Program-made: the position numbers and the translations under genes
Source: an uncultured Methanolobus sp.
GTDB taxonomy: Archaea > Halobacteriota > Methanosarcinia > Methanosarcinales > Methanosarcinaceae
Assembly: GCA_963675495.1 (NCBI GenBank)
Contig: OY776215.1
Coordinates: 1,376,001-1,440,000, forward strand
Reading direction: 5' to 3'
DNA: 64,000 nucleotides
Part shown: positions 1-64,000 of the stretch, in pieces
How positions within the stretch are numbered: the first letter of the stretch is position 1
How the letters are laid out: every line of letters starts with the position of its first letter
The notes under the pieces: generated by a model
What the model saw: only the letters and a program-made list of their open reading frames with translations
Told to the model about the DNA's origin: nothing
The model's database searches: none

Positions 1-1172
1 GAAGATATGGTAATATTGTGATCAGCAAGTTCCACCGGCATATCCTGTACGGTGGACTGATTATTTCTTAAGAATGAGTATGCCATCATGAAATTAGTGC
101 CAATGCTCTGATTGATGTTATCTGTATAGAAAATACCAATATCGCTTCCATAGCTCTCCTCTACACTTAAACCTGTAAGAGTAAAATCTTCCCTGTATGT
201 TATGAGGGTCGTGGATTCTGTACTGATTGTATTATTAGTTTCGTCCAGACTATCTGTTTTTGCCTGAACAAGCCACAAAAGACTCGCATTTATGTTGATA
301 TCAGTATTACTGGACTCCGGATAGAACATTTTTCCTGCAAGTGCAGTTTCTCCACCTATACCATTTACCTGGAACAGTGGAACATATACTCTCTCACCGG
401 AAATACCAAGACCATAATCATCAACATCTAACTGGTCTGGAACCTGATCCATTGTAAGTTCAAGAAGTGGCACGATCGTCAGATCCTCTGTCGAGCCATC
501 GAGATCCTGCATGGTGCTTTTATTATCAAAAGGCCAGTCTAATTTCTGATAGGCAAGTCTGACATGGCTGGAAGTTTGCGGAACAAGCTGGAAATCAATG
601 TAAACCGGATTTCCATTGGTTGAAATATCAAAATTGAAATAATCGTAACTGGTTGAACGTGCAAAAGGTGATGAGTCTACGTTGTCCTCTACACCGTCAT
701 CATCGTTATCAAAATCCCAGATGTTAGAGACACCATCTGAGTCAATATCAAGAGATAGAACATCTGTAACTTCAAAATTATCAGAAAGGCCATCATAATT
801 AGAATCCATTTCAAGAGGATCGGAAAGGTAAAGTACAGATTCATTATAATCATCGAGCTGGTCATGATCAGAATCAATGTTACTGATATTCGTTCCAAGT
901 ATCGATTCAACGGCATCAGGTAATCCATCGCCGTCCGTATCGGTTGGATCGCTCGTAACAGAAATAAGTTCCAGGACATTTACCCCATTAGCTGCGGGAG
1001 TTTGCATTTTTATATGGGAGACCATCGAAAGTGCTGTGACGGTATCCTGAGAAATATAAGTCTCATTTTCATCGTTGAACAGATCTTCATTGCTGGCCGC
1101 AACAGCAGGATAGAATTGAGCTCCTAGTAATACTATAGCTACAAGTACCTGGAATAATATTTTTTTCTTTAT
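1..1172 (-). CDS. Large secreted/surface protein with Ca2+-binding DxDxDG (thrombospondin type-3-like) repeats; runs off the window edge
   Basis: Manual translation of the 5' part: (M)KKKILFQVLVAIVLLGAQFYPAVAA signal peptide, then DTDGDGLPD, DSDHDQLDD, DSNYDGLSD, DIDSDGVSNIWDFDNDDDGVED. Absent from the ORF track because it is edge-truncated. Start is probably ATA after SD GAAGGTG. Confidence 0.75.
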   Translation of the reverse strand, partial: MKKKILFQVLVAIVLLGAQFYPAVAASNEDLFNDENETYISQDTVTALSMVSHIKMQTPAANGVNVLELISVTSDPTDTDGDGLPDAVESILGTNISNIDSDHDQLDDYNESVLYLSDPLEMDSNYDGLSDNFEVTDVLSLDIDSDGVSNIWDFDNDDDGVEDNVDSSPFARSTSYDYFNFDISTNGNPVYIDFQLVPQTSSHVRLAYQKLDWPFDNKSTMQDLDGSTEDLTIVPLLELTMDQVPDQLDVDDYGLGISGERVYVPLFQVNGIGGETALAGKMFYPESSNTDININASLLWLVQAKTDSLDETNNTISTESTTLITYREDFTLTGLSVEESYGSDIGIFYTDNINQSIGTNFMMAYSFLRNNQSTVQDMPVELADHNITIS

Positions 1173-1262
1173 GGTGACACCTTCTTAATATTAGAAGGAA
1201 GTTCCCCATATATAAATATATATATTTATTTTATTTTGAAATAAAAAAATACAAAGGCGTAT

Positions 1263-1844
1263 TTAGTACACCCACACGACCTCAGGTTCTTTTTTAGCAT
1301 CTTCACCTGGTTCTTTTACTGCATACCCCAAAACAATAGGTGCAATTACCCTGAAATCAGGAGTTATGCCCAATTCCTCCAGCAATTCAGGATTATCCTG
1401 AATGAAACATCCAGTCCCTATCCAGCAACTACCAATTCCCATGGAATGTGCTGCAAGCATCATATTCTCGGCACACAGGGAACAATCATAGTCTGTCGTG
1501 AAACCTGCATTGTTACCAAGAACGATTACAAGGGCTGGTGCATCATAGAAGATACTGAAATCTTCTTTTGCAAGTTCTTTTTTAAACTTTACGGCAGCAT
1601 CATTGGTCGCTTCTGCTAATTGTGTCAGAAGGCGTGGTTTACAATGATCTGACATTCTCATCATCATTTCACGATTCTTAACCACGACAAAGAACCATGG
1701 CTGGCTGTCGAAGCCGGAAGGTGCATGAACACCCGCATCAATTATCGTCTTGATGTCTTCATCACTTACTTCCTTATCAGTATATTCACGGATACTCCTC
1801 CGTGTCTTTATATTTTCAATTACGCTATTTTTCTCCACTCCCAT
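1263..1844 (-). CDS. Nitroreductase family flavoprotein
   Basis: RRSIREY, APSGFDSQPW and AENMMLAAHSMGIGSCWIG motifs; ATG after GGAGTGG. Confidence 0.9.
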   Translation of the reverse strand: MGVEKNSVIENIKTRRSIREYTDKEVSDEDIKTIIDAGVHAPSGFDSQPWFFVVVKNREMMMRMSDHCKPRLLTQLAEATNDAAVKFKKELAKEDFSIFYDAPALVIVLGNNAGFTTDYDCSLCAENMMLAAHSMGIGSCWIGTGCFIQDNPELLEELGITPDFRVIAPIVLGYAVKEPGEDAKKEPEVVWVY

Positions 1845-1855
1845 TAGAACCACTC

Positions 1856-2197
1856 CTATTTTTTTGATTCAAGGAACTCTTTCAGCGATATTTGCATCAG
1901 TTTATCCGGGTCTTCAACATCCTTGTGGACATAAAGACCGCACCAACAGCGTTTCATCGCATCATAGTGTTCCCTGTGAAAAGGTATACATGGACAGACA
2001 AGCTTCATATCATGCGCTCTTTCACCTGTAAGCCCCTGACATGGACAGAACGGACTGCCTTTTTCTTTTTCGATGTTAACTTCCTGCTCAAGTAAGAAAT
2101 CAACCAGTTCAGTGTCAGGACTTATTTTGTATCCCAGAGGATCCACAACCTTCGAGAACATTATCCTGAGTTTCTCCTTACGCTTTTCGTTATCCAT
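1856..2197 (-). CDS. Ferredoxin:thioredoxin reductase catalytic-subunit family protein (FTR-like, 4Fe-4S)
   Basis: CPC...CPC...CWCGLY triple motif of FTR catalytic chains; no rubredoxin fusion. Confidence 0.9.
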   Translation of the reverse strand: MDNEKRKEKLRIMFSKVVDPLGYKISPDTELVDFLLEQEVNIEKEKGSPFCPCQGLTGERAHDMKLVCPCIPFHREHYDAMKRCWCGLYVHKDVEDPDKLMQISLKEFLESKK

Positions 2198-2203
2198 CTT
2201 TGA

Positions 2204-2452
2204 TCACAACTTGAGTAATTTTGAGTACTTGGCCGGATTGTATCCCACTACAACATCCTCATCGACCTTCACAAATGGAAAAGACATTTCTGAACCATGG
2301 GCAAGACAATCCTCCTTGATAGCCTTTTTTGTATCATCGTCTGCCTTGTCATAATCAATATACTCAAAGGGAATATCCTGTTCCCTGAAAAATTTCTTTG
2401 CCCTCATACACCAGGGGCAGGTACTTAGTGTATACATAACTACTTTCTTCAC
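2204..2452 (-). CDS. Glutaredoxin/NrdH-like redoxin
   Basis: YTLSTCPWC active site, SFP cis-Pro region, VVGYN. Confidence 0.9.
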   Translation of the reverse strand: MKKVVMYTLSTCPWCMRAKKFFREQDIPFEYIDYDKADDDTKKAIKEDCLAHGSEMSFPFVKVDEDVVVGYNPAKYSKLLKL

Positions 2453-2778
2453 TTGCTTGCACCTCCCATATTTACAAAAACACTGCCATCCATTCGCTTT
2501 GTTTCATAGATAGGCACCTTGATCTCTTTTGCATCAAGGAACTCGCCACTTCGAATATCAAATCTCCAGTCATGGCACGGACATTTTAATATGTACTGTT
2601 CCAAAGTACCTTTTGACAGCGGACATTCCATATGAGGACACTTATTGGATATTGCAAAAAACAGACCATCTTTTCTGATAAGAAGTACTTTATCATCTTC
2701 AATTAATAATGCCTTTTTCTCATCATCAGCAAGTTCATCTTCCTTTATTGCAAATACCCATTTACTTTCCTGATTCAT
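2449..2778 (-). CDS. Rieske [2Fe-2S] ferredoxin (copy 3)
   Basis: CPHMECPL...CPCHDWRFDIRSG; start placed at MNQESK (alternative 2802). Confidence 0.9.
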   Translation of the reverse strand: MNQESKWVFAIKEDELADDEKKALLIEDDKVLLIRKDGLFFAISNKCPHMECPLSKGTLEQYILKCPCHDWRFDIRSGEFLDAKEIKVPIYETKRMDGSVFVNMGGASK

Positions 2779-2798
2779 AGATACATTCCTGTTACATA

Positions 2799-3104
2799 TC
2801 ATGTTAAAACGGCTATCTTGCCATCCTTTACCTGTGTATCGTACACGTTAACCTTTATCTTATCAGATGCTACGTATGCTCCGGTGCGAATGTCAAAAAT
2901 CCAGCTGTGACATGGACATTTTAGAGAATAGTCCTGCAGGGTACCACCCTCAAGATGACAGTTCATGTGTGGACATCTGTTCTCAAGAGCAAACAGTTCC
3001 CCACCTTTACGGATAAGGAGCAATTGTTTGTCCCCGACATCCAGGGATTTCATTTCACCTTCTTTCACTTCATCAGCATTTGCAACTATTACCCACGAAG
3101 TCAT
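2799..3104 (-). CDS. Rieske [2Fe-2S] ferredoxin (copy 2)
   Basis: CPHMNCHL...CPCHSWIFDIRTG. Confidence 0.9.
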   Translation of the reverse strand: MTSWVIVANADEVKEGEMKSLDVGDKQLLLIRKGGELFALENRCPHMNCHLEGGTLQDYSLKCPCHSWIFDIRTGAYVASDKIKVNVYDTQVKDGKIAVLT

Positions 3105-3131
3105 TTCAGACCACCTTATGTAACGAACAGT

Positions 3132-3446
3132 TCAAAGAAGGACAAGTATTTCTCCATCTTCTACCTTGTTCTCGTAGAATTCAAGAGCTTCATCCTTGTC
3201 TCCAAGATATTTGCCAGACCTTATGTCATATTCCCAGCCATGGCACGGGCACTTCAGAATAAACTCATCTCTGAAAGTTCCTTTAGAAAGACGACATCCC
3301 ATATGTTTGCACTTACCGAAAAGTGAATAGATAACTCCATTTTTCCTTATAAGAAGCAAAGGTGTTCCCTTAACCCTGACAAACTCCATATTGCCCTCAT
3401 TCAAATCACTATCATTAAGTGCAAAAAACCAGGATTTTTCCGACAT
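3132..3446 (-). CDS. Rieske [2Fe-2S] ferredoxin (copy 1)
   Basis: CKHMGCRL...CPCHGWEYDIRSG. Confidence 0.9.
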   Translation of the reverse strand: MSEKSWFFALNDSDLNEGNMEFVRVKGTPLLLIRKNGVIYSLFGKCKHMGCRLSKGTFRDEFILKCPCHGWEYDIRSGKYLGDKDEALEFYENKVEDGEILVLL

Positions 3447-3602
3447 GCGTATCTCCCATAAATATCAGGGATTCAAAAATATAAATAGTTGTCGTGAAAC
3501 AATAATAAACAGATTAAGACGAGGTATTATTTACTTTCTGTTGAAAGTAATAACAACGCTATGTACAACCATGTAAATATAAAGGATATCAGCAGTAAAA
3601 AA

Positions 3603-4631
3603 TCAAGAATAACTGGAAGGCATAGCGCCCCAGTTATCCGGTGCATCTCCAGTTCCTGAATCTACATCAATGGAGTATTCATTGTTGTAATAGTACCACA
3701 CTTCAATGATTGAATAATCCTCATCAAGGAAATAATCGAATTCTATATCCTCGTAGTCATCCGGATAAATTACTTTTTCCTCATCATCGTCATAGTATGG
3801 ACCAACTGTAGCATCCACAGGGAACCATTCGTTATCTTCGTAAACTTCTACCCATGCATGGCCGCCAGAACTTCCATCAAAGTTAACCAGTCCTACAGCT
3901 ACTCTTACGTCACTCTCGTCAAATTCACCAGAACCTATAAGCAACGATGCAAAGGTGTTGGCCTGGTCTTCACAGTCACTTACGATCTCACCCGGAACAG
4001 GATTAGAATCGTAGTACGGTGTCTCTTCAAGGAACTCGGTTGGAGTTAACCATTCTTCCTGCTGACCGTTCAGGATGCTGTCGGACACCCATATCCATGA
4101 AACTGCTGTCTCATATATCTCGTCTTCATCATCAAGGTCCTCATCTTCAATATAGTCCTGAACAGCATCTGCATACGGAGTTACATATTTCTGGAATTCT
4201 GAGACATCCATTTCTGTGTATGTGTCATCCTGCAGGGATTTCCTGAGTTCTTCCCTATCTGTCATTTCCTGCTGCATTTTTGGAACCGATTCCATGCGAA
4301 CATTCTGAGAAGGCATGTTTGAAGGAGCAGTGATCATTTCACCCTGTGACCTTGTGTTCTGCATATCCTGAGGAGACTGAGGGGTTTGCATGTTCTGTGC
4401 GTTCTGCATCTGGTATTGACTTGAACCTGATCTCTGACCCATATTAGAAGTAAAGAACTGCTGGCTGGTCATGTACATCTGCTGAACTTTAGCCTTCATA
4501 TGACCTGAAACACCATCCTCTATGGTAACAGAGGATGAGGAGAGAGTTACATCGTTATTTTCATCGGCCACCGCATAGACCGAGAACATTAGTATAAGTG
4601 CCACAAATGTTGACAGTATCAGTTTCTTCAT
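3603..4631 (-). CDS. Secreted transglutaminase-like (Cys-His-Asp) protein
   Basis: Signal peptide MKKLILSTFVALILMFSVYAVA after SD GGTGA; DCEDQA, GHAWVEV and WFPVDAT triad motifs. Confidence 0.8.
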   Translation of the reverse strand: MKKLILSTFVALILMFSVYAVADENNDVTLSSSSVTIEDGVSGHMKAKVQQMYMTSQQFFTSNMGQRSGSSQYQMQNAQNMQTPQSPQDMQNTRSQGEMITAPSNMPSQNVRMESVPKMQQEMTDREELRKSLQDDTYTEMDVSEFQKYVTPYADAVQDYIEDEDLDDEDEIYETAVSWIWVSDSILNGQQEEWLTPTEFLEETPYYDSNPVPGEIVSDCEDQANTFASLLIGSGEFDESDVRVAVGLVNFDGSSGGHAWVEVYEDNEWFPVDATVGPYYDDDEEKVIYPDDYEDIEFDYFLDEDYSIIEVWYYYNNEYSIDVDSGTGDAPDNWGAMPSSYS

Positions 4632-4804
4632 ATACTTCACCTTATTTCCATACGATACTCTGTTTGAGTTTATTTTCACAAATATACAACTTACTCGCTT
4701 GTTCCTGAATATAGCAACGGGATCATATGAAGCATTAAAGCCCCATATGAAACCCGTCAATTCCTTTCAGGAGAGGAATTTTGTTTATCTTTATTTTTTC
4801 AGAC

Positions 4805-6049
4805 TTATTCGTATCTCAGTGCATCCACCGGCTTCATCTTTGATGCATTGTATGCAGGAATTACACCTGAGAGTACTCCTATAACTACTGCGATGGAAAT
4901 TCCCATCAGCATAAGATCAGGAGCAATCGCCGTACCCATAGACGAGCGCATCATGCTTATTCCAAGATATGGCAATAGAGATGACAATCCAAGACTCAGC
5001 ACAATACCAAGCACACCACCTACAAAGCCCACAAGCGCAGAGTTAAACAGGAAGATCATGAGAATATCACTGTTCTTAGCTCCTATGGCTTTCATGGTAC
5101 CGATCTCCTTGGTCTTTTCAAGCACAGATGTGAACATGGTGTTTGCGATTCCCACGGAACCTACTACAAGTGACACACCTGCTATGGCTCCCAGGAACAA
5201 TGTCATTGATTCCATCATCTCACTGGCAGATTCTGCCATTGACAATGAATCAGATACAGTGAAATCCCTGTCGTCCTCATCGGCTATGTGCCTGGAGATC
5301 ATAAGTTTCTCTTCTATTTCATCCACAACAGTCTCTACATTATCGGCATCATCTGCTAATACAACTATACTATCATAGACTTCATCCTCTGCATCATCAA
5401 TGATCTCTACTGCTGCATCTATCGGCATGATGATAGAATTATCACTTTCGCCATCTTCCAGTACACCTACAACTCTGAAGGATTTATCTTCAATCACAAG
5501 CACACGGTTGATGGCTACTTCTTCATCGAACATCTCATGGGCTATCTTGTAACCTATGACCACAGCATTGTTGTCAGTGGTTTCCAGCAACCTGCCGGAT
5601 TCCAGGTCATACGTCACGGTGTACTGCCAGACCTGCGGATCTACTCCCTGTACGGAAAGATCGGCAGTTTCACCCATGAAGTAGACTTCCAGATCACTGC
5701 CGGATATCTTGCCATAGATGTAATCGATGTTCTCTACCAGTTTTATTGCCATGATATCCTTGTCAGTCAGTTCTGCATCATCAGAGGAGGAGGAACTGTC
5801 CCCACCACCTCCCGGTGGACCACCTCCCATTGCTGACTGAGCCTTGGTATAACCTGGTGTGACCGATATTGATGTGAGATCCATATCAGCAAACCTTTCT
5901 TCCATATCTGCTTCCATGCTGTCACTGAGTGCCATGATGGTTACAACCGATCCTACACCGATGACGATACCTATTATTGTGAGCCAGCTTCTGATCTTAC
6001 TGTGAACCAGAATATTCATAGCAAGCTTTAGATAGGTACTTCGTCTCAT
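4805..6049 (-). CDS. MacB/FtsX-family ABC transporter permease
   Basis: RSWLTIIGIVIGV, large extracellular loop, GIANTMFTSVLEKTKEIGTMKAIGA, PAYNASKMKPVDALRYE. Confidence 0.93.
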   Translation of the reverse strand: MRRSTYLKLAMNILVHSKIRSWLTIIGIVIGVGSVVTIMALSDSMEADMEERFADMDLTSISVTPGYTKAQSAMGGGPPGGGGDSSSSSDDAELTDKDIMAIKLVENIDYIYGKISGSDLEVYFMGETADLSVQGVDPQVWQYTVTYDLESGRLLETTDNNAVVIGYKIAHEMFDEEVAINRVLVIEDKSFRVVGVLEDGESDNSIIMPIDAAVEIIDDAEDEVYDSIVVLADDADNVETVVDEIEEKLMISRHIADEDDRDFTVSDSLSMAESASEMMESMTLFLGAIAGVSLVVGSVGIANTMFTSVLEKTKEIGTMKAIGAKNSDILMIFLFNSALVGFVGGVLGIVLSLGLSSLLPYLGISMMRSSMGTAIAPDLMLMGISIAVVIGVLSGVIPAYNASKMKPVDALRYE

Positions 6050-7434
6050 TTCTTTTCCTTCTTCAATATCTTTCCTTTAAGATTTTTAAGTTCAACACTC
6101 AGAGGTTCATAAGTACCTGCCTTTTGCATCTTCTTCTTCCTGTAATTGAATCCTACAACTACTATTGCCAGAATTGCAGCACCGTAGAGGTAGTAGCTGT
6201 TAGTTGATGAACTCTGCCCGGGCCTGCTGCCAGGAGTCATGCCTCCTGCCATGGTACCACCTGTCAGTTCTTCTACCTGGACTGCTTTATCTACTGAATG
6301 CCTCTGACCAGCAGAGTCGGTGTATTCGATAGTCACAAGAAGCTCACTATTTGATTCCATTTCTTCCTGCATGGCTGCCATGTTTTCTCCACTCATTTCC
6401 GAAGAATCCGGACGTGCCTGAGCTGTACCGGACGAATCTTCTTCATCCATTGAAGGCATTGAACTGGTCTGGCTGATTGAGAACGATGTTATCGTGTAGT
6501 CACCTTTCTCGAGGTTACCGACAATTGTGGAAGTGCTTCCTGTAGCCTGGAAATTATCCTGGTCAGGTATTGATACCTTCACAGAGTAAGCCTCATTGTT
6601 ACCTACATTTGCAAGGGACAGGGAAACCTCTCCTTCATCACTCTCGGAGTAACTCAGGTCAAAGTCAGTGCTTCCTCCGACGAACAATCCCGCTTTAGTT
6701 TCAATTGTGGAAGTGTTAGAGTCGTAATCCTCAAATTCCAGGGTAATATCAAGCTGGTAAAGACCAGGATCCGCATCCACATCGGCCATTACGGAATATA
6801 CTACCGTGATGGATTCGTCCACATCAAGATTACTTATGTATTTGGTGTTGGAGGAATATACCGGCAGGACCACACCTGTGGATTCTTCCCATGAGACTTC
6901 CATATTCTGGAGTGCAGATGATCCTGTGTTGGTTATGACAAACTCCAGGGGTTCCACAGTTGCAACATCAATGCTTGATTCGCTGATCGTAACTATCTGT
7001 GCATATTCTTTGCCCCGTACTTCAACTTCAAGAGTTGTAACGGACCTTGAATCAGATTCACTGTCGCTTACGGTTACATCTACATCATAAGTACCGTCTG
7101 AAACATCGGAATCCACCTTTAGTTTGAATTTTATAAATGATGCGTCTTCCTCATCCTGACGGGCTTCCAGGAAAGAAATTGTCTTGGTCAGGGATTCCCC
7201 GTCCACCTGTGAAAACGGATATTCTGAATCCACACTGACTTTTACATTAGATAGGTCATTGCTTCCCTCGTTCTGGAGACTTAATGTCAGTTCTACTGTT
7301 TCACCTGGTCTTGCAGGGTACGGACTCTGGGTCAAAAGATCCACCGCCACGCCTGATATATCGGCATTCAAATCTGCTGCAACAGTACTTATTGGCAGAA
7401 TCAATATTAACATCAATAACAAAACTTTTCTCAT
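6046..7434 (-). CDS. COG1361-type S-layer-domain protein with C-terminal membrane anchor
   Basis: Signal peptide, PYPARPGE, repeated Ig-like N-G...V...L motifs, C-terminal TM plus basic tail; lies between ABC ATPase and permease. Confidence 0.8.
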   Translation of the reverse strand: MRKVLLLMLILILPISTVAADLNADISGVAVDLLTQSPYPARPGETVELTLSLQNEGSNDLSNVKVSVDSEYPFSQVDGESLTKTISFLEARQDEEDASFIKFKLKVDSDVSDGTYDVDVTVSDSESDSRSVTTLEVEVRGKEYAQIVTISESSIDVATVEPLEFVITNTGSSALQNMEVSWEESTGVVLPVYSSNTKYISNLDVDESITVVYSVMADVDADPGLYQLDITLEFEDYDSNTSTIETKAGLFVGGSTDFDLSYSESDEGEVSLSLANVGNNEAYSVKVSIPDQDNFQATGSTSTIVGNLEKGDYTITSFSISQTSSMPSMDEEDSSGTAQARPDSSEMSGENMAAMQEEMESNSELLVTIEYTDSAGQRHSVDKAVQVEELTGGTMAGGMTPGSRPGQSSSTNSYYLYGAAILAIVVVGFNYRKKKMQKAGTYEPLSVELKNLKGKILKKEKK

Positions 7435-7439
7435 TTAAA

Positions 7440-8315
7440 TCACATCGCTTCACTGTTTTTAATCTCTATTCTGTCAACCATTCCATCTTTGATATGGACC
7501 ACACGATCTGCATATTTTGCAAGATCCGGGTCGTGAGTAATCATTATAATCGTCTTGCCTTCGTTTTTGTGAAGGTTGCTTAAAAATTCAAGAATGTAAT
7601 TTCCTGTTTCGCTGTCCAGATTTCCCGTTGGTTCATCTGCAAGGATCACCTTGGGATCAACTGCGAGAGACCTTGCAATTGCAACTCTCTGCCTTTGTCC
7701 TCCTGATAACTGGGAGGGAAGATTGTACTTTTTATCAGAGAGAGTGACGATCTCAAGGAGGTCTTCTGCTCTCTTCCATGTAAAATCAGGATCCTCTTCC
7801 TGGAATTCAAGAGGAAGCATGACATTTTCAATTGTGTTTAATGTTGGTATCAAATTAAATTGCTGGAAAATGAAACCGATGAGCTGCCCTCTTATCTGGG
7901 CAAGCTCGGACTCTGGCATCTTTGAGATATCTTTATTATTTAACTCTACAATTCCCTTACTTGGAATATCCAGGCATCCCAGAAGATTCATCATTGTACT
8001 CTTGCCGCTTCCACTGGGTCCAAGTATGACGACAAACTCGCCATGCAGGATCTCCAGATCGACACTTTTCAGTGCCGCAAATTCTACCTCTCCCATCTTG
8101 TATATCTTCCACACATCAGTAAGACGCATGAGAGTTTCGCGATCGTTGCCTGAAGACTTGTTTATCACATTCGTTTCATCAATGACATTCTTAACAGCCT
8201 CAGTATAATCACCTGAAGACTTGTTCTCCAAATTAGCTCTATCAATGAGATTCTTAGCAGTCTCAATATAATCGTCCGAAGGCTTGTTTTTCACATTCGT
8301 AAAATTCCCGTCCAT
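7440..8315 (-). CDS. ABC transporter ATP-binding protein (LolD/MacB type)
   Basis: [34 protein letters not shown]-loop ITHD. Confidence 0.95.
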
Positions 8316-8419
8316 AATTTACCTCAATGCGTGGTACTTTAATTTAAATATAAATATAAAGTATATAATTAGTATTTAATACATGTGCCTGTGTGCCTAA
8401 TGAACAGGGAATGTATTAA

Positions 8420-8587
8420 TCAATCTTCCCTTATCGGAGATATTTTCAGCAAACGATCAATTTGTCCAATATCCAGTTTCCTGTACAGAGAGGAAATGAC
8501 ATGTTCAGAAACATTTGTCCAATTCTGGCTTGAACGATCAGCGTTCCATCCATTGAATTTTTGCTGTGTACTATTATTGTTCTTCAT
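8420..8587 (-). CDS. Putative small protein, 55 aa
   Basis: GGAGG SD then ATG; MKNNNSTQQKFNGWNADRSSQNWTNVSEHVISSLYRKLDIGQIDRLLKISPIRED*; directly follows leader RNA copy A. Confidence 0.45.
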   Translation of the reverse strand: MKNNNSTQQKFNGWNADRSSQNWTNVSEHVISSLYRKLDIGQIDRLLKISPIRED

Positions 8588-8599
8588 TCATCCTCCAAT

Positions 8600-8760
8600 T
8601 TCGGATAAGAGACATCTACCGGATAGGGGCAGACATCCCTTAAACGAAGGGGTGGTTGGTTGTTGGTATGTCGGTGACACCTGGTTGGATGTGGTTGGGG
8701 GGTTGATGTCACCGAATTGAATTGTGCCCGTTAGAGCAATAGCACTGACAGGCAATTCCC
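8600..8760 (-). ncRNA. Conserved structured leader/sRNA, copy A
   Basis: Stem1 8715-8705/8681-8671 with C/A-rich loop; stem2 8642-8628/8620-8606 with CCUAUCC loop; homologous to copies at ~14.9 kb and ~16.9 kb. Confidence 0.65.
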
Positions 8761-8775
8761 TAATTCGTATTTTTA

Positions 8776-8836
8776 AATAAAAGCATGCTTATTTCAAAAA
8801 GATTTAAAAATAACTACATTTGATTAATAAAGCTTT
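8776..8836 (-). promoter_or_regulatory. Island promoter A: AAAGCTTTAT box + BRE/TATA
   Basis: Box 8836-8827, AAGCATGCTTTTATT 8790-8776; same layout as four other promoters. Confidence 0.65.
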
Positions 8837-9494
8837 ATAAACAATTTAATAGTGAAAAAACAGTTTATAATAAAAATAAAAGCTTATTTAATCTATTATA
8901 GCACTTAAAAATAGCTAAAAAGTGCTGAAAACTAATATTTAACAAAAAATATAGATTGCCTTATCAAAAATGATTAGTATGCAGAAATACCCAAATAAAA
9001 ATAACAAAAAACATTCATTTACTAATCCAATAAGGAAAAATGCATCAGCACACCTTTCTCAAAATTTTAGATCTTGTATGTTTTTTCAGCTTCGATGCCA
9101 AGTTCTATGATTAATGAGTGATTTAAAAGTTATTAAAAGCAAATTGATACTTCATTTAGATTTAAAACAAATAATTGGCATTATAATAAATCATTGATGA
9201 AATTGTATGAGATGCCTTCCAGAAGGAGATGGCAACTAACAAAATGCCTGTAATCAAATGACACAATATATTGACATAACAAAGTATGGAAAAATAGAGG
9301 GTGCAGAAATCCTGCTAATCACAACTTGAATTCTGCAATTTTATGCTCTGTAGAAATCCTACCATGCCATGATTATCTTGAGTGAAAACGAAGGGTCCGG
9401 CAAAGCCAGTGCTTTCCCAGAAGATGAAACAAGATTTCCCGATTTGGATATAGAATGGGATGAGTGACACCGTCATCCTGAGACAATAGTGTCT

Positions 9495-9580
9495 CTACTC
9501 CCAATTCAAAGCATCAGGTTAGATACTACGTACCAGACAGGCATATTTTATAATATCGTTCGCCTCCCTTCGGCCAGCGT
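9495..9580 (-). pseudogene. Degenerate 3' end of a DUF1566 lipoprotein gene
   Basis: Aligns to the 3' end and flank of 10679..11875 (GGCGAACGATATTATAA...CTGGT-CG...CTTTGAATTG) with indels. Confidence 0.7.
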
Positions 9581-9599
9581 CTGTTGATGAAACTGCCGT

Positions 9600-10406
9600 T
9601 TAACTTTCTTCTGCTGTGGGTGTAGTTTCATATTCTATAATAAAACCATAAGCTTTCCCGCCTGATTTCTCAAGACCATAAGTTCCATGTTCTTCTGAAT
9701 AATCTCCCCAGGTTGAAACCGGAGCATTCATTTCACCAAAACCCAGAACTCTCTGACCATAAATTGAATCTCCTGAATCATTTGGTTGTGTATTATCTCT
9801 TGGATCCTGATCAATAATTCCGTCATCTAAATTAGCTGCCCAATTGGTATACTCCCAGGCCTCACCGCTAAGCCAGTTCCAGTCCTGATCAGGATTTTCA
9901 GTAACTAAAATTTGATAACCGCCCAGGTGTGGACCGATCATAATTTCATAATGATTCATTTGATTTTCATCCCCATTCCATTCAGGGAATGGCCAAAAAT
10001 ATTTCTCATCAGAAACAAGTCCAAAGGCAAATTCATTTTCTGCTTCACTTGTAATTGAAACTAAATAACCACCAGCTTCTTCAGCCAGATATGCAGCTTG
10101 ATACCAGTTCAAATTTCCAGTTGGAACATATATAGCTTCATAGTAGTGGGTATTTCCATCATCATTTTCAAAAGATTGAATTTCTTCTCTCTGATAACTG
10201 ACATCTGAAGGTAACTCATCCCAGGTAAAGAACTCTGTATCAGTTGATAATTCAAATTCAACTCCATTAATTACTTTTATTTGAATCTCTCCCAATCCTT
10301 CATCACTTTCTAACACTTCATCATCTGACGCACACCCTGCAAATGCTACAAGAGAAAGTGAAACCAGAAGTACTAATGAAATAAATTTTAATTTATTTTT
10401 ATTCAT
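9600..10406 (-). CDS. Lipoprotein with C-type-lectin-like domain
   Basis: Lipobox VAFAGC; WYQAAYLAEEAGGYLVSITSEAENEF, WNWLSGEAWEYTNWA, QPND, WGD. Confidence 0.75.
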   Translation of the reverse strand: MNKNKLKFISLVLLVSLSLVAFAGCASDDEVLESDEGLGEIQIKVINGVEFELSTDTEFFTWDELPSDVSYQREEIQSFENDDGNTHYYEAIYVPTGNLNWYQAAYLAEEAGGYLVSITSEAENEFAFGLVSDEKYFWPFPEWNGDENQMNHYEIMIGPHLGGYQILVTENPDQDWNWLSGEAWEYTNWAANLDDGIIDQDPRDNTQPNDSGDSIYGQRVLGFGEMNAPVSTWGDYSEEHGTYGLEKSGGKAYGFIIEYETTPTAEES

Positions 10407-10447
10407 ATTATATACCTTGAAATTAATTCTAAAAAAGATAATGTGGT

Positions 10448-10525
10448 TTATAGATCGAACTTTGGGTTGATCTGCTGGTGGCCCACCAGCGCAACAAAGG
10501 CAATTATCAATAAATTGTTCTTCAT
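10448..10525 (-). pseudogene. Internally deleted relic of a lipoprotein paralog (25 codons)
   Basis: MKNNLLIIAFVAL start joined directly to GCTGGTGGGCCACCAGCAGATCAACCC, the AGGPPADQP 3' end of the paralogs. Confidence 0.75.
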
Positions 10526-10678
10526 ATTATCCCTCAATCGCCTTATCTACGATTCTGTTATTGATTTAAATGATTCTTTTGTACTTTTTTACTACAAGTT
10601 GAGTAAAAATATTAATAAAAAATCTGAAAATAAAAGAATGAGGATTTATATTCCTCATTCTCAATTCAAAGTGTCGAA

Positions 10679-11875
10679 TCAGACATCCCGCACCAGACGG
10701 ACATAGTTATAATATCGTTCGCCGCCTTCGCCCAGCGCTCCACCTTCATATTTGGTATCGAACCGTGCAGCACCGGCACCATGCGAATCACTGCCGCTGG
10801 CATCGGGTGCAGTGCCAAAGGCAACATACCAGGCGTAGTAGTATTCCAAGCTGTTACCACCGAAGTAAGCACTGGTACTAGTCCAGAAGTATCCGTAATC
10901 CGTGTCGTATTCCGTTGTTCCTGCAGGAAGCTCGGTGATGTCGAAGTAGTCTGTGTCAATAGCAGGACCAAGATCCTCCTCATCATCCGCACTTGGGGAT
11001 GAGCTATAATCAACGATGCTCTGAAGCTCTTTCACATTGGGCAGACGCCAGTCATCGTAGCCGGCAAGTGTAGAATCCTCAGCATATTCAAGAGCATCTT
11101 CCCAGTCCATTCCAGTGCCACTGTCTGCCTGTTGCCACATCAGACCTGTGGCTTCATCAGTGACCGTGCCGTCTCCATTTGCCTCGAAGTCATTAAGACC
11201 ATATGAATCGCCTCTAACTGCACGCACATACTTAGCCATCGGACCGTTAACTGTTGCAGGATATGCCTTGATATGTCCCGTTCCGTGATTCACTCCAAAA
11301 GCTGCATCAGATCGACCTTCCACAGTTGTGCCAACGTAATAGTTAGCAGACCAATATTGTTCATCTTTGCTCACACGTGAACCTGAACCTACCAGCTCAA
11401 AATAATCCGTATTTATGTAAGGCCATCCTTCTGAGAAGTCATTAAGGGAATACAATTCCTTCATAGTAGGCATGCGCCATTCATCATAACCACCCAGTTC
11501 CAGGGATTCACAGTATTCATTTGCTTCTTCCCAGTTCAAGGTGGCATCTATCGGAATCTGCTGCCACATCAGTCCTGTAATATCATCCGTTATTGTGCCG
11601 TCACCGTTGTCAGTATAACTGGCTTGCAGGCCGTCAGATTGAGCATCTTGACCATAGAACGCCTCTCCTTCTTCAGGGCAGTCTATTTCGTTTCCGTCAG
11701 CATCATAACATGCAGTCTGGCTGGTGTCAACAATCGGGTATGTCAGGCCGGTAGTGACCTGTTGCATTGATGTCGATTCGGCATCATCTGCATCTGTCTG
11801 TTCTGTGCAGCCGGAAAGCGAGATGGCAAGGACCATCATCGCAACAAGAGCGATTTTTAATAAATTTTTCTTCAT
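10679..11875 (-). CDS. DUF1566 (Lcl C-terminal-like) double-domain lipoprotein
   Basis: Lipobox ISLSGC; YPIVDTSQTACYD; two D/NGDGT.TD..TGLMWQQ...GYD.WR.P..KEL repeats; YVRLVR end. Confidence 0.85.
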   Translation of the reverse strand: MKKNLLKIALVAMMVLAISLSGCTEQTDADDAESTSMQQVTTGLTYPIVDTSQTACYDADGNEIDCPEEGEAFYGQDAQSDGLQASYTDNGDGTITDDITGLMWQQIPIDATLNWEEANEYCESLELGGYDEWRMPTMKELYSLNDFSEGWPYINTDYFELVGSGSRVSKDEQYWSANYYVGTTVEGRSDAAFGVNHGTGHIKAYPATVNGPMAKYVRAVRGDSYGLNDFEANGDGTVTDEATGLMWQQADSGTGMDWEDALEYAEDSTLAGYDDWRLPNVKELQSIVDYSSSPSADDEEDLGPAIDTDYFDITELPAGTTEYDTDYGYFWTSTSAYFGGNSLEYYYAWYVAFGTAPDASGSDSHGAGAARFDTKYEGGALGEGGERYYNYVRLVRDV

Positions 11876-11944
11876 ATTATTCCTCTGTTATATGATTATA
11901 TTTCAGTTTCAAAATTGATTACAGCATATCAAATTTATTCTATT

Positions 11945-12394
11945 TTACTTTTCTTTTTCTTTAGCCATGATTACTTTCTGATAAAAAACCAGATATAAGA
12001 GTAATGTTGATAAACCTAAGATCAAAAAGATAATTTGCATCTCTAACTCATAGCTTGCTGAATTAAATAATAGTTCTAATAATGATGCGGTAAAAGTGAT
12101 TTCCATAAGATATTTGACACTCAGATGATGATTCTTGAAATAAGCCATAAGTACCTTGTATGCTTTTACTAGAATCACAATTGTTGCAACTACTTCCAAC
12201 CACATAATTGCTTGACTATGAAAATTTATAATTTCTCCTGAATAAAACATACGGAGTATCTCACGAGAAAAAATCACCACCCCAATTGTTGAATGTAAAA
12301 ACATAAACAATATTAGCACTACTGTCGGAATCAAGACTGCATAAGAAACAACCTTATCTAATAATTCTTCAACTCTTTGCTCTTCCATCTTCAA
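11945..12394 (-). CDS. Four-TM membrane protein, PsiE-like
   Basis: Hydrophobic segments; ILVKAYKVLMAYFKNHHLSVKYLMEI resembles the PsiE-family core; AT-rich. Confidence 0.5.
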   Translation of the reverse strand: MKMEEQRVEELLDKVVSYAVLIPTVVLILFMFLHSTIGVVIFSREILRMFYSGEIINFHSQAIMWLEVVATIVILVKAYKVLMAYFKNHHLSVKYLMEITFTASLLELLFNSASYELEMQIIFLILGLSTLLLYLVFYQKVIMAKEKEK

Positions 12395-12568
12395 TTACCT
12401 ACTAATAAAATATAAAAATTAAGGCCCTCATGCAGTAATCTTTTCAATTGAACCCCATGTTTTATTCGCATCTCCCATTGAACCTGAAAAGTGCATGATT
12501 TTGAATCAGAGACTTCCGGCGGAGAGTAGAAAATAAATATTTAAACTCTATGAGGAGATTGTAAAATT

Positions 12569-12596
12569 ATGGCTGCCTCTCTGAAGGGGCAGCCAT
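12569..12596 (-). terminator. Hairpin downstream of the 505-aa lipoprotein gene
   Basis: ATGGCTGCCCCT-TCAG-AGAGGCAGCCAT; homolog at 14311-14338 with a compensatory change. Confidence 0.6.
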
Positions 12597-12615
12597 CATA
12601 CCTTATAGATCAATT

Positions 12616-14133
12616 TTAGGATTGACCTGCTGGCGGTCCTCCGGCAGAAGTTCCTAAAGCTTCCATGAGAACTTCTTCAGTAACACCAAGTTCAGCTGCT
12701 GCAGCTGCGAAATCAGGAGGAGTCTGTCCAGGCTCACCTAATGCTGCTACCAGTTCGTCCTCAGTTATGCCTAATTCTGCGGCTGCAGCTGTGAGATCAG
12801 GCATTTCCTGTTGCTCTCCGGGACCACCGGATTGTTCATCATCCGGGGCACTTCGATCATCGGGACCACTACCTCTATTACTCATACCTGTGTCACCATC
12901 CTCGAATACAACAACCCGATCGGTATCGATGACACTTGGATCTCCATCCGGTGTTTCGACGACATCACCGCCGCGTACCAGGCGCACATAGTTGCCCGAG
13001 TCATCGGAAACGTCTACCGATTTTCTGTCAAAACAAATCGAGCCTGCACCATGCAAGTCGTAGCCGTCCGGGTCTGCGTTGTAGCCGGAAGCAAGGAACC
13101 AGGCAAAAACGGTGCCGCCATCGATATCGTCGCCATCACCTTCTATCGGATTGGACGTACTTGACCAGTAAAATGGATAATCGACCTGCTCGGCTATCAC
13201 ATCACCAGTCTCAGAATCATAAACTACATTTGTGATCTCTGTCAAGTCGAATACGCTTGTATCTATGGCCGGAAATGAGCCGGAGTAATCCGCAATACTC
13301 TGCAATTCTTTGATATTGGGCAGACGCCAATCATCGTAGCCAGCATAGGTGGAGTCTTCAGCATAGGCCAGGGCATCTTCCCAGCTCATTGCCTCACCAC
13401 TGTCTTCCTGAGACCACATCAGACCGGTTGCTTCATCAGTAACAGTGCCGTCACCGTTGTCAACAAAATCATTGATGCCGTAGGATGTATCGCCACGAAC
13501 AGCACGCACGAATCGATTACCGCTCATCGCTTTGATGTGTCCGGTCCAGTCGTTGACAATAAATGCGGGATCGCCTTGAACCTGCTCGTTCTGATACTCA
13601 CTTTCGACCAGGTAGAGATTACTTGTCCATGAATGATGCTGAGCAAGATCAGAACCATCACCTACCAGGTAAAAGTAGTTGGTATCGATCCATGGCCAAC
13701 CTTGTGAATAGTCCCTGAGAGACCACAGTTCTTTCACCGTAGGCAGGCGCCAGTCGTCATAGCCACCCAGTTCCAGGGATTCGCAATATTCATTCGCATC
13801 TTCCCAGCTCATGGATGAGTCTGAAAGATCCTGCGCCCAGACCAGACCGGTCACGTCGTCGGTGACAGTACCGTCGCCGTTGTCGGTGTAGCTGGGAGTG
13901 ATTCCTGTGTATTGTGCATCCTGTCCATAAAATGCATCACCTTCGGCAGGACATTCAATGCGTTCGCTATTGTCGTAGCAGGTACCCTGGTTTGTATCCA
14001 CAATTGGATATGTCAGGCCAGTTATAGATGTTGATCCAGTATCTGCTGTATCCGTCTGCTCCGCGCAACCGGAAAGCGAGATGGTAATGACCATCAGCGC
14101 AACAAAAACAATTTTCAATAAATTATTTTTCAT
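12616..14133 (-). CDS. DUF1566 double-domain lipoprotein with C-terminal PD(L/F)xAAAAELG repeat module
   Basis: Lipobox ISLSGC, two DUF1566-type repeats, C-terminus PDLTAAAAELGITEDELVAALG / PDFAAAAAELGVTEEVLMEALG. Confidence 0.85.
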   Translation of the reverse strand: MKNNLLKIVFVALMVITISLSGCAEQTDTADTGSTSITGLTYPIVDTNQGTCYDNSERIECPAEGDAFYGQDAQYTGITPSYTDNGDGTVTDDVTGLVWAQDLSDSSMSWEDANEYCESLELGGYDDWRLPTVKELWSLRDYSQGWPWIDTNYFYLVGDGSDLAQHHSWTSNLYLVESEYQNEQVQGDPAFIVNDWTGHIKAMSGNRFVRAVRGDTSYGINDFVDNGDGTVTDEATGLMWSQEDSGEAMSWEDALAYAEDSTYAGYDDWRLPNIKELQSIADYSGSFPAIDTSVFDLTEITNVVYDSETGDVIAEQVDYPFYWSSTSNPIEGDGDDIDGGTVFAWFLASGYNADPDGYDLHGAGSICFDRKSVDVSDDSGNYVRLVRGGDVVETPDGDPSVIDTDRVVVFEDGDTGMSNRGSGPDDRSAPDDEQSGGPGEQQEMPDLTAAAAELGITEDELVAALGEPGQTPPDFAAAAAELGVTEEVLMEALGTSAGGPPAGQS

Positions 14134-14310
14134 GTTATTCCTCTGGGATTTAATTGATTAATATTGATTATTAAAAATAATAGAATGATCTCAGGTTTCT
14201 CTTCATGTCAATTATAAGTCCACATACATTTGGTTCTTCGATTTCGAATAAGAGACCCTGCGGAAAGGATAAAATAAATATTTAAACTTTTTTGATGGGA
14301 TTGTGAAGTT

Positions 14311-14338
14311 ATGACTGCCTCTCTAAAGGGGCAGTCAT
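14311..14338 (-). terminator. Hairpin downstream of the 147-aa lipoprotein gene
   Basis: ATGACTGCCCCT-TTAG-AGAGGCAGTCAT inverted repeat. Confidence 0.6.
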
Positions 14339-14358
14339 CCACGTTTTATAGAGTTAGC

Positions 14359-14802
14359 TTAGGGTTGATCTGTTGGCGGCCCACCTGCAGAAGCTCCTAA
14401 AGCTTCCATAAGTGCTTCTTCAGTAACACCAAGTTCGGCTGCTGCGGCTGCGAAATCAGGGGCGCCCTGGTCAGGGTCTCCTAATGCCGCTTCCAGTTCT
14501 TCTCCGGTTACGCCTAATTCAGTGGCTGCAGCTGCAAAATCAGGCATCTCCTGTTGCTCCCCTGGACCACCGGGTTGACCATCTACCTCTTCATCATTTC
14601 TGACTGCATTTTCTTCAGAATCCATTTCTGGTTCAGGACGATCATCATTTTCTACTGGCAATTCTGATGTTGAATCAGCGGTTGTTTCCTGCTGAGATAT
14701 GGATTCAGTATCTTCTGCACCTGTCTGCTCCGTGCAACCGGAAAGCGAGATGGCAAGGACCATCAGCGCAACAAGAGCTATTTTTAATAAATTATTCTTC
14801 AT
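14359..14802 (-). CDS. Small acidic lipoprotein consisting of the PDFAAAA repeat module only
   Basis: Same signal peptide/lipobox and same C-terminal ~70 aa as 12616..14133, without DUF1566. Confidence 0.8.
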   Translation of the reverse strand: MKNNLLKIALVALMVLAISLSGCTEQTGAEDTESISQQETTADSTSELPVENDDRPEPEMDSEENAVRNDEEVDGQPGGPGEQQEMPDFAAAATELGVTGEELEAALGDPDQGAPDFAAAAAELGVTEEALMEALGASAGGPPTDQP

Positions 14803-14904
14803 GTTATCTTCCTTTTGTATAAATAGTTCATTATATTTTTAAATGATTGAATGTTGAATACATCATTTTGAACGATAAACCTACCCCATAATTTGCAGCA
14901 CCAC

Positions 14905-15062
14905 CGAACAGAGTAATCTGCGGATAGGTACAGACACCTCTTAACAATTGGTGGTTGGTTTTATGGTGGCACCTGGTGATTGGAGATCAATTTGAATGGT
15001 AATGTTCAGGTGCCACCATTATGGGGGATTGAATACTTCAGCAATCATTTGCTGGACAAATC
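14905..15062 (-). ncRNA. Conserved structured leader/sRNA, copy B
   Basis: Perfect 13-bp stem1 15019-15007/14975-14963; stem2 14941-14910 with ACCUAUCC loop. Confidence 0.65.
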
Positions 15063-15078
15063 CTAATTTGAGATTTCT

Positions 15079-15137
15079 AATATAAGCATACTTATCCCAA
15101 AAGATGGAAAATAGTCCGAATTTAGAAATGAAACTTT
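15079..15137 (-). promoter_or_regulatory. Island promoter B
   Basis: AAAGTTTCAT 15137-15128; AAGTATGCTTATATT 15093-15079. Confidence 0.65.
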
Positions 15138-15322
15138 ATAGTGCATTTAATAACACATATATATTCCATAATTGCCTTTAAAACTTATTAACAGACTATT
15201 TGGGTTTTAATTAATATTAAAATAAATAAAAATGGGTTTTTAATTTGTCATCAGAATGAGGTTTATGGGACAACTCTACCATACGATAGTGATGGCCCTC
15301 ATTCTCAATTCAAAGTATCGGG

Positions 15323-16642
15323 TTAAATATCCCGTACCAGACGCACATAGTTATCAATTCTTACGGCATCACCCTGCGGGCCGTTGCCTTCTGGATAATC
15401 TGATGCTTCACCTGCTTTGGGATCGCTCTTCTGTGCTCCTGCGCCGTGCACATCCTGCCATTCATCTTCCATATATCCCATCGACCTGCCAAAAGCTACA
15501 TAGGATGCAGCACCGCCGTTTTCGTTCGATGATGCATGTGTTGTTCCACTCCAGAAGTACGGATAATCTGTCTCACCAGCTTCGTTTGTAATCGCTGTGC
15601 ATTCAAATACCGGATCGATTGCGGCAGATTCTGAGGTGTCAGGTGAACGTGAGTAGTCAACAATGCTCTGGAGCTCTTTTACATTCGGAAGGCGCCAGTC
15701 ACTATAACCAAGATAGGTTTCATCATTCTTTGTCTGAACCCATGCGAGCGCCTCTTCCCAGTTCATGCTAGTCCCACTGTCTGACTGTGACCAGACAAGA
15801 CCTGTTGCCCCATCGGTAATTGTACCGTCACCGTTGTCTGAAAAGTTGTTTATACCGTAATCCGGATTGCCCCTGACACAGGTGACAAAGAATGTTTTAT
15901 CACTGTTGAACAGGGTCAGACCATAGCCCTTTATTCTGCCATCGGCAAAATTCACACCGAATAGTAAGCTGTCCTCATATACATACAGTGTTTCTGATGC
16001 GTACTGCGAGTCAATGATGCGCTCGCCCGCATCTGTATCTCCATATGCGAAACTAAAATAATCTGTGTCGATAAATGGAATCAGGTCTGAGGTGTCAGTC
16101 CCTTCGCTGGGATCAGTACCACTGAATCTTATTAATGAATATTGTTCCTTGATGGTCGGGAGGCGCCAGTCGCTGTATCCCCCATAGTTTTCCGCATTAA
16201 GCTCGTCCACAAATTCCTGTGCCTCGGACAATGTGAGTTTATCTTCTGCAAGGATTTCACCGTCACCATTGGTATCCGGAGATTGCTGCCACGTCAATCT
16301 GGTGACTTCATCATAGACTGTAAGTCCGTCACTGCTGATTGCGTAGGACGGTTGGTTACCAGAATACTGTGCATCCTGTCCATAGAACGCTTCGTCTTCC
16401 TCCGGGCAAGTGATCTCGGTGCTAGTGTCGTAGCACATCATCTGGCCGGTATCAACTATTGGGTATGTTAGACCAGTAGTGGTGGTCTGTTGTGTAGATG
16501 TTGATTCAACATCTTCTGTATCCGCCTCTTGCGTAGATAACGGTTCAGTATCTTCCGCATCTGCCTGCTCCGTGCAACCGGAAAATGAGATAGCGATAAG
16601 CATCATCGCAACAAGAATAAATTTTAATGTATTTTTCCTCAT
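15323..16642 (-). CDS. DUF1566 double-domain lipoprotein
   Basis: Lipobox ISFSGC; YPIVDTGQMMCYD; GYSDWRLPTIKE / GYSDWRLPNVKEL; NYVRLVRDI. Confidence 0.85.
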   Translation of the reverse strand: MRKNTLKFILVAMMLIAISFSGCTEQADAEDTEPLSTQEADTEDVESTSTQQTTTTGLTYPIVDTGQMMCYDTSTEITCPEEDEAFYGQDAQYSGNQPSYAISSDGLTVYDEVTRLTWQQSPDTNGDGEILAEDKLTLSEAQEFVDELNAENYGGYSDWRLPTIKEQYSLIRFSGTDPSEGTDTSDLIPFIDTDYFSFAYGDTDAGERIIDSQYASETLYVYEDSLLFGVNFADGRIKGYGLTLFNSDKTFFVTCVRGNPDYGINNFSDNGDGTITDGATGLVWSQSDSGTSMNWEEALAWVQTKNDETYLGYSDWRLPNVKELQSIVDYSRSPDTSESAAIDPVFECTAITNEAGETDYPYFWSGTTHASSNENGGAASYVAFGRSMGYMEDEWQDVHGAGAQKSDPKAGEASDYPEGNGPQGDAVRIDNYVRLVRDI

Positions 16643-16835
16643 ATTATTCCTCTATTATATGTTTTGCAATTTTGATAATTAGTTCTCGTGGTTTCATATC
16701 ACTTTTTTGCTACAATTAAAATATTAAATGATATTAATATTAGAATTTTAAAAAATTGATGATACGTGAAAAGAAAATGATTGAGATTTAATAATCCTGA
16801 TTTAAAACATGATTTTACGTAATAGATTCACCAGC

Positions 16836-16993
16836 ATCGAATAGAGGCATCTGTAGATAGATACAAATGCCTCTTAACGATTGGTGATTGATTCTAGATG
16901 ACACCTGTAAGAGGTTGGATAGGTTGGTGGTATTCAGGTGTCACTGCTGAAAATGGTGGTACGTTTCAGCAATCACTTGCTTGACAAATTCCC
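16836..16993 (-). ncRNA. Conserved structured leader/sRNA, copy C
   Basis: Stem1 16944-16935/16907-16898; 13-bp stem2 16874-16862/16855-16843 with UCUAUC loop. Confidence 0.65.
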
Positions 16994-17007
16994 AATTGTT
17001 TATTTCT

Positions 17008-17067
17008 AATAAAAGGATACTTATAGAAAATAGATTCAAAAAAGACAATACATTATAATGAAGCTTT
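17008..17067 (-). promoter_or_regulatory. Island promoter C
   Basis: AAAGCTTCAT 17067-17058; AAGTATCCTTTTATT 17022-17008. Confidence 0.65.
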
Positions 17068-17243
17068 TTTGCACAATTAAAATGAAATAAAATTGGTAAA
17101 TCAACCTTAAATACTTATCAGACACCAAATTATATTTTATTTCATCAAATAAACAAGATACCGGGTTCCAGAAATAACTATGTAAATACCACTTAAAAGT
17201 GAAATACATCTGGAAATCGTATGGTTGCTATAAAAGGAAAATA

Positions 17244-18140
17244 TCAATTGTCTTTCTCATCTACCAGAAAGAGGACATTTCCACGTCCCTTCTTAAATTT
17301 CTGGATCCTGCCCCTCTTTTCAAGGTCAAGGAGCATGAGACTGACCTTGCCTTCAGAGTACTTAAGACGCTTACGCATATCCTTTTGAGTCATTCTTCCA
17401 CCCTGTGATGTGAGAATATCAAGGATCTCCTGAAGATCTGCAGGCACCGGTTCATCAGAAGGAAGGGGAACCGATTCTTCTTTTGTTTTTCCCAGAGGGA
17501 TATTAACAGGTTCATTAACAACAGGTTCATCAACTGTTTCACTTACTGTTGTGCCAGCATCTTCTTCCGGCATCAATCCCTGTTCTTCTTCCACCTTTCC
17601 CCCAGTTACTTTTTCTGTAAGCACCGGAGTTACATGCAAAGATTCTTCTGTTTTTACTTTCTTTGATGGAAGAGACTTTTGTGGTTTCCGTTTGATCTGG
17701 TATACCAGAACAAGCAGAAGAATAATAACAACAAACACAGCTCCAACCAGAATTGAATTGCTCCGAGCCGTCGCTTCCGCACTACTTACAGTCTCTTCAC
17801 TGGAGCTGGAATATGAGGGCAAAAGCAGAAGATCTAAAACATAGCTTCCCTCATCTGAAACTATGATCGTGTCTTCAGCAGAGTAGGTAAGTCGATCATC
17901 TTCGTAATAGCTTGCAGTAATGTGATAAGTACCATTTGGTAATTCAAAGGAATAGACACCATACTTGGCCACCATTGACTGCGAAGGGGTCGAATTTACT
18001 TCGATTATTGCATTGTCAAGAGGCTCAAATGTGCTCCATTCATAGGCCACGCCATGTACAGTTGCAATACTTGAAGCTGCAGTAACGCCTGATAACAGCA
18101 AGATCATGGCAATACAAACGATACAGGATATTACTCTCAT
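17244..18140 (-). CDS. Membrane-anchored winged-HTH transcriptional regulator (COG2512-like)
   Basis: Signal peptide MRVISCIVC..., extracellular beta domain, TM ILVGAVFVVIILLLVLVY followed by KRK, C-terminal wHTH GGRMTQKDMRKRLKYSEGKVSLMLLDLEKRGRIQKFKKGRGN; start moved to 18140 to avoid overlap. Confidence 0.8.
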   Translation of the reverse strand: MRVISCIVCIAMILLLSGVTAASSIATVHGVAYEWSTFEPLDNAIIEVNSTPSQSMVAKYGVYSFELPNGTYHITASYYEDDRLTYSAEDTIIVSDEGSYVLDLLLLPSYSSSSEETVSSAEATARSNSILVGAVFVVIILLLVLVYQIKRKPQKSLPSKKVKTEESLHVTPVLTEKVTGGKVEEEQGLMPEEDAGTTVSETVDEPVVNEPVNIPLGKTKEESVPLPSDEPVPADLQEILDILTSQGGRMTQKDMRKRLKYSEGKVSLMLLDLEKRGRIQKFKKGRGNVLFLVDEKDN

Positions 18141-18162
18141 GTCACACAACCCGGTTTTTGTA

Positions 18163-19077
18163 TCAGTCACGCTCAAACATTTGCTTTTCCCAGAGATTTT
18201 CTTCTCTGTCGGGTGTACCATTTTCAAAATAATATGTACCGTTACCAATCAGCTCGGCTTCACCGACACCAGTTGCAAGCAGGCTTATTTTTTCAGCCAT
18301 TATCGCAACGGAGAAATCTGTGCCTGACAAGGACACATTGCCTTCTACCTCTACATATGAAACCGTTCTATATGGTTTAATGTACCCTGTAATTGTTTCT
18401 CTTTCCGGAAGAACTTCCTGATTGTAGTCTTTTTCAGAATCAATTAACATATCACCTGCAAAATCAATCACAGAGAATTTACCCCCGGAAACGAAAAAAC
18501 TTGTATCGAAGTCCCCGGACAAGATCACAATACCACTGCCTTCAGCTACCAGATTAGTATTATCATATATTTTCACAGGACCAGGAAGATATTCTTTCAT
18601 CTTAGCGAATATGGATTTAAGTTCTGAATTTGCACGAATGATACTTCCTCTTGATAGTTTTAAATATTTTTCTTCATCTGATTTTACGGAAGAAGTTTCA
18701 GCCTCAGCAAGATACATCTGGGCTTCGGATACAAGAGTAGCATATTTACCAGTCATCTGTTCCAGTTCCTGAACATCATTGCCTTCTTTTTTCAGACGCA
18801 TGGTTGCGTTATTAAGATTGATGACAATAGCCTCTGCCTTCTCAATATTGTCTTTGAGAACAAATTTTTCATCAACCGGAAAAGAAGGTGGAGGCAGGTG
18901 GATGAGTAACCTTTCCCCTGTTTGTAGCTCTTTTACATCAAAAGGAGGAGTGAACAATAGATCATACTGCTCATGCCTTTCATCAGGATATTGTTGCATA
19001 TCACCCGAATCCACAATGCCTGAAACAACAACAAGAAGCATTAGAAATATCAATAGTATCAGAGGCATCTTTTTCAT
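18163..19077 (-). CDS. Exported hypothetical protein (paralog of 19367..20272)
   Basis: N-terminal hydrophobic anchor; shared LKxxGNDVQELExM and GSGIVILSGD motifs. Confidence 0.8.
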   Translation of the reverse strand: MKKMPLILLIFLMLLVVVSGIVDSGDMQQYPDERHEQYDLLFTPPFDVKELQTGERLLIHLPPPSFPVDEKFVLKDNIEKAEAIVINLNNATMRLKKEGNDVQELEQMTGKYATLVSEAQMYLAEAETSSVKSDEEKYLKLSRGSIIRANSELKSIFAKMKEYLPGPVKIYDNTNLVAEGSGIVILSGDFDTSFFVSGGKFSVIDFAGDMLIDSEKDYNQEVLPERETITGYIKPYRTVSYVEVEGNVSLSGTDFSVAIMAEKISLLATGVGEAELIGNGTYYFENGTPDREENLWEKQMFERD

Positions 19078-19366
19078 TGACGATCACATCTTTGGGAATA
19101 CAAGCAACAAATCACTATATCCTGTTTCAGGACAGATAATTGATATTAAAGTGTTTTAAGCATAGTCTTCATTTAATATATTGCACACATATTTAAATGC
19201 ATGCTCTTGTTATAGGTAATGGAAAAGAAAACATTATTACAACCTTTCGATTTACTTAAATGATTTTAACCTTGGAATAATCTGATTTTGCTGAAAAATA
19301 TAATGATGCAAATTCAGGTTGCAAAACATGTAGCCTTAAGTTCACATTTCCACAATTAGCAATATC

Positions 19367-20272
19367 TCAATCAATACTGAATATAGGAGATACCCATATA
19401 CCTTCCTGTTCCATGCTGTTAGTATCCAGATAATAGGTCCCTTTACCACATAATTCAGAATCCCCTACGCCCTTTGCAAAAATACTTACATTGTCACCCA
19501 TAATGACCAAAGTAAGTGCTGAACCGGACAGAGACACATTGCCCTCTACATCCTTATATGAGAACATCATTTGTGGAGGTTTGGGATCATTGTATTGAAT
19601 TGCTTTTTCTGCGATTATTTCAGGGCTATACATACCTTCTGTATCAATATCCAGATCTCCTGCTAGGTCAACTACTGAAAAATTACCCATATGCAAACTA
19701 AATTCAATATCAAGATCACCTGACAAAATGACTATCCCACTGCCCTGAATGGTCAGTTTATCATTTTCGGATAGACTGGTTGGCTTTGGAAGATATGTTT
19801 GCATCTTATCGAAAATATCCTTTAGCTGCGAATTTGCAAGAATAATCTTATCTTTTGACAAACTGAGGTATTTCTGCCTATCTAAAGATGATGAAGAAGC
19901 ATCAGCCTTTTCAAGATTGTTTTTTGCCTCGGACACTAACAAACCGTAATTATCAACCATTTCTTCAAGTTCCTGAACATCATTTCCTTTTTCTTTCAAC
20001 TCAAGAATTGCACCTTCCAGCCGTCCTACCATTTCATCAGATTTTTTGATATTATCTGCAAAAATAATATTTTCATCTCTTGGAGCTTTCCTATTGCCAG
20101 ATTCAAAGAAAAATCCTTCATCTGATAATTCATTGCTGATAAAAGCAGGATGTGTGGACAATTGATCATGATTCTCCTCACGAACATCAGAGAAACTGCT
20201 GGATTCAACAAAACCAGATATCAATACAATGAATATGAGGAACATTATCATGGCAATTGGCATCTTTTTCAT
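19367..20272 (-). CDS. Exported hypothetical protein (paralog of 18163..19077)
   Basis: SD GAGGTG; MKKMP start; helical region plus beta-rich C-terminal domain shared with neighbour. Confidence 0.8.
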   Translation of the reverse strand: MKKMPIAMIMFLIFIVLISGFVESSSFSDVREENHDQLSTHPAFISNELSDEGFFFESGNRKAPRDENIIFADNIKKSDEMVGRLEGAILELKEKGNDVQELEEMVDNYGLLVSEAKNNLEKADASSSSLDRQKYLSLSKDKIILANSQLKDIFDKMQTYLPKPTSLSENDKLTIQGSGIVILSGDLDIEFSLHMGNFSVVDLAGDLDIDTEGMYSPEIIAEKAIQYNDPKPPQMMFSYKDVEGNVSLSGSALTLVIMGDNVSIFAKGVGDSELCGKGTYYLDTNSMEQEGIWVSPIFSID

Positions 20273-20384
20273 TGAATATCACACCTCACTCAAATGTTCC
20301 CATGTAATTCCATTTATTACTATGAATGAACTTATTAAAATAAATCTTAACGTTTTTTTCATATGCACAGAAAAGAGAGATTTA

Positions 20385-20465
20385 AATATAAACATACTTT
20401 AGCTGGGAGATATGTTTTGAAATAAACAAAGTAATTTATTAGCTTTTAAAACTTTATGAAGCTTT
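20385..20465 (-). promoter_or_regulatory. Island promoter E (regulator operon)
   Basis: AAAGCTTCAT 20465-20456, AAAGCTAATA 20446-20437, AAGTATGTTTATATT 20399-20385. Confidence 0.55.
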
Positions 20466-20892
20466 TTAAGGATATGGAACACCAAATAATACTCTAATAA
20501 TAATATAAAAAGCTAAATTACTTATTATAAGAGTTTTTTGAGGATTTAAGTGCACAATTAGAAGTCTAAGAATAGCGCTGTTTTTAACCAAATTCAACAA
20601 ATTGAACATAAAGTTTCCGTAGATGACAACCTGGATGGTTTTGTCCTGTGAATTTTTGTTTGATAAGCGGGTGGATCAGACAATCCAATTTAATGATAAT
20701 TTAGAATAAATTCCAGATTGACCACTTATTTTGCTTTGTAACTATTCTGGCAGTTTACTAGCGAAATCATAGAATTATAAGTGAAACTTGGTTTGCAGGA
20801 TACTGAAAACTTCATGGCATAGAATCATTACAAAGATATAAAATTACTCATTTAAGCTTTTAGAAGATTGCAAAGCTAGATAAACCTTTATT

Positions 20893-20953
20893 AAAGCTTT
20901 ATTTTTAGTATTAAAGTTATTATTCAACTTTTTTTGCCAAGTATGCTTATATT
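20893..20953 (+). promoter_or_regulatory. Island promoter D
   Basis: AAAGCTTTAT 20893-20902; AAGTATGCTTATATT 20939-20953. Confidence 0.65.
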
Positions 20954-21040
20954 TAAGTCTGATAATCTTGGAAATGTCAGAAAAGCACTGCTAATGACAT
21001 GGCACTGAATCTGACAAACAGAAAGAATGGAGAAAAAAGA

Positions 21041-21907
21041 ATGAAACATAAATTAATGAAAACATTGGCCTGTCTTTCATTAGTACTTATGGTGTTTAGT
21101 GCTATGGCACCTGGCGCCTTTGCTGATGAAACAGGGACAGCAAGTGATGCAGATAAATTCAGCGAACATAATAAAATTAAGGATGGTCAGCGTGGCGGTC
21201 CGGGAATGGACAGAGGAGAAGCTGGAGAAGCAATGGAATTTGACAGTGATAAAGAAGAACTTGAATTCGTTGTTGAAAAGACAACTGAATCTATTAACAA
21301 CAGGATCGAAAGACTGAACGAAATGCTTGAGAACATTGATGAGATCGACAATGAAGATATCACCGAGGAATCAATTGAAGAGCAGACCACAGAACTTGAA
21401 GCACTTCTGGAAGACATTGAAGATACAGAAACACTGGACGACTTCAAGGCAATAATGGAAGAAGCACGTGACTCCATGATGGAAAACAGACCTGAAAAGG
21501 GCGAGAGACCAGCCATGGAAATGATGGAAAACAAGCCAGAGAAGGGCGAGAGACCAGCCATGGAAGAGATGGAATTCGAGTCAGATAAAGAGGAAATGGA
21601 TTTCATTGTAGAAAAAGCAACTGAACATATTAACAACAATATCGCAAGACTGAATGGAATGCTCGAGAACATCGATGAGATCGATAACGAGAACATAACC
21701 GAAGAATCAATTGAAGAGCAGACCACAGAACTTGAAGCACTCCTGGAAGACATTGAAGATGCAGAAACACTGGATGATCTCAAGGAGATAATGGAAGAAT
21801 CCAGGGAAACCAACTCTCAACCACATGGACAGGGAGAAGCACAGAGAGAAGGACACGAACCAATGGCCCATGCTCACGGACTAAGTGAAGAGGTAACTGA
21901 AGAGTAA
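21041..21907 (+). CDS. Secreted acidic helical protein with internal duplication
   Basis: Signal peptide ending AFA; two ~80-aa repeats separated by a doubled MMENxPEKGERPAME. Confidence 0.8.
   Translation: MKHKLMKTLACLSLVLMVFSAMAPGAFADETGTASDADKFSEHNKIKDGQRGGPGMDRGEAGEAMEFDSDKEELEFVVEKTTESINNRIERLNEMLENIDEIDNEDITEESIEEQTTELEALLEDIEDTETLDDFKAIMEEARDSMMENRPEKGERPAMEMMENKPEKGERPAMEEMEFESDKEEMDFIVEKATEHINNNIARLNGMLENIDEIDNENITEESIEEQTTELEALLEDIEDAETLDDLKEIMEESRETNSQPHGQGEAQREGHEPMAHAHGLSEEVTEE
21476..21565 (+). repeat. 45-bp tandem duplication (in frame)
   Basis: ATGATGGAAAACA..CC.GA.AAGGGCGAGAGACCAGCCATGGAA x2. Confidence 0.85.
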
Positions 21908-21949
21908 GAACAAAGGAACAATTTGTAAAATAGTCATTACCACCAAGCC

Positions 21950-21974
21950 ATGAGATAGGATATCCCTATCTCAT
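21950..21974 (+). terminator. Intergenic hairpin
   Basis: ATGAGATAGG-ATATC-CCTATCTCAT perfect 10-bp stem. Confidence 0.55.
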
Positions 21975-22013
21975 AAATTTTAATTGATTACTAAGAATTT
22001 AAGGAGTTTTATC

Positions 22014-22640
22014 ATGAAAAGAAAACTAACAATATCATTTGCTCTGCTAATGGTGCTATTTGGCACTGTAATTCCGGGAGTTTACGCTATGGACGATAAC
22101 GGGAACAGGGAAATGCCGGAAATGGACGCTGCACAAATGCAAGAAATGACACTTGAGATGTTGGAGAACAGTATAGATTCACTGACAGAACTTCAGTCAG
22201 AACTTGAAGACGAAGACCTTCTGGATTCTGTGGACAGCCTTCTGGAAGAAATGGAAACAATAAAAATAGAACTTGAAGCTACAGATGATGAAGAAGAGAT
22301 AGCATCCATAATGGAAGAGTTCAGAACTTCAATGGAAGATGTTCCTGATGAGATACGAGAGGCTCTCATACAGGATAGTTCAATGGGAGAAAAAGGAAAC
22401 ATGAAGGAAGGCGACAGGAACATGCAGGCTCAGGAAGGTGAAGGTCCGGAAAACGGAGTTATGGAAAAAGAAACTGCGATGAATGACGAAGACTCAACAG
22501 ACAGACCTGTTAGTGATGAAACACCTGCGGATAAGCCTGACAATGATGATGCAAGTGAAAAAAGCAGTTCAATCACCACATCAGATAAAAACACCGGACT
22601 GCTCAACAGCCTTATTAACGCTATAAAGTCATTATTCTGA
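22014..22640 (+). CDS. Secreted acidic Met-rich protein with amphipathic C-terminal tail
   Basis: SD AAGGAG, signal peptide, E/D/M-rich helices, ends GLLNSLINAIKSLF. Confidence 0.8.
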   Translation: MKRKLTISFALLMVLFGTVIPGVYAMDDNGNREMPEMDAAQMQEMTLEMLENSIDSLTELQSELEDEDLLDSVDSLLEEMETIKIELEATDDEEEIASIMEEFRTSMEDVPDEIREALIQDSSMGEKGNMKEGDRNMQAQEGEGPENGVMEKETAMNDEDSTDRPVSDETPADKPDNDDASEKSSSITTSDKNTGLLNSLINAIKSLF

Positions 22641-22903
22641 TACAATAACCATTATCTAATTATTGGTTTGCCTGAAACCATTCTAATATTATCCTGATAT
22701 CATCCTTTCAGGTAAATCATTTTTAATTACCCGACTTTTTTTGGCGGTAGCAAATAAATACAGCTAGCGCTATAATACAAAGGATTTATTATATATACCA
22801 TGATAATGATTAACACAGTCAAATGATCCCTATATGAGGATACCAAAAACGTTAACAAATAATAAAATATGATTACATTCCCGACCAAAGCAGGAGAAAC
22901 TTC

Positions 22904-23623
22904 ATGAAGATCGCAATACTTGGAGGCACAGGCAAAATAGGCAAAGGCTTTGCGCTTCGTTGGGGCCAGAAACACGAAATAATCATAGGCTCCAGGGAAA
23001 TAGAAAAAGCCGAAACTGTCGCTGCAGAATACAATGAAGTACTTGGCAAGTTAGGCCACACTGCACGCATAACAGGTACTGATAACAAAACAGCTGCCGA
23101 AAATGCAGAACTGATTGTTGTAGCCATCAGGTACAATCAGCTTAGCCCTGTCATGGAACTGATACGCCCAGTCATAGAGAACAAAATAATTGTCAGTGTA
23201 GTCGTTCCAATGGAAAAGAACATGTGCTACATTGATTCCGGTTCTGAACACCTGACAGTTCCTATAAATAGCGATGAATTCAACACCGAATACTTCTGTT
23301 TTTCAATGCCTGAAGCCGGAAGCGCTGCCCAGGAAATACAAATGATGCTACCTGATAGTACAGACCTTGTGGCTGCTTTCCATACTGTACCTGCAAAGAA
23401 ACTGGCAGACCTTGAGATGGAACTTGACTATGACATCGGTGTTTGCGGAAATTCCATGCATTCTAAAAATATAGTATTCGACCTTGTGAGAGATATATCC
23501 AACATGAGACCTCTTGACATTGGGCCACTTGAAACTGCAGGAATGATCGAATCCCTCACACCTTTATTGATCAATGTTGCAGCAAGGAATGAAATGAAGG
23601 ATATCAGTCTGAAATTTGTTTGA
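22904..23623 (+). CDS. npdG: F420H2:NADP+ oxidoreductase
   Basis: MKIAILGGTGKIGKGFALRW, IIGSR, VAAFHTVPA, ESLTPLLIN. Confidence 0.9.
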   Translation: MKIAILGGTGKIGKGFALRWGQKHEIIIGSREIEKAETVAAEYNEVLGKLGHTARITGTDNKTAAENAELIVVAIRYNQLSPVMELIRPVIENKIIVSVVVPMEKNMCYIDSGSEHLTVPINSDEFNTEYFCFSMPEAGSAAQEIQMMLPDSTDLVAAFHTVPAKKLADLEMELDYDIGVCGNSMHSKNIVFDLVRDISNMRPLDIGPLETAGMIESLTPLLINVAARNEMKDISLKFV

Positions 23624-23778
23624 ACTTTGTAATTGCATTCTTACTTTTTTTATTTTTTTGTTGTTTTTGAACTTTATACATCATTTTCATGGCAATCTAT
23701 AATTGCATGGAGTTAGATAACCAGAAATAATTTTGCATTGCATGTGCAGAATATAGAGGAAGAATAGCAGGCGATTTA

Positions 23779-25107
23779 ATGATAATTGAAAATAAGGAAG
23801 ACGTTATCAAAGCCATCGAGACTAACAACGTAAAGTTCATACGTTTGCAGTTTACGGATATACAGGGAGTAGTCAAGGATGTTGAGATCCCTGTGACACA
23901 GATCGAAAAGGCTTTGACCATAGGAATATCCTTTGATGGATCATCCATAGAAGGTTTTGTAAGGATCGATGAATCGGACATGGTGTTAAAACCAGATATC
24001 AAAACCTTTGCTATCCTCCCCTGGAGCAAGGATAAAGGTGTGGTTGCAAGATTTATATGTGATATTCACCTGCCAAACGGAGAACAGTTCGAAGCTGACC
24101 CTCGTTACGTCCTTAAAAAGGTCATGAAGGAAGCTGAAGATATGGGATATACCCTGAACGTGGGCCCTGAACTGGAGTTTTTCCTTTTCGAAAAGAAGGA
24201 TGGAAAGGCAACTACAATACCCCATGATTACGGAAGGTATTTTGAATTTGCACCTACAGACCTTGCTGAAGACATCAGAAGGGATATAGTCCTTACTCTC
24301 ACTGAACTCAACTTCGACATAGAAGCATCACATCACGAGGTCGCTTTTGGACAACACGAAATTGATTTCAAATATGGTAATGCACTGACAACAGCTGACA
24401 ACGTAATGACATTCAAATATGTCACAAGAACCATTGCAAAACTGCACGGTCTCCATGCAACTTTCATGCCAAAACCTATTGCTGTTGAGAATGGATCAGG
24501 CATGCATGTGAATCTTTCACTTTCCCAGGGAGAAGAGAACGCATTTTATGACCCTAAAGGTGAAATGGAAATCAGTGATACCTCAAAGCAATTCATTGCA
24601 GGTGTCCTGAAACACGTCAAAGCCATAACCTGCATTGCAAACCCACTTGTAAACTCATACAAGCGACTTATTCCAGGATATGAAGCACCGGTGTATATCA
24701 CATGGTCAGGCGCAAACCGAAGCTCACTCATACGCATACCTTCTGCCAGAGGAAAGGGCACAAGGGTAGAGCTCAGAAGTCCGGACCCATCATGTAACCC
24801 ATACCTGACGTTTGCAGCTATACTTGCTGCCGGCCTGGACGGGATAAAGAATAATATGAGTCCGGGAAATATGATGGAAAACAATGTATTTGACCTGACA
24901 ATGCAGGAGCTTGCAGAGGGAGGAATTGAAACACTTCCATCGACTATTAATGAAAGTGCCAACTATCTTGAAAGCGATGAAGTCCTTAAAGAAGCTCTTG
25001 GAGAACACGTCCACAATAATATACTGAGAATCGCAAGGGCAGAGTGGGATGCATACAGGACACAGGTCCACGACTGGGAAATACAGCGTTACCTGAATAC
25101 TATCTGA
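23779..25107 (+). CDS. glnA: Glutamine synthetase type I (second paralog)
   Basis: FDGSSIEGF, GPELEFF, HHEVAFGQHEI, TFMPKP, NGSGMH, NRSSLIRIP, RVELRSPD. Confidence 0.95.
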   Translation: MIIENKEDVIKAIETNNVKFIRLQFTDIQGVVKDVEIPVTQIEKALTIGISFDGSSIEGFVRIDESDMVLKPDIKTFAILPWSKDKGVVARFICDIHLPNGEQFEADPRYVLKKVMKEAEDMGYTLNVGPELEFFLFEKKDGKATTIPHDYGRYFEFAPTDLAEDIRRDIVLTLTELNFDIEASHHEVAFGQHEIDFKYGNALTTADNVMTFKYVTRTIAKLHGLHATFMPKPIAVENGSGMHVNLSLSQGEENAFYDPKGEMEISDTSKQFIAGVLKHVKAITCIANPLVNSYKRLIPGYEAPVYITWSGANRSSLIRIPSARGKGTRVELRSPDPSCNPYLTFAAILAAGLDGIKNNMSPGNMMENNVFDLTMQELAEGGIETLPSTINESANYLESDEVLKEALGEHVHNNILRIARAEWDAYRTQVHDWEIQRYLNTI

Positions 25108-25110
25108 AGC

Positions 25111-25614
25111 ATGGATCAGGCATATTATATTAAGGAAACAAGAAAAGCAGATTATCTGCAAGTCAAAAGATTCATTGAACTTGTAGATAATGATTTTTAC
25201 CCTCCCCTGAGTAAAAGGGGAGGTGGCATTCCTGAAAGAGTAGACGGTGATCTGGACACGCGTGAAGCAAATTTCCTTGTTGCCAGATTAAAAGAAAGTG
25301 ATCCGCATGATACCCTTAAAGGATTTGTAGGAATGGTGGGTTGCACAAGGAACTGGAAGAGTGACGACAGCGCTTACATCAATTTTCTTGCAACACACCC
25401 AAACCACAGAAACCATGGAATTAGCAAAGCTCTCTGCCTGAAACTGGAAGATGTTCTGGCGAAAGAGGGTATCAAAAAGATATATCTTTGCACCTGGTCA
25501 AGCAATCCAGCTGCGATGAAATTCTATGATAAACTTGGATATTGTGCATATTCAGTCATTCTCAATGACAGGGGAAAGGGAATAGATACAATATATTACA
25601 AGAAGAAAATCTAG
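25111..25614 (+). CDS. GNAT N-acetyltransferase
   Basis: LATHPNHRNHGIS acetyl-CoA motif A, NPAAMKFYDKLGY; starts 3 nt after the glnA stop. Confidence 0.85.
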   Translation: MDQAYYIKETRKADYLQVKRFIELVDNDFYPPLSKRGGGIPERVDGDLDTREANFLVARLKESDPHDTLKGFVGMVGCTRNWKSDDSAYINFLATHPNHRNHGISKALCLKLEDVLAKEGIKKIYLCTWSSNPAAMKFYDKLGYCAYSVILNDRGKGIDTIYYKKKI

Positions 25615-25837
25615 TATCACATTATCCAAAACAATAATATACGATAAGATTCTCGATAAGATTGTCTTTTCCTTAAAATTTGCTATCATTGCGTGAAGCT
25701 TTGTAGGATATTTCATCCTCAAAGATTTTGACCGCATTGATTGAAAAAAGACAGGACACGAGTGCCTATTGCATGGTTAGGAAGAATAGAGGAAGTGGTA
25801 GGCACCGTGTCCATAAACGTGATATTTCGTTTTTTGG

Positions 25838-26860
25838 TTACTCCTCTGGCATTCGTTCAAGCTTCTTTGTAGAGAGCTTTTCAACCAATTCCAGATTTAC
25901 ATCATTTGTAAGTGAAAGTTTACCATTTCTTACTGCACTGTCAACAAACTGTTTTCCAACAGGGTCGCGTATTATCAGGGTCGTGTATCCCTTTGCGCTC
26001 CCAATGGAACCTGCTGATACGTCTGCATCCACAGCTGTGAGATCTGTGCATATATGACATCCCGGACGTACACAATCCTCTACATCTTTCAATGGGATGA
26101 TCGTCATGTTCCCGTCCTTCAGTGTGATCTCAAGCTTACCTTTTACATCAAAGTGTATGATGTCAAGAGGATCGATATGGCGTTCTGCAATAAGTTTATC
26201 CTGTACAAGTTTCTCGTAGTCGAAAGTTTCCGTACAGAAAAGTCCCACTACAAGACGGATGTTCTTTCTGAACGGACGCAGAAGGTCAAGCTCACTTGTT
26301 CGCATCTGTTTCATTGCCTGGGTGACACATGGAACACCTACAACTGCGATGTTGGTGAACTTGCGTGTCATGACAGCTTCCTTAAGTGAGGCCACAAGAG
26401 GAACCCACCAATTGTAACGGCTTCCTGCCTGGTGAACAAGCACTTCGGAAGAAGTGATCACAGCAGATGATGGCCTGAGTGTCCAGGGGTCTTCTACAAC
26501 GGTAACCACTGCATCGATCATGCCCTCATCAAGGGCATTGGTAAGTATTGCTGTCACAGCACCACCACTCTGCTTTCTTGGAACATTCATATCTGCTTTT
26601 GCAGTTACGATCTCAATGTACTCTCCAAGAACCTCAGACGATGGTTTTTCATTTCGCGGGCATACTTCATAGCATGCACCACAGGGAACACCGTCATCTA
26701 CATCCTTACAGTAGCCACTGTTGAGAGGATGAGTGGAGTCTTCACCTAATTCAAAGTAAATAGCATCTGCCGGACATACAGCTACGCATGCACCACATGC
26801 TGCGCATTTTCCTGTATCCCAGACATCTGCCTTAAGATCAAGATAATTTTTACCTGCCAT
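25838..26860 (-). CDS. FrhB/FdhB-family F420-interacting subunit (glutamate synthase-associated)
   Basis: CAACGACVAVCP ferredoxin motif, QSGGAVTAIL, VGVPC, GLFCTETF, CHIC. Confidence 0.88.
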   Translation of the reverse strand: MAGKNYLDLKADVWDTGKCAACGACVAVCPADAIYFELGEDSTHPLNSGYCKDVDDGVPCGACYEVCPRNEKPSSEVLGEYIEIVTAKADMNVPRKQSGGAVTAILTNALDEGMIDAVVTVVEDPWTLRPSSAVITSSEVLVHQAGSRYNWWVPLVASLKEAVMTRKFTNIAVVGVPCVTQAMKQMRTSELDLLRPFRKNIRLVVGLFCTETFDYEKLVQDKLIAERHIDPLDIIHFDVKGKLEITLKDGNMTIIPLKDVEDCVRPGCHICTDLTAVDADVSAGSIGSAKGYTTLIIRDPVGKQFVDSAVRNGKLSLTNDVNLELVEKLSTKKLERMPEE

Positions 26861-26865
26861 TATGA

Positions 26866-27606
26866 TCACTCCCATGTATATTTACCTGCAAATGGTCTGG
26901 CGCTTGCAGGGATTATTCTTGAATAGTTCGTATCCAGGAACTGGGACGAATCTATGTCAAACCTTTCACAGAAATCTTCTATCACAGGACTTAATCTTGT
27001 CAGGTCGTCTTCGGTAAATTCAACTTTCTTGGCTCCGACACCAAGTAGTTTATCGTCTACATCACCACGGATGACGATTTCCCCACCGTGAATACCACTA
27101 CCGATACCACGATCCTGTATTCCCGGTTCATGACCAATGCCAAGAACAAGGATAAGACCACCAGCCATGTATTCTCCAAGGAAAGCATGAGATGTGCCAC
27201 CGATAGCAAGTATAGGACGCTTACCCTCATACTCTTTCATGTGAATACCACCACGGTAGCCAATGTTGCCTTTTACAAAGACCTTTCCGCCACGCATGCT
27301 GTGTGCAACTGCATCTCCGGCACTTCCATGGATGATCAGTGATCCCTGATCCATTGTGTTTCCAGGAGCATGCTCTGCATTACCGAATATTTCACATTCG
27401 GGACCACTCATAAACATTCCAAGGTCTCCGCCGGGAACACCATTGATGATGATCTTTGCATCGCCCCTTACTCCATTTCCTATGAAACGCTGCCCCAGAA
27501 CATTGTTGAGCACAATTTCCTTTACGCCGGAAGCCACTGCTTCGCGAATCATCCTGTTCAATGGGGAGTAGTGCATACCCTTTACATCTATTACTAAAGG
27601 ATCCAC
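26866..27606 (-). CDS. gltB3: Glutamate synthase domain 3 (GXGXG) subunit
   Basis: GQRFIG, GNTM, GYRGGIHMKEY, FLGEYMAGG beta-helix repeats. Confidence 0.88.
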   Translation of the reverse strand: MDPLVIDVKGMHYSPLNRMIREAVASGVKEIVLNNVLGQRFIGNGVRGDAKIIINGVPGGDLGMFMSGPECEIFGNAEHAPGNTMDQGSLIIHGSAGDAVAHSMRGGKVFVKGNIGYRGGIHMKEYEGKRPILAIGGTSHAFLGEYMAGGLILVLGIGHEPGIQDRGIGSGIHGGEIVIRGDVDDKLLGVGAKKVEFTEDDLTRLSPVIEDFCERFDIDSSQFLDTNYSRIIPASARPFAGKYTWE

Positions 27607-27611
27607 TTCAC

Positions 27612-29120
27612 TCAGGCCCCCACAGATTCTATTTTGAGAACGTCAAGCAGACCCTGGTCAAGCATGTAACCACGCAGACGTTCACGGTTTCCACGAAGAC
27701 TCTCGATGCTGTTAAGACCTGCTGCACCCATGAGCTCACTTATTTCAAGTGTCCAGGCTTTGATAAGGTTTGCAACATGTTCTGCACCGACCTCAGGATC
27801 GATACGGTCAACTAATTCCTGTTTCTGGGTTGCAATACCCCATGGACAAAGACCGCGGTAACAGTTTCCACATACACGGCATCCTAATGCTATGAGTGAA
27901 GCTGTTCCGATATAAACTGCGTCAGCACCGAGTGCAATAGACTTTGTAATGTCAGCACTGTTGCGGATACCACCACTTGCTATCAGTGAAACTTCATTCC
28001 TGATGCCCTGATCGTTCAGTTTCTCATCTACTGCGGCAATTGCGGCCTCAATAGGAATACCAACATTGTCCCTGAACACCTTTGGTGCAGCACCGGTACC
28101 TCCTTTGAAACCATCAATTACAACGGCATCTGCATCTGATCTTGCCACACCTGCAGCGATTGCTGCTACATTATGTACGGCAGCGATCTTCACAAAGACA
28201 GGCTTCTCCCAGTTAGTAGCCTCTTTAAGACTGCGCACAAGCTGAGCAAGATCTTCTATACTGTAAATATCATGATGAGGAGCTGGACTGATCGCATCTG
28301 AACCCAGTGGGATCATACGGGTACAGGATACATCTGCACATACTTTCTCTCCAGGAAGGTGACCTCCAATACCAGGTTTTGCACCCTGGCCAACCTTGAT
28401 CTCAATGGCTGCACCACGTTCCAGATAATCAATGTCGACACCGAAACGTCCTGATGCGATCTGGACTATTGTGTGATCCTGATATGGATAAATCGCCTCG
28501 TGCATCCCTCCTTCACCGGTACCCATGAAAGTTCCGGTTTCTGCCACTGCCTTTGCAAGACTGAGCTGTGCATTCAGGCTGATGGCACCGTAACTCATGT
28601 GCCCTATCATTATAGGGGTGTCAAGTTTGAGATTTGGAGCAAGCTTTGTTGTGAGATCGATGTCACCATTGTTCTTTGTAAATTCAAGTTTTGCAGGCTT
28701 CTTTCCAATGTATGTCCTGAGCTCCATTGGTTCTCTCAGAGGATCTATACTTGGATTGGTGACCTGGCATGCATCCAGTACCAGCCTGTCAAATATAATA
28801 GGATAATCACGTGCATTGCCCATTCCGGCAAGGATAATCTTTCCGCTACGTGCCTGATTTATAACATCTTCACGTGCCTCTGCGGTCCATAGAGGGTGAC
28901 TGCGATAATCAACTGGTTTTTCCTGGAGATTAATGGCATCTCTGGGACACATGGAGATACAGCGATGGCATGCAGTACATTTGCGTGAATCTATGAGGAT
29001 CTTGTCATCTTCGATCCTGTAAACGCCATAAGAACAATTATCAACACAACGCATACATTTCATGCACTGGTCACGATCAATACTGATCTTGTACTTTAGG
29101 GGAACACTTCCAAGGCTCAT
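27612..29120 (-). CDS. gltB2: Glutamate synthase FMN-binding subunit with N-terminal 2x[4Fe-4S]
   Basis: MSYGAIS, TGEGG, EIKVGQGAKPGIGGHLPG, SPAPHHDIYSIEDL, CRVCGNCYRGLCPWG. Confidence 0.93.
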   Translation of the reverse strand: MSLGSVPLKYKISIDRDQCMKCMRCVDNCSYGVYRIEDDKILIDSRKCTACHRCISMCPRDAINLQEKPVDYRSHPLWTAEAREDVINQARSGKIILAGMGNARDYPIIFDRLVLDACQVTNPSIDPLREPMELRTYIGKKPAKLEFTKNNGDIDLTTKLAPNLKLDTPIMIGHMSYGAISLNAQLSLAKAVAETGTFMGTGEGGMHEAIYPYQDHTIVQIASGRFGVDIDYLERGAAIEIKVGQGAKPGIGGHLPGEKVCADVSCTRMIPLGSDAISPAPHHDIYSIEDLAQLVRSLKEATNWEKPVFVKIAAVHNVAAIAAGVARSDADAVVIDGFKGGTGAAPKVFRDNVGIPIEAAIAAVDEKLNDQGIRNEVSLIASGGIRNSADITKSIALGADAVYIGTASLIALGCRVCGNCYRGLCPWGIATQKQELVDRIDPEVGAEHVANLIKAWTLEISELMGAAGLNSIESLRGNRERLRGYMLDQGLLDVLKIESVGA

Positions 29121-30169
29121 ACTGTAACCCTCCCTATAACCGGTTCGCCTGCCCTTGGCATATATATTGATTCCACATCAGGATCCATCGTGCGTATGGC
29201 TGCCTCTTCGCTTGATATGTAGAGACGGGAACCATTCTCTCCTACAACTAGAGGACGCAGCTTTATCCTGTCTGTAAAGCCTACGATACCATCCTTTGTA
29301 GCAACAACTATTGCAAAAGGACCATTCATAAGTGCTGGTCCATATGTAAGGCGCAATGTGCGCAGGAATTCTTCCTGTTTTTCCGGCATATCATCGATCT
29401 CATCCCAGAATGGAGGAGCAAGTGCCGTAACAACAGTTTCGGATGGAAGCCCGTGTCTTCTTCCAAGAAGATCGAACAGATAAGCTACTACTTCTGTGTC
29501 AGTTAACATGGTACACTGGTACCCATTACTTTCCACATAACGACGGTTAGTGCCGTAAGAAGTTATCTCACCGTTATGGACAACTGACCAGTCAAGCAAA
29601 TTGAAAGGATGAGCTCCTCCCCACCATCCGGAAGTATTTGTTGGATAGCGGTTGTGTGCAAGCCAGATGTAACCCTTATAGTCTTCAATTCTGAAAAAGT
29701 TGGCTACATCCTCAGGCCATCCGGAAGCTTTGAATACTCCCAGGTTTTTGCCGGATGAAAATACCAGAGCACCTTCAACACCTGAATTGATGGTCATCAC
29801 AAGACGCTTGACATTATCATCGTCTGGGTCCGTTGTGCCCACCATAAGATCAGTATAAGGTTTGAAGAAATATCTCCAGGAGATATGTTCCTTTTTGAGA
29901 CCCGGTTGTTCATATGTTGGGATCTCTTCCTGGTGAACGATTCTGCCCCACTTTTGCAGTATCTTATCCACCATGGTTTTTGGTTCTAACAAATTATCAA
30001 AAAATACGTGGACAGCGTAGCAATCTGCATAATCAGGATATATGCCATAAGCTACATATCCTGCGCCTTCTCCACTTCCTCTTTCATCCATCAGACTCAG
30101 GGCTTCCTTTATGCTGGAGCCGTCCATTCTGGACATTGTCCGATCGATTACGCCTATAATTCCGCACAT
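29117..30169 (-). CDS. gltB1: Glutamate synthase glutamine amidotransferase (Ntn) subunit
   Basis: Met-Cys start MCGIIG, HNRYPTNT, AHPF, HNGEI. Confidence 0.9.
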   Translation of the reverse strand: MCGIIGVIDRTMSRMDGSSIKEALSLMDERGSGEGAGYVAYGIYPDYADCYAVHVFFDNLLEPKTMVDKILQKWGRIVHQEEIPTYEQPGLKKEHISWRYFFKPYTDLMVGTTDPDDDNVKRLVMTINSGVEGALVFSSGKNLGVFKASGWPEDVANFFRIEDYKGYIWLAHNRYPTNTSGWWGGAHPFNLLDWSVVHNGEITSYGTNRRYVESNGYQCTMLTDTEVVAYLFDLLGRRHGLPSETVVTALAPPFWDEIDDMPEKQEEFLRTLRLTYGPALMNGPFAIVVATKDGIVGFTDRIKLRPLVVGENGSRLYISSEEAAIRTMDPDVESIYMPRAGEPVIGRVTV

Positions 30170-30368
30170 GTTGATCACTATGAGTATTTAATCTTGGGAC
30201 TTTGTGTTAGTATTTACCTGATATGAATTTAACCATGCAAAAATCCATAGAGGATACAATAAAAAGTCCGGTGTTGCGTGAACAACTTCTATTCACGTTT
30301 TAACAGCAACAAAAAATGCTGCTGACTTAAGATATGTTATAAATTATGATTTGAAATTAAAGTGAAAG

Positions 30369-30386
30369 TAAGGGGAATTCCCCTTA
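30369..30386. terminator. Perfect 18-bp palindrome overlapping the glnA stop codon
   Basis: TAAGGGGAATTCCCCTTA. Confidence 0.45.
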
Positions 30387-31724
30387 CAGTATGCTAAGGT
30401 ATGTGTCAAGTTCCCACTGGTGGACCTGTGCCTTGTATTCATCCCACTGAGCATTCTTTGCTTCGAGATAGTTTTCGAATACGTGGTCACCAAGAACTTC
30501 CTTTACAAATGAACTTCCAGCCATAAGGTCAATAGCTTCCTTCAAGTCGCCTGGCAGAGATGCAATGCCTTGTGCTGCCCTGTCCTCTTCGGTAAGCTTG
30601 AATATGTTGACATTTGTTGGTGCTGGTGCTTCCATTTCCTTCTCGATTCCGTCGAGACCTGCGCCAAGCATTGCTGCAAATGCAAGGTATGGGTTACATG
30701 CAGGGTCAGGACATCTGAGTTCTACCCTTGTACCAATGCCTCTTGACGCTGGAATCCTGATAAGGGAACTGCGGTTTGATGCAGACCATGTGCAGTAGAT
30801 AGGTGCCTCATATCCAGGTACGAGTCTCTTGTATGAGTTTACAGTTGAGTTTGTGATTGCTGCGAACTCACGGACGTGTGCAAGGAGACCTGCGATGTAC
30901 TGCTTTGCAGTTATTGAAAGCTGGTCAGGAGTGTCTGCATCGTAGAATGCGTTCTTTCCGTCTGTCATGAGTGACTGGTTGGAGTGCATACCGGAACCAT
31001 TTACACCGAAGAGTGGTTTTGGCATGAATGTTGCATAATAACCCATGTGTGCTGCAATGGATTTTACAACATACTTGAATGTCACAATATTGTCACATGT
31101 GTTCAGTACATCACCGAATCTGAAGTTAATTTCGTGCTGTGATGGAGCGACTTCGTGATGTGATGCCTCAATTTTGAAGCCCATGTCTTCAAGAGCAAAG
31201 TCAATAGCTCTTCTTACATCCTGTGCCTTATCAAGAGGAGCGAAATCAAAGTATCCTCCCTTGTCTGTGAGGTTTGTTGTTGGATGACCTTTCTCATCAA
31301 GTTCGAAAAGGAAGAACTCAAGTTCAGGACCTGTGTTCATTGTGAAGCCCATTTTCTCTGCTTTTGCAACTGCCTGCTTCAGAACATATCTTGGATCACC
31401 CTCGAAAGGTTTTCCGTTTGGTCTGTATACATCGCCAATTATACGAGCAACTGCACCTTCCTTTGGTCTCCATGGGAGTATTCTGAAGGTAGTTGGATCT
31501 GGCATAAGAATCATATCGGACTCTTCGATCCTTGTGAATCCTTCGATTGATGAACCATCGAACATTACACCGTTCTCAAATGCACCTTCGAGATCTTCTG
31601 AAGGTATTGCCCAGCTTTTGATCATACCGAGGGTATCGGTGAATTGGGTTCTTATGAATTTAACATCGTTCTCGGTTACAGCCTGTAACACGTCTTCCTT
31701 CGTTACTAGATTTCCATTTACCAT
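30384..31724 (-). CDS. glnA: Glutamine synthetase type I (GlnA1-like)
   Basis: KFIRTQFTDTLG..KSWAIP N-terminus as in Methanosarcina GlnA1; all GS motifs; upstream of the glt genes. Confidence 0.95.
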   Translation of the reverse strand: MVNGNLVTKEDVLQAVTENDVKFIRTQFTDTLGMIKSWAIPSEDLEGAFENGVMFDGSSIEGFTRIEESDMILMPDPTTFRILPWRPKEGAVARIIGDVYRPNGKPFEGDPRYVLKQAVAKAEKMGFTMNTGPELEFFLFELDEKGHPTTNLTDKGGYFDFAPLDKAQDVRRAIDFALEDMGFKIEASHHEVAPSQHEINFRFGDVLNTCDNIVTFKYVVKSIAAHMGYYATFMPKPLFGVNGSGMHSNQSLMTDGKNAFYDADTPDQLSITAKQYIAGLLAHVREFAAITNSTVNSYKRLVPGYEAPIYCTWSASNRSSLIRIPASRGIGTRVELRCPDPACNPYLAFAAMLGAGLDGIEKEMEAPAPTNVNIFKLTEEDRAAQGIASLPGDLKEAIDLMAGSSFVKEVLGDHVFENYLEAKNAQWDEYKAQVHQWELDTYLSIL

Positions 31725-31758
31725 TTTGACTACTCCTCTCTATTCACTAAGGGGTGTA

Positions 31759-31772
31759 AGTAACCCATTACC
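31759..31772 (-). promoter_or_regulatory. Possible NrpR-type nitrogen operator just downstream of the glnA TATA box
   Basis: GGTA-ATGGGT-TACT, one mismatch from GGTA-N6-TACC; TATATATA at 31783-31790. Confidence 0.45.
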
Positions 31773-32091
31773 TATCCCCTGCTATATATAACTTTGTATA
31801 TTTGAGAGAATAAAACTGACTACTTGCTAAATAAAAACAAAACATGACAATAATTAAAACTTGCCACTAAAATGATACAAAACAACGAAAAACAGGATTC
31901 TGAAAAATAGATTCATATTTTTTGGATTTTTTATAAAATTGATGATACATAAGAATGTTATTCTCTACAAAAACTTAAAACAAAGGAAAAAGGATGTCTA
32001 TGCCTAAGGTTGCCGCAACCTTACAAGAGATACTTGCGGAAGGTTTATCATTCTTGCAAAAATACTGATTTTAAGATAAGCGAGATTAGAC

Positions 32092-32619
32092 ATGACAGGC
32101 GAAAAGGTGATTAAAACAGGAATTTTGGACGAACTGAAAAATGCGTCCATTGATGCATCCAAGTGCATGCAATGCGGTGTCTGCAGTGCCAGCTGCCCCT
32201 CCGGAAGACATACATCCCTGAATATAAGAAAACTTGTGAAAATAGCAAGCAAGACAACTGATATCCTCAGCAGTGAAGAACTCTGGATGTGCACCACATG
32301 TTACAATTGTCAGGAAAGATGCCCTCGGAATATAGATATTGTAGATATATTACTAGACATCAGAGCTATTTCCGTACATCAGGGATTCATACATCCCGAG
32401 CACAGAGTGGTCTGCGAAATGTTGCTCGAATACGGACATGCAGTACCCATTAATGAAAAGAACAGGAAAAAGAGAGTGAATCTCGGACTGGAAGAACTTC
32501 CCGAGACCGTGCACAAGTATGAAAATGGACTTGAAGAAGTGAAGACCCTGCTTGCATCCTGTGGTTTTGGAAAACTTATAGAACATACTGAAAGTGGAGC
32601 AACGGAAGATAAAACATGA
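32092..32619 (+). CDS. hdrC: CoB-CoM heterodisulfide reductase subunit C
   Basis: CMQCGVCSASCPSG and WMCTTCYNCQERCPR. Confidence 0.93.
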   Translation: MTGEKVIKTGILDELKNASIDASKCMQCGVCSASCPSGRHTSLNIRKLVKIASKTTDILSSEELWMCTTCYNCQERCPRNIDIVDILLDIRAISVHQGFIHPEHRVVCEMLLEYGHAVPINEKNRKKRVNLGLEELPETVHKYENGLEEVKTLLASCGFGKLIEHTESGATEDKT

Positions 32620-33512
32620 AAGGATTATCACTCTTTTTAGGATGTCTTGTACCCAATCGCTACCCAGGAATCGAACTGGCAACAAAACTATGTCTTGCAA
32701 AGCTTGACATTGACTGTACAGATCTGCCCGGTGCCTCCTGCTGTCCGGCTCCCGGAGTGTTCCGATCATTTGACAGGACAACATGGCTGACGCTTGCAAG
32801 CCGCAATATAGTACTGTCAGAACAAATGGAAAGAGACATGCTTACCATCTGCAACGGATGCTTCAGTACCCTTGCAGACGCAAATCACAGTATAAAAGAA
32901 GATGCTTCTGCAATAAAAGAAGTGAACGAACATCTGGAGAAGATCGGAAAGGAAGTAAAAGGCAACATTGACGTCCGGCACATTATAGAATTCCTGTATG
33001 AAGAATACGGACCTGAAAAGATTGCTTCTTATGTTGAAAGACAACTGGACATCAGGGTCGCAGTACATTATGGATGCCACCTCATCAAACCCACAAAGGA
33101 CAGAGGACTGGGTAATTTTGAAAGACCAACATTCTTTGACGAGCTGGTAACTGCACTTGGTGCAACAAGTGTCGAATACCCGGACAAGATGGCATGCTGC
33201 GGAGCTGGAGGAGGAGTGCGTTCCTCAATGAAGGACAGTTCAGTGAAAATGACAGAAGCAAAACTTTCCAGAATAAAAGAAGCAGAAGTGGATTGCATAG
33301 TAAACTCGTGTCCTTTCTGCCATATGCAACTTGATGAAGGACAATCTGATATCAAAGAGCAAATGGAAATAGAGTACGAGATCCCTGTGCTGCACTACAC
33401 GCAACTACTCGGACTTGCGTTGGGATTCCCTGCGGAAATGCTTGGAATTGATACAAATATCGAGAAGAACAAGAAATTTATGGATTTACTGGACGCAGGA
33501 ATGGAACCTTAA
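32616..33512 (+). CDS. hdrB: CoB-CoM heterodisulfide reductase subunit B
   Basis: LGCLVPNRYPGIE, SCCPAPG, HYGCH, CCGAGGG, CPFCHMQLD. Confidence 0.95.
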   Translation: MKGLSLFLGCLVPNRYPGIELATKLCLAKLDIDCTDLPGASCCPAPGVFRSFDRTTWLTLASRNIVLSEQMERDMLTICNGCFSTLADANHSIKEDASAIKEVNEHLEKIGKEVKGNIDVRHIIEFLYEEYGPEKIASYVERQLDIRVAVHYGCHLIKPTKDRGLGNFERPTFFDELVTALGATSVEYPDKMACCGAGGGVRSSMKDSSVKMTEAKLSRIKEAEVDCIVNSCPFCHMQLDEGQSDIKEQMEIEYEIPVLHYTQLLGLALGFPAEMLGIDTNIEKNKKFMDLLDAGMEP

Positions 33513-33608
33513 AAGCATTCTTCACATTTTGTGGAAATATATATACCGGAAATGTATTTCACCAATAACTTTAAGATATTGGATGTTATTACGTGAGTAG
33601 CACAACAT

Positions 33609-33683
33609 GAGCGTGTGGCCTAGTCAGGATATGGCGGCAGCCTCCTAAGCTGCAAGCCGGGGGTTCAAATCCCTTCACGCTCG
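33609..33683 (+). tRNA. tRNA-Arg(CCT)
   Basis: GAGCGTG/CACGCTC acceptor stem, GCAGC-CT CCT AA-GCTGC anticodon arm, GGTTCAAAT T-loop. Confidence 0.95.
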
Positions 33684-33719
33684 TTATTTCTCTTTTTAAC
33701 AATTAACGGAGATTGACAA

Positions 33720-34172
33720 TTGATAATAAGAAAGGCTACTGTCAATGATATACCAGGCATCAAGAGCATCATCGATATTTATGCCAAGCAGGAAATGATG
33801 CTTCCCCGTTCATTGAGTGAACTGTATGAATTCACACGTAGTTTCTGCGTTTGCGAAATAGATAACGAAATAATAGGTTGTTGCGCCCTTCAGGTAAGCT
33901 GGGAAGACATGGCAGAAATAATGTCCTTTGCAGTCAGATCAGAATACAGAGATCAGGGAATTGGTACAAAACTGGTTACTGCCAGCCTTGAAGAAACGAA
34001 AGAACTTGGCATCAACAGTGTATTTACGCTGACCTATGCGGTTCCTTTTTTTGAAAAACAAGGATTTAAGAAGATAGACAAGCAACAGCTTCCACACAAA
34101 ATATGGAGCGGATGTATAAAGTGTCCAAAATTCCCTAATTGTGATGAAATCGCAATGCTTAAAAAAGTCTGA
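33720..34172 (+). CDS. N-acetyltransferase, short ArgA-like (N-acetylglutamate synthase family)
   Basis: MLPRSLSELYE, FTLTY, LPHKIWSGCIKCPKFPNCDEIAM; TTG start. Confidence 0.8.
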   Translation: MIIRKATVNDIPGIKSIIDIYAKQEMMLPRSLSELYEFTRSFCVCEIDNEIIGCCALQVSWEDMAEIMSFAVRSEYRDQGIGTKLVTASLEETKELGINSVFTLTYAVPFFEKQGFKKIDKQQLPHKIWSGCIKCPKFPNCDEIAMLKKV

Positions 34173-34192
34173 GCACCTGCGCAAAATAATAG

Positions 34193-34630
34193 TTACAGGG
34201 GCTTTTCAAAATACACAACCCCATTCTCTTCTTTTGCTACAATAAAACCGTGTCTTAGATAGATAGATATCGCCCTCTCAAGCGAAGAATCTGTTTTCAA
34301 TTTTACAACTGAATAATTCTGTTTTGCAAAATTCATTGCAGCCATGAATAAAGCCAGACCAAGGCCTTTTCCACGGCATTCCTTCTTTACGTAGAACCTT
34401 TTTATTTCACATGTACCAGAACCCATGTCCCTGACAGCAGATGTTCCGACTACCTCACCATTATGCAAGGATATGAAAAAAGCACCGTTTTTTCGGATGT
34501 AATTGCCTTCAATGTCATCCAGATCAATATCTTTTAGTACATCATATTCAAACCCTTCTTCAGAGAGGACACCAAGAACAAATGCTTTTGTTTTTGAAGA
34601 AAGCTCCGGTGAGAATGATATTATAGTCAT
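34193..34630 (-). CDS. GNAT N-acetyltransferase
   Basis: EIKRFYVKKECRGKGLG, AISIYLRHGF. Confidence 0.85.
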   Translation of the reverse strand: MTIISFSPELSSKTKAFVLGVLSEEGFEYDVLKDIDLDDIEGNYIRKNGAFFISLHNGEVVGTSAVRDMGSGTCEIKRFYVKKECRGKGLGLALFMAAMNFAKQNYSVVKLKTDSSLERAISIYLRHGFIVAKEENGVVYFEKPL

Positions 34631-35817
34631 TCCAGATATGCTCCGGAATTTTTCAAGAAATCGAGTGCTATAGAAGATAGCAACTCAACACCGGTGATCA
34701 ATACATCCTCATCTATGTCAAAACTGGCTGAATGATTCCCCTCCATCATTCCTTTTTCCAGATTTCTTGTACCTATGATAGCATACATACCCGGGACTTT
34801 CTGCAGATAGCAGGCAAAATCCTCTGCACCAAATATCGCTTCCGCATGAGTGTTCACATTGTTGAATTTGTTTTTCAACAATTTGGAAGCAGTATCTGTG
34901 AAAACAGGATCATTGAAAAGAACCGGATATCCATGCAGAACATTAAGTTCATAGGAAGGAACTCCTCCAATATCCTCCATTGAATAGGAAGCCATAAGGC
35001 AGTCAAGGATATGAGACATGGTTTGTTCTATGACCTCAGTATCATGGTCATCAAAGGTCCTGAAACTGCCCACAAGTTCAAGCTCATCAGGTGACCTGTT
35101 GAACTGCTCCCCACCACTGATAGTGCCAAAACCAAGCACATATTCAGAAGAAGGCACCTTTTGGGATATATGAGGATTCAATGAGGATACGAATTCTGAA
35201 GCGACCTGTATTGGATCAATACAAAGATCAGGTGTTGAATGGTGACCACCTTTTCCGAATATATTCACAGTGAAACGGTTGGAACTCGCCATGAAAGAAC
35301 CCGCGCGTATGTTAATGTCGCCGACATCAACATCTCCGAATATATGAAGTCCAATAATAGCATCCACACCTTCAAGACCACCTTCTTCTATGACCCTCAC
35401 CGCACCACCAGGAGGGACTTCTTCAGCAGGCTGGAAGACGAACCTGACAATACCGGAAATGTCCTTACTGTTCTCTTTAATGAGCCTGGCAACACCAAGG
35501 ACAATGGCCATATGCCCATCATGACCACACGCATGCATTACCCCAGGATTCTGTGATATATAGTCCCCATTGAACTTCGTCAGGACCTCATGTGCTGCAA
35601 GTGCATCAATGTCTGAACGAATAGCTATGCAAGGACCTGGAGCCCTGCCCCTTACTTCCGCAAGCACACCTGTGTCAGCGATCTTCCTGCAATCGATCCC
35701 AAGTCCTTCCAGAATTGACATTATCCTGGCCTGTGTTTCATATTCATGAAAACTGAGTTCCGGATTTCTGTGGAACTCCCGGCGGATATGCCGCACCCAT
35801 TCTTCAAAGGATTCCAA
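34627..35817 (-). CDS. M20D-family amidohydrolase
   Basis: RREFHRNPELS, MHACGHDGH, FQPAEE, GKGGH, AEDF. Confidence 0.92.
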   Translation of the reverse strand: MESFEEWVRHIRREFHRNPELSFHEYETQARIMSILEGLGIDCRKIADTGVLAEVRGRAPGPCIAIRSDIDALAAHEVLTKFNGDYISQNPGVMHACGHDGHMAIVLGVARLIKENSKDISGIVRFVFQPAEEVPPGGAVRVIEEGGLEGVDAIIGLHIFGDVDVGDINIRAGSFMASSNRFTVNIFGKGGHHSTPDLCIDPIQVASEFVSSLNPHISQKVPSSEYVLGFGTISGGEQFNRSPDELELVGSFRTFDDHDTEVIEQTMSHILDCLMASYSMEDIGGVPSYELNVLHGYPVLFNDPVFTDTASKLLKNKFNNVNTHAEAIFGAEDFACYLQKVPGMYAIIGTRNLEKGMMEGNHSASFDIDEDVLITGVELLSSIALDFLKNSGAYLE

Positions 35818-35955
35818 ATTATTTCACCTTGCAGAAACTATTAAAACAAATATTTGATACCTGAATTATGTCAGCACTATTTTTATGTTAAAAGGCATTT
35901 TACCTGTACAAATAACTGCCGGAAAACTACCGGAAAATTACCAGGAAGACTAAAG

Positions 35956-36897
35956 ATGATAAAAACAAGACTCAGGGATTTCCTTGTTACAAAAGATGAT
36001 TGGATATTTGCAGTTTCTGATTATTTTCACCCACATGGAGTCAGGTCAACAATGAGATACGTGCCTGATGAGAACGGTGAGCGCGAGCTCAACGGTAAAC
36101 GCTACAAAAAGTATGATTTCGACGTAGCTTTTGATTTCATGCGTCAGAACCGTCCTGAATGGGTAGAGGATGTTCATGTAGTACCTGAAGAACAGATCAA
36201 AAAGGTGCTACCCCCAAACAGCGTCATCGAAAAACTGTATGATTCTGACAAAAGAGTTGCCGTGGTTGTGGACACCCTTGAAGAAGCAGGCATTAGCAGA
36301 GATATGATGGGAGTTACCGGTTCACTTTTGCCAGGACTTCAGAATGAAGGCTCAGATATAGATTTTGTAGTATACGGTGCACAGTGGTTCATTGCAAGGG
36401 ACGCAATAGCAAAAGCGAAGTCAGAAAGTGGGCCTATTGAAGATATTGACGAGACAATGTGGAAGAAGATATACAACAAACGCATCCCTGAGATATCATT
36501 TGAGGAATTCATCGCCCATGAGAAAAGAAAGGGCAACCGTGGAATGGTTGACGGTACATATTTCGACCTTCTTTTTGTCCGTGACTGGGAACAGATAAAA
36601 GAGCCGACACAAAGAGGAGAAGATATCGGTACCATGAAAATAGAAGCAAAGGTCACAAATGCAGACCTTGCCTTTGACAGCCCCTCAGTCTACAAGGTAG
36701 AGCATGATGAGGTAGACCATGTGCTTTCGTATACGCACACCTATGCAGGACAGGCTCTTGAAGGAGAGATCATTGAAGCACAGGGTGTTGTAGAGCAGGT
36801 CGGCGACATTAAAAGACTGGTTGTAGGAACTTCCAGAGAACCAAAAGGTGAATGGATACGCTCACTCACATTACTTAAAAAAGAAGGTCTTATTTAA
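35956..36897 (+). CDS. Pol-beta-like nucleotidyltransferase (COG1665)
   Basis: GVTGSLL...SDIDFVVYG; FDLLFVR. Confidence 0.8.
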   Translation: MIKTRLRDFLVTKDDWIFAVSDYFHPHGVRSTMRYVPDENGERELNGKRYKKYDFDVAFDFMRQNRPEWVEDVHVVPEEQIKKVLPPNSVIEKLYDSDKRVAVVVDTLEEAGISRDMMGVTGSLLPGLQNEGSDIDFVVYGAQWFIARDAIAKAKSESGPIEDIDETMWKKIYNKRIPEISFEEFIAHEKRKGNRGMVDGTYFDLLFVRDWEQIKEPTQRGEDIGTMKIEAKVTNADLAFDSPSVYKVEHDEVDHVLSYTHTYAGQALEGEIIEAQGVVEQVGDIKRLVVGTSREPKGEWIRSLTLLKKEGLI

Positions 36898-36925
36898 CAT
36901 TTTTTAAAAATAGACATCTGGCGGA

Positions 36926-37243
36926 TTAACCTCCGCCAGTCACCTGTTCAATGTCAGCAGTAACGTCATCTACACTAGAATAATTGTCCAGATAAGATTT
37001 AGCATCTTTAACAGAAACACGTTCTATTTTTTCTTTTATAATCTCGCTTGCATCTGCAAGAACAAGTGTTTCCGGCTTATAGTAAAGACCTGTTGTATCC
37101 ATCAATACCCAGATACCGTCCTCATCTTCCTTAATATCCAGAACCCTGCCTACAGTACCAGTGTTTATGTACCTTACCACAGAGTCAATTACAATTGGAT
37201 TTCCATCAATGTCCAAAACTTCGATATTTTCAGATTCAGTCAT
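36926..37243 (-). CDS. DUF2098-family methanogen protein
   Basis: VRYINTGTVGRV, TGLYY, C-terminal GGG. Confidence 0.7.
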   Translation of the reverse strand: MTESENIEVLDIDGNPIVIDSVVRYINTGTVGRVLDIKEDEDGIWVLMDTTGLYYKPETLVLADASEIIKEKIERVSVKDAKSYLDNYSSVDDVTADIEQVTGGG

Positions 37244-37300
37244 AACGCAACTCCTGTAATTTACTTAGTGTATATGTATTGACACGGGTAGTTTAAAAAT

Positions 37301-38257
37301 TTAAGCATCCTGAGCTATCTCAAGACGCAGGTCACCAATCTTTGCAACCCTTTCGGCAAAAGCATTGTGTCTGTGTATGCTTTCTTCATTGATCTGCTTG
37401 ATAGTTACAATTGCCTCATTAGGCAAATGTTCAAAGGCCTTGACAACATTCTTTGCCATAGTCCTTACGCAGTCTTCCACAAATTTAGGATTATTATGAG
37501 CTGTCTGCACAACCATTGCTTCGTCAGAGCGCTTCAGAAGTTCGAATACGCTGGAGCTCATAGAACCTTCGATGATCTCAATGATATTTTCAAGCGACAC
37601 ATAAACATCGCCTTCTACTTCTATAGAGATTATACCACGACCACGCTGGTTGTGAGTGGCCATTGGAACCCTGTGGAGGAATTCTGCGATATGCTGCCCA
37701 TCCACACCAATATTCTCCAGTTCCTTCCTGGCATTATCTCTCATGATCTCCTGAGCACATGGGCATGCGGTCATTCCAACAACCTCTGCACCAATGAGCT
37801 TCTTGACTGCCATCTGAGTGACATCATCACGCATGGCAAGTGCTTCAGCAAATATCTCTACAACTTCCTGGCATTCCATTTTGGTAGCAGGAGACTCTCT
37901 CTTAACCACGTACTCACTCTTCAGAAGAACTTCAGCACGAGTAGCATATTCATGTCGGGTCAGGAGACTTTGGGCAACATCACTGCACAGCTGCTCGATC
38001 TCATAAACAGGCATGTTGACTGCTTTTTCGAGTACTTCGTCAACTGCCTCGAAATTACGAGAAAGGTTGGCACCCTTCAAGTGAGAAGGAAGATCTACGA
38101 AGATATCAAAAGTACATATCAGGATAATAGGACGCTTGTCGCTTCTCTTGATCTGAACTAGTTTTTTAACATTAGTAACACCGACACGAGTCAGGTTAAT
38201 AGGTATCTGCGGCTTATCAGCCTGTATATCTGGGAGTTTTACAACCGGGAGTTCCAT
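37301..38257 (-). CDS. mptA: GTP cyclohydrolase MptA (methanopterin biosynthesis)
   Basis: [38 protein letters not shown]. Confidence 0.92.
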
Positions 38258-38683
38258 TATTATGACCTCTGAAATCAAAAGATGGCAAACCACCTTATAA
38301 TGATGGATAGTAATTATATCATGCTCAAGGGACTCATTACATGTAAAGGTTGTGTTAAGAGCACACGACTAAAAGAAAACAAATTGGATACAGAAGAAAA
38401 TACAAAGTACAAAACAAGCAACTGCGACCGTACCAACATGAGATACATAGCTAATTACAAAATCAAGTACACTTGACATGTTGCGGCATGCTGCTCTCTA
38501 ATGAACGGTAACCGGGCATAAATATTATAAAAATAAGGCCATATTGACAGATAATAAATGTTCAAAATTGTGGCCAATGTGCTAAAACAAGAACAAAAGA
38601 CAACATTAAAAGAAAAATATATATACTGCATATACCAAATACGGTTAGCAGTGGTAATCGCATAATGATTACGAGGTGACATC

Positions 38684-38974
38684 ATGTCTGAAACAAGAAA
38701 TTTTGTGTTAAGAGACAAGAAAGGAAATGAACATGGGGTATTCACCGGAAAACAGCCAAGACAGGCTGCTTTGAAGGTTGCAAACAGAGGAAAAGGAAGC
38801 AAAAAGAAGCCAGAAGACATCAGGCTTCGTGAGCGCGGAACAAAGAAAGTCCACGTGTTCAAAGGCTGGAAAGAAATGGTCGACGCACCAAAGAACAAGC
38901 CAGACTGGATGCCTGACAAGATCAACAAGCCATTTGTTAAGAAGGTCGGTATTGAAAAGCTTGAGAAAGTCTGA
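38684..38974 (+). CDS. Non-histone chromosomal protein MC1
   Basis: RNFVLRD..GNEHGVFTGKQPRQAALK...IRLRERGTKKVHVF. Confidence 0.95.
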   Translation: MSETRNFVLRDKKGNEHGVFTGKQPRQAALKVANRGKGSKKKPEDIRLRERGTKKVHVFKGWKEMVDAPKNKPDWMPDKINKPFVKKVGIEKLEKV

Positions 38975-39146
38975 ATTCCATAAGGGACCCATTTCATGGG
39001 TCTTTTTGTTTTAAAAAGCTTTTTTTACATATCTGCTCCCTGTGGCAGAAGTAACTTTTAAACCATTTGATCATATTAGTAATAAGCTCCGGAGTTATAG
39101 CTATGCAGATGCCGGACTTATAAAAAATCATAGCAGGTATAATATA

Positions 39147-40040
39147 ATGACACTTAATCGAGAGAATGTACTGATCGAAGCATTGCCATACATTAGGGAC
39201 TTCCATGATTCGGTAATGGTTATCAAAGTTGGTGGCCATGCAATGGTCAATCCAGAGGTAATGAGTGATATCATACAGGATGTCGTCCTTCTGAGATTTG
39301 TAGGGATACATCCCATCATAGTCCACGGCGGTGGCCCGGAAATCTCTGAAAAGATGAAACGCATGGGCAAAGAATCCCAGTTTGTAGGTGGCCTGCGAGT
39401 CACAGATGACGAAACACTAGAGATTGCGCGCATGGTCCTTGTGGGCAACATCAACACAGAGATCGTAGCACTCATCGGAAAACACGGTGCCAAGGGGATC
39501 GGACTTTCCGGAAAAGACGGAAAGATGATCATAGCAAAGAAAAAACCATTCCAGAAGGTCATGATCGAGAACGTTGAACATGAAGTAGACCTCGGATGGG
39601 TAGGAGATACGGAAATAATCAACCCGGAACTGCTTAACATCCTTATCCGTGAAGACTATATACCCGTCATATCACCAATTGCCATGGACATCAGCGGCAA
39701 AGCACTTAACATAAATGCAGATACAGTCGCCGGTGACATTGCAGCTGCCATGAAGGCTAAGAAGCTCATTCTGATGACCGATGTGCCAGGATTACTGAAA
39801 GATCTTAATGACAGAAGCTCACGCATATCAAGGGTTGCCATTGATGAAATCGATGACATGATCGACAGTGGGCTGATCTCAGGCGGGATGATACCAAAGA
39901 TGAGAAGTGCCGCAGGTTCAGTAACAAGCGGAGTTGAAAAAATCCATATAATAGATGGAAGCATTTCCCATTCAGTACTGCTTGAACTATTCACAGACAC
40001 CGGAATAGGTACAATGGTCTACAAAAAGGAAGATGAGTGA
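39147..40040 (+). CDS. argB: Acetylglutamate kinase
   Basis: IKVGGHAM, VHGGGPEI, GLRVTD, NINAD, GGMIPK. Confidence 0.95.
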   Translation: MTLNRENVLIEALPYIRDFHDSVMVIKVGGHAMVNPEVMSDIIQDVVLLRFVGIHPIIVHGGGPEISEKMKRMGKESQFVGGLRVTDDETLEIARMVLVGNINTEIVALIGKHGAKGIGLSGKDGKMIIAKKKPFQKVMIENVEHEVDLGWVGDTEIINPELLNILIREDYIPVISPIAMDISGKALNINADTVAGDIAAAMKAKKLILMTDVPGLLKDLNDRSSRISRVAIDEIDDMIDSGLISGGMIPKMRSAAGSVTSGVEKIHIIDGSISHSVLLELFTDTGIGTMVYKKEDE

Positions 40041-40059
40041 GAACTCATCTTAATTAATT

Positions 40060-41100
40060 TCAATCTGTTATCGGACTGCCAAATGTGTGGTCGTCGAGTT
40101 CTAAGACCTGCTCCCATAGATCTTTACAGTCACATGAGAGATGCTCAAAGCATGAAAGATCCTGCGTGAGTGAGAAAAGCCTGATTGCATCTGCAACGGC
40201 ATGACTGCATTCCCTGCAGTTGCGCGGACCTCTTTTTGAACCTGCACCCACTGGGTCGGATGTGATAATCATATCCGGGAACTCTTCCTTTGTTCTTTTC
40301 AATATCTCGACAATACTCCATAACCAGGGAGGACGATACTGCTTCCTTTCCCAGAGATATTCCACATATGTGCCACGCTGGACATTACAGAGATTGATGG
40401 AAAACGTATCAGAATACTGTGCAGCATCACGTACGGTCTTTACAATATCCTCCAATGCATCTTTCTCCGACAAGAATAGCGGCTTAAGCATTAGATAGGA
40501 TTTAACTGTTGCACCATTTGCTCTTGCCACAGTGGCAGCATCGGTGAAGTTCTTGAAAGTAAAACCTTTGTTAATGGATTGTTTGCGAATGGTATCTGAA
40601 CTTGTCTCAAGACCCGTTGCAACTTCAAAATCCGTGTTTTTGAGAATACTTACACAATCTTTCACACTTTCCTCAGTTATAAACTCAGGACGTGTTTCAG
40701 CCAGCACTTTTACGATCCTTTCATCTGCATCAAGCTCGGCAAGCATCTTGTGCCGTACCTCAAGAGGTATCTCTTTTGTATCAAGGAAACTGCCCGAAGT
40801 GAATATCTTGACCATGAACTTATCAAAGTCTGAAGCTTTCCTCATTGCCCGGGAAAGCTGAGCCATCAAGTCATCATCAGAGGGAACGGTCTGTGCACTG
40901 TCATAGACATAGCCGCACATGGTGCATCCTCCTGCCTTGCCCCACCAGCACCCTGATGTCTTGAAAATTATAGTGATGGTGTCTATCTGCCCGGTGCTAA
41001 GAACATCCTTCCCGGTCCATGCTGCAGCAGGCTCATTGGAAGGAGAGGGTTTTATCCTCTGACGGTTACGAATATCAAGGACTGCTTTATTAAGTGACAT
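40060..41100 (-). CDS. Radical SAM enzyme, archaeosine synthesis RaSEA (COG1244)
   Basis: GCWWGKAGGCTMCGY (Cx6Cx2C), KIFTSGSFLD, YRPPWLWS, GPRNC. Confidence 0.85.
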   Translation of the reverse strand: MSLNKAVLDIRNRQRIKPSPSNEPAAAWTGKDVLSTGQIDTITIIFKTSGCWWGKAGGCTMCGYVYDSAQTVPSDDDLMAQLSRAMRKASDFDKFMVKIFTSGSFLDTKEIPLEVRHKMLAELDADERIVKVLAETRPEFITEESVKDCVSILKNTDFEVATGLETSSDTIRKQSINKGFTFKNFTDAATVARANGATVKSYLMLKPLFLSEKDALEDIVKTVRDAAQYSDTFSINLCNVQRGTYVEYLWERKQYRPPWLWSIVEILKRTKEEFPDMIITSDPVGAGSKRGPRNCRECSHAVADAIRLFSLTQDLSCFEHLSCDCKDLWEQVLELDDHTFGSPITD

Positions 41101-41129
41101 TTGCCTGAACTCTTATATAAATCAATTAT

Positions 41130-42044
41130 TCACTCGAATTCTATTGTAGCAGGTGGTTTTGGAGTAATATCATACAGGACCCTGGCAACAGATGGTATCT
41201 GTGCAGTAATCCTTGATTCGATCTTCCTGAGAACTTCCCATGGAAGCTCCATTGCTTCTGCGGTCATGCCATCCCTTGAACCTACTGCCCTTATAGCAAC
41301 GATCCAGCCGTGAACTCTCACGTCACCCTTGACACCTGTACCCTTGCCAACAATCGCGGCAAAGGTTTGCCATGGATGGAACTGCTCTACAAGTTCTTCC
41401 TCAACAATTGCGTTGGCTTCTCTTACAGCCTCTACAAGTTCCTCTGTGACCTTGCCAACGATCCTTACTGAAAGACCAGGGCCCGGGAAAGGCATCCTTT
41501 CGGAAATCTCATCAGGAAGTTCCAGTGCACGGGCAACCTCGCGGACCTCATCCTTGTACAGATCATCTATTGGTTCTACAATTGCCTTAAAATCCATAAC
41601 AGAAGGAAGACCGCCTACGTTATGGTGTGATTTTATTCCACCTTCTGATTCGATCCTGTCAGGGTAGATGGTTCCCTGTATAAGATATTCAGCCTTCAGT
41701 AATTTTGCTTCATCTTCAAAAACACGTATGAAAGCCTCACCGACTGCCTTACGTTTTTCTTCAGGGTCCTCGATACCGGCAAGTGCCGAAAGGAAACGGT
41801 CTTTTGCATCCACTACCTCAAGGTTCATGTCAGAAAAAATTTCCTTGATCCTCTCAGTCTCGCCTTTTCGCATCAGGCCTGTATCTATGTATATAGGTGT
41901 CAGCTTATCGCCAATTGCACGGTGTGCAAGGATAGCACAAACGGAACTGTCCACACCGCCTGAAAGTGCTATGATGGCAGGACCATCGATCTGCTGCTGA
42001 ATCTTTTCTATTGCCTTAGGAATGAATTTGTCTACTTTTACCAT
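41130..42044 (-). CDS. guaAB: GMP synthase subunit B (ATPPase)
   Basis: [42 protein letters not shown]. Confidence 0.95.
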
Positions 42045-42226
42045 GAATGAGAACTCCAAAAATGGGATTTACCCTGAAATAGTATTTCGTACATATTAAT
42101 GCTCTCCCGAACATAAGAGACTTACCAGAGAGAAAAAACAAAAATCCACCAAACACTTTCACCCTGCTTAGCAGACAATTAAATACACCGGTTACGTATA
42201 TGCAGGAAAACAAGTATGGTCTAAAA

Positions 42227-44323
42227 ATGCATAAGACTCTCCAGAAGTACTTTGGATATTCTGATTTTCGTCCTCTTCAGGAAGACATAATTAACGATGT
42301 CCTCAATGACAAGGACACTTTTGTACTTATGCCGACAGGCGGAGGCAAGTCACTTTGTTACCAGCTTCCTGCTCTGCTCAAAGATGGCATTACAGTAGTT
42401 GTTTCACCCCTTATTTCCCTCATGAAGGATCAGGTCGACAGCCTCACGGAAAGCGGAGTAGATGCAGCATACCTTAACAGTACTCTGAAACCTGCAGAAT
42501 CCAGGAGAATATATGAGGAACTCAAAAGGGGAGAGATAAAGATACTGTATGTGGCACCTGAAAGGCTGACCATGTCGAGTACTATCACGCTTCTAAAGAG
42601 CCTGAATGTAAGTCTTTTTGCAATTGATGAAAGTCATTGTATCTCCGAATGGGGACATGATTTCAGGCCGGAATACCGCAAACTCAATTTTCTTAAGAAA
42701 AAGTTCCCCGAAGTACCCATCATTGCACTTACCGCAACAGCCACTCCTAAAGTGAGGGAAGATACAATAAATCAGCTTGGCATCAGCCACGGCAAAACAT
42801 ATGTTGCAAGTTTTGACCGTGCAAACCTTTTCTACCGGGTCAGAGCAAAGAAGGACACATATGATAATTTACTCAAATACCTGAGAAAGAAGAGAGGAGA
42901 AAGCGGTATAATCTACTGCCAGAGCCGAAAGACAGTTGACACCCTTACTAAAAAACTCAGGAAAGACGGATTCAATGCCCTCTCATACCATGCGGGACTT
43001 AAAGACAGCCAACGAGAAACGAATCAGGAGATGTTCATAAAGGACAGGGTCAACATCATCGTCGCCACCATTGCCTTTGGAATGGGAATCGACAAACCCA
43101 ATGTCCGTTTTGTTATTCACTATGATCTTCCAAAGAATCTCGAGAGCTATTATCAAGAAACCGGCCGAGGAGGCAGGGACGGACTTGAATGCGAATGTGT
43201 ACTTTTTTTCAGCCGGGGTGACAGGTTCAAGATCGAATATTTCATCAAACAGAAAGACAAGAAGGAAGAGAGAGACATTGCCCTTAAGCAACTCAGCGAA
43301 ATGGTGGATTACTGTGAAAGCAACATCTGCCGCAGAAAAGTGTTGCTCAAGTATTTCGGAGAAGAAACTATAGAAGACAATTGTGGGAAATGCGATGTAT
43401 GTCTGCAACCACGCATAGAGGTTGACGGAACAAATGATGCAAAGCTGCTTATAAATTGTATAAAGGAACTTGACCAGAGATTTGGCATGAACCATGTCAT
43501 TGATGTACTTACAGGTAGCAGGGCAAAAAAGATCACAGACAAGAAACACCAGCTTCTCAAGAATTTTGGTCAGGGCGATATGTATCCTAAAGCTGACTGG
43601 ATGGATATGGCCCGGGACATGGTACGTCAAGATGTCATCAAAGTGGAAGGTGCACGTTACCCACTTCTTAAACTTAACAGGAAGAGTGAGGAAGTCCTGT
43701 CCGGCAAAAGAATGGTGACCTTTACACGAAAAGTAGACGAAGAGGAGCAGGCCGATTATGAACCAGTGACACGGTCTCTTGAAAAAGAAGAAATATCTGA
43801 ACGGTCACCTTCTGTGTTACACAGGAAGGTAAGTAACGATCCTGACAAAGACCTTTTTGAGAAACTTAAAGAATTGCGCATATCCATGGCTCAAATGCAG
43901 GATGTGCCACCATATATCATATTTGCCGATACAAGTCTTCGCCAAATGGCCACTAAAAAACCTGAAAATAATGAAGAGCTGTTGAAGATCACAGGTGTCG
44001 GCGAGTATAAACTCAAGAAATACGGAAAGTTCTTCTTGAAAGAGATTGCAAAACACCGAGATGAATTGGAAGGAAATAAGCAGGCTGAACATGAACTGAA
44101 AATTTTGGAAAATGAAGTGCAAAAGAAAACCGTAAAACCTGTATCAACTGCACCTCCGGCAAGTTCAAAACCGAAACTTGAAAAGGAACTTCTGGTAAGG
44201 ACAATGAATGCCCTTGAAGAAGATGTTGTCAAAATGATAAAAGACAAATTAGGAGGCGTTTTTTCCGAGGAAGAAATAAGAAATATGTATCAATCCCTTA
44301 TAAAGGAAAATGATACAAACTAA
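42227..44323 (+). CDS. recQ: ATP-dependent DNA helicase RecQ
   Basis: MPTGGGKSLCYQLP, DESHCISEWGHDFR, ATIAFGMGIDK, Zn-binding CRR..CGKCDVC, HRDC. Confidence 0.95.
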   Translation: MHKTLQKYFGYSDFRPLQEDIINDVLNDKDTFVLMPTGGGKSLCYQLPALLKDGITVVVSPLISLMKDQVDSLTESGVDAAYLNSTLKPAESRRIYEELKRGEIKILYVAPERLTMSSTITLLKSLNVSLFAIDESHCISEWGHDFRPEYRKLNFLKKKFPEVPIIALTATATPKVREDTINQLGISHGKTYVASFDRANLFYRVRAKKDTYDNLLKYLRKKRGESGIIYCQSRKTVDTLTKKLRKDGFNALSYHAGLKDSQRETNQEMFIKDRVNIIVATIAFGMGIDKPNVRFVIHYDLPKNLESYYQETGRGGRDGLECECVLFFSRGDRFKIEYFIKQKDKKEERDIALKQLSEMVDYCESNICRRKVLLKYFGEETIEDNCGKCDVCLQPRIEVDGTNDAKLLINCIKELDQRFGMNHVIDVLTGSRAKKITDKKHQLLKNFGQGDMYPKADWMDMARDMVRQDVIKVEGARYPLLKLNRKSEEVLSGKRMVTFTRKVDEEEQADYEPVTRSLEKEEISERSPSVLHRKVSNDPDKDLFEKLKELRISMAQMQDVPPYIIFADTSLRQMATKKPENNEELLKITGVGEYKLKKYGKFFLKEIAKHRDELEGNKQAEHELKILENEVQKKTVKPVSTAPPASSKPKLEKELLVRTMNALEEDVVKMIKDKLGGVFSEEEIRNMYQSLIKENDTN

Positions 44324-44336
44324 CGTACAAGTCCAA

Positions 44337-44465
44337 TTATTCGCAGGTATCCAACAAATGTCTTTTTGGGCGAACCCTGGAATCACCTGGGTGAATTGGA
44401 CCAACTTTAGCCACTTTTACATCATCCTTTTTCTGCTTTTTCTCTTCAGGGGTTTTTTCTTCTAT
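44337..44465 (-). CDS. Putative small protein, 42 aa (ATA start)
   Basis: SD GGAGGTG 6 nt before ATA; (M)EEKTPEEKKQKKDDVKVAKVGPIHPGDSRVRPKRHLLDTCE*. Confidence 0.45.
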   Translation of the reverse strand: MEEKTPEEKKQKKDDVKVAKVGPIHPGDSRVRPKRHLLDTCE

Positions 44466-44532
44466 ATAACCCACCTCCAATTATAGATTAGATTTTGGAA
44501 TATTAAAAGTTAATTAAAACAAAAAAGACAGT

Positions 44533-45291
44533 TCACATCATCATGAACTGCATTGTAAGATAAAATATAAGGTCCCCAAAAACCACTGCAGTTATAAAAC
44601 CTGCAGTTATAGGAATCATGAATGGGAGCCCGGGGGTTATCCACACACCCTCCTTTACTTTGCCTTCCTTACGGTAACTTTTCAGTTCAGATATAACATC
44701 AGAACTAAGTTCAGTACCTGATCTGGAAAATTTGAATTCAATACCATCCTTTGTCTTGCCATATGACTCGATCATACGGAAGTGTCCTTTTTCCAGCTTC
44801 GATATAGGCATGATGTAACCGATGAACATATAGAAAGGGCGCTTCAGTGATTCTGATGGATTTTTAATCAGGTTGTACAGGAAAAGCCCTATTGGAACTA
44901 TTATTGTGAGTATTATAGAGTTGCCAAATACACTAAATGCAAACAAATTGATAAGCGGAATCCCATCAAGCGGAAGTGAAGTCGAACCTATCGTAATTAC
45001 CGGGAACGTAGGGATTATCAGCGAAATTACCATCAACACCTTTGCATCCGCCCCGCCAAAAGCACCAAACTGGAAAAGCATGTATACAAAAGCAAAGATG
45101 AATATGAAAGAAAGGATGTTGCGTATAAGGTATGGAAGACCATATGTCATGAGATCATACATTATGAAGATGAATCCAACACCGAACATCATGACCCATA
45201 CTTCATTGGCTACACGGCGGGTTTTGATATCAGCGTAACAGGCATACAGTAAAAAAGGCATGCATGCAAGAACTTTGAGTATTTCCATCAT
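44533..45291 (-). CDS. flaK: Prearchaellin/prepilin peptidase (A24, FlaK-like)
   Basis: YADIKTRRV, FGGADAK, VWITPGLPFMIPI. Confidence 0.85.
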   Translation of the reverse strand: MMEILKVLACMPFLLYACYADIKTRRVANEVWVMMFGVGFIFIMYDLMTYGLPYLIRNILSFIFIFAFVYMLFQFGAFGGADAKVLMVISLIIPTFPVITIGSTSLPLDGIPLINLFAFSVFGNSIILTIIVPIGLFLYNLIKNPSESLKRPFYMFIGYIMPISKLEKGHFRMIESYGKTKDGIEFKFSRSGTELSSDVISELKSYRKEGKVKEGVWITPGLPFMIPITAGFITAVVFGDLIFYLTMQFMMM

Positions 45292-45292
45292 T

Positions 45293-46573
45293 TCAGTATT
45301 TCTCCCATTTCTTAAGTTTCATGACCTCTGACAGGGTCGAACCCCTGCGAATCTCCTCAGAAAGACGTTGTTCAGTTTTCTCGACTTCTTTTGCACGCCT
45401 GGCAATCTCATAAGCACGTTCCTTTGGAATTACCACTACGCCGTTATCATCTCCAATGATATAATCGCCAGGACTGACGGACTGGTTACCACAGACTATC
45501 TCAGAATTTATCTCACCAAATCCTTTTGGCTCACCTGCATTGGGAACGTTGCTGCTTGCAAAGACAGGCAGCCCTATTTTACGGATCTCATCTATATCCC
45601 TCACCGCCCCATCAACGACGACACCAGCTATGCCTTTGTTAAGACAGCTCAGGGTTGCCAGGCCACCCCAGGGCGCAATATTCCTGCTGCCATTGTAAAT
45701 GACAATTACATCCCCTTTTTTTGCCTCATCTATAGCCTCAACTGCCTTGGCCCAGTCACCTTTAAAAGTCTGTACTGTTACCGCAGTACCTATCATTTTT
45801 TTTCCGGGCAACATAGGAAATATATCCTGCATGGCTCCTTTGCGGTGCATGGCATCGGAAATGTTTGGAGTAGAAACACCTTCCAGTATCTTTCGAATCT
45901 CCTCTTCCGGAGAGCTTTTCAATATTGGTGCTGCAGAAGGAGAATCCACACTTTGCCGGATAGCCTTTGCTGAAGCGATCACATTAGATGAACGGACAAT
46001 GTTCCCGCCAACTATCACAATGTTCGCACCAGCAACAACGGCTTCAGAGCACGATGATGCATCAAGACCACCTGCTACTGCAACGGGGATACTCACCTGT
46101 TCCACGACTTCTTTCATTATAGCAAGTGAATCCTGACCTTTCATCTGCTGGTCTATGCCAGCATGCACATTAATGTAATCAACACCCATTTTTTCCATTT
46201 CGATGCTGCGGGAAACAGGGTCATTAGCAGATATCAGGTCTGCCATTATCTTAGCACCATACTTCTTTGCGGCACGTATCGCTTCCTGGATTGTAGAATC
46301 ATCAGCGCTTGCAAGCACAACCACAATATCAGCACCCGCTTTAGCACCCATTTCAACTTCCATTGAACCGGTATCTGCTATTTTCATATCTGCGATGATT
46401 GTCCTGTCGGGAAAGTGTTTCCTGAGCTCCCTTATGGCATCCATTCCCTCGCTTTTTATGAGAGGGGTCCCGACCTCTATCCAGTCAGCACCTCCCTCAA
46501 GGGATTCTTTTGCTATCTGTATTGCTCTGTCCGTTTCTAAAAGGTCAAGAGCGACCTGAATGATTGGTTTGAT
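45293..46573 (-). CDS. Hexulose-6-phosphate synthase fused to an RraA/MenG-like domain
   Basis: Frame extends 43 codons upstream of the ORF-track ATG to include IQVALD and WIEVGTPLI; ADMKIAD; C-terminal [10 protein letters not shown]...[10 protein letters not shown]. Confidence 0.88.
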
Positions 46574-46670
46574 ATGATCACCTTTGGAAATACTTACACT
46601 ACCAAAATACTTGAAAACCTATAAATTTAATCACGCAAAAATGGTATATTGTGAAATAATAGGGGGAAAA

Positions 46671-47111
46671 ATGACTGAAAACGAAGAAATATCAGATAAG
46701 GAACGACAAAAATTACTGAACAGACTTCACAAATGTCTTTTTTGGGTAGGAGAAAAGATACCAAACAAAGTATGCATCGAAGGAAAAGATGTAAATCTTC
46801 ATGAAGTTGTCTGGGAAATCGTTAATAAAGCCAAACTGGAAGAGGCTGACCTGGAAAATATAGAGAGCTTTCTGGATCTCTTAAGTGACAAAGAAAAAGA
46901 ATACGAGAACTGTCTTGAACATGAGCGTCTGAGCCGTGATGAGGCTAAAGAACTCTTTGACCGGGCTGCAGGCGTTATGCGAGCTATTATGGACCTCAAG
47001 GAACTGACAATCTCCTCCAAGAGAAAAGTCATTTTCAAAAACAGGCACATATGCAACGATGTGAATACAGATGATTGGAATTCATTGACAGAAGATATAA
47101 TAGAAAAATGA
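46671..47111 (+). CDS. Conserved archaeal hypothetical protein (DUF5788-like)
   Basis: ERQKLLNRLH..LFWVGEKIP; SD GGGGG before ATG. Confidence 0.65.
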   Translation: MTENEEISDKERQKLLNRLHKCLFWVGEKIPNKVCIEGKDVNLHEVVWEIVNKAKLEEADLENIESFLDLLSDKEKEYENCLEHERLSRDEAKELFDRAAGVMRAIMDLKELTISSKRKVIFKNRHICNDVNTDDWNSLTEDIIEK

Positions 47112-47162
47112 ATGCTGGATATCAGGCAACTATTATATCCCATGTAATGCCTTTAGTAGTCA

Positions 47163-48089
47163 ATGAAATTCAAGGAACAACATATCATTTCCATGAGGGA
47201 ATTCTCAAGGGAAATGATCGATCATATCCTCAATGCCGCTGAAAAGATGGAGCCCATTGCGCATGGGAAACAGAAATCAGATCTTCTTGCCGGAAAAGTT
47301 CTTGCAGTCCTCTTTTTTGAACCTAGTACAAGGACGAGAATGTCCTTTGAAACTGCAATGCTAAGACTGGGCGGAGACGTGCTTAATTTGGGCTCCGTGG
47401 ATGCAAGTTCCATAGCTAAGGGAGAAACACTTGCAGACACCGTGAGAGTTGTTGATGGATACGTCGATGCTATTGTGTTGCGTCACCCAAAAGAAGGGGC
47501 AGCGCAACTGGCATCTGAGTTTTCAAGAGTACCCATTCTTAATGCAGGAGACGGTGCAGGACATCATCCAACACAAACATTGCTTGACCTTTATACCATT
47601 AAACGTGAAAGTCACCTTGAAGGAATAAAAATTGCACTTGCAGGTGACCTGAAATATGGAAGGACAGTTCACTCCCTATGCTATGCGCTATCCCATTACG
47701 GTGCCAATATAACATTGATATCACCAAAAGAACTGAGTATGCCAGAAGAGATAATCAGTGACATCATAGCTCGAGGTGCAAAGATCGTTGAAACGGATTC
47801 CATTGAGGATGCCATCAATGATGTTGATGTGCTTTATATGACACGTATTCAGAAGGAAAGATTCCCGGACCCGGCTGAGTACCAGAAGGTTGCCAACAGA
47901 CTGAAAATCACAATGGAAACATTGAAAGATGTGAAACCGGAATTGAAGATCATGCATCCTCTTCCAAGAGTTAATGAGATAGACACCGGAATTGACGATA
48001 CACCTCACGCTTGTTACTTTAAACAGGCATTCTACGGAGTGCCTGTAAGAATGGCACTTTTAGGACTGGCACTGGGGGCAATAGAATGA
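47163..48089 (+). CDS. pyrB: Aspartate carbamoyltransferase catalytic subunit
   Basis: [33 protein letters not shown]. Confidence 0.97.
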
Positions 48090-48556
48090 CTGAAATCGAA
48101 ACAGAACTGAGAGTACGCAGGATAGAGAATGGGACTGTAATAGACCATATAACTGCAGGTAAAGCCTTAATTGTGCTTAAAATACTCGGTCTTCCGGATT
48201 CATCTCAGGGAGTTGTGAGTGTCCTGATAAATTCCCATGGAATATACGGAAAAAAAGATGTTGTAAAGATAGAGAACCGTGAACTTAAGGCTGAAGAGGT
48301 CGACAGGATAGCTCTTATTGCACCCAATGCAACGATCAACATCATACGTAATTTCAATGTAACACGTAAGAACAAGGTGCATATCCCCTCTTTTGTAGAA
48401 GGTGTTGTGGGATGTATAAACCCTAATTGTATTTCAAACAGCAACGAACCAATCACGTCTAAATTCAAAGTAGCTAATGAAGACACAGGCCTGAAACTCA
48501 GATGCTTTTATTGTGGCAGAGTGATATCAGAGAATATTGCAGAGAATCTACTCTAA
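48086..48556 (+). CDS. pyrI: Aspartate carbamoyltransferase regulatory subunit
   Basis: [22 protein letters not shown]. Confidence 0.96.
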
Positions 48557-48759
48557 GACAAGTTAAAAAATAAAAAGAAGAAACGTTTGGAGGTAGTAAC
48601 CATGGCATTAAAATACACACGTTACATTTCCAATTATATATTTACACATATATAATATGGTTGGCCATTGTTCATGACCTATTGTTTGGTTTTGTGTGCA
48701 CAGAAAAAGATAAATGTGCCATAAATGAACATGAACAAATCAAAAAAAAGGTTTTGCCA

Positions 48760-49551
48760 TTAAAGGCCAAGAATATCCCGCATAGTATAAAGCCCGGGTT
48801 CAGCATTGCCGATCCATGCAGCTGCTTTTACTGCACCACCTGCAAATGACTGCCTTGAATGAGCTTGGTGTTTTATCTCAATTCTTTCACCGTCACCGGC
48901 AAAGAGAACTGTGTGGTCTCCTGCAATATCCCCACCACGAACAGCATGTATACCTATTTCTTTTCCGCGGGGAGCAAGGCCTTCACGACCATAGACATAG
49001 TCCTTGCCACCCAGAGCTTCACTGATAACTTCAGCAGCGCCTTTTGCAGTACCACTTGGAGCATCTTTCTTCTGGTTGTGGTGGGCTTCTATGATCTCAA
49101 TGTCCGTATCAGGAAGATATTTTGCAGCTTCACTGAGGATCCTGAAAAATACGTTTACACCAACTGAGTAATTAGGTGAGATTATTCCTGCAACATTATT
49201 TTCTACAATTGAATCTTCAATTATTTTTTTCTGTTCAGGGGTAAAACCGGTCGTACCTATGACAAGGCTTACACCGGATGCTGCCGCCCTTGGGGCATTG
49301 ACAACTGTAGCATTTGCAATTGTAAAATCAATAAGTACCTTTGTACCGGTTTCCTTTAGAACGGATTCCATGTCACTTACATCAGATATCGGTACACTCA
49401 AAGTTCCAATCTGGGCTACCTCACCAACATCCTTACCAATGTTCATAAGGTCAAATGCGGCTGTTAAGCAGAGATCTTCAGACCTGAGTATATTGTCAAT
49501 GATGAGCCTACCCATCCGTCCTGAAGCACCTGTGACTCCAACATTTATCAT
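48760..49551 (-). CDS. dapB: 4-hydroxy-tetrahydrodipicolinate reductase
   Basis: GASGRMG, GTTG, EAHHNQKKDAPSGTA. Confidence 0.96.
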   Translation of the reverse strand: MINVGVTGASGRMGRLIIDNILRSEDLCLTAAFDLMNIGKDVGEVAQIGTLSVPISDVSDMESVLKETGTKVLIDFTIANATVVNAPRAAASGVSLVIGTTGFTPEQKKIIEDSIVENNVAGIISPNYSVGVNVFFRILSEAAKYLPDTDIEIIEAHHNQKKDAPSGTAKGAAEVISEALGGKDYVYGREGLAPRGKEIGIHAVRGGDIAGDHTVLFAGDGERIEIKHQAHSRQSFAGGAVKAAAWIGNAEPGLYTMRDILGL

Positions 49552-50423
49552 GCAATACACCCCATGCTGCGGAGAACATTTTCAAGTTCAACACTGTTCT
49601 CTTCACTAAGAGGTGCAAGAGGAAGCCTCATTGTCCCGCTTGACAGACCGAGAAGTTCTACGGCACGCTTCACAGGAATTGGATTAGTCTCCGTGAATAA
49701 TTCACGGATCAAGGGTGCCATCTCAAAGTGAAACTTTCTCGCTGTTTCAAGATCACCGGCGTTTACTGCATCGTAAAGCTTGACCATCATTTCAGGAACG
49801 ATGTTGGCAACAACAGATATTACACCTGCTCCGCCCATTGCAAGTATTGGGAATGTGAGCCCGTCCTCTCCTGAGAGAACGACAAAATCCTCATCCACTG
49901 TCTGTTCAAGTATCTGAGATACTTTTACAAGATCGCCACTTGCCTCTTTTACAGCAACGATGTTATCTACTTTTGAAAGCTCGATAATGACTTCCAAAGG
50001 CATGTCCTGTCCTGTCCTGGAAGGTACGTTATATAATACAATAGGGAGATCTGCAGATTCCGCTATTTTCTTAAAATGAGCTATAAGCCCTGCATTATTA
50101 GGCTTAACGTAATATGGGGATATGATAAGAGCGCCATCAGCTCCTGCATCCGCCGCGTGTTTAGTGAGTTCGACTGCTTCAAGGGTGTTGTTAGAACCGG
50201 TACCTGCCATGACAGGAACCTTTGAACAATCAACACAAAGATTGATCAGTTCTTTATGCTCCCCGGTTGACAGGGTAGCAGATTCTCCAGTCGTGCCGCT
50301 GACAACAACTCCGGAAACGCCGCCTTCTTCAACATGATTGACAATATTTCTGAAACTTTCCGCATCAATGTTATTGTCATTTGTGAATGGCGTTACAAGA
50401 GCAGGCAAAACTCCTTCGAACAT
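49548..50423 (-). CDS. dapA: 4-hydroxy-tetrahydrodipicolinate synthase
   Basis: GTTGES, LYNVPSRTG, VKEASG, ETNPIPVK. Confidence 0.96.
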   Translation of the reverse strand: MFEGVLPALVTPFTNDNNIDAESFRNIVNHVEEGGVSGVVVSGTTGESATLSTGEHKELINLCVDCSKVPVMAGTGSNNTLEAVELTKHAADAGADGALIISPYYVKPNNAGLIAHFKKIAESADLPIVLYNVPSRTGQDMPLEVIIELSKVDNIVAVKEASGDLVKVSQILEQTVDEDFVVLSGEDGLTFPILAMGGAGVISVVANIVPEMMVKLYDAVNAGDLETARKFHFEMAPLIRELFTETNPIPVKRAVELLGLSSGTMRLPLAPLSEENSVELENVLRSMGCIA

Positions 50424-50447
50424 GGGAATATCCCTTCACCAGAAACG

Positions 50448-50642
50448 TTACTGTGGTGGCTTGTATGTCATCTTTCTTGTCACATATCCAGCTACACGGT
50501 TTCTGATAACCTTGCTCTCGATGGTTGTGTACTTTGTAACAAGGAGCTTGTTCTGATCGAAGTCTGTTGTAAACACATCACTATGGTTTGTAGCTAAGCG
50601 AATTGCAATTCTCTTAATGTTAGTCTGTCTAATATTTCCCAT
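50448..50642 (-). CDS. rps17e: 30S ribosomal protein S17e
   Basis: [11 protein letters not shown]...FTTDFDQNK...[13 protein letters not shown]. Confidence 0.96.
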
Positions 50643-50772
50643 GATAATTCTCCATTATTAATATGAAATCCTATTTAAGATGAAACTCTATAATAGTAAC
50701 TTGTATCGGGTTATAATAAATACCCTTACATTTATACCTTTTGGATTACTGGAACTGCACCAGAGGACTTTA

Positions 50773-51072
50773 TTATATATCTGTCTTTCCCAGAAGGCGA
50801 TCAATTGCCTTTGCTTCTTTGAAAACTGGCTCCCTTGAACCTTTTTGATTGAAGAAAAGGGCAATGAGCACTACCAAAAGTCCAAGGTTTGGATTATAAA
50901 AAGATAACAGTACGCCAAGCATAACGAGAGCTGATGCAAATATACCTTTCATAGCACCCTTACGATAAGAGTCAAGCCGGGTTCTTTTATATATGCGAAC
51001 ATCCCGCAAAGTAAGGAAGAGAACAACGACATAAGCCAGAATTGCTATATATGTATACATGTTTGCACCCAA
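50773..51072 (-). CDS. Small membrane protein, hypothetical
   Basis: Three hydrophobic segments; start may be at 51060. Confidence 0.7.
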   Translation of the reverse strand: MGANMYTYIAILAYVVVLFLTLRDVRIYKRTRLDSYRKGAMKGIFASALVMLGVLLSFYNPNLGLLVVLIALFFNQKGSREPVFKEAKAIDRLLGKTDI

Positions 51073-51181
51073 TATCTGTTCAAGGTCTTTGATATTATAT
51101 CAGGATTCCGTAGGAGATGAATTTTGAAGAAAGGAAACAGATGCATAATTTAATTAAATCCATGAATATAATAGGTGTTGA

Positions 51182-52270
51182 ATGAAAAACTCATCCCGGG
51201 AACGAATAACACTGCATCTGGACATGGATAGTTTTTTCTCATCCGTGGAAGTCAGAGAAAGACCCGAACTTAGAGGCTTGCCGGTAGTTGTGGGTTCTGA
51301 CCCAAAAGGCGGCAGTGGCAGAGGAGTTGTAAGCACATGCTCCTACGAGGCAAGGGAATTTGGCATACATTCCGGAATGCCCATATCAAAAGCATACAGA
51401 CTATGCCCTGATGCTGTTTACCTCAAGGTGAATATGAAGCTTTACAAGGATGCTTCGGAAAACATCATGGACACCATACGTATTTTCGCAGACAGGTTCC
51501 AGCAGGTAAGTGTGGATGAGGCTTACATCGACATTGGAGATTCGATAAATGATTATGAGTCTGCAATACTGCTTGCAGAAAAGATAAAAAGCGAGGTCAA
51601 TCGCTTGCAGGGACTTACATGCTCCATCGGGGTCGCACCCAACAAGGTCATTGCGAAAATAGCATCTGATTTCAATAAACCCGACGGACTTACCATTGTG
51701 AGACCTGAGGATGTGCAAAATTTCCTGTTCCCCCTGAACATATCTAAAATACCGGGAATTGGAAAGAAGACACAGCCCATACTTCAGGAAATGGGGATCG
51801 AGAAAGTGGGACAACTTGCAACATGCGATGTCCAGCTTTTGATAGCAAAATTCGGAAAGTTTGGGGTTCTGATGCATCAACTTGCAAATGGCATAGATAT
51901 GCGCGAAGTGAAAGAACGCGACGTAGTAAAATCAATAAGTACCGAGGATACTTTTGACGAAGACATATATGACCCTCTGGAAATTAAGAGATCCTTTAGC
52001 GAGCTTTCAGAGAAGGTGCATGCATCACTTATCAAAAAACATTTTAGGTTTAGGACAGTGACAATTAAAGTACGATTTGAAGATTTCAGGACATATACAA
52101 GGGCAAAGACATTGAATGCGGCCACTACGGATAAAGATGCTATCAGAAAAACAGCCCTTAGCCTTATGGAAGAGTTCCTTGGAAAAGGAAGATTCAGGCT
52201 GCTTGGCGTGGGAGTCACAAAACTTGAAAAACTTGATGAGAGACAGACATTTCTGAGTGATTTTCTGTAA
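51182..52270 (+). CDS. dbh: DNA polymerase IV (Y family)
   Basis: HLDMDSFFSSVE, CSYEAR, SVDEAY, KPDG. Confidence 0.93.
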   Translation: MKNSSRERITLHLDMDSFFSSVEVRERPELRGLPVVVGSDPKGGSGRGVVSTCSYEAREFGIHSGMPISKAYRLCPDAVYLKVNMKLYKDASENIMDTIRIFADRFQQVSVDEAYIDIGDSINDYESAILLAEKIKSEVNRLQGLTCSIGVAPNKVIAKIASDFNKPDGLTIVRPEDVQNFLFPLNISKIPGIGKKTQPILQEMGIEKVGQLATCDVQLLIAKFGKFGVLMHQLANGIDMREVKERDVVKSISTEDTFDEDIYDPLEIKRSFSELSEKVHASLIKKHFRFRTVTIKVRFEDFRTYTRAKTLNAATTDKDAIRKTALSLMEEFLGKGRFRLLGVGVTKLEKLDERQTFLSDFL

Positions 52271-52413
52271 TATCTTTTTTTGACCAGTCTCGGCAGATAT
52301 AAGTAATCAGGCCGCTCATGAATAAATGGGAGTAGATTCAGACGTTTGAATAGTAAATATTCGAAGAACTGGCCAATCCACAGTTAAAGAAGTGATGAAA
52401 AGGGAGTGGAATA

Positions 52414-52698
52414 TTGATATCAAAAGTACCCATAGACATTGGAAAAATGAAGAAGGAAGACATTAACAAAGAAATACTCAGAGCCGCACTGATAGCTGAA
52501 TTAGATGCAATCAACCTTTACGAGCAGATGGCAGATATGACCGAGAACGACGAAGTAAGAAGAGTTCTGCTTGATGTTGCAAAGGAAGAAAAGACCCACA
52601 TCGGCGAGTTCCAGACACTCCTGCTAAGGATGGACGAGGAGCAGGTCGAGGAACTTGAAGCCGGCAGAGAAGAAGTAGATGAAGAGTTGCACAAATAA
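52414..52698 (+). CDS. Short ferritin-like protein (Flp/EncFtn-like, two-helix)
   Basis: AELDAINLYEQ...EEKTHIGEF ferroxidase-type motifs; TTG start. Confidence 0.85.
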   Translation: MISKVPIDIGKMKKEDINKEILRAALIAELDAINLYEQMADMTENDEVRRVLLDVAKEEKTHIGEFQTLLLRMDEEQVEELEAGREEVDEELHK

Positions 52699-52715
52699 CT
52701 CATGGAGATGATAGT

Positions 52716-52985
52716 TTGTTCTCAGAAATTCCAATTGATATTGAAAAAGTAAGTAAAGAAGACCTTGACAAGGAGATCATGAGAGTTGCCATCATCGCGG
52801 AGTTCGATGCAATAAACATGTATGAACAAATGGCAAACCTTACCGAAGACAAGGACCTCAAGATAATCCTGCTTGACATAGCCAGAGAAGAAAAAGTACA
52901 TGCAGCCATGTTCCAGACAGTCCTCATGGAAGTGGACAGTGAATTTTTGCAGGTCATGGTAGACTATTCACTGACAAAGAAATGA
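52716..52985 (+). CDS. Short ferritin-like protein, tandem paralog
   Basis: AEFDAINMYEQ...EEKVHAAMF; TTG start. Confidence 0.85.
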   Translation: MFSEIPIDIEKVSKEDLDKEIMRVAIIAEFDAINMYEQMANLTEDKDLKIILLDIAREEKVHAAMFQTVLMEVDSEFLQVMVDYSLTKK

Positions 52986-53036
52986 GTTATTGATGTTTGT
53001 CGGGATAACCGGCATTACATACTTTTTTTTCATTGA

Positions 53037-53194
53037 GATACTGGAGAGAGTGGTGTCCGTTTCCTGTTGATGACCGGCAAGCCCATTGGAGAGTCTGTCG
53101 CATGTTGTGGGAAGTAGTCATGAATGCACAGGAGGAATTACAGCAGGCTTTTGATGATTACAGGAACGGGACTTTCATCAAGAATCTAAAATGA
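53037..53194 (+). pseudogene. Pirin C-terminal fragment (frameshifted)
   Basis: GVRFLLMTGKPIGESVA / VVMNAQEELQQAFDDYRNGTFI in two frames; no N-terminus. Confidence 0.75.
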
Positions 53195-53448
53195 TGAAAG
53201 TAGCGAATATGTAAAAGAGCAGATATTTCAAAGACCATTGTTATTAATTAATTTACAAATTCCGAAGGTGCAAAAGTTATGACACCCTCAATACTTGATC
53301 TGAAAATTTATTCTGGTGAACAGTTATACATTTTTTGCAAACTGAGAGTCTCATTACAACGTACACTTATAACTTGAATTTTGGAACTGTGGTCAAATAT
53401 TTAATATTTTGAGTAATAATTATCATATAGTTGGAAGTGACTTTCGAT

Positions 53449-55263
53449 ATGAATGTAAAGGTGAATAAATTAACATTTATTTTTTTAATCATTGCATTGA
53501 TAATAGGTCTATGTTCTGGTTGTCTCAGTACCAATGAAGATTCGCAAATAGATTCTCTTATCCAGACTCTGAGAGATGAAAATGAGAGTGTTCGAATGAA
53601 CGCAACGGAATCACTTGGTGAAATGGGAGAGCCGGCAGTCCAACCCCTTATTCGAGTAGTGAGGAATGAAAATGAGGATACGGATCTTCGAAGGTATGCA
53701 TTATATGCCCTCGGTTTGACGGAAGATGAAAAAGCAGTATATTTTCTGATTAAGATATTAGCGGATGAAAATGAGAAAACGGAACTCCGGATATCAGCAG
53801 GATCCGCCCTTATTAAAGCCGGCGATGTGGCGGTGGATCCACTTGTTCAAGTAATACTGAACAAAAATAGATATCCATCCGCCAAAGGCGGTGCGATAGA
53901 TATTCTTGGCACGATCGGAGATGAAAGAGCAGTAGAACCCCTTATTCAATTGTTGAAGGATAAAAATGAAAACGAGGATATTCGAAGGATTGCAGCGACT
54001 GCCCTTGGAGAAATTGGAGATGAGAGGGCAACAGAACCACTTGTTCAGGTAATGACTGATAAAAGTGATAATGAGCATGTGCGGGAAAGTGCAGCAAGAG
54101 CTCTTGGCGGAATTAAAGTAACGGCGGTAGAACCACTTATTCAAGTGATGACTGATGAAACTGAAAACAAGTACATTCGAAGATTTGCAGCGTATTCTCT
54201 TGCCGATACTGGAGATGAAAGGGCACTTGAGTCGCTTATACAGATGTTAGATGATGAGGAGATTAAAATTGACGCTGTGGACTCCCTTGCTAAAATGGGA
54301 AATGAAAGAGCAGTGGAGCCCCTTATTGAATCGTTGGATGATGAAAACCCTTTCATTAGAAGGCATGCTTCCCTGGCTCTTGGTGAGATAGGGGATGAGA
54401 AGGCAGTTCAACCCCTTATCCAAATGCTCAGTGACGATATATGGGAAGTTAGAAGGGATGCATCACAGGCTCTTGCCAACATGGGTGAACCGGCAGTTCA
54501 ACCTCTCATAAAGGCACTAGGGGATGAGAATGAGTTGACCAGAAAGGCCGCAGCGGACTCACTTAGTGAAATTGGAGACGAAAGAGCAGTAGAACCCCTC
54601 ATACAGTTGTTGAATGACGAGAATGACAACGTTATAAAAGCTGCAGCACAGGCACTTGGCAACATTAAGGACCCAAGAGCGATAGAACCTCTTATCCAGG
54701 CGTTGAAAGACAAGAATCCGGAATTTAGAAGAATCGTATCTGAATCACTTGCAAAAATGGGAGAAACTGCATTAGAACCACTCATGCTGGCACTGGAAAA
54801 CGAGGATAAGAATATAAAAAGAGGTGCAGTACTTGCCCTTGGAAGCACAGGAAATGAAAAAGCAGTAGAACCACTTATATTACTATTAAACGACGAAAGT
54901 GAAAATCTTCGAAAGAATGCGGCAGAGAGTCTTGGCAATATTGGCGATCAAAGAGCAGTGGAACCACTTATACAATTACAGAGTGATGACGATAAAAGTG
55001 TACAGATCAGAGCTATTTACGCCCTTGGCAATATTGGAGGGAAAAGGTCCGTCAATTGTCTAATTCAGATATTGGACAATAAAACAAAGGATATCGAAAT
55101 TAGAATATCAGCAGCGGAAGCTTTGGGATTTGCAGGAGATGAGAGAGCAATAGAATCACTAGATCAAGCTCGATCTGAAGAAGATATGCATCTTAGACGC
55201 TTCGCAAATAAAGCATTGATTTCTATTGAAATGAAGAATATGCCATCAATTAACAAAGCATAA
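53449..55263 (+). CDS. HEAT (PBS-lyase-type) repeat lipoprotein
   Basis: Hydrophobic N-terminus with GLCSGC lipobox; many ~31-aa R..AA.ALG.IGDERAVEPLI..L.DE repeats. Confidence 0.88.
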   Translation: MNVKVNKLTFIFLIIALIIGLCSGCLSTNEDSQIDSLIQTLRDENESVRMNATESLGEMGEPAVQPLIRVVRNENEDTDLRRYALYALGLTEDEKAVYFLIKILADENEKTELRISAGSALIKAGDVAVDPLVQVILNKNRYPSAKGGAIDILGTIGDERAVEPLIQLLKDKNENEDIRRIAATALGEIGDERATEPLVQVMTDKSDNEHVRESAARALGGIKVTAVEPLIQVMTDETENKYIRRFAAYSLADTGDERALESLIQMLDDEEIKIDAVDSLAKMGNERAVEPLIESLDDENPFIRRHASLALGEIGDEKAVQPLIQMLSDDIWEVRRDASQALANMGEPAVQPLIKALGDENELTRKAAADSLSEIGDERAVEPLIQLLNDENDNVIKAAAQALGNIKDPRAIEPLIQALKDKNPEFRRIVSESLAKMGETALEPLMLALENEDKNIKRGAVLALGSTGNEKAVEPLILLLNDESENLRKNAAESLGNIGDQRAVEPLIQLQSDDDKSVQIRAIYALGNIGGKRSVNCLIQILDNKTKDIEIRISAAEALGFAGDERAIESLDQARSEEDMHLRRFANKALISIEMKNMPSINKA

Positions 55264-55268
55264 TGGAG

Positions 55269-56012
55269 CTAAAAATTGAAGAACAAAAACAAAATCCCCA
55301 CAATCACCGGCTGATGCACCAGATAGATCAACAGCGACTTTTTCCCCAGATACCCCAGCAAGCTCACAACAGCATTTCCTTCGCATTCACACATTCTGAA
55401 GCTCCTCTGATAATCAGGATACAGGCTGTTCCCTGTAAAAACTCCCAGCAACACAACACCAAACCATGGAATCAGTGGGAAGTAGTCAAGAGTATAGAAA
55501 CCGTAGGGTTTGATGCCAAGCCAGAGCAGCCAGGGGAAATCTGCATAGGCAGTTTCCATGAAGATTCCTGCAAACAGGATTATAATACCTGCAATTAGAC
55601 TGAAATTTTTGTATTTTAGAAAAGGATATGCAAGGATAATAGAAACACCGATTAGGTGCAGTATTCCAAAATATATTGTTCCACGTGCAAGGAAAACAGC
55701 TGTGACAACTGTAATTACAAGACCCCATGCAAAGACACCTGCACCTCTTTTGAGAAAATGAGAGAACTGGTTCTGTGTGCCGTGTAAGGATAATGCGCGG
55801 GAATAACTTAGGGTTAGGGAAACGCCCACAAGGAAAATGAATAGGATTGCGGCACTGCGCCCGATTATCAGGAGAAGACCGGAATGCATATCCAATTCGT
55901 AGATCCCGAGAAAATCCAGGTCAAAAAAGAAATGATAGATAACCATCAGAAAGATGGCTATTCCGCGGAAAGCATCAACTTCAAAGAATCGTTTTTTCTG
56001 AATCTTATCCAT
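55269..56012 (-). CDS. DUF1624 / heparan-alpha-glucosaminide N-acetyltransferase-like membrane protein
   Basis: DAFRGIAIFLMVIYH, FGILH, DYFPLIPWFG, SLLIYLVHQP. Confidence 0.85.
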   Translation of the reverse strand: MDKIQKKRFFEVDAFRGIAIFLMVIYHFFFDLDFLGIYELDMHSGLLLIIGRSAAILFIFLVGVSLTLSYSRALSLHGTQNQFSHFLKRGAGVFAWGLVITVVTAVFLARGTIYFGILHLIGVSIILAYPFLKYKNFSLIAGIIILFAGIFMETAYADFPWLLWLGIKPYGFYTLDYFPLIPWFGVVLLGVFTGNSLYPDYQRSFRMCECEGNAVVSLLGYLGKKSLLIYLVHQPVIVGILFLFFNF

Positions 56013-56035
56013 TGTCTGTCCCTGAAATAAAAAGA

Positions 56036-56497
56036 TCACTTTTTCTTCTTTTTCTTATCTTTATTATCCTTGAAAACAGAGCCGAGGTGTAATGCATATG
56101 CTCCGTCCTCTTTAATAGCCATGACAATTTCCTTGCGGTCAAGCAGGGAATCGAGGTTCAGCTCATACGAACCCGGACCAAGGATACGCACAGATTCAAC
56201 ACGCTCGCCTTCCTCTTCAGTGACACTGGTATCCTTCTTTTCGATACCCAGAATGTCATCGATCTCCCGGACAATAGGCTCAGATTCTTTGTCATCTGTT
56301 TTTTCAGAGGAGGTTTCATCAATAACATTGTGCACTTCCTCGTTTTCAGATTCTTCGGCACTTTTAGTAGCTGACTTCTCAAGCTCAGCCTCACTCACGT
56401 AAAGGAACTTGTTCCATCCACAATTGGGGCATCCGCTCAATATTACTGAAGCACCGTCGATAAAGATAGATTCACATCTTGTGCACTTATGAGGCAT
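56036..56497 (-). CDS. Zn-ribbon protein (DUF2072/OapC-like)
   Basis: MPHKCTRC...GCPNCGWNKFLY, ESVRILGPGSYELNL. Confidence 0.8.
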   Translation of the reverse strand: MPHKCTRCESIFIDGASVILSGCPNCGWNKFLYVSEAELEKSATKSAEESENEEVHNVIDETSSEKTDDKESEPIVREIDDILGIEKKDTSVTEEEGERVESVRILGPGSYELNLDSLLDRKEIVMAIKEDGAYALHLGSVFKDNKDKKKKKK

Positions 56498-56571
56498 TGG
56501 TCCACCGACTTAAATAAGTATCATGATATATTAAAACACTTGCGACAAGCATGTAATAGACAGCAGGCTCA

Positions 56572-57435
56572 TCACTCTTTAAGGTATTTGCCGATCAGAG
56601 GATCGAGTCGTCTTTTGGTGTCATGAGGGATCATGGAAGGAACAGTAGTAATGGCACCTGCCAATGCATCCTTACACATACAATGCTGCTCAAGGCTTAG
56701 TTTATCCAGAGATTCAACAATTATATCCTTTACGGCAGCCTCGTTCTTCATGGCATTCTCAATGATAGCTTCGATGGTCACATCTTCCTCATGCCAGACA
56801 TCATAATCTGTTACTGTGGCTATCATAGAATAGCATATCTCAGCCTCACGGGCAAGTTTTGCCTCAGGAATAGCCGTCATACCGATTATATCAAAACCAA
56901 GTGATTGATACACACGGGATTCCGCACGGGTTGAGAACTGTGGACCTTCCATACAAACGTATGTACCGCCTTCCTTAACTGCATAGCCTTTGGACGTGGC
57001 AACATCTACTATGGCCTTTGAAGCTTCAGGACAGAACGGATCGGCAAATCCCATGTGTACAACAATTCCATCTTCAAAGAAAGTGGATGGTCTGGATCTT
57101 GTACGGTCATAAATCTGGTTTGGGATCACTATGTCCAGAGGCTTGAATTCTTCCCGCAGGCTTCCAACTGCAGATGCTGCGATTATGCGTTTCACACCGA
57201 GTTTTTTAAGTGCGAATATGTTGGCCCGGGAATTCAGTTCAGAAGGGGATATCCTGTGCCCCACGCCATGTCTTGGGAGGAAACAAACAGCCTTGCCACC
57301 ATGCTCACCGATGGTGATCGAATCAGAAGGTTTCCCAAAAGGAGTATCAATATCTACTTCACGCACATTGTCCAGCAGATTTGCGTCGTATATGCCGCTT
57401 CCACCTATTATTGCAATATCAGCTTTTTCTTGCAT
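56572..57435 (-). CDS. mtnP: S-methyl-5'-thioadenosine phosphorylase
   Basis: IIGGSG, LPRHG, EGPQFSTRAES, GMT..PEAKLARE, VTDYD. Confidence 0.9.
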   Translation of the reverse strand: MQEKADIAIIGGSGIYDANLLDNVREVDIDTPFGKPSDSITIGEHGGKAVCFLPRHGVGHRISPSELNSRANIFALKKLGVKRIIAASAVGSLREEFKPLDIVIPNQIYDRTRSRPSTFFEDGIVVHMGFADPFCPEASKAIVDVATSKGYAVKEGGTYVCMEGPQFSTRAESRVYQSLGFDIIGMTAIPEAKLAREAEICYSMIATVTDYDVWHEEDVTIEAIIENAMKNEAAVKDIIVESLDKLSLEQHCMCKDALAGAITTVPSMIPHDTKRRLDPLIGKYLKE

Positions 57436-57452
57436 TTTATCCCTCATGTTTT

Positions 57453-58151
57453 TCAGACAAGTTTCCAGTATTGTTTTCCATCCTCACTCACGGAACTTAC
57501 AATTCCCCGGCGGTGCATCTCGTCCATGATCTCAGGAAGCCTGCCAGGCTGAGCTATCTCGAATGCGAATGAACCCAGTGAATGATACATATACAGACCG
57601 TGCCTGATAGCAGAAACATCCCACATACTGCGGTCCTCTTTTTTCATGAGTGTTGTAATGAGGTCGATCATGTCTTCAATGAAATTCCACGGGAAAACAA
57701 CCCATGCCCATTCCTCAAGACGTTCACCACAATAGTCAGGGTCATGTGCGGAGGAATCAAGATATTGGAGAGTTGCAGTCCTTATTTCTTTTGGGTTCTG
57801 CTGCATAACATATTCGACCGAGCTTATCATGCTTTTACCCGTGTCGGCAATATCGTCGACAATGAGTATGTTCTTTCCTGCAACAGCATTGTCAGCAAGC
57901 GGGTATTTGATCATTGGTTCGTCACCGGCAAGTGCAGTACCGAGGTAGTGCTCTATCTTAAGACTTGTAAGGTCATCAAGACCCAGGAAATCACATAATA
58001 CACGACCTGCAAACCATCCACCCCTTGCAAGGGCAATTATCATATCGGGTTCATAGCCTGATGCTTTCACATCATTTGCAACTTCCCTGCAAAGGTCGTA
58101 AATGTAATCCCAGTTTGTAACAACACATTTGAATTTATCCGGTAACGCCAT
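57453..58151 (-). CDS. Type I phosphoribosyltransferase (purine PRT-like)
   Basis: LARGG, LIVDDIADTGKS PRPP loop, WVVFPW. Confidence 0.88.
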   Translation of the reverse strand: MALPDKFKCVVTNWDYIYDLCREVANDVKASGYEPDMIIALARGGWFAGRVLCDFLGLDDLTSLKIEHYLGTALAGDEPMIKYPLADNAVAGKNILIVDDIADTGKSMISSVEYVMQQNPKEIRTATLQYLDSSAHDPDYCGERLEEWAWVVFPWNFIEDMIDLITTLMKKEDRSMWDVSAIRHGLYMYHSLGSFAFEIAQPGRLPEIMDEMHRRGIVSSVSEDGKQYWKLV

Positions 58152-58292
58152 TTATATTCTCTCCGAGACACTATATTTAAAAAGATAAGATATATATTTT
58201 TTCAATATTGAAAATGTTGCTATACGAAACATGTATATACGATGTAGATGTTGAAAGAGGAGTACCCTTCCAAAATAAACATCAATCTCCAA

Positions 58293-58367
58293 AGCGGGGT
58301 GGGGTAGCCAGGAGATCCCGACGGGCTCATAACCCGTAGACCGATAGTTCGAATCTATCCCCCGCTA
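58293..58367 (+). tRNA. Initiator tRNA-Met(CAT), copy 1
   Basis: A1-U72 pair, GGG/CCC anticodon stem, CT CAT AA loop, GTTCGAAT. Confidence 0.95.
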
Positions 58368-58490
58368 CTTTACTAATATTACAATTTTGATTTAATATCA
58401 ATTAGTGTGTTAGAGACGTATTTTGGAAATATACATATATACCATGCAGACATAGGAAGATTACCCTTCCAGATTAAAAACAACCCTCGA

Positions 58491-58565
58491 AGCGGGGTGG
58501 GGTAGCCAGGAGATCCCGACGGGCTCATAACCCGTAGACCGATAGTTCGAATCTATCCCCCGCTA
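58491..58565 (+). tRNA. Initiator tRNA-Met(CAT), copy 2
   Basis: Identical 75-nt copy of 58293..58367. Confidence 0.95.
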
Positions 58566-58685
58566 CTTTTCTAACTTGTGTTTATGTTCCTGAGTTCAAA
58601 ATATCGACATTGTTGCTGCTACTCAAATAGCAACCTTATTAATGATTCATGAACTACGTTTTTCAATTAATCGAAGAGGATATGA

Positions 58686-59519
58686 ATGGAACTGTATATT
58701 ATTATGTTCGGGCTTGCTGCAGCACTTTGCTGGGGAACCGCAGATTTTAGCGGCGGTTTTGCCACAAAACGCAGTGGTGTACTAACAGTTGCCATCATTT
58801 CCCAGACAACCGGAATAATAATTCTTATTGCAACAGCACTTGCTTTTTCCGAAAGCATACCCTCTGCAACGGATATGCTATGGGGCGCATCCGCAGGACT
58901 TGCAGGAGGAATGGGTGTTCTTGCACTGTACCAGGCATTATCCGTTGAGAAAATGGGAATTGTAGCGCCTGTAACGGCTGTCATGAGTGCCCTTATTCCC
59001 GTATCATTCGGAATGGTTACAGAGGGACTGCCTGCCACAAGACAGCTTATAGGTTTTCTTTGTGCACTCATCGGCGTATGGCTTATATCCAGAGATCATG
59101 AGAGTTCGAAAATAGAACTGCAAAAACTCAAACTGCCGTTCCTGGCAGGCGCTGGATTCGGCCTGTTCATGATTCTTATTGACCAGGTTCAGGCGGAGGG
59201 AATATTCTGGCCTCTTGTGGGAGCTAGGATGGCAACTATTCCAACATTCATAATTGTTGCTTATTTCATGAAGCAGACAAAAGTACCCGGCATCAAGTAC
59301 CTTCCAATTATCCTGCTTGCAGGCATCCTTGATACAGGAGGAAATGTATTCTACGTACTTGCAGCAAAGACAGGAAGAATCGACATTGCTGCAATCCTTA
59401 CTTCAATGTACCCTGCAGTAACTGTGCTTCTTGCATGGATACTTCTGAAAGAGAAACTTGTATACAGACAATGTGCAGGGATTTTCTTTACAATGATAGC
59501 TGTTGTGCTGATAGCATAA
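58686..59519 (+). CDS. EamA/DMT-family transporter
   Basis: About 10 TM segments, WGTADFSGG, SMYPAVTVLLA...LKEK. Confidence 0.88.
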   Translation: MELYIIMFGLAAALCWGTADFSGGFATKRSGVLTVAIISQTTGIIILIATALAFSESIPSATDMLWGASAGLAGGMGVLALYQALSVEKMGIVAPVTAVMSALIPVSFGMVTEGLPATRQLIGFLCALIGVWLISRDHESSKIELQKLKLPFLAGAGFGLFMILIDQVQAEGIFWPLVGARMATIPTFIIVAYFMKQTKVPGIKYLPIILLAGILDTGGNVFYVLAAKTGRIDIAAILTSMYPAVTVLLAWILLKEKLVYRQCAGIFFTMIAVVLIA

Positions 59520-59652
59520 TGGAAAGGACGAACGCATTGTTTAGAAAGGCCATAATCTGGAAAACATAGTGAAAATAATATTCCCACTAGGATTAAATAT
59601 GAACTGCCCGTTTAATAGAAGAAAAGAGAGAACTAAAAAGGATGATCCTTAA

Positions 59653-60972
59653 ATGGTAATGGATAAACTCGGGAATTCCCTGCAGGATGCCCTTAAAAAA
59701 CTTGTAAAATCAGGACGTATCGACGAACGAACCGTAAATGAGGTCGTCAAGGATATCCAGAGAGCACTGCTTCAGTCTGATGTTAATGTCAAGCTGGTCA
59801 TGCAAATGTCAAAGCATATCAAAGAGCGTGCCCTGAAAGAAGAAGTCCCCTCTGGCATGAGTCCAAGGGAACATGTAATAAGGATAGTCTACCAGGAACT
59901 TATCAGTATAATAGGGAAGAGCACTGACATTCCCCTCAAACCCCAGACCATAATGATGATTGGTTTGCAGGGTAGCGGAAAAACTACAACAACTTCAAAA
60001 CTCGCACGCTATTTCCAGAGAAAAGGACTAAAACCGGCAGTTGTTTGTGCCGACACATTCAGGCCAGGCGCGTACCAGCAACTCGAGACACTCTGTACCA
60101 AGCTCAACGTGGCGTTCTATGGTGAAGAAGGCAATCCGGATGCAGTTGGCATTGTGAAGAGAGGGCTCGAAGAGCTTCATAAAAATGACGTGCTTATAGT
60201 TGACACAGCAGGCCGCCACTCACTTGAAAGTGACCTCATCACTGAGATGGAAGAAATACACGCTACGGCCAAACCGGATTATAAACTGCTGGTACTTGAC
60301 GGTGCTATCGGCCAACAGGCAAGCGAGCAGGCACGTGCATTCAATGATTCGATCGGGATATCAGGCGTGGTGATCTCCAAACTTGACGGTACCGCAAAAG
60401 GTGGTGGTGCGCTTTCAGCAGTATCCGAAACAAATTCATCTATCGCTTTTATTGGTGTAGGAGAAACACCGGATGACCTTGAAAGGTTTGAGCCTGACAG
60501 GTTCATTTCAAGACTTCTTGGAATGGGTGACATAAAAAGTCTTATCGAAAAGGCAGAGGAAGCCCTTGGAGAAGAAGACTTTGACATGGAAGCAATGCTT
60601 CGTGGCAGGTTCACACTCAAGGACATGTACAAACAGCTTGAGAGCCTGAACAAGATGGGACCCATGAAACAGGTCATGCAGATGTTGCCTCTTGGAGGAC
60701 TTGGTGCCAAGATACCTGAAGATGCATATCAGGTAACGGGAGATAAACTCGGACGTTACAGAGTTCTTATGGATTCGATGACGGAAGAAGAAATGCTTAA
60801 CCCCAGGGTTATCGGAAGTGCCCGCATCAAGAGAATTGCAAGAGGCTCAGGGAGTGCTCCAGAGGATGTAAGGGAACTTCTGAAATATCACAAGATGATG
60901 CAAACCGCCATGAAAGGATTCCGTGGTGGAAAATTCAATATGCAAAAAATGATGAAGAAAATGGGAATGTGA
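59653..60972 (+). CDS. srp54: Signal recognition particle 54 kDa protein
   Basis: [28 protein letters not shown], Met-rich M domain. Confidence 0.97.
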
Positions 60973-61006
60973 GAACTAATACTTCTCACATAGAAGAATG
61001 CGAGAC

Positions 61007-61576
61007 TTAATAAGTCTCACATACCTCAAAGAAATTCATCAAAAGCTGTTCTCCTTTTTCCGTGTGTGCCACTTCAGGGTGCCACTGCACACCAAACAGA
61101 GGCCTTTCTACATGCCTCATTGCTTCACACTCACATATATTCGACCTTGCAAGTTGTTTGAAATCCTCAGGCATCCTGAGAACCTCATCAGCATGTGATG
61201 CCCAAACTGAGGTCTTTGGACCCAGGCCTGTAAGGAGCTCATCCTCATCAATGACCTCAATCTCAATATCTGCATAGCCACCTGTTGGGCCCGAACCTAC
61301 CTCACCACCAAATGTTTTTGCGATGACCTGGTGACCAAGACAGATGCCAAGTATTGGAAGGTCAATACTTTCAACATATTCAGAGCACATGCCAGCTCTG
61401 TCCAGTGAAGGACCACCACTTAATATAAGTCCATCCGGCTCTTCATCAAGAATATCCTCAATCGAGGTTGTGTTGGCAACTATCTTTGTATCCATGTCCA
61501 GGTCCCTTACTGCACGATGGATAAGATGGCAGAACTGCCCGTAGTTATTGATTACAAGGATCTTTAATTCTCTCAT
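61007..61576 (-). CDS. guaAA: GMP synthase subunit A (glutaminase)
   Basis: LSGGP, GICLGHQ, QWHPEV. Confidence 0.93.
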
Positions 61577-61844
61577 AGATTGTTTCCTGGATTTATTTGT
61601 ATTAATAGATGTGCGTCAATATTGCCATAATAGTAATTAACCATATAAGAGGGTTTCACAGACATAATGCCGTTATAATATTTTGTGTTCAAAAGATACT
61701 ACATAAAAACATTACCATACATACTAATGAATAATGTTAAGTAAAAGTACAAAGTAAACTAAGCAAGGGAGAGGTAATTTCATGTAAACGTGGAGCATGA
61801 ATGTTATCTTTACTACCATAGCAATACTTAAATGAGGCACCACA

Positions 61845-63212
61845 TTGGAAAGTAAACCCACAGGAATACCAGGATTTGATGAGATACTTGGCGGAGGCAT
61901 AATTGGTCCTTCGACAATATTGATAGCAGGTAACCCGGGTAGTGGACGGACTGTACTTGGAATCCAGAGTTTGTGTGAAGCGGCAAGGAACGGAGAAAAT
62001 GTACTGTATATATGCATGACTTCTAAATCAGAGAGTTCCGTAAGAGAAGCCATTTCCAACTATGATTTTTACGTAGAGTCATTGACCATACATACATTCA
62101 ACGCCAGTTCCGTTGAAAGGGACCCACTTACCATGCTGGTTGAGCTTGGTAACATCGTAGCATCCCTTAAACCAGACAGGATATTGATAGACCCTGTAAC
62201 CCCCATAGGATTTGGCTTTCCTGAAGCTGAACGAAGAAGATTCATGTATTCCCTAATGTCCGCAATTGGAGAATGGGATGCCATTGTGTATCTGACTGGA
62301 ACAATGTCACAGTCTGATGTGTGCAGATCAGTAATTAGTGATGTGGTTGAAGGAATAGTATTCCTTTCACAGGATATCGAAAGAAGAGGAAGTAACCGTA
62401 AGATAAAGATCATAAAAATGAACCTTCCCAATTACATAGAAGGGGAACACACTTTTGATATTTCAAACGACGGAATCAGCATATACCCCAGAATAAGCAC
62501 CCAGGCCACCGAGCAACTATCACCGGAAACGAGGGTTGATACAGGCATTCCCGGATTCAATGAATTGATCAGTGGGGGGTTCTTTGAACTATCATCTACG
62601 TTGATAGCAGGAAATACAGGCACAGGGAAAACATTATTCGGACTTTGTTTTATAGTTCAGGGTGCCAAGAATGGAGAACCCGGAATAATAAGTACCTTTG
62701 AAGATACACCTGCAGAATTACGCCGCTATGCTTCAAGTCTTGGACTTGAACTTGAAGAATTAGAACAGAAAGAACTGGTCAAAATTATTTATACGCCTCC
62801 CCCAGAGATCAATGCCTGTAAGCATACAATAAAACTCAAGAGTACTATTGAAAAGATGGGAGCAAAAAGAATACTTCTGGATGACATCTCCGGATTTGAT
62901 TATGTCTTTAGTGACCCGGTTACCAAAAGGGAACATATCGCCAACATGATAAGGATGTTTAAGGATATGGAGCTCACATCCATGCTCATCAGTGGTAACA
63001 GGGCAGCTGGAAACAATGTACTTACAAGTGAAATACCAGTCTCCTCACTTGTGGATGTGCTGATACTTCTAAAACACGTAGAGATTGAGAAGGAGATCAG
63101 GAAAACAATGTCAATTATGAAGATGCATGGCAGTGACCATGAAAAACATCTCATTGGATATACCATCAATTCTGACGGAATACAGATCGGCAAGTTCCTT
63201 AAAGATTTGTAA
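61845..63212 (+). CDS. KaiC-like double RecA-domain ATPase
   Basis: Two TGIPGF..L..GG repeats; Walker A GNPGSGRT and GNTGTGKT; KMHGSDH. Confidence 0.85.
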   Translation: MESKPTGIPGFDEILGGGIIGPSTILIAGNPGSGRTVLGIQSLCEAARNGENVLYICMTSKSESSVREAISNYDFYVESLTIHTFNASSVERDPLTMLVELGNIVASLKPDRILIDPVTPIGFGFPEAERRRFMYSLMSAIGEWDAIVYLTGTMSQSDVCRSVISDVVEGIVFLSQDIERRGSNRKIKIIKMNLPNYIEGEHTFDISNDGISIYPRISTQATEQLSPETRVDTGIPGFNELISGGFFELSSTLIAGNTGTGKTLFGLCFIVQGAKNGEPGIISTFEDTPAELRRYASSLGLELEELEQKELVKIIYTPPPEINACKHTIKLKSTIEKMGAKRILLDDISGFDYVFSDPVTKREHIANMIRMFKDMELTSMLISGNRAAGNNVLTSEIPVSSLVDVLILLKHVEIEKEIRKTMSIMKMHGSDHEKHLIGYTINSDGIQIGKFLKDL

Positions 63213-63367
63213 CCTTTTTAAACTATTTTATTACTCAGCCCTACAAAAACATTTAAATAACACATCGTGCTACTATGTCACATAGTAACAGGGATATTAT
63301 AAATATACCAACGTACAACTAGCTACATTGAAGTACATCATTATACAATAACAGAGGGTGAAAGCAA

Positions 63368-64000
63368 ATGACAGACATCGGGAAGAAAATTCGCATAGAA
63401 AGGATCATGCACAGAGAAAGCAGGAACATGGTAATAATTCCCATGGACCATGGATTATCAGATGGACCCATAAAAGGTCTGATAAATGTGGCAGATTCCA
63501 TAAATAAAGTTGCAGACGGTGGAGCGGATGCAATACTCATGCAAAAAGGAATCGTAACCCATGGACACAGAGGATATGGACATGATGTTGGGCTCATCGT
63601 CCACATGAGTGCTTCTACGAGCATCGCACGTGATCCAAATAACAAAGTACAGGTCTGTTCTGTGGAAGAGGTCATGAAAATGGGAGCTGACGCAGTATCA
63701 ATACATGTGAATGTGGGGTCAGAGACCGAAGCAGACCAGCTGCAAAAACTTGGAAGTGTAGCTGAAGAGTGTAACTACTGGGGAATGCCACTTCTCGCAA
63801 TGATGTACCCACGTGGAAAAGACATCGTCAACCCTCACGACTCTGAGCTGGTAGCACATGTTGCAAGGGTTGGTGCTGAGCTTGGTGCAGATGTTGTAAA
63901 AACCTTGTACACAGGAGATATCGATACTTTCAAGGACGTAGTCCAGGGTTGTCCCGTACCCGTGGTAATTGCAGGTGGACCAAAGACAAACACAGACAAG
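63368..64000 (+). CDS. 2-amino-3,7-dideoxy-D-threo-hept-6-ulosonate synthase (class I aldolase), truncated by window end
   Basis: [13 protein letters not shown]...IPMDHG...[31 protein letters not shown]. Confidence 0.88.

Follow-up and report, generated by a model that had tools for sequence, protein, structure and literature searches.

Three paralogous copies of a structured 5' leader RNA, a candidate gene-control element, at one locus of a Methanolobus genome

Introduction

To our knowledge, descriptions of structured cis-acting RNAs backed by comparative evidence are very scarce in archaea, and almost absent in methanogens beyond a handful of riboswitch classes. The hairpins of RoxS/RsaE and of sRNA41 of Methanosarcina mazei present C-rich sequence free of G, through which they can pair with G-rich ribosome-binding sites, and RNAs of this type are independent trans-acting transcripts with their own terminators. 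Guanidine-II (mini-ykkC) RNAs consist of two short hairpins with ACGR tetraloops. RoxS/RsaE of Firmicutes are regulatory small RNAs with C-rich loops (PMC8216469). Candidate structured cis-regulatory leaders and riboswitch candidates have been obtained by comparative genomics and are curated in Rfam, for example the motif sets of PMC2864571 and PMC5737381.

Within the genus studied here, 5' UTRs longer than 150 nt were reported for 24% of the mRNAs of Methanolobus psychrophilus (PMC5378194). Stem-loops embedding the ribosome-binding site occur there, with nearby cuts that raise stability and translation (PMC5378194, PMC5499594), and endonucleolytic 5'-UTR processing near ribosome-binding sites has these two effects (PMC5499594). 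The accessible text of these reports deals with individual genes (ribosomal proteins, thermosome, Hsp20) and describes no conserved covarying leader family (PMC5378194, PMC5499594). Here we describe three related elements in another Methanolobus genome.

Results

Three copies of one folded leader

Three minus-strand elements (A, B and C) were delimited with covariance models in a stretch of 64,000 nucleotides (the window; Table 1) and were confirmed to be paralogues of one folded RNA leader of about 175 nt. The covariance-model limits agree to about 10 nt with the positions in an initial annotation, which had also named the correct strand. Its account of the hairpins held as well. The quoted arms of the first stem (P1) read as described, the P1 loops of A, B and C are 23, 31 and 27 nt long with 0, 1 and 0 G, the C/A-rich linker leads to a second stem (P2) of 12-15 bp with a YCUAUC loop, and P2 of A contains four G-U pairs. 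In each copy the order is a shared TATA-like promoter, a further hairpin (P0), P1 with its large G-poor C/A-rich loop, and P2, with cell-envelope genes downstream. The leader occurs three times in the 2.87-Mb genome, each time within the same 8.4 kb; a weak fourth locus was seen with nhmmer (E = 0.08). The elements sit in a rearranged island with an insertion of about 8 kb, and B and C lie inside the insertion.

Table 1. Positions of the leaders, their parts and the neighbouring features in the window
Feature	Position	Strand	Details
Leader A	8590..8766	-	full length, typical Methanolobus type; 133.1 bits with model R1, 138.4 bits with R2
P0 hairpin of A	8727..8753	-	GCCUGU / ACGGGC; read from sequence, predicted in fold
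P1 of A	8671..8715	-	11-bp stem, 23-nt G-free C/A-rich loop
J1/2 linker of A	8649..8670	-	C/A-rich; near-invariant (G/A)UACCAACAACC, then pyrimidine tract; columns at least 90% conserved
P2 of A with clamp	8600..8648	-	P2 8606-8642, 15 bp including 4 G-U, loop CCUAUCC
Clamp extending P2 of A	8645-8648 with 8600-8603	-	UUCG/CGAA
Shine-Dalgarno site and start codon	8585..8596	-	GGAGG 8592-8596; small-ORF ATG 8585-8587
Small ORF behind A	8420..8587	-	55 aa; member of Methanolobus-only small-protein family
Operon behind A	4805..8315	-	ABC ATPase 7440-8315; CARDB/NPCBM_assoc-type surface protein 6046-7434; MacB_PCD/FtsX permease 4805-6049
BRE/TATA-like promoter motif of A	8776..8791	-	shared 16-mer
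Palindrome TAAAGCTTTA(T)	8827..8838	.	about 40 bp upstream of TATA-like box of A; candidate transcription-factor site
Leader B	14893..15070	-	cassette type; P0 15039-15054, P1 14963-15019, P2 14910-14941
Lipoprotein gene headed by B	14359..14802	-	147 aa
Lcl_C (DUF1566) lipoprotein	12616-14133	-	505 aa; after the 147-aa gene behind B
BRE/TATA-like promoter motif of B	15079..15094	-	shared 16-mer
Leader C	16826..16998	-	cassette type; P1 16898-16944, P2 16843-16874
Lcl_C (DUF1566) lipoprotein gene	15323..16642	-	439 aa; downstream of C
BRE/TATA-like promoter motif of C	17008..17023	-	shared 16-mer

Structure, covariation and strand

The leader begins with a conserved promoter-proximal start, followed by P0, a C-rich joint, and P1 (stem GGUGNCACC) with its usually large G-free C/A-rich loop. 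A near-invariant C/A-rich linker (J1/2; GUACCAACAACC plus a pyrimidine tract) then leads to the long P2, which is extended by a clamp of 3-4 bp. The Shine-Dalgarno (SD) site and the start codon of a small ORF usually follow the clamp within a few bases.

From a structure-blind MAFFT alignment of 45 copies, RNAalifold recovered P1 (8 bp) and P2 (12 bp), with two-sided changes in 12 of the 20 pairs. In these copies 95.8% of the cells of P1 and P2 were paired, as compared to 90.5% in shuffles. The covariation score was 0.350 against 0.234 in shuffled alignments (reached in 0 of 500) and 0.05-0.15 when the partners were slid, so that the covariation proposed in the initial annotation stood well above both controls in the wider homologue set. 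A tree of the non-stem columns was used to follow 13 variable P1/P2 pairs, most of which had several changes on each side; pair 202/221, for instance, underwent six left and six right changes and was still paired in 42 of 45 copies. P0 was paired in 89% of cells (39 copies).

The minus-strand P1-P2 fold gave z-scores of -7.10 (A), -5.61 (B) and -7.05 (C) against dinucleotide shuffles, none of 200 being as good in each case, whereas the plus strand gave -0.45, -2.61 and -1.82. Over P0, P1 and P2 there were 112 G-U cells against 19 A-C cells (52:2 in P2, 40:5 in P0 and 20:12 in P1), and this excess of G-U indicates RNA of the minus strand. The earlier proposal of selection on minus-strand RNA agrees with both results.

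Two paralogous leader types, with different P0 and upper P2 sequences, hardly vary in the P1 loop and J1/2; this suggests sequence-specific selection on the single strands. Five diverged copies have more helix in place of the P1 loop and a different P2 loop, and in cassette copies the P1 loop sequence is variable.

Promoter context

A BRE/TATA-like 16-mer is found just upstream of A, B and C, where the initial annotation had placed promoters. It has six matches in the window against 1.03 expected (up to three mismatches). The palindrome TAAAGCTTTA(T) has eight matches against 1.89 expected (up to one mismatch), and the motif is also present upstream of leader copies in relatives. Transcription would start from these promoters, with the start site of A predicted at about 8750-8766.

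Small ORF and genes served

As a rule, the end of the leader lies 3-36 nt upstream of a conserved small ORF of 46-86 aa, found in Methanolobus only. Small ORFs of one family lie at this distance behind 32 of 39 copies (two of them truncated) and likewise behind six of seven further copies examined. The small ORF is the first gene of an operon, which encodes either a MacB-type ABC system or a membrane winged-helix protein. Those of the two paralogous leader types share 13-44% identity. One locus has two operons, headed by leaders that are paralogues of each other. In all, the genes served comprise the small ORF, the MacB-type ABC transporter, the membrane winged-helix protein, Lcl_C lipoproteins and a DUF4405 protein.

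The cassette-type copies B and C have no small ORF behind them. The next gene begins 90 nt downstream of B and 183 nt downstream of C, in the latter case past T-runs located about 60-80 nt downstream of the leader. Because of these distances, an SD-proximal action is inapplicable to B and C. P0, P1 and P2 are kept without the ORF in B, in C and in both copies of genome G109, which lacks that protein family, and the leader is therefore independent of the small ORF.

Distribution

Full-length copies were detected with covariance model R2 in 25 of 35 other genomes of the genus, and the loci searched gave 39 full-length matches plus diverged ones. Model R1 had no match in 25 genomes of other genera in a first sample; in a family sample it matched 1 of 34 genomes of genus g19 and none of 82 genomes from 14 further genera. 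With the covariance models, two cassette-type copies were found in one genome of another genus, and elsewhere nothing convincing. A motif scan of 185,579 species returned 17 stretches, 12 of them from Methanolobus, all with model matches; the five bacterial stretches had no model match. The leader family is essentially limited to the genus Methanolobus. Copies in relatives are syntenic. A MITE or other dispersed repeat, of which many scattered copies with terminal inverted repeats would be expected, was rejected, since the genome has three copies only, all in one locus, and the relatives' copies keep their place.

Comparison with known RNA classes

None of the 4227 models of Rfam 15 matched an element at its gathering threshold, and the whole window gave three tRNAs only, which bears out the earlier statement that the element is not a known Rfam family. 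No Rfam match was obtained at E <= 1 on three representative loci (L011, L003 and L035). At E <= 5 the region 8300-17300 of the window gave five matches of 16-28 bits, all far below gathering. The sole one touching an element was mir-2818, on the wrong strand and with 19.2 bits against a gathering score of 90. Guanidine-II tandem hairpins were rejected because the loops here are 23-31 nt and C/A-rich, or CCUAUCC, and Rfam gave no match. Covariation, strand bias and the negative Rfam search together support the initial reading of an uncharacterised structured minus-strand RNA family in leader position.

Shine-Dalgarno site

The SD faces the pyrimidine tract at the base of the hairpin formed by P2 and its clamp. 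Its mean predicted probability of being paired was 0.61 (above 0.5 in 23 of 33 copies), as compared to 0.685 (above 0.5 in 82%) in 150 genes picked at random from the same genome. Masking of the SD by the C/A-rich loops, as had been suggested, accordingly found no support beyond background. In 25 of 33 copies, C residues of the linker were the commonest predicted partners of the SD. Pairing of the P2 3' arm was no stronger with its own SD (mean -5.99 kcal/mol; the better partner in 10 of 27) than with the SD regions of other genes (mean -6.30 kcal/mol), and own-SD pairing was strong in one sub-clade only. Helices that would enclose P2 and the SD were 54-60% paired in the model-fitted alignment, with 61 A-C against 7 G-U cells. 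An SD-masking leader or RNA thermometer was rejected on the SD pairing, which did not exceed that of random genes, and on the poor pairing of the enclosing helices; P2, a very stable hairpin of 12-15 bp, is also unlike a thermometer.

Discussion

The leader represents an RNA family not described before, although its general kind is known. Like the leader candidates curated in Rfam it is a multi-hairpin RNA with compensatory changes, located between promoter and ribosome-binding site and tied to particular operons. Unlike them it matches none of the 4227 models at gathering, is archaeal and occurs in essentially one genus; it also has G-free C/A unpaired tracts, a small conserved ORF usually behind it, and the character of a portable unit before lipoprotein cassettes. 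It resembles the long 5' UTRs of M. psychrophilus, a member of the same genus in which leaders above 150 nt are common (PMC5378194), but differs from the masked ribosome-binding sites of that species in having no excess of predicted SD masking. As in RoxS/RsaE and sRNA41, its hairpins expose G-free C-rich sequence. However, most copies of the Methanolobus element would form the 5' region of an mRNA, a target search in its own genome found none, and SD pairing in cis was not above background.

We put at about even the chance that the elements are three paralogous copies of a genus-level 5' leader family, each made as minus-strand RNA from a promoter shared across a regulon and acting in cis on the operon behind it. 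Position and conservation are what suggest the cis-regulatory role. The leader would then serve as a platform that a factor acting in trans recognises. This factor would more likely be a protein or a ribonuclease than a metabolite, and it may determine translation initiation at the first cistron, the stability of its mRNA, or both.

It is rather unlikely that the hairpins are passive, that is, that they only stabilise or insulate the 5' end or mark routine endonucleolytic removal, with no dedicated sensing factor. Long 5' UTRs are indeed common in the genus, 24% exceeding 150 nt (PMC5378194), processing near ribosome-binding sites stabilises and activates transcripts (PMC5499594), switch-like alternative pairing was not found, and the cassette copies act, if at all, at a distance from the gene. 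Such a leader would, however, leave unexplained the near-invariant single strands (P1 loop, J1/2) common to paralogues with diverged stems and ORFs, the conserved palindromic sequence of the P1 stem, and the confinement of the exact fold to a few operons of one regulon. A riboswitch, in which P0, P1, P2 and the joints form a pocket for a metabolite or ion and control the small ORF and transporter operon, is improbable. A covarying fold (P1, P2) upstream of an SD, as is generic for riboswitches, was found in 38 of the 46 copies examined, with a conserved multi-hairpin RNA directly before an SD and in front of an ABC transporter, and the absence of an Rfam match means that a riboswitch here would be a new class. 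Yet C and A make up nearly all of the conserved unpaired sequence, the hairpins stand in series with no multi-helix junction, the P1 and P2 loops are dispensable in sub-groups, the genes served suggest no common metabolite, and conserved alternative (expression-platform) pairing was not found.

The G-free C-rich loops held on hairpins also bring to mind an RNA acting in trans: the leader, or a 5' fragment released from it, would base-pair with G-rich ribosome-binding sites on mRNAs other than its own, in the manner of bacterial small RNAs with C-rich loops. The T-runs between C and its gene fit this, as do several other intergenic hairpins with large C-rich loops in the same genome, some with a TATA-like box and T-runs. 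We regard it as quite improbable: 38 of the 46 examined copies run directly into an SD and ORF without a T-run and most are therefore probably parts of mRNAs, no extended complement to the conserved loop or linker was found in the own-genome search, and the loops are not conserved in all sub-groups. It is hardly credible that the two GGTGNCACC palindromes are operator sites in DNA, or that the elements reflect a recent duplication or mobile repeat, selection on RNA being absent in either case. Every P1 arm forms a palindrome of its own, the arms are nearly identical, and the island is rearranged with its insertion of about 8 kb; but changes are compensated between the arms and not within an arm (CAUC/GAUG in four copies, GAUG/CAUC in another), G-U far exceeds A-C, P2 has many independent two-sided changes, and the three copies occupy one locus, with syntenic copies in relatives.

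The leader could also belong to something wider, although we consider this unlikely: an undescribed C-rich riboregulation system in Methanolobus, with G-free C-rich hairpin strands in cis (the portable leader) and in trans (the other C-rich-loop hairpin transcripts), read by a dedicated C/A-rich-RNA-binding factor or by pairing with G-rich ribosome-binding sites, and controlling a horizontally mobile envelope gene set. If true, it would be an archaeal counterpart of bacterial C-rich-seed riboregulation.

The reach of the finding is limited, as the leader is essentially confined to one genus. We regard the leader as a good candidate for an archaeal gene-control element not described before. It has clear covariation, a defined promoter context and a linked small-protein family, and there are natural variants with or without the small ORF and with or without the P1 loop. 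These properties, together with the two operons headed by paralogous leaders, make it directly testable by reporters, structure probing and pull-downs. If the leader binds a factor, it would open a way to study how methylotrophic methanogens control envelope and transporter genes after transcription.

Architecture and covariation of the leader

The initial annotation had described a two-hairpin RNA in three copies (A, B and C), and we found an identical layout at all three places when the minus strand was read. The stem arms quoted there were also correct, as were the four G-U pairs in the second stem of copy A. In each copy the sequence upstream is A/T-rich and contains a TATA-like box. It is followed by the conserved start AAUUNGGNAUUUG and then by a small hairpin (P0), a long hairpin (P1), a C/A-rich linker (J1/2) and a last hairpin (P2) of 12-15 bp with a YCUAUC loop. 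The three copies could be aligned across about 230 nt, promoter included, with a mean column identity of 75%, and RNAalifold predicted P0, P1 and P2 with compensatory changes from this alignment. On the minus strand none of 200 dinucleotide shuffles folded as well as the P1-P2 region, and the plus strand did not show this strong folding (z-scores in the table). Both arms of P1 are formed in nearly all copies by one 9-nt palindrome, GGUG-N-CACC, which makes the helix self-complementary. The compensations in P1 fall between the arms, and this supports pairing in RNA.

Coordinates of the leader copies and of related features (window positions, unless own-genome contig G000:C1 or locus L033 of the closest relative is given)
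Feature	Position	Strand	Remarks
Leader copy A	8590-8766	-	P1 loop 23 nt, no G; BRE/TATA-like motif 8776-8791; P1-P2 fold z -7.10 (plus strand -0.45)
Leader copy B	14893-15070	-	P1 loop 31 nt, one G; BRE/TATA-like motif 15079-15094; P1-P2 fold z -5.61 (plus strand -2.61)
Leader copy C	16826-16998	-	P1 loop 27 nt, no G; BRE/TATA-like motif 17008-17023; P1-P2 fold z -7.05 (plus strand -1.82)
P1 arm palindromes, copy A	8705-8713; 8673-8681	-
SD of copy A	8592-8596	-	GGAGG
Small ORF of copy A	8420-8587	-	55 aa
Tandem small ORFs	2449-3446	-	three, 101-117 aa
Inserted lipoprotein block	9600-16642
Lcl_C (DUF1566) lipoprotein genes	15323-16642; 12616-14133; 10679-11875
Winged-helix gene	17244-18248
Place lacking first leader and small ORF	19078-19366
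First leader of closest relative	L033 4202-4377		small ORF lost
Further promoter	20385-20400	-	divergent
Further promoter	20938-20953	+	divergent
TAAAGCTTTAT-type palindromes	20880-20902		between the divergent promoters
Further promoter	G000:C1:1575987	+
Further promoter	G000:C1:2824898	+
Fourth locus	G000:C1:2824860-2825060	+	outside window
C-rich-loop hairpin	G000:C1:550078-550166	+	T-run after
C-rich-loop hairpin	G000:C1:2756788-2756855	-	TATA-like box ~30 nt upstream
C-rich-loop hairpin	G000:C1:2642400-2642460	-	TATA-like box ~30 nt upstream; T-run after
C/A-rich-loop hairpin	G000:C1:2072201-2072282	+
C/A-rich-loop hairpin	G000:C1:2074136-2074215	+
C/A-rich-loop hairpin	G000:C1:1169546	+
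C/A-rich-loop hairpin	G000:C1:186742	-
C/A-rich-loop hairpin	G000:C1:934070-934150	-

In an alignment of 39 copies fitted to the covariance model, 84.6% of the cells were paired as compared to 76.0% after shuffling, and two-sided changes occurred in 29 of 39 pairs (18.1 in shuffles). The covariation score was 0.312 against 0.167 for shuffles, none of 500 of which reached it, and slid partners gave 0.03-0.11. P2 was 97.7% paired with two-sided changes in 11 of its 12 pairs, P1 90.3% (7 of 13) and P0 89.1% (3 of 5); the two outer helices enclosing P2 were only 54-60% paired. Since this alignment is biased to the model, the test was repeated on a plain MAFFT alignment of 45 copies, from which the doubtful match L067 was omitted. 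RNAalifold recovered P1 (8 bp) and P2 (12 bp) unaided, with two-sided changes in 12 of 20 pairs (8.3 in shuffles; 5 of 500 shuffles reached 12) and 95.8% of the cells paired (90.5% shuffled). The covariation score was 0.350 as compared to 0.234 (0/500), with slid partners at 0.05-0.15. A quick maximum-likelihood tree was made from the columns outside the stems. On it, each of the 13 variable P1/P2 pairs that were tested changed state 3-13 times, and most of them did so several times per side, so the signal does not come from one inherited change. G-U cells outnumbered A-C cells in P2 (52:2), P0 (40:5) and P1 (20:12); the aligned outer helices had 61 A-C cells and 7 G-U cells. Together with the strand asymmetry of the fold, the G-U excess points to minus-strand RNA.

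Within the limits of a computational analysis, the main inference of the initial annotation was thus supported: the three copies belong to a new family of structured 5′ leaders that is restricted to the genus, covaries well and has no counterpart in Rfam. The motif was not found described in full-text searches of the literature, which covered main texts and, by term, one 2026 preprint.

Distribution in Methanolobus and in another genus

The own genome (G000; 2.87 Mb, one contig, 40.5% G+C) has only the three copies and one weak look-alike. With R1, a covariance model of the three copies, full-length matches were obtained for 19 of the other 35 genomes of the genus and for none of 25 genomes from other genera of the order. 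R1 was also run on 150 further genomes sampled from the family, with matches in 19/34 genomes of the genus, 1/34 of genus g19 and 0/82 across 14 other genera. A model built from 39 matches (R2) matched 25 of the 35 genomes. The six matches gained are weak, with E-values from 1e-6 to 2e-3. L067 is the doubtful one among them; in the other five (L066, L068-L071) the architecture is clearly the same, though diverged. In the five diverged copies an extra helix stands in place of the P1 loop and the P2 loop is different, indicating that neither loop is essential everywhere. Based on genome records and on the names given to homologous small proteins, the genus is Methanolobus (M. vulcani, M. profundi, M. 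bombayensis, M. psychrotolerans and others). When one genome from each of 185,579 species was scanned for the motif, 17 stretches were obtained; all 12 from Methanolobus carried model matches (15 in total), and none of the five bacterial ones did. Metagenome contigs yielded 14 stretches, with one true model match. A pattern of the type of copies B and C, in front of lipoprotein genes, had no match in a collection of genome contigs that apparently lacks G109, a genome of g19.

Two copies were found in G109, with R1 scores of 148 and 138 bits, above every relative from the own genus. They have the same promoter and the same upstream AAAGCTT motif, and precede genes for a 428-aa Lcl_C lipoprotein and a 106-aa DUF4405 protein, the latter followed by flavoprotein/ferredoxin pairs. 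Both proteins are identical to NCBI entries named Methanosarcina lacustris, and the lipoprotein is 71% identical to the product of the second of the three Lcl_C genes in the table. The leader region adjoins type I restriction genes and a transposase-like ORF. G109 has no member of the small-ORF family that follows the leader in Methanolobus, and no leader was found upstream of its homologous ABC operons (best match 8.4 bits, E = 0.24, wrong strand). The promoter-leader unit therefore travels with lipoprotein cassettes, and its fold is kept without the small ORF. Its presence in a single sampled genome of g19 suggests horizontal transfer.

Gene context

The locus has a regular order in the relatives. 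A 300-aa secreted protein comes first, followed by a leader whose small ORF ends in KKDFKW and by another secreted protein, of 302 aa. Next is a membrane protein of 297-334 aa that combines a CarboxypepD_reg-like part with a DUF7343 winged helix at its C-terminus. A second leader and its own small ORF then precede an ABC ATPase, a surface protein of the CARDB/NPCBM_assoc type, a MacB_PCD/FtsX permease and, last, a transglutaminase-like protein. Three tandem small ORFs with a common CPHM-x-C ... CPCH pattern, which suggests Rieske-type iron-sulphur motifs, lie in the window; relatives have the same three behind the locus.

A small ORF of one family begins 3-36 nt after the leader in 32 of 39 copies (two of them truncated) and is missing in seven; it was also seen behind six of seven extra copies examined. 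The proteins (46-86 aa) align as a single family with the motif KL-x-P-E-Q-M-x-R-L, and its members, in the window and at L002-L043 and L066-L071, were always found just behind the leader. One sub-type has a variable Cys/Ser-rich middle and the conserved KKDFKW end. When 5.8 billion proteins were searched with a profile, 23 members were obtained; those with names were all 'hypothetical protein' of Methanolobus, and Pfam gave no match. The AlphaFold2 model has three helices at a mean pLDDT of 64.8, too weak for a structure search. The small-ORF family was not found in G007 and G035, two genomes of the genus without the RNA, and searches for the surface protein gave no close homologue in G035, G002 and G013 and only a weak match in G007. 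As genomes without the RNA also lack other parts, the whole locus comes and goes as a unit.

In the window the arrangement at copy A is normal, with leader, SD, small ORF and ABC operon. Copy C stands immediately after the winged-helix gene, which is the place of the second leader in relatives, and about 8 kb separates it from copy A. This interval holds the Lcl_C lipoprotein genes together with genes for a 147-aa lipoprotein, preceded by copy B, a lectin-like protein and a small membrane protein. No small ORF is found at B or C, where the genes begin 90 nt and 183 nt downstream, respectively. Compared with the relatives, the lipoprotein block and its companion genes are an insertion that separates the winged-helix gene from the ABC operon. 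The first leader and small ORF of the relatives are absent; the closest relative has kept this leader.

Promoter and related hairpins

The leader promoter belongs to a small regulon. Its 16-nt BRE/TATA-like motif has six matches in the window at up to 3 mismatches, with 1.03 expected. The motif also occurs at five further sites, namely the four in the table and the diverged copies of relatives. At these sites a AAAGCTTTAT-type palindrome precedes it by 40-70 bp, and the start region is similar (GAAUYNNGGAAAUUG). The leaders behind several of these promoters are short and lack P1 and P2, and hence the dozen or so conserved bases at the outset of the 'RNA' may be part of the promoter or initiator in the DNA and not RNA. 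In M. psychrophilus BRE/TATA elements are reported about 19-22 nt from the TSS (PMC5378194), a spacing that would place the start of copy A between ~8750 and 8766.

The two divergent promoters, whose leaders are of the short kind, precede genes for a 301-aa secreted protein and a 302-aa acidic repeat protein. The fourth locus of the own genome has the same promoter type, with two AAAGCTTTATT sites and the BRE/TATA motif. It has a 16-bp hairpin with a G-poor loop of about 50 nt that contains GUACCACC twice, and an SD and a membrane protein gene follow about 130 nt later; it may be comparable to the G109 leader before the DUF4405 gene.

Other intergenic hairpins with large G-free C-rich loops were seen in the own genome, outside the window, some of them resembling independent small transcripts. 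Three with different stems have a common loop AACCCC(C)ACUCCCC and, judged from these sequences, look like a small family of C-rich-loop small RNAs. Among the five with C/A-rich loops, two are 76%-identical paralogues with stems of 16-17 bp, two have a common AGUACCACCCCCCAAACCCCAC followed by a hairpin and a T-run, and one holds GUACCACC and CCUAUCC in its loop.

Possible mode of action

P2 is closed at its foot by a clamp of 3-4 bp (UCG/CGA). The SD lies 3-7 nt past this clamp, facing a pyrimidine tract of the linker, and has the look of a masked site. In ensemble folds its commonest partners were, by our reading, the C's of the linker (25 of 33 copies). The initial annotation had proposed that the C/A-rich loops could pair with SD sites; the mean probability that the SD is paired was 0.61, not above the 0.685 of 150 random own-genome genes folded likewise (6 of the 33 start positions were off by 1-2 bases, which hardly moved the SD window), and special masking was rejected. 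An alternation of the P2 3′ arm between the P2 5′ arm and the SD applied to one sub-clade and the five diverged copies only; overall it did not hold (mean -5.99 kcal/mol, as compared to -6.30 with the SD regions of other genes; 10 of 27 better). Pseudoknots between the 5′ end and the loops of P1 or P2, judged by eye, were not consistent between sub-types. The published processing motif UNMND/NUNAY had no match between P2 and the SD in two sequences inspected by eye.

Targets elsewhere in the own genome were likewise not apparent, as no extended complement to the conserved loop or linker was found there. The conserved P1-loop 15-mer had no other match at up to 2 mismatches except one same-sense site, and the 18 sites of the J1/2 12-mer at up to 1 mismatch are near our rough estimate of chance. 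An enrichment of GUACCACC (24 intergenic sites, ~7 expected) was dropped as confounded, many of the sites reading as an SD and start codon on the other strand.

Four parts of the leader are nearly invariant when its two paralogous types are compared: the loop of P1, which is AACCCCCAACCACAUCCAGCC in most copies; the linker GUACCAACAACC; the stem sequence of P1, GGUGNCACC; and the P2 base UAAGAG/CUCUUA. The small ORFs, in contrast, are only 13-44% identical, and P0 and upper P2 have drifted with compensation. This argues for selection on the unpaired RNA sequence, as expected of a binding surface. Given that the strands consist almost wholly of C and A and that the hairpins are arranged one after another, we think that the partner of the leader would more likely be a protein or a ribonuclease than a metabolite. 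In M. psychrophilus long 5′ UTRs are reported to be frequent (PMC5378194), embedded ribosome-binding sites are described (PMC5378194, PMC5499594), and endonucleolytic cuts near such sites are reported to increase half-life and translation (PMC5499594). The portions of these papers at hand make no mention of the present motif; the work is a precedent in the genus for leader-based control.
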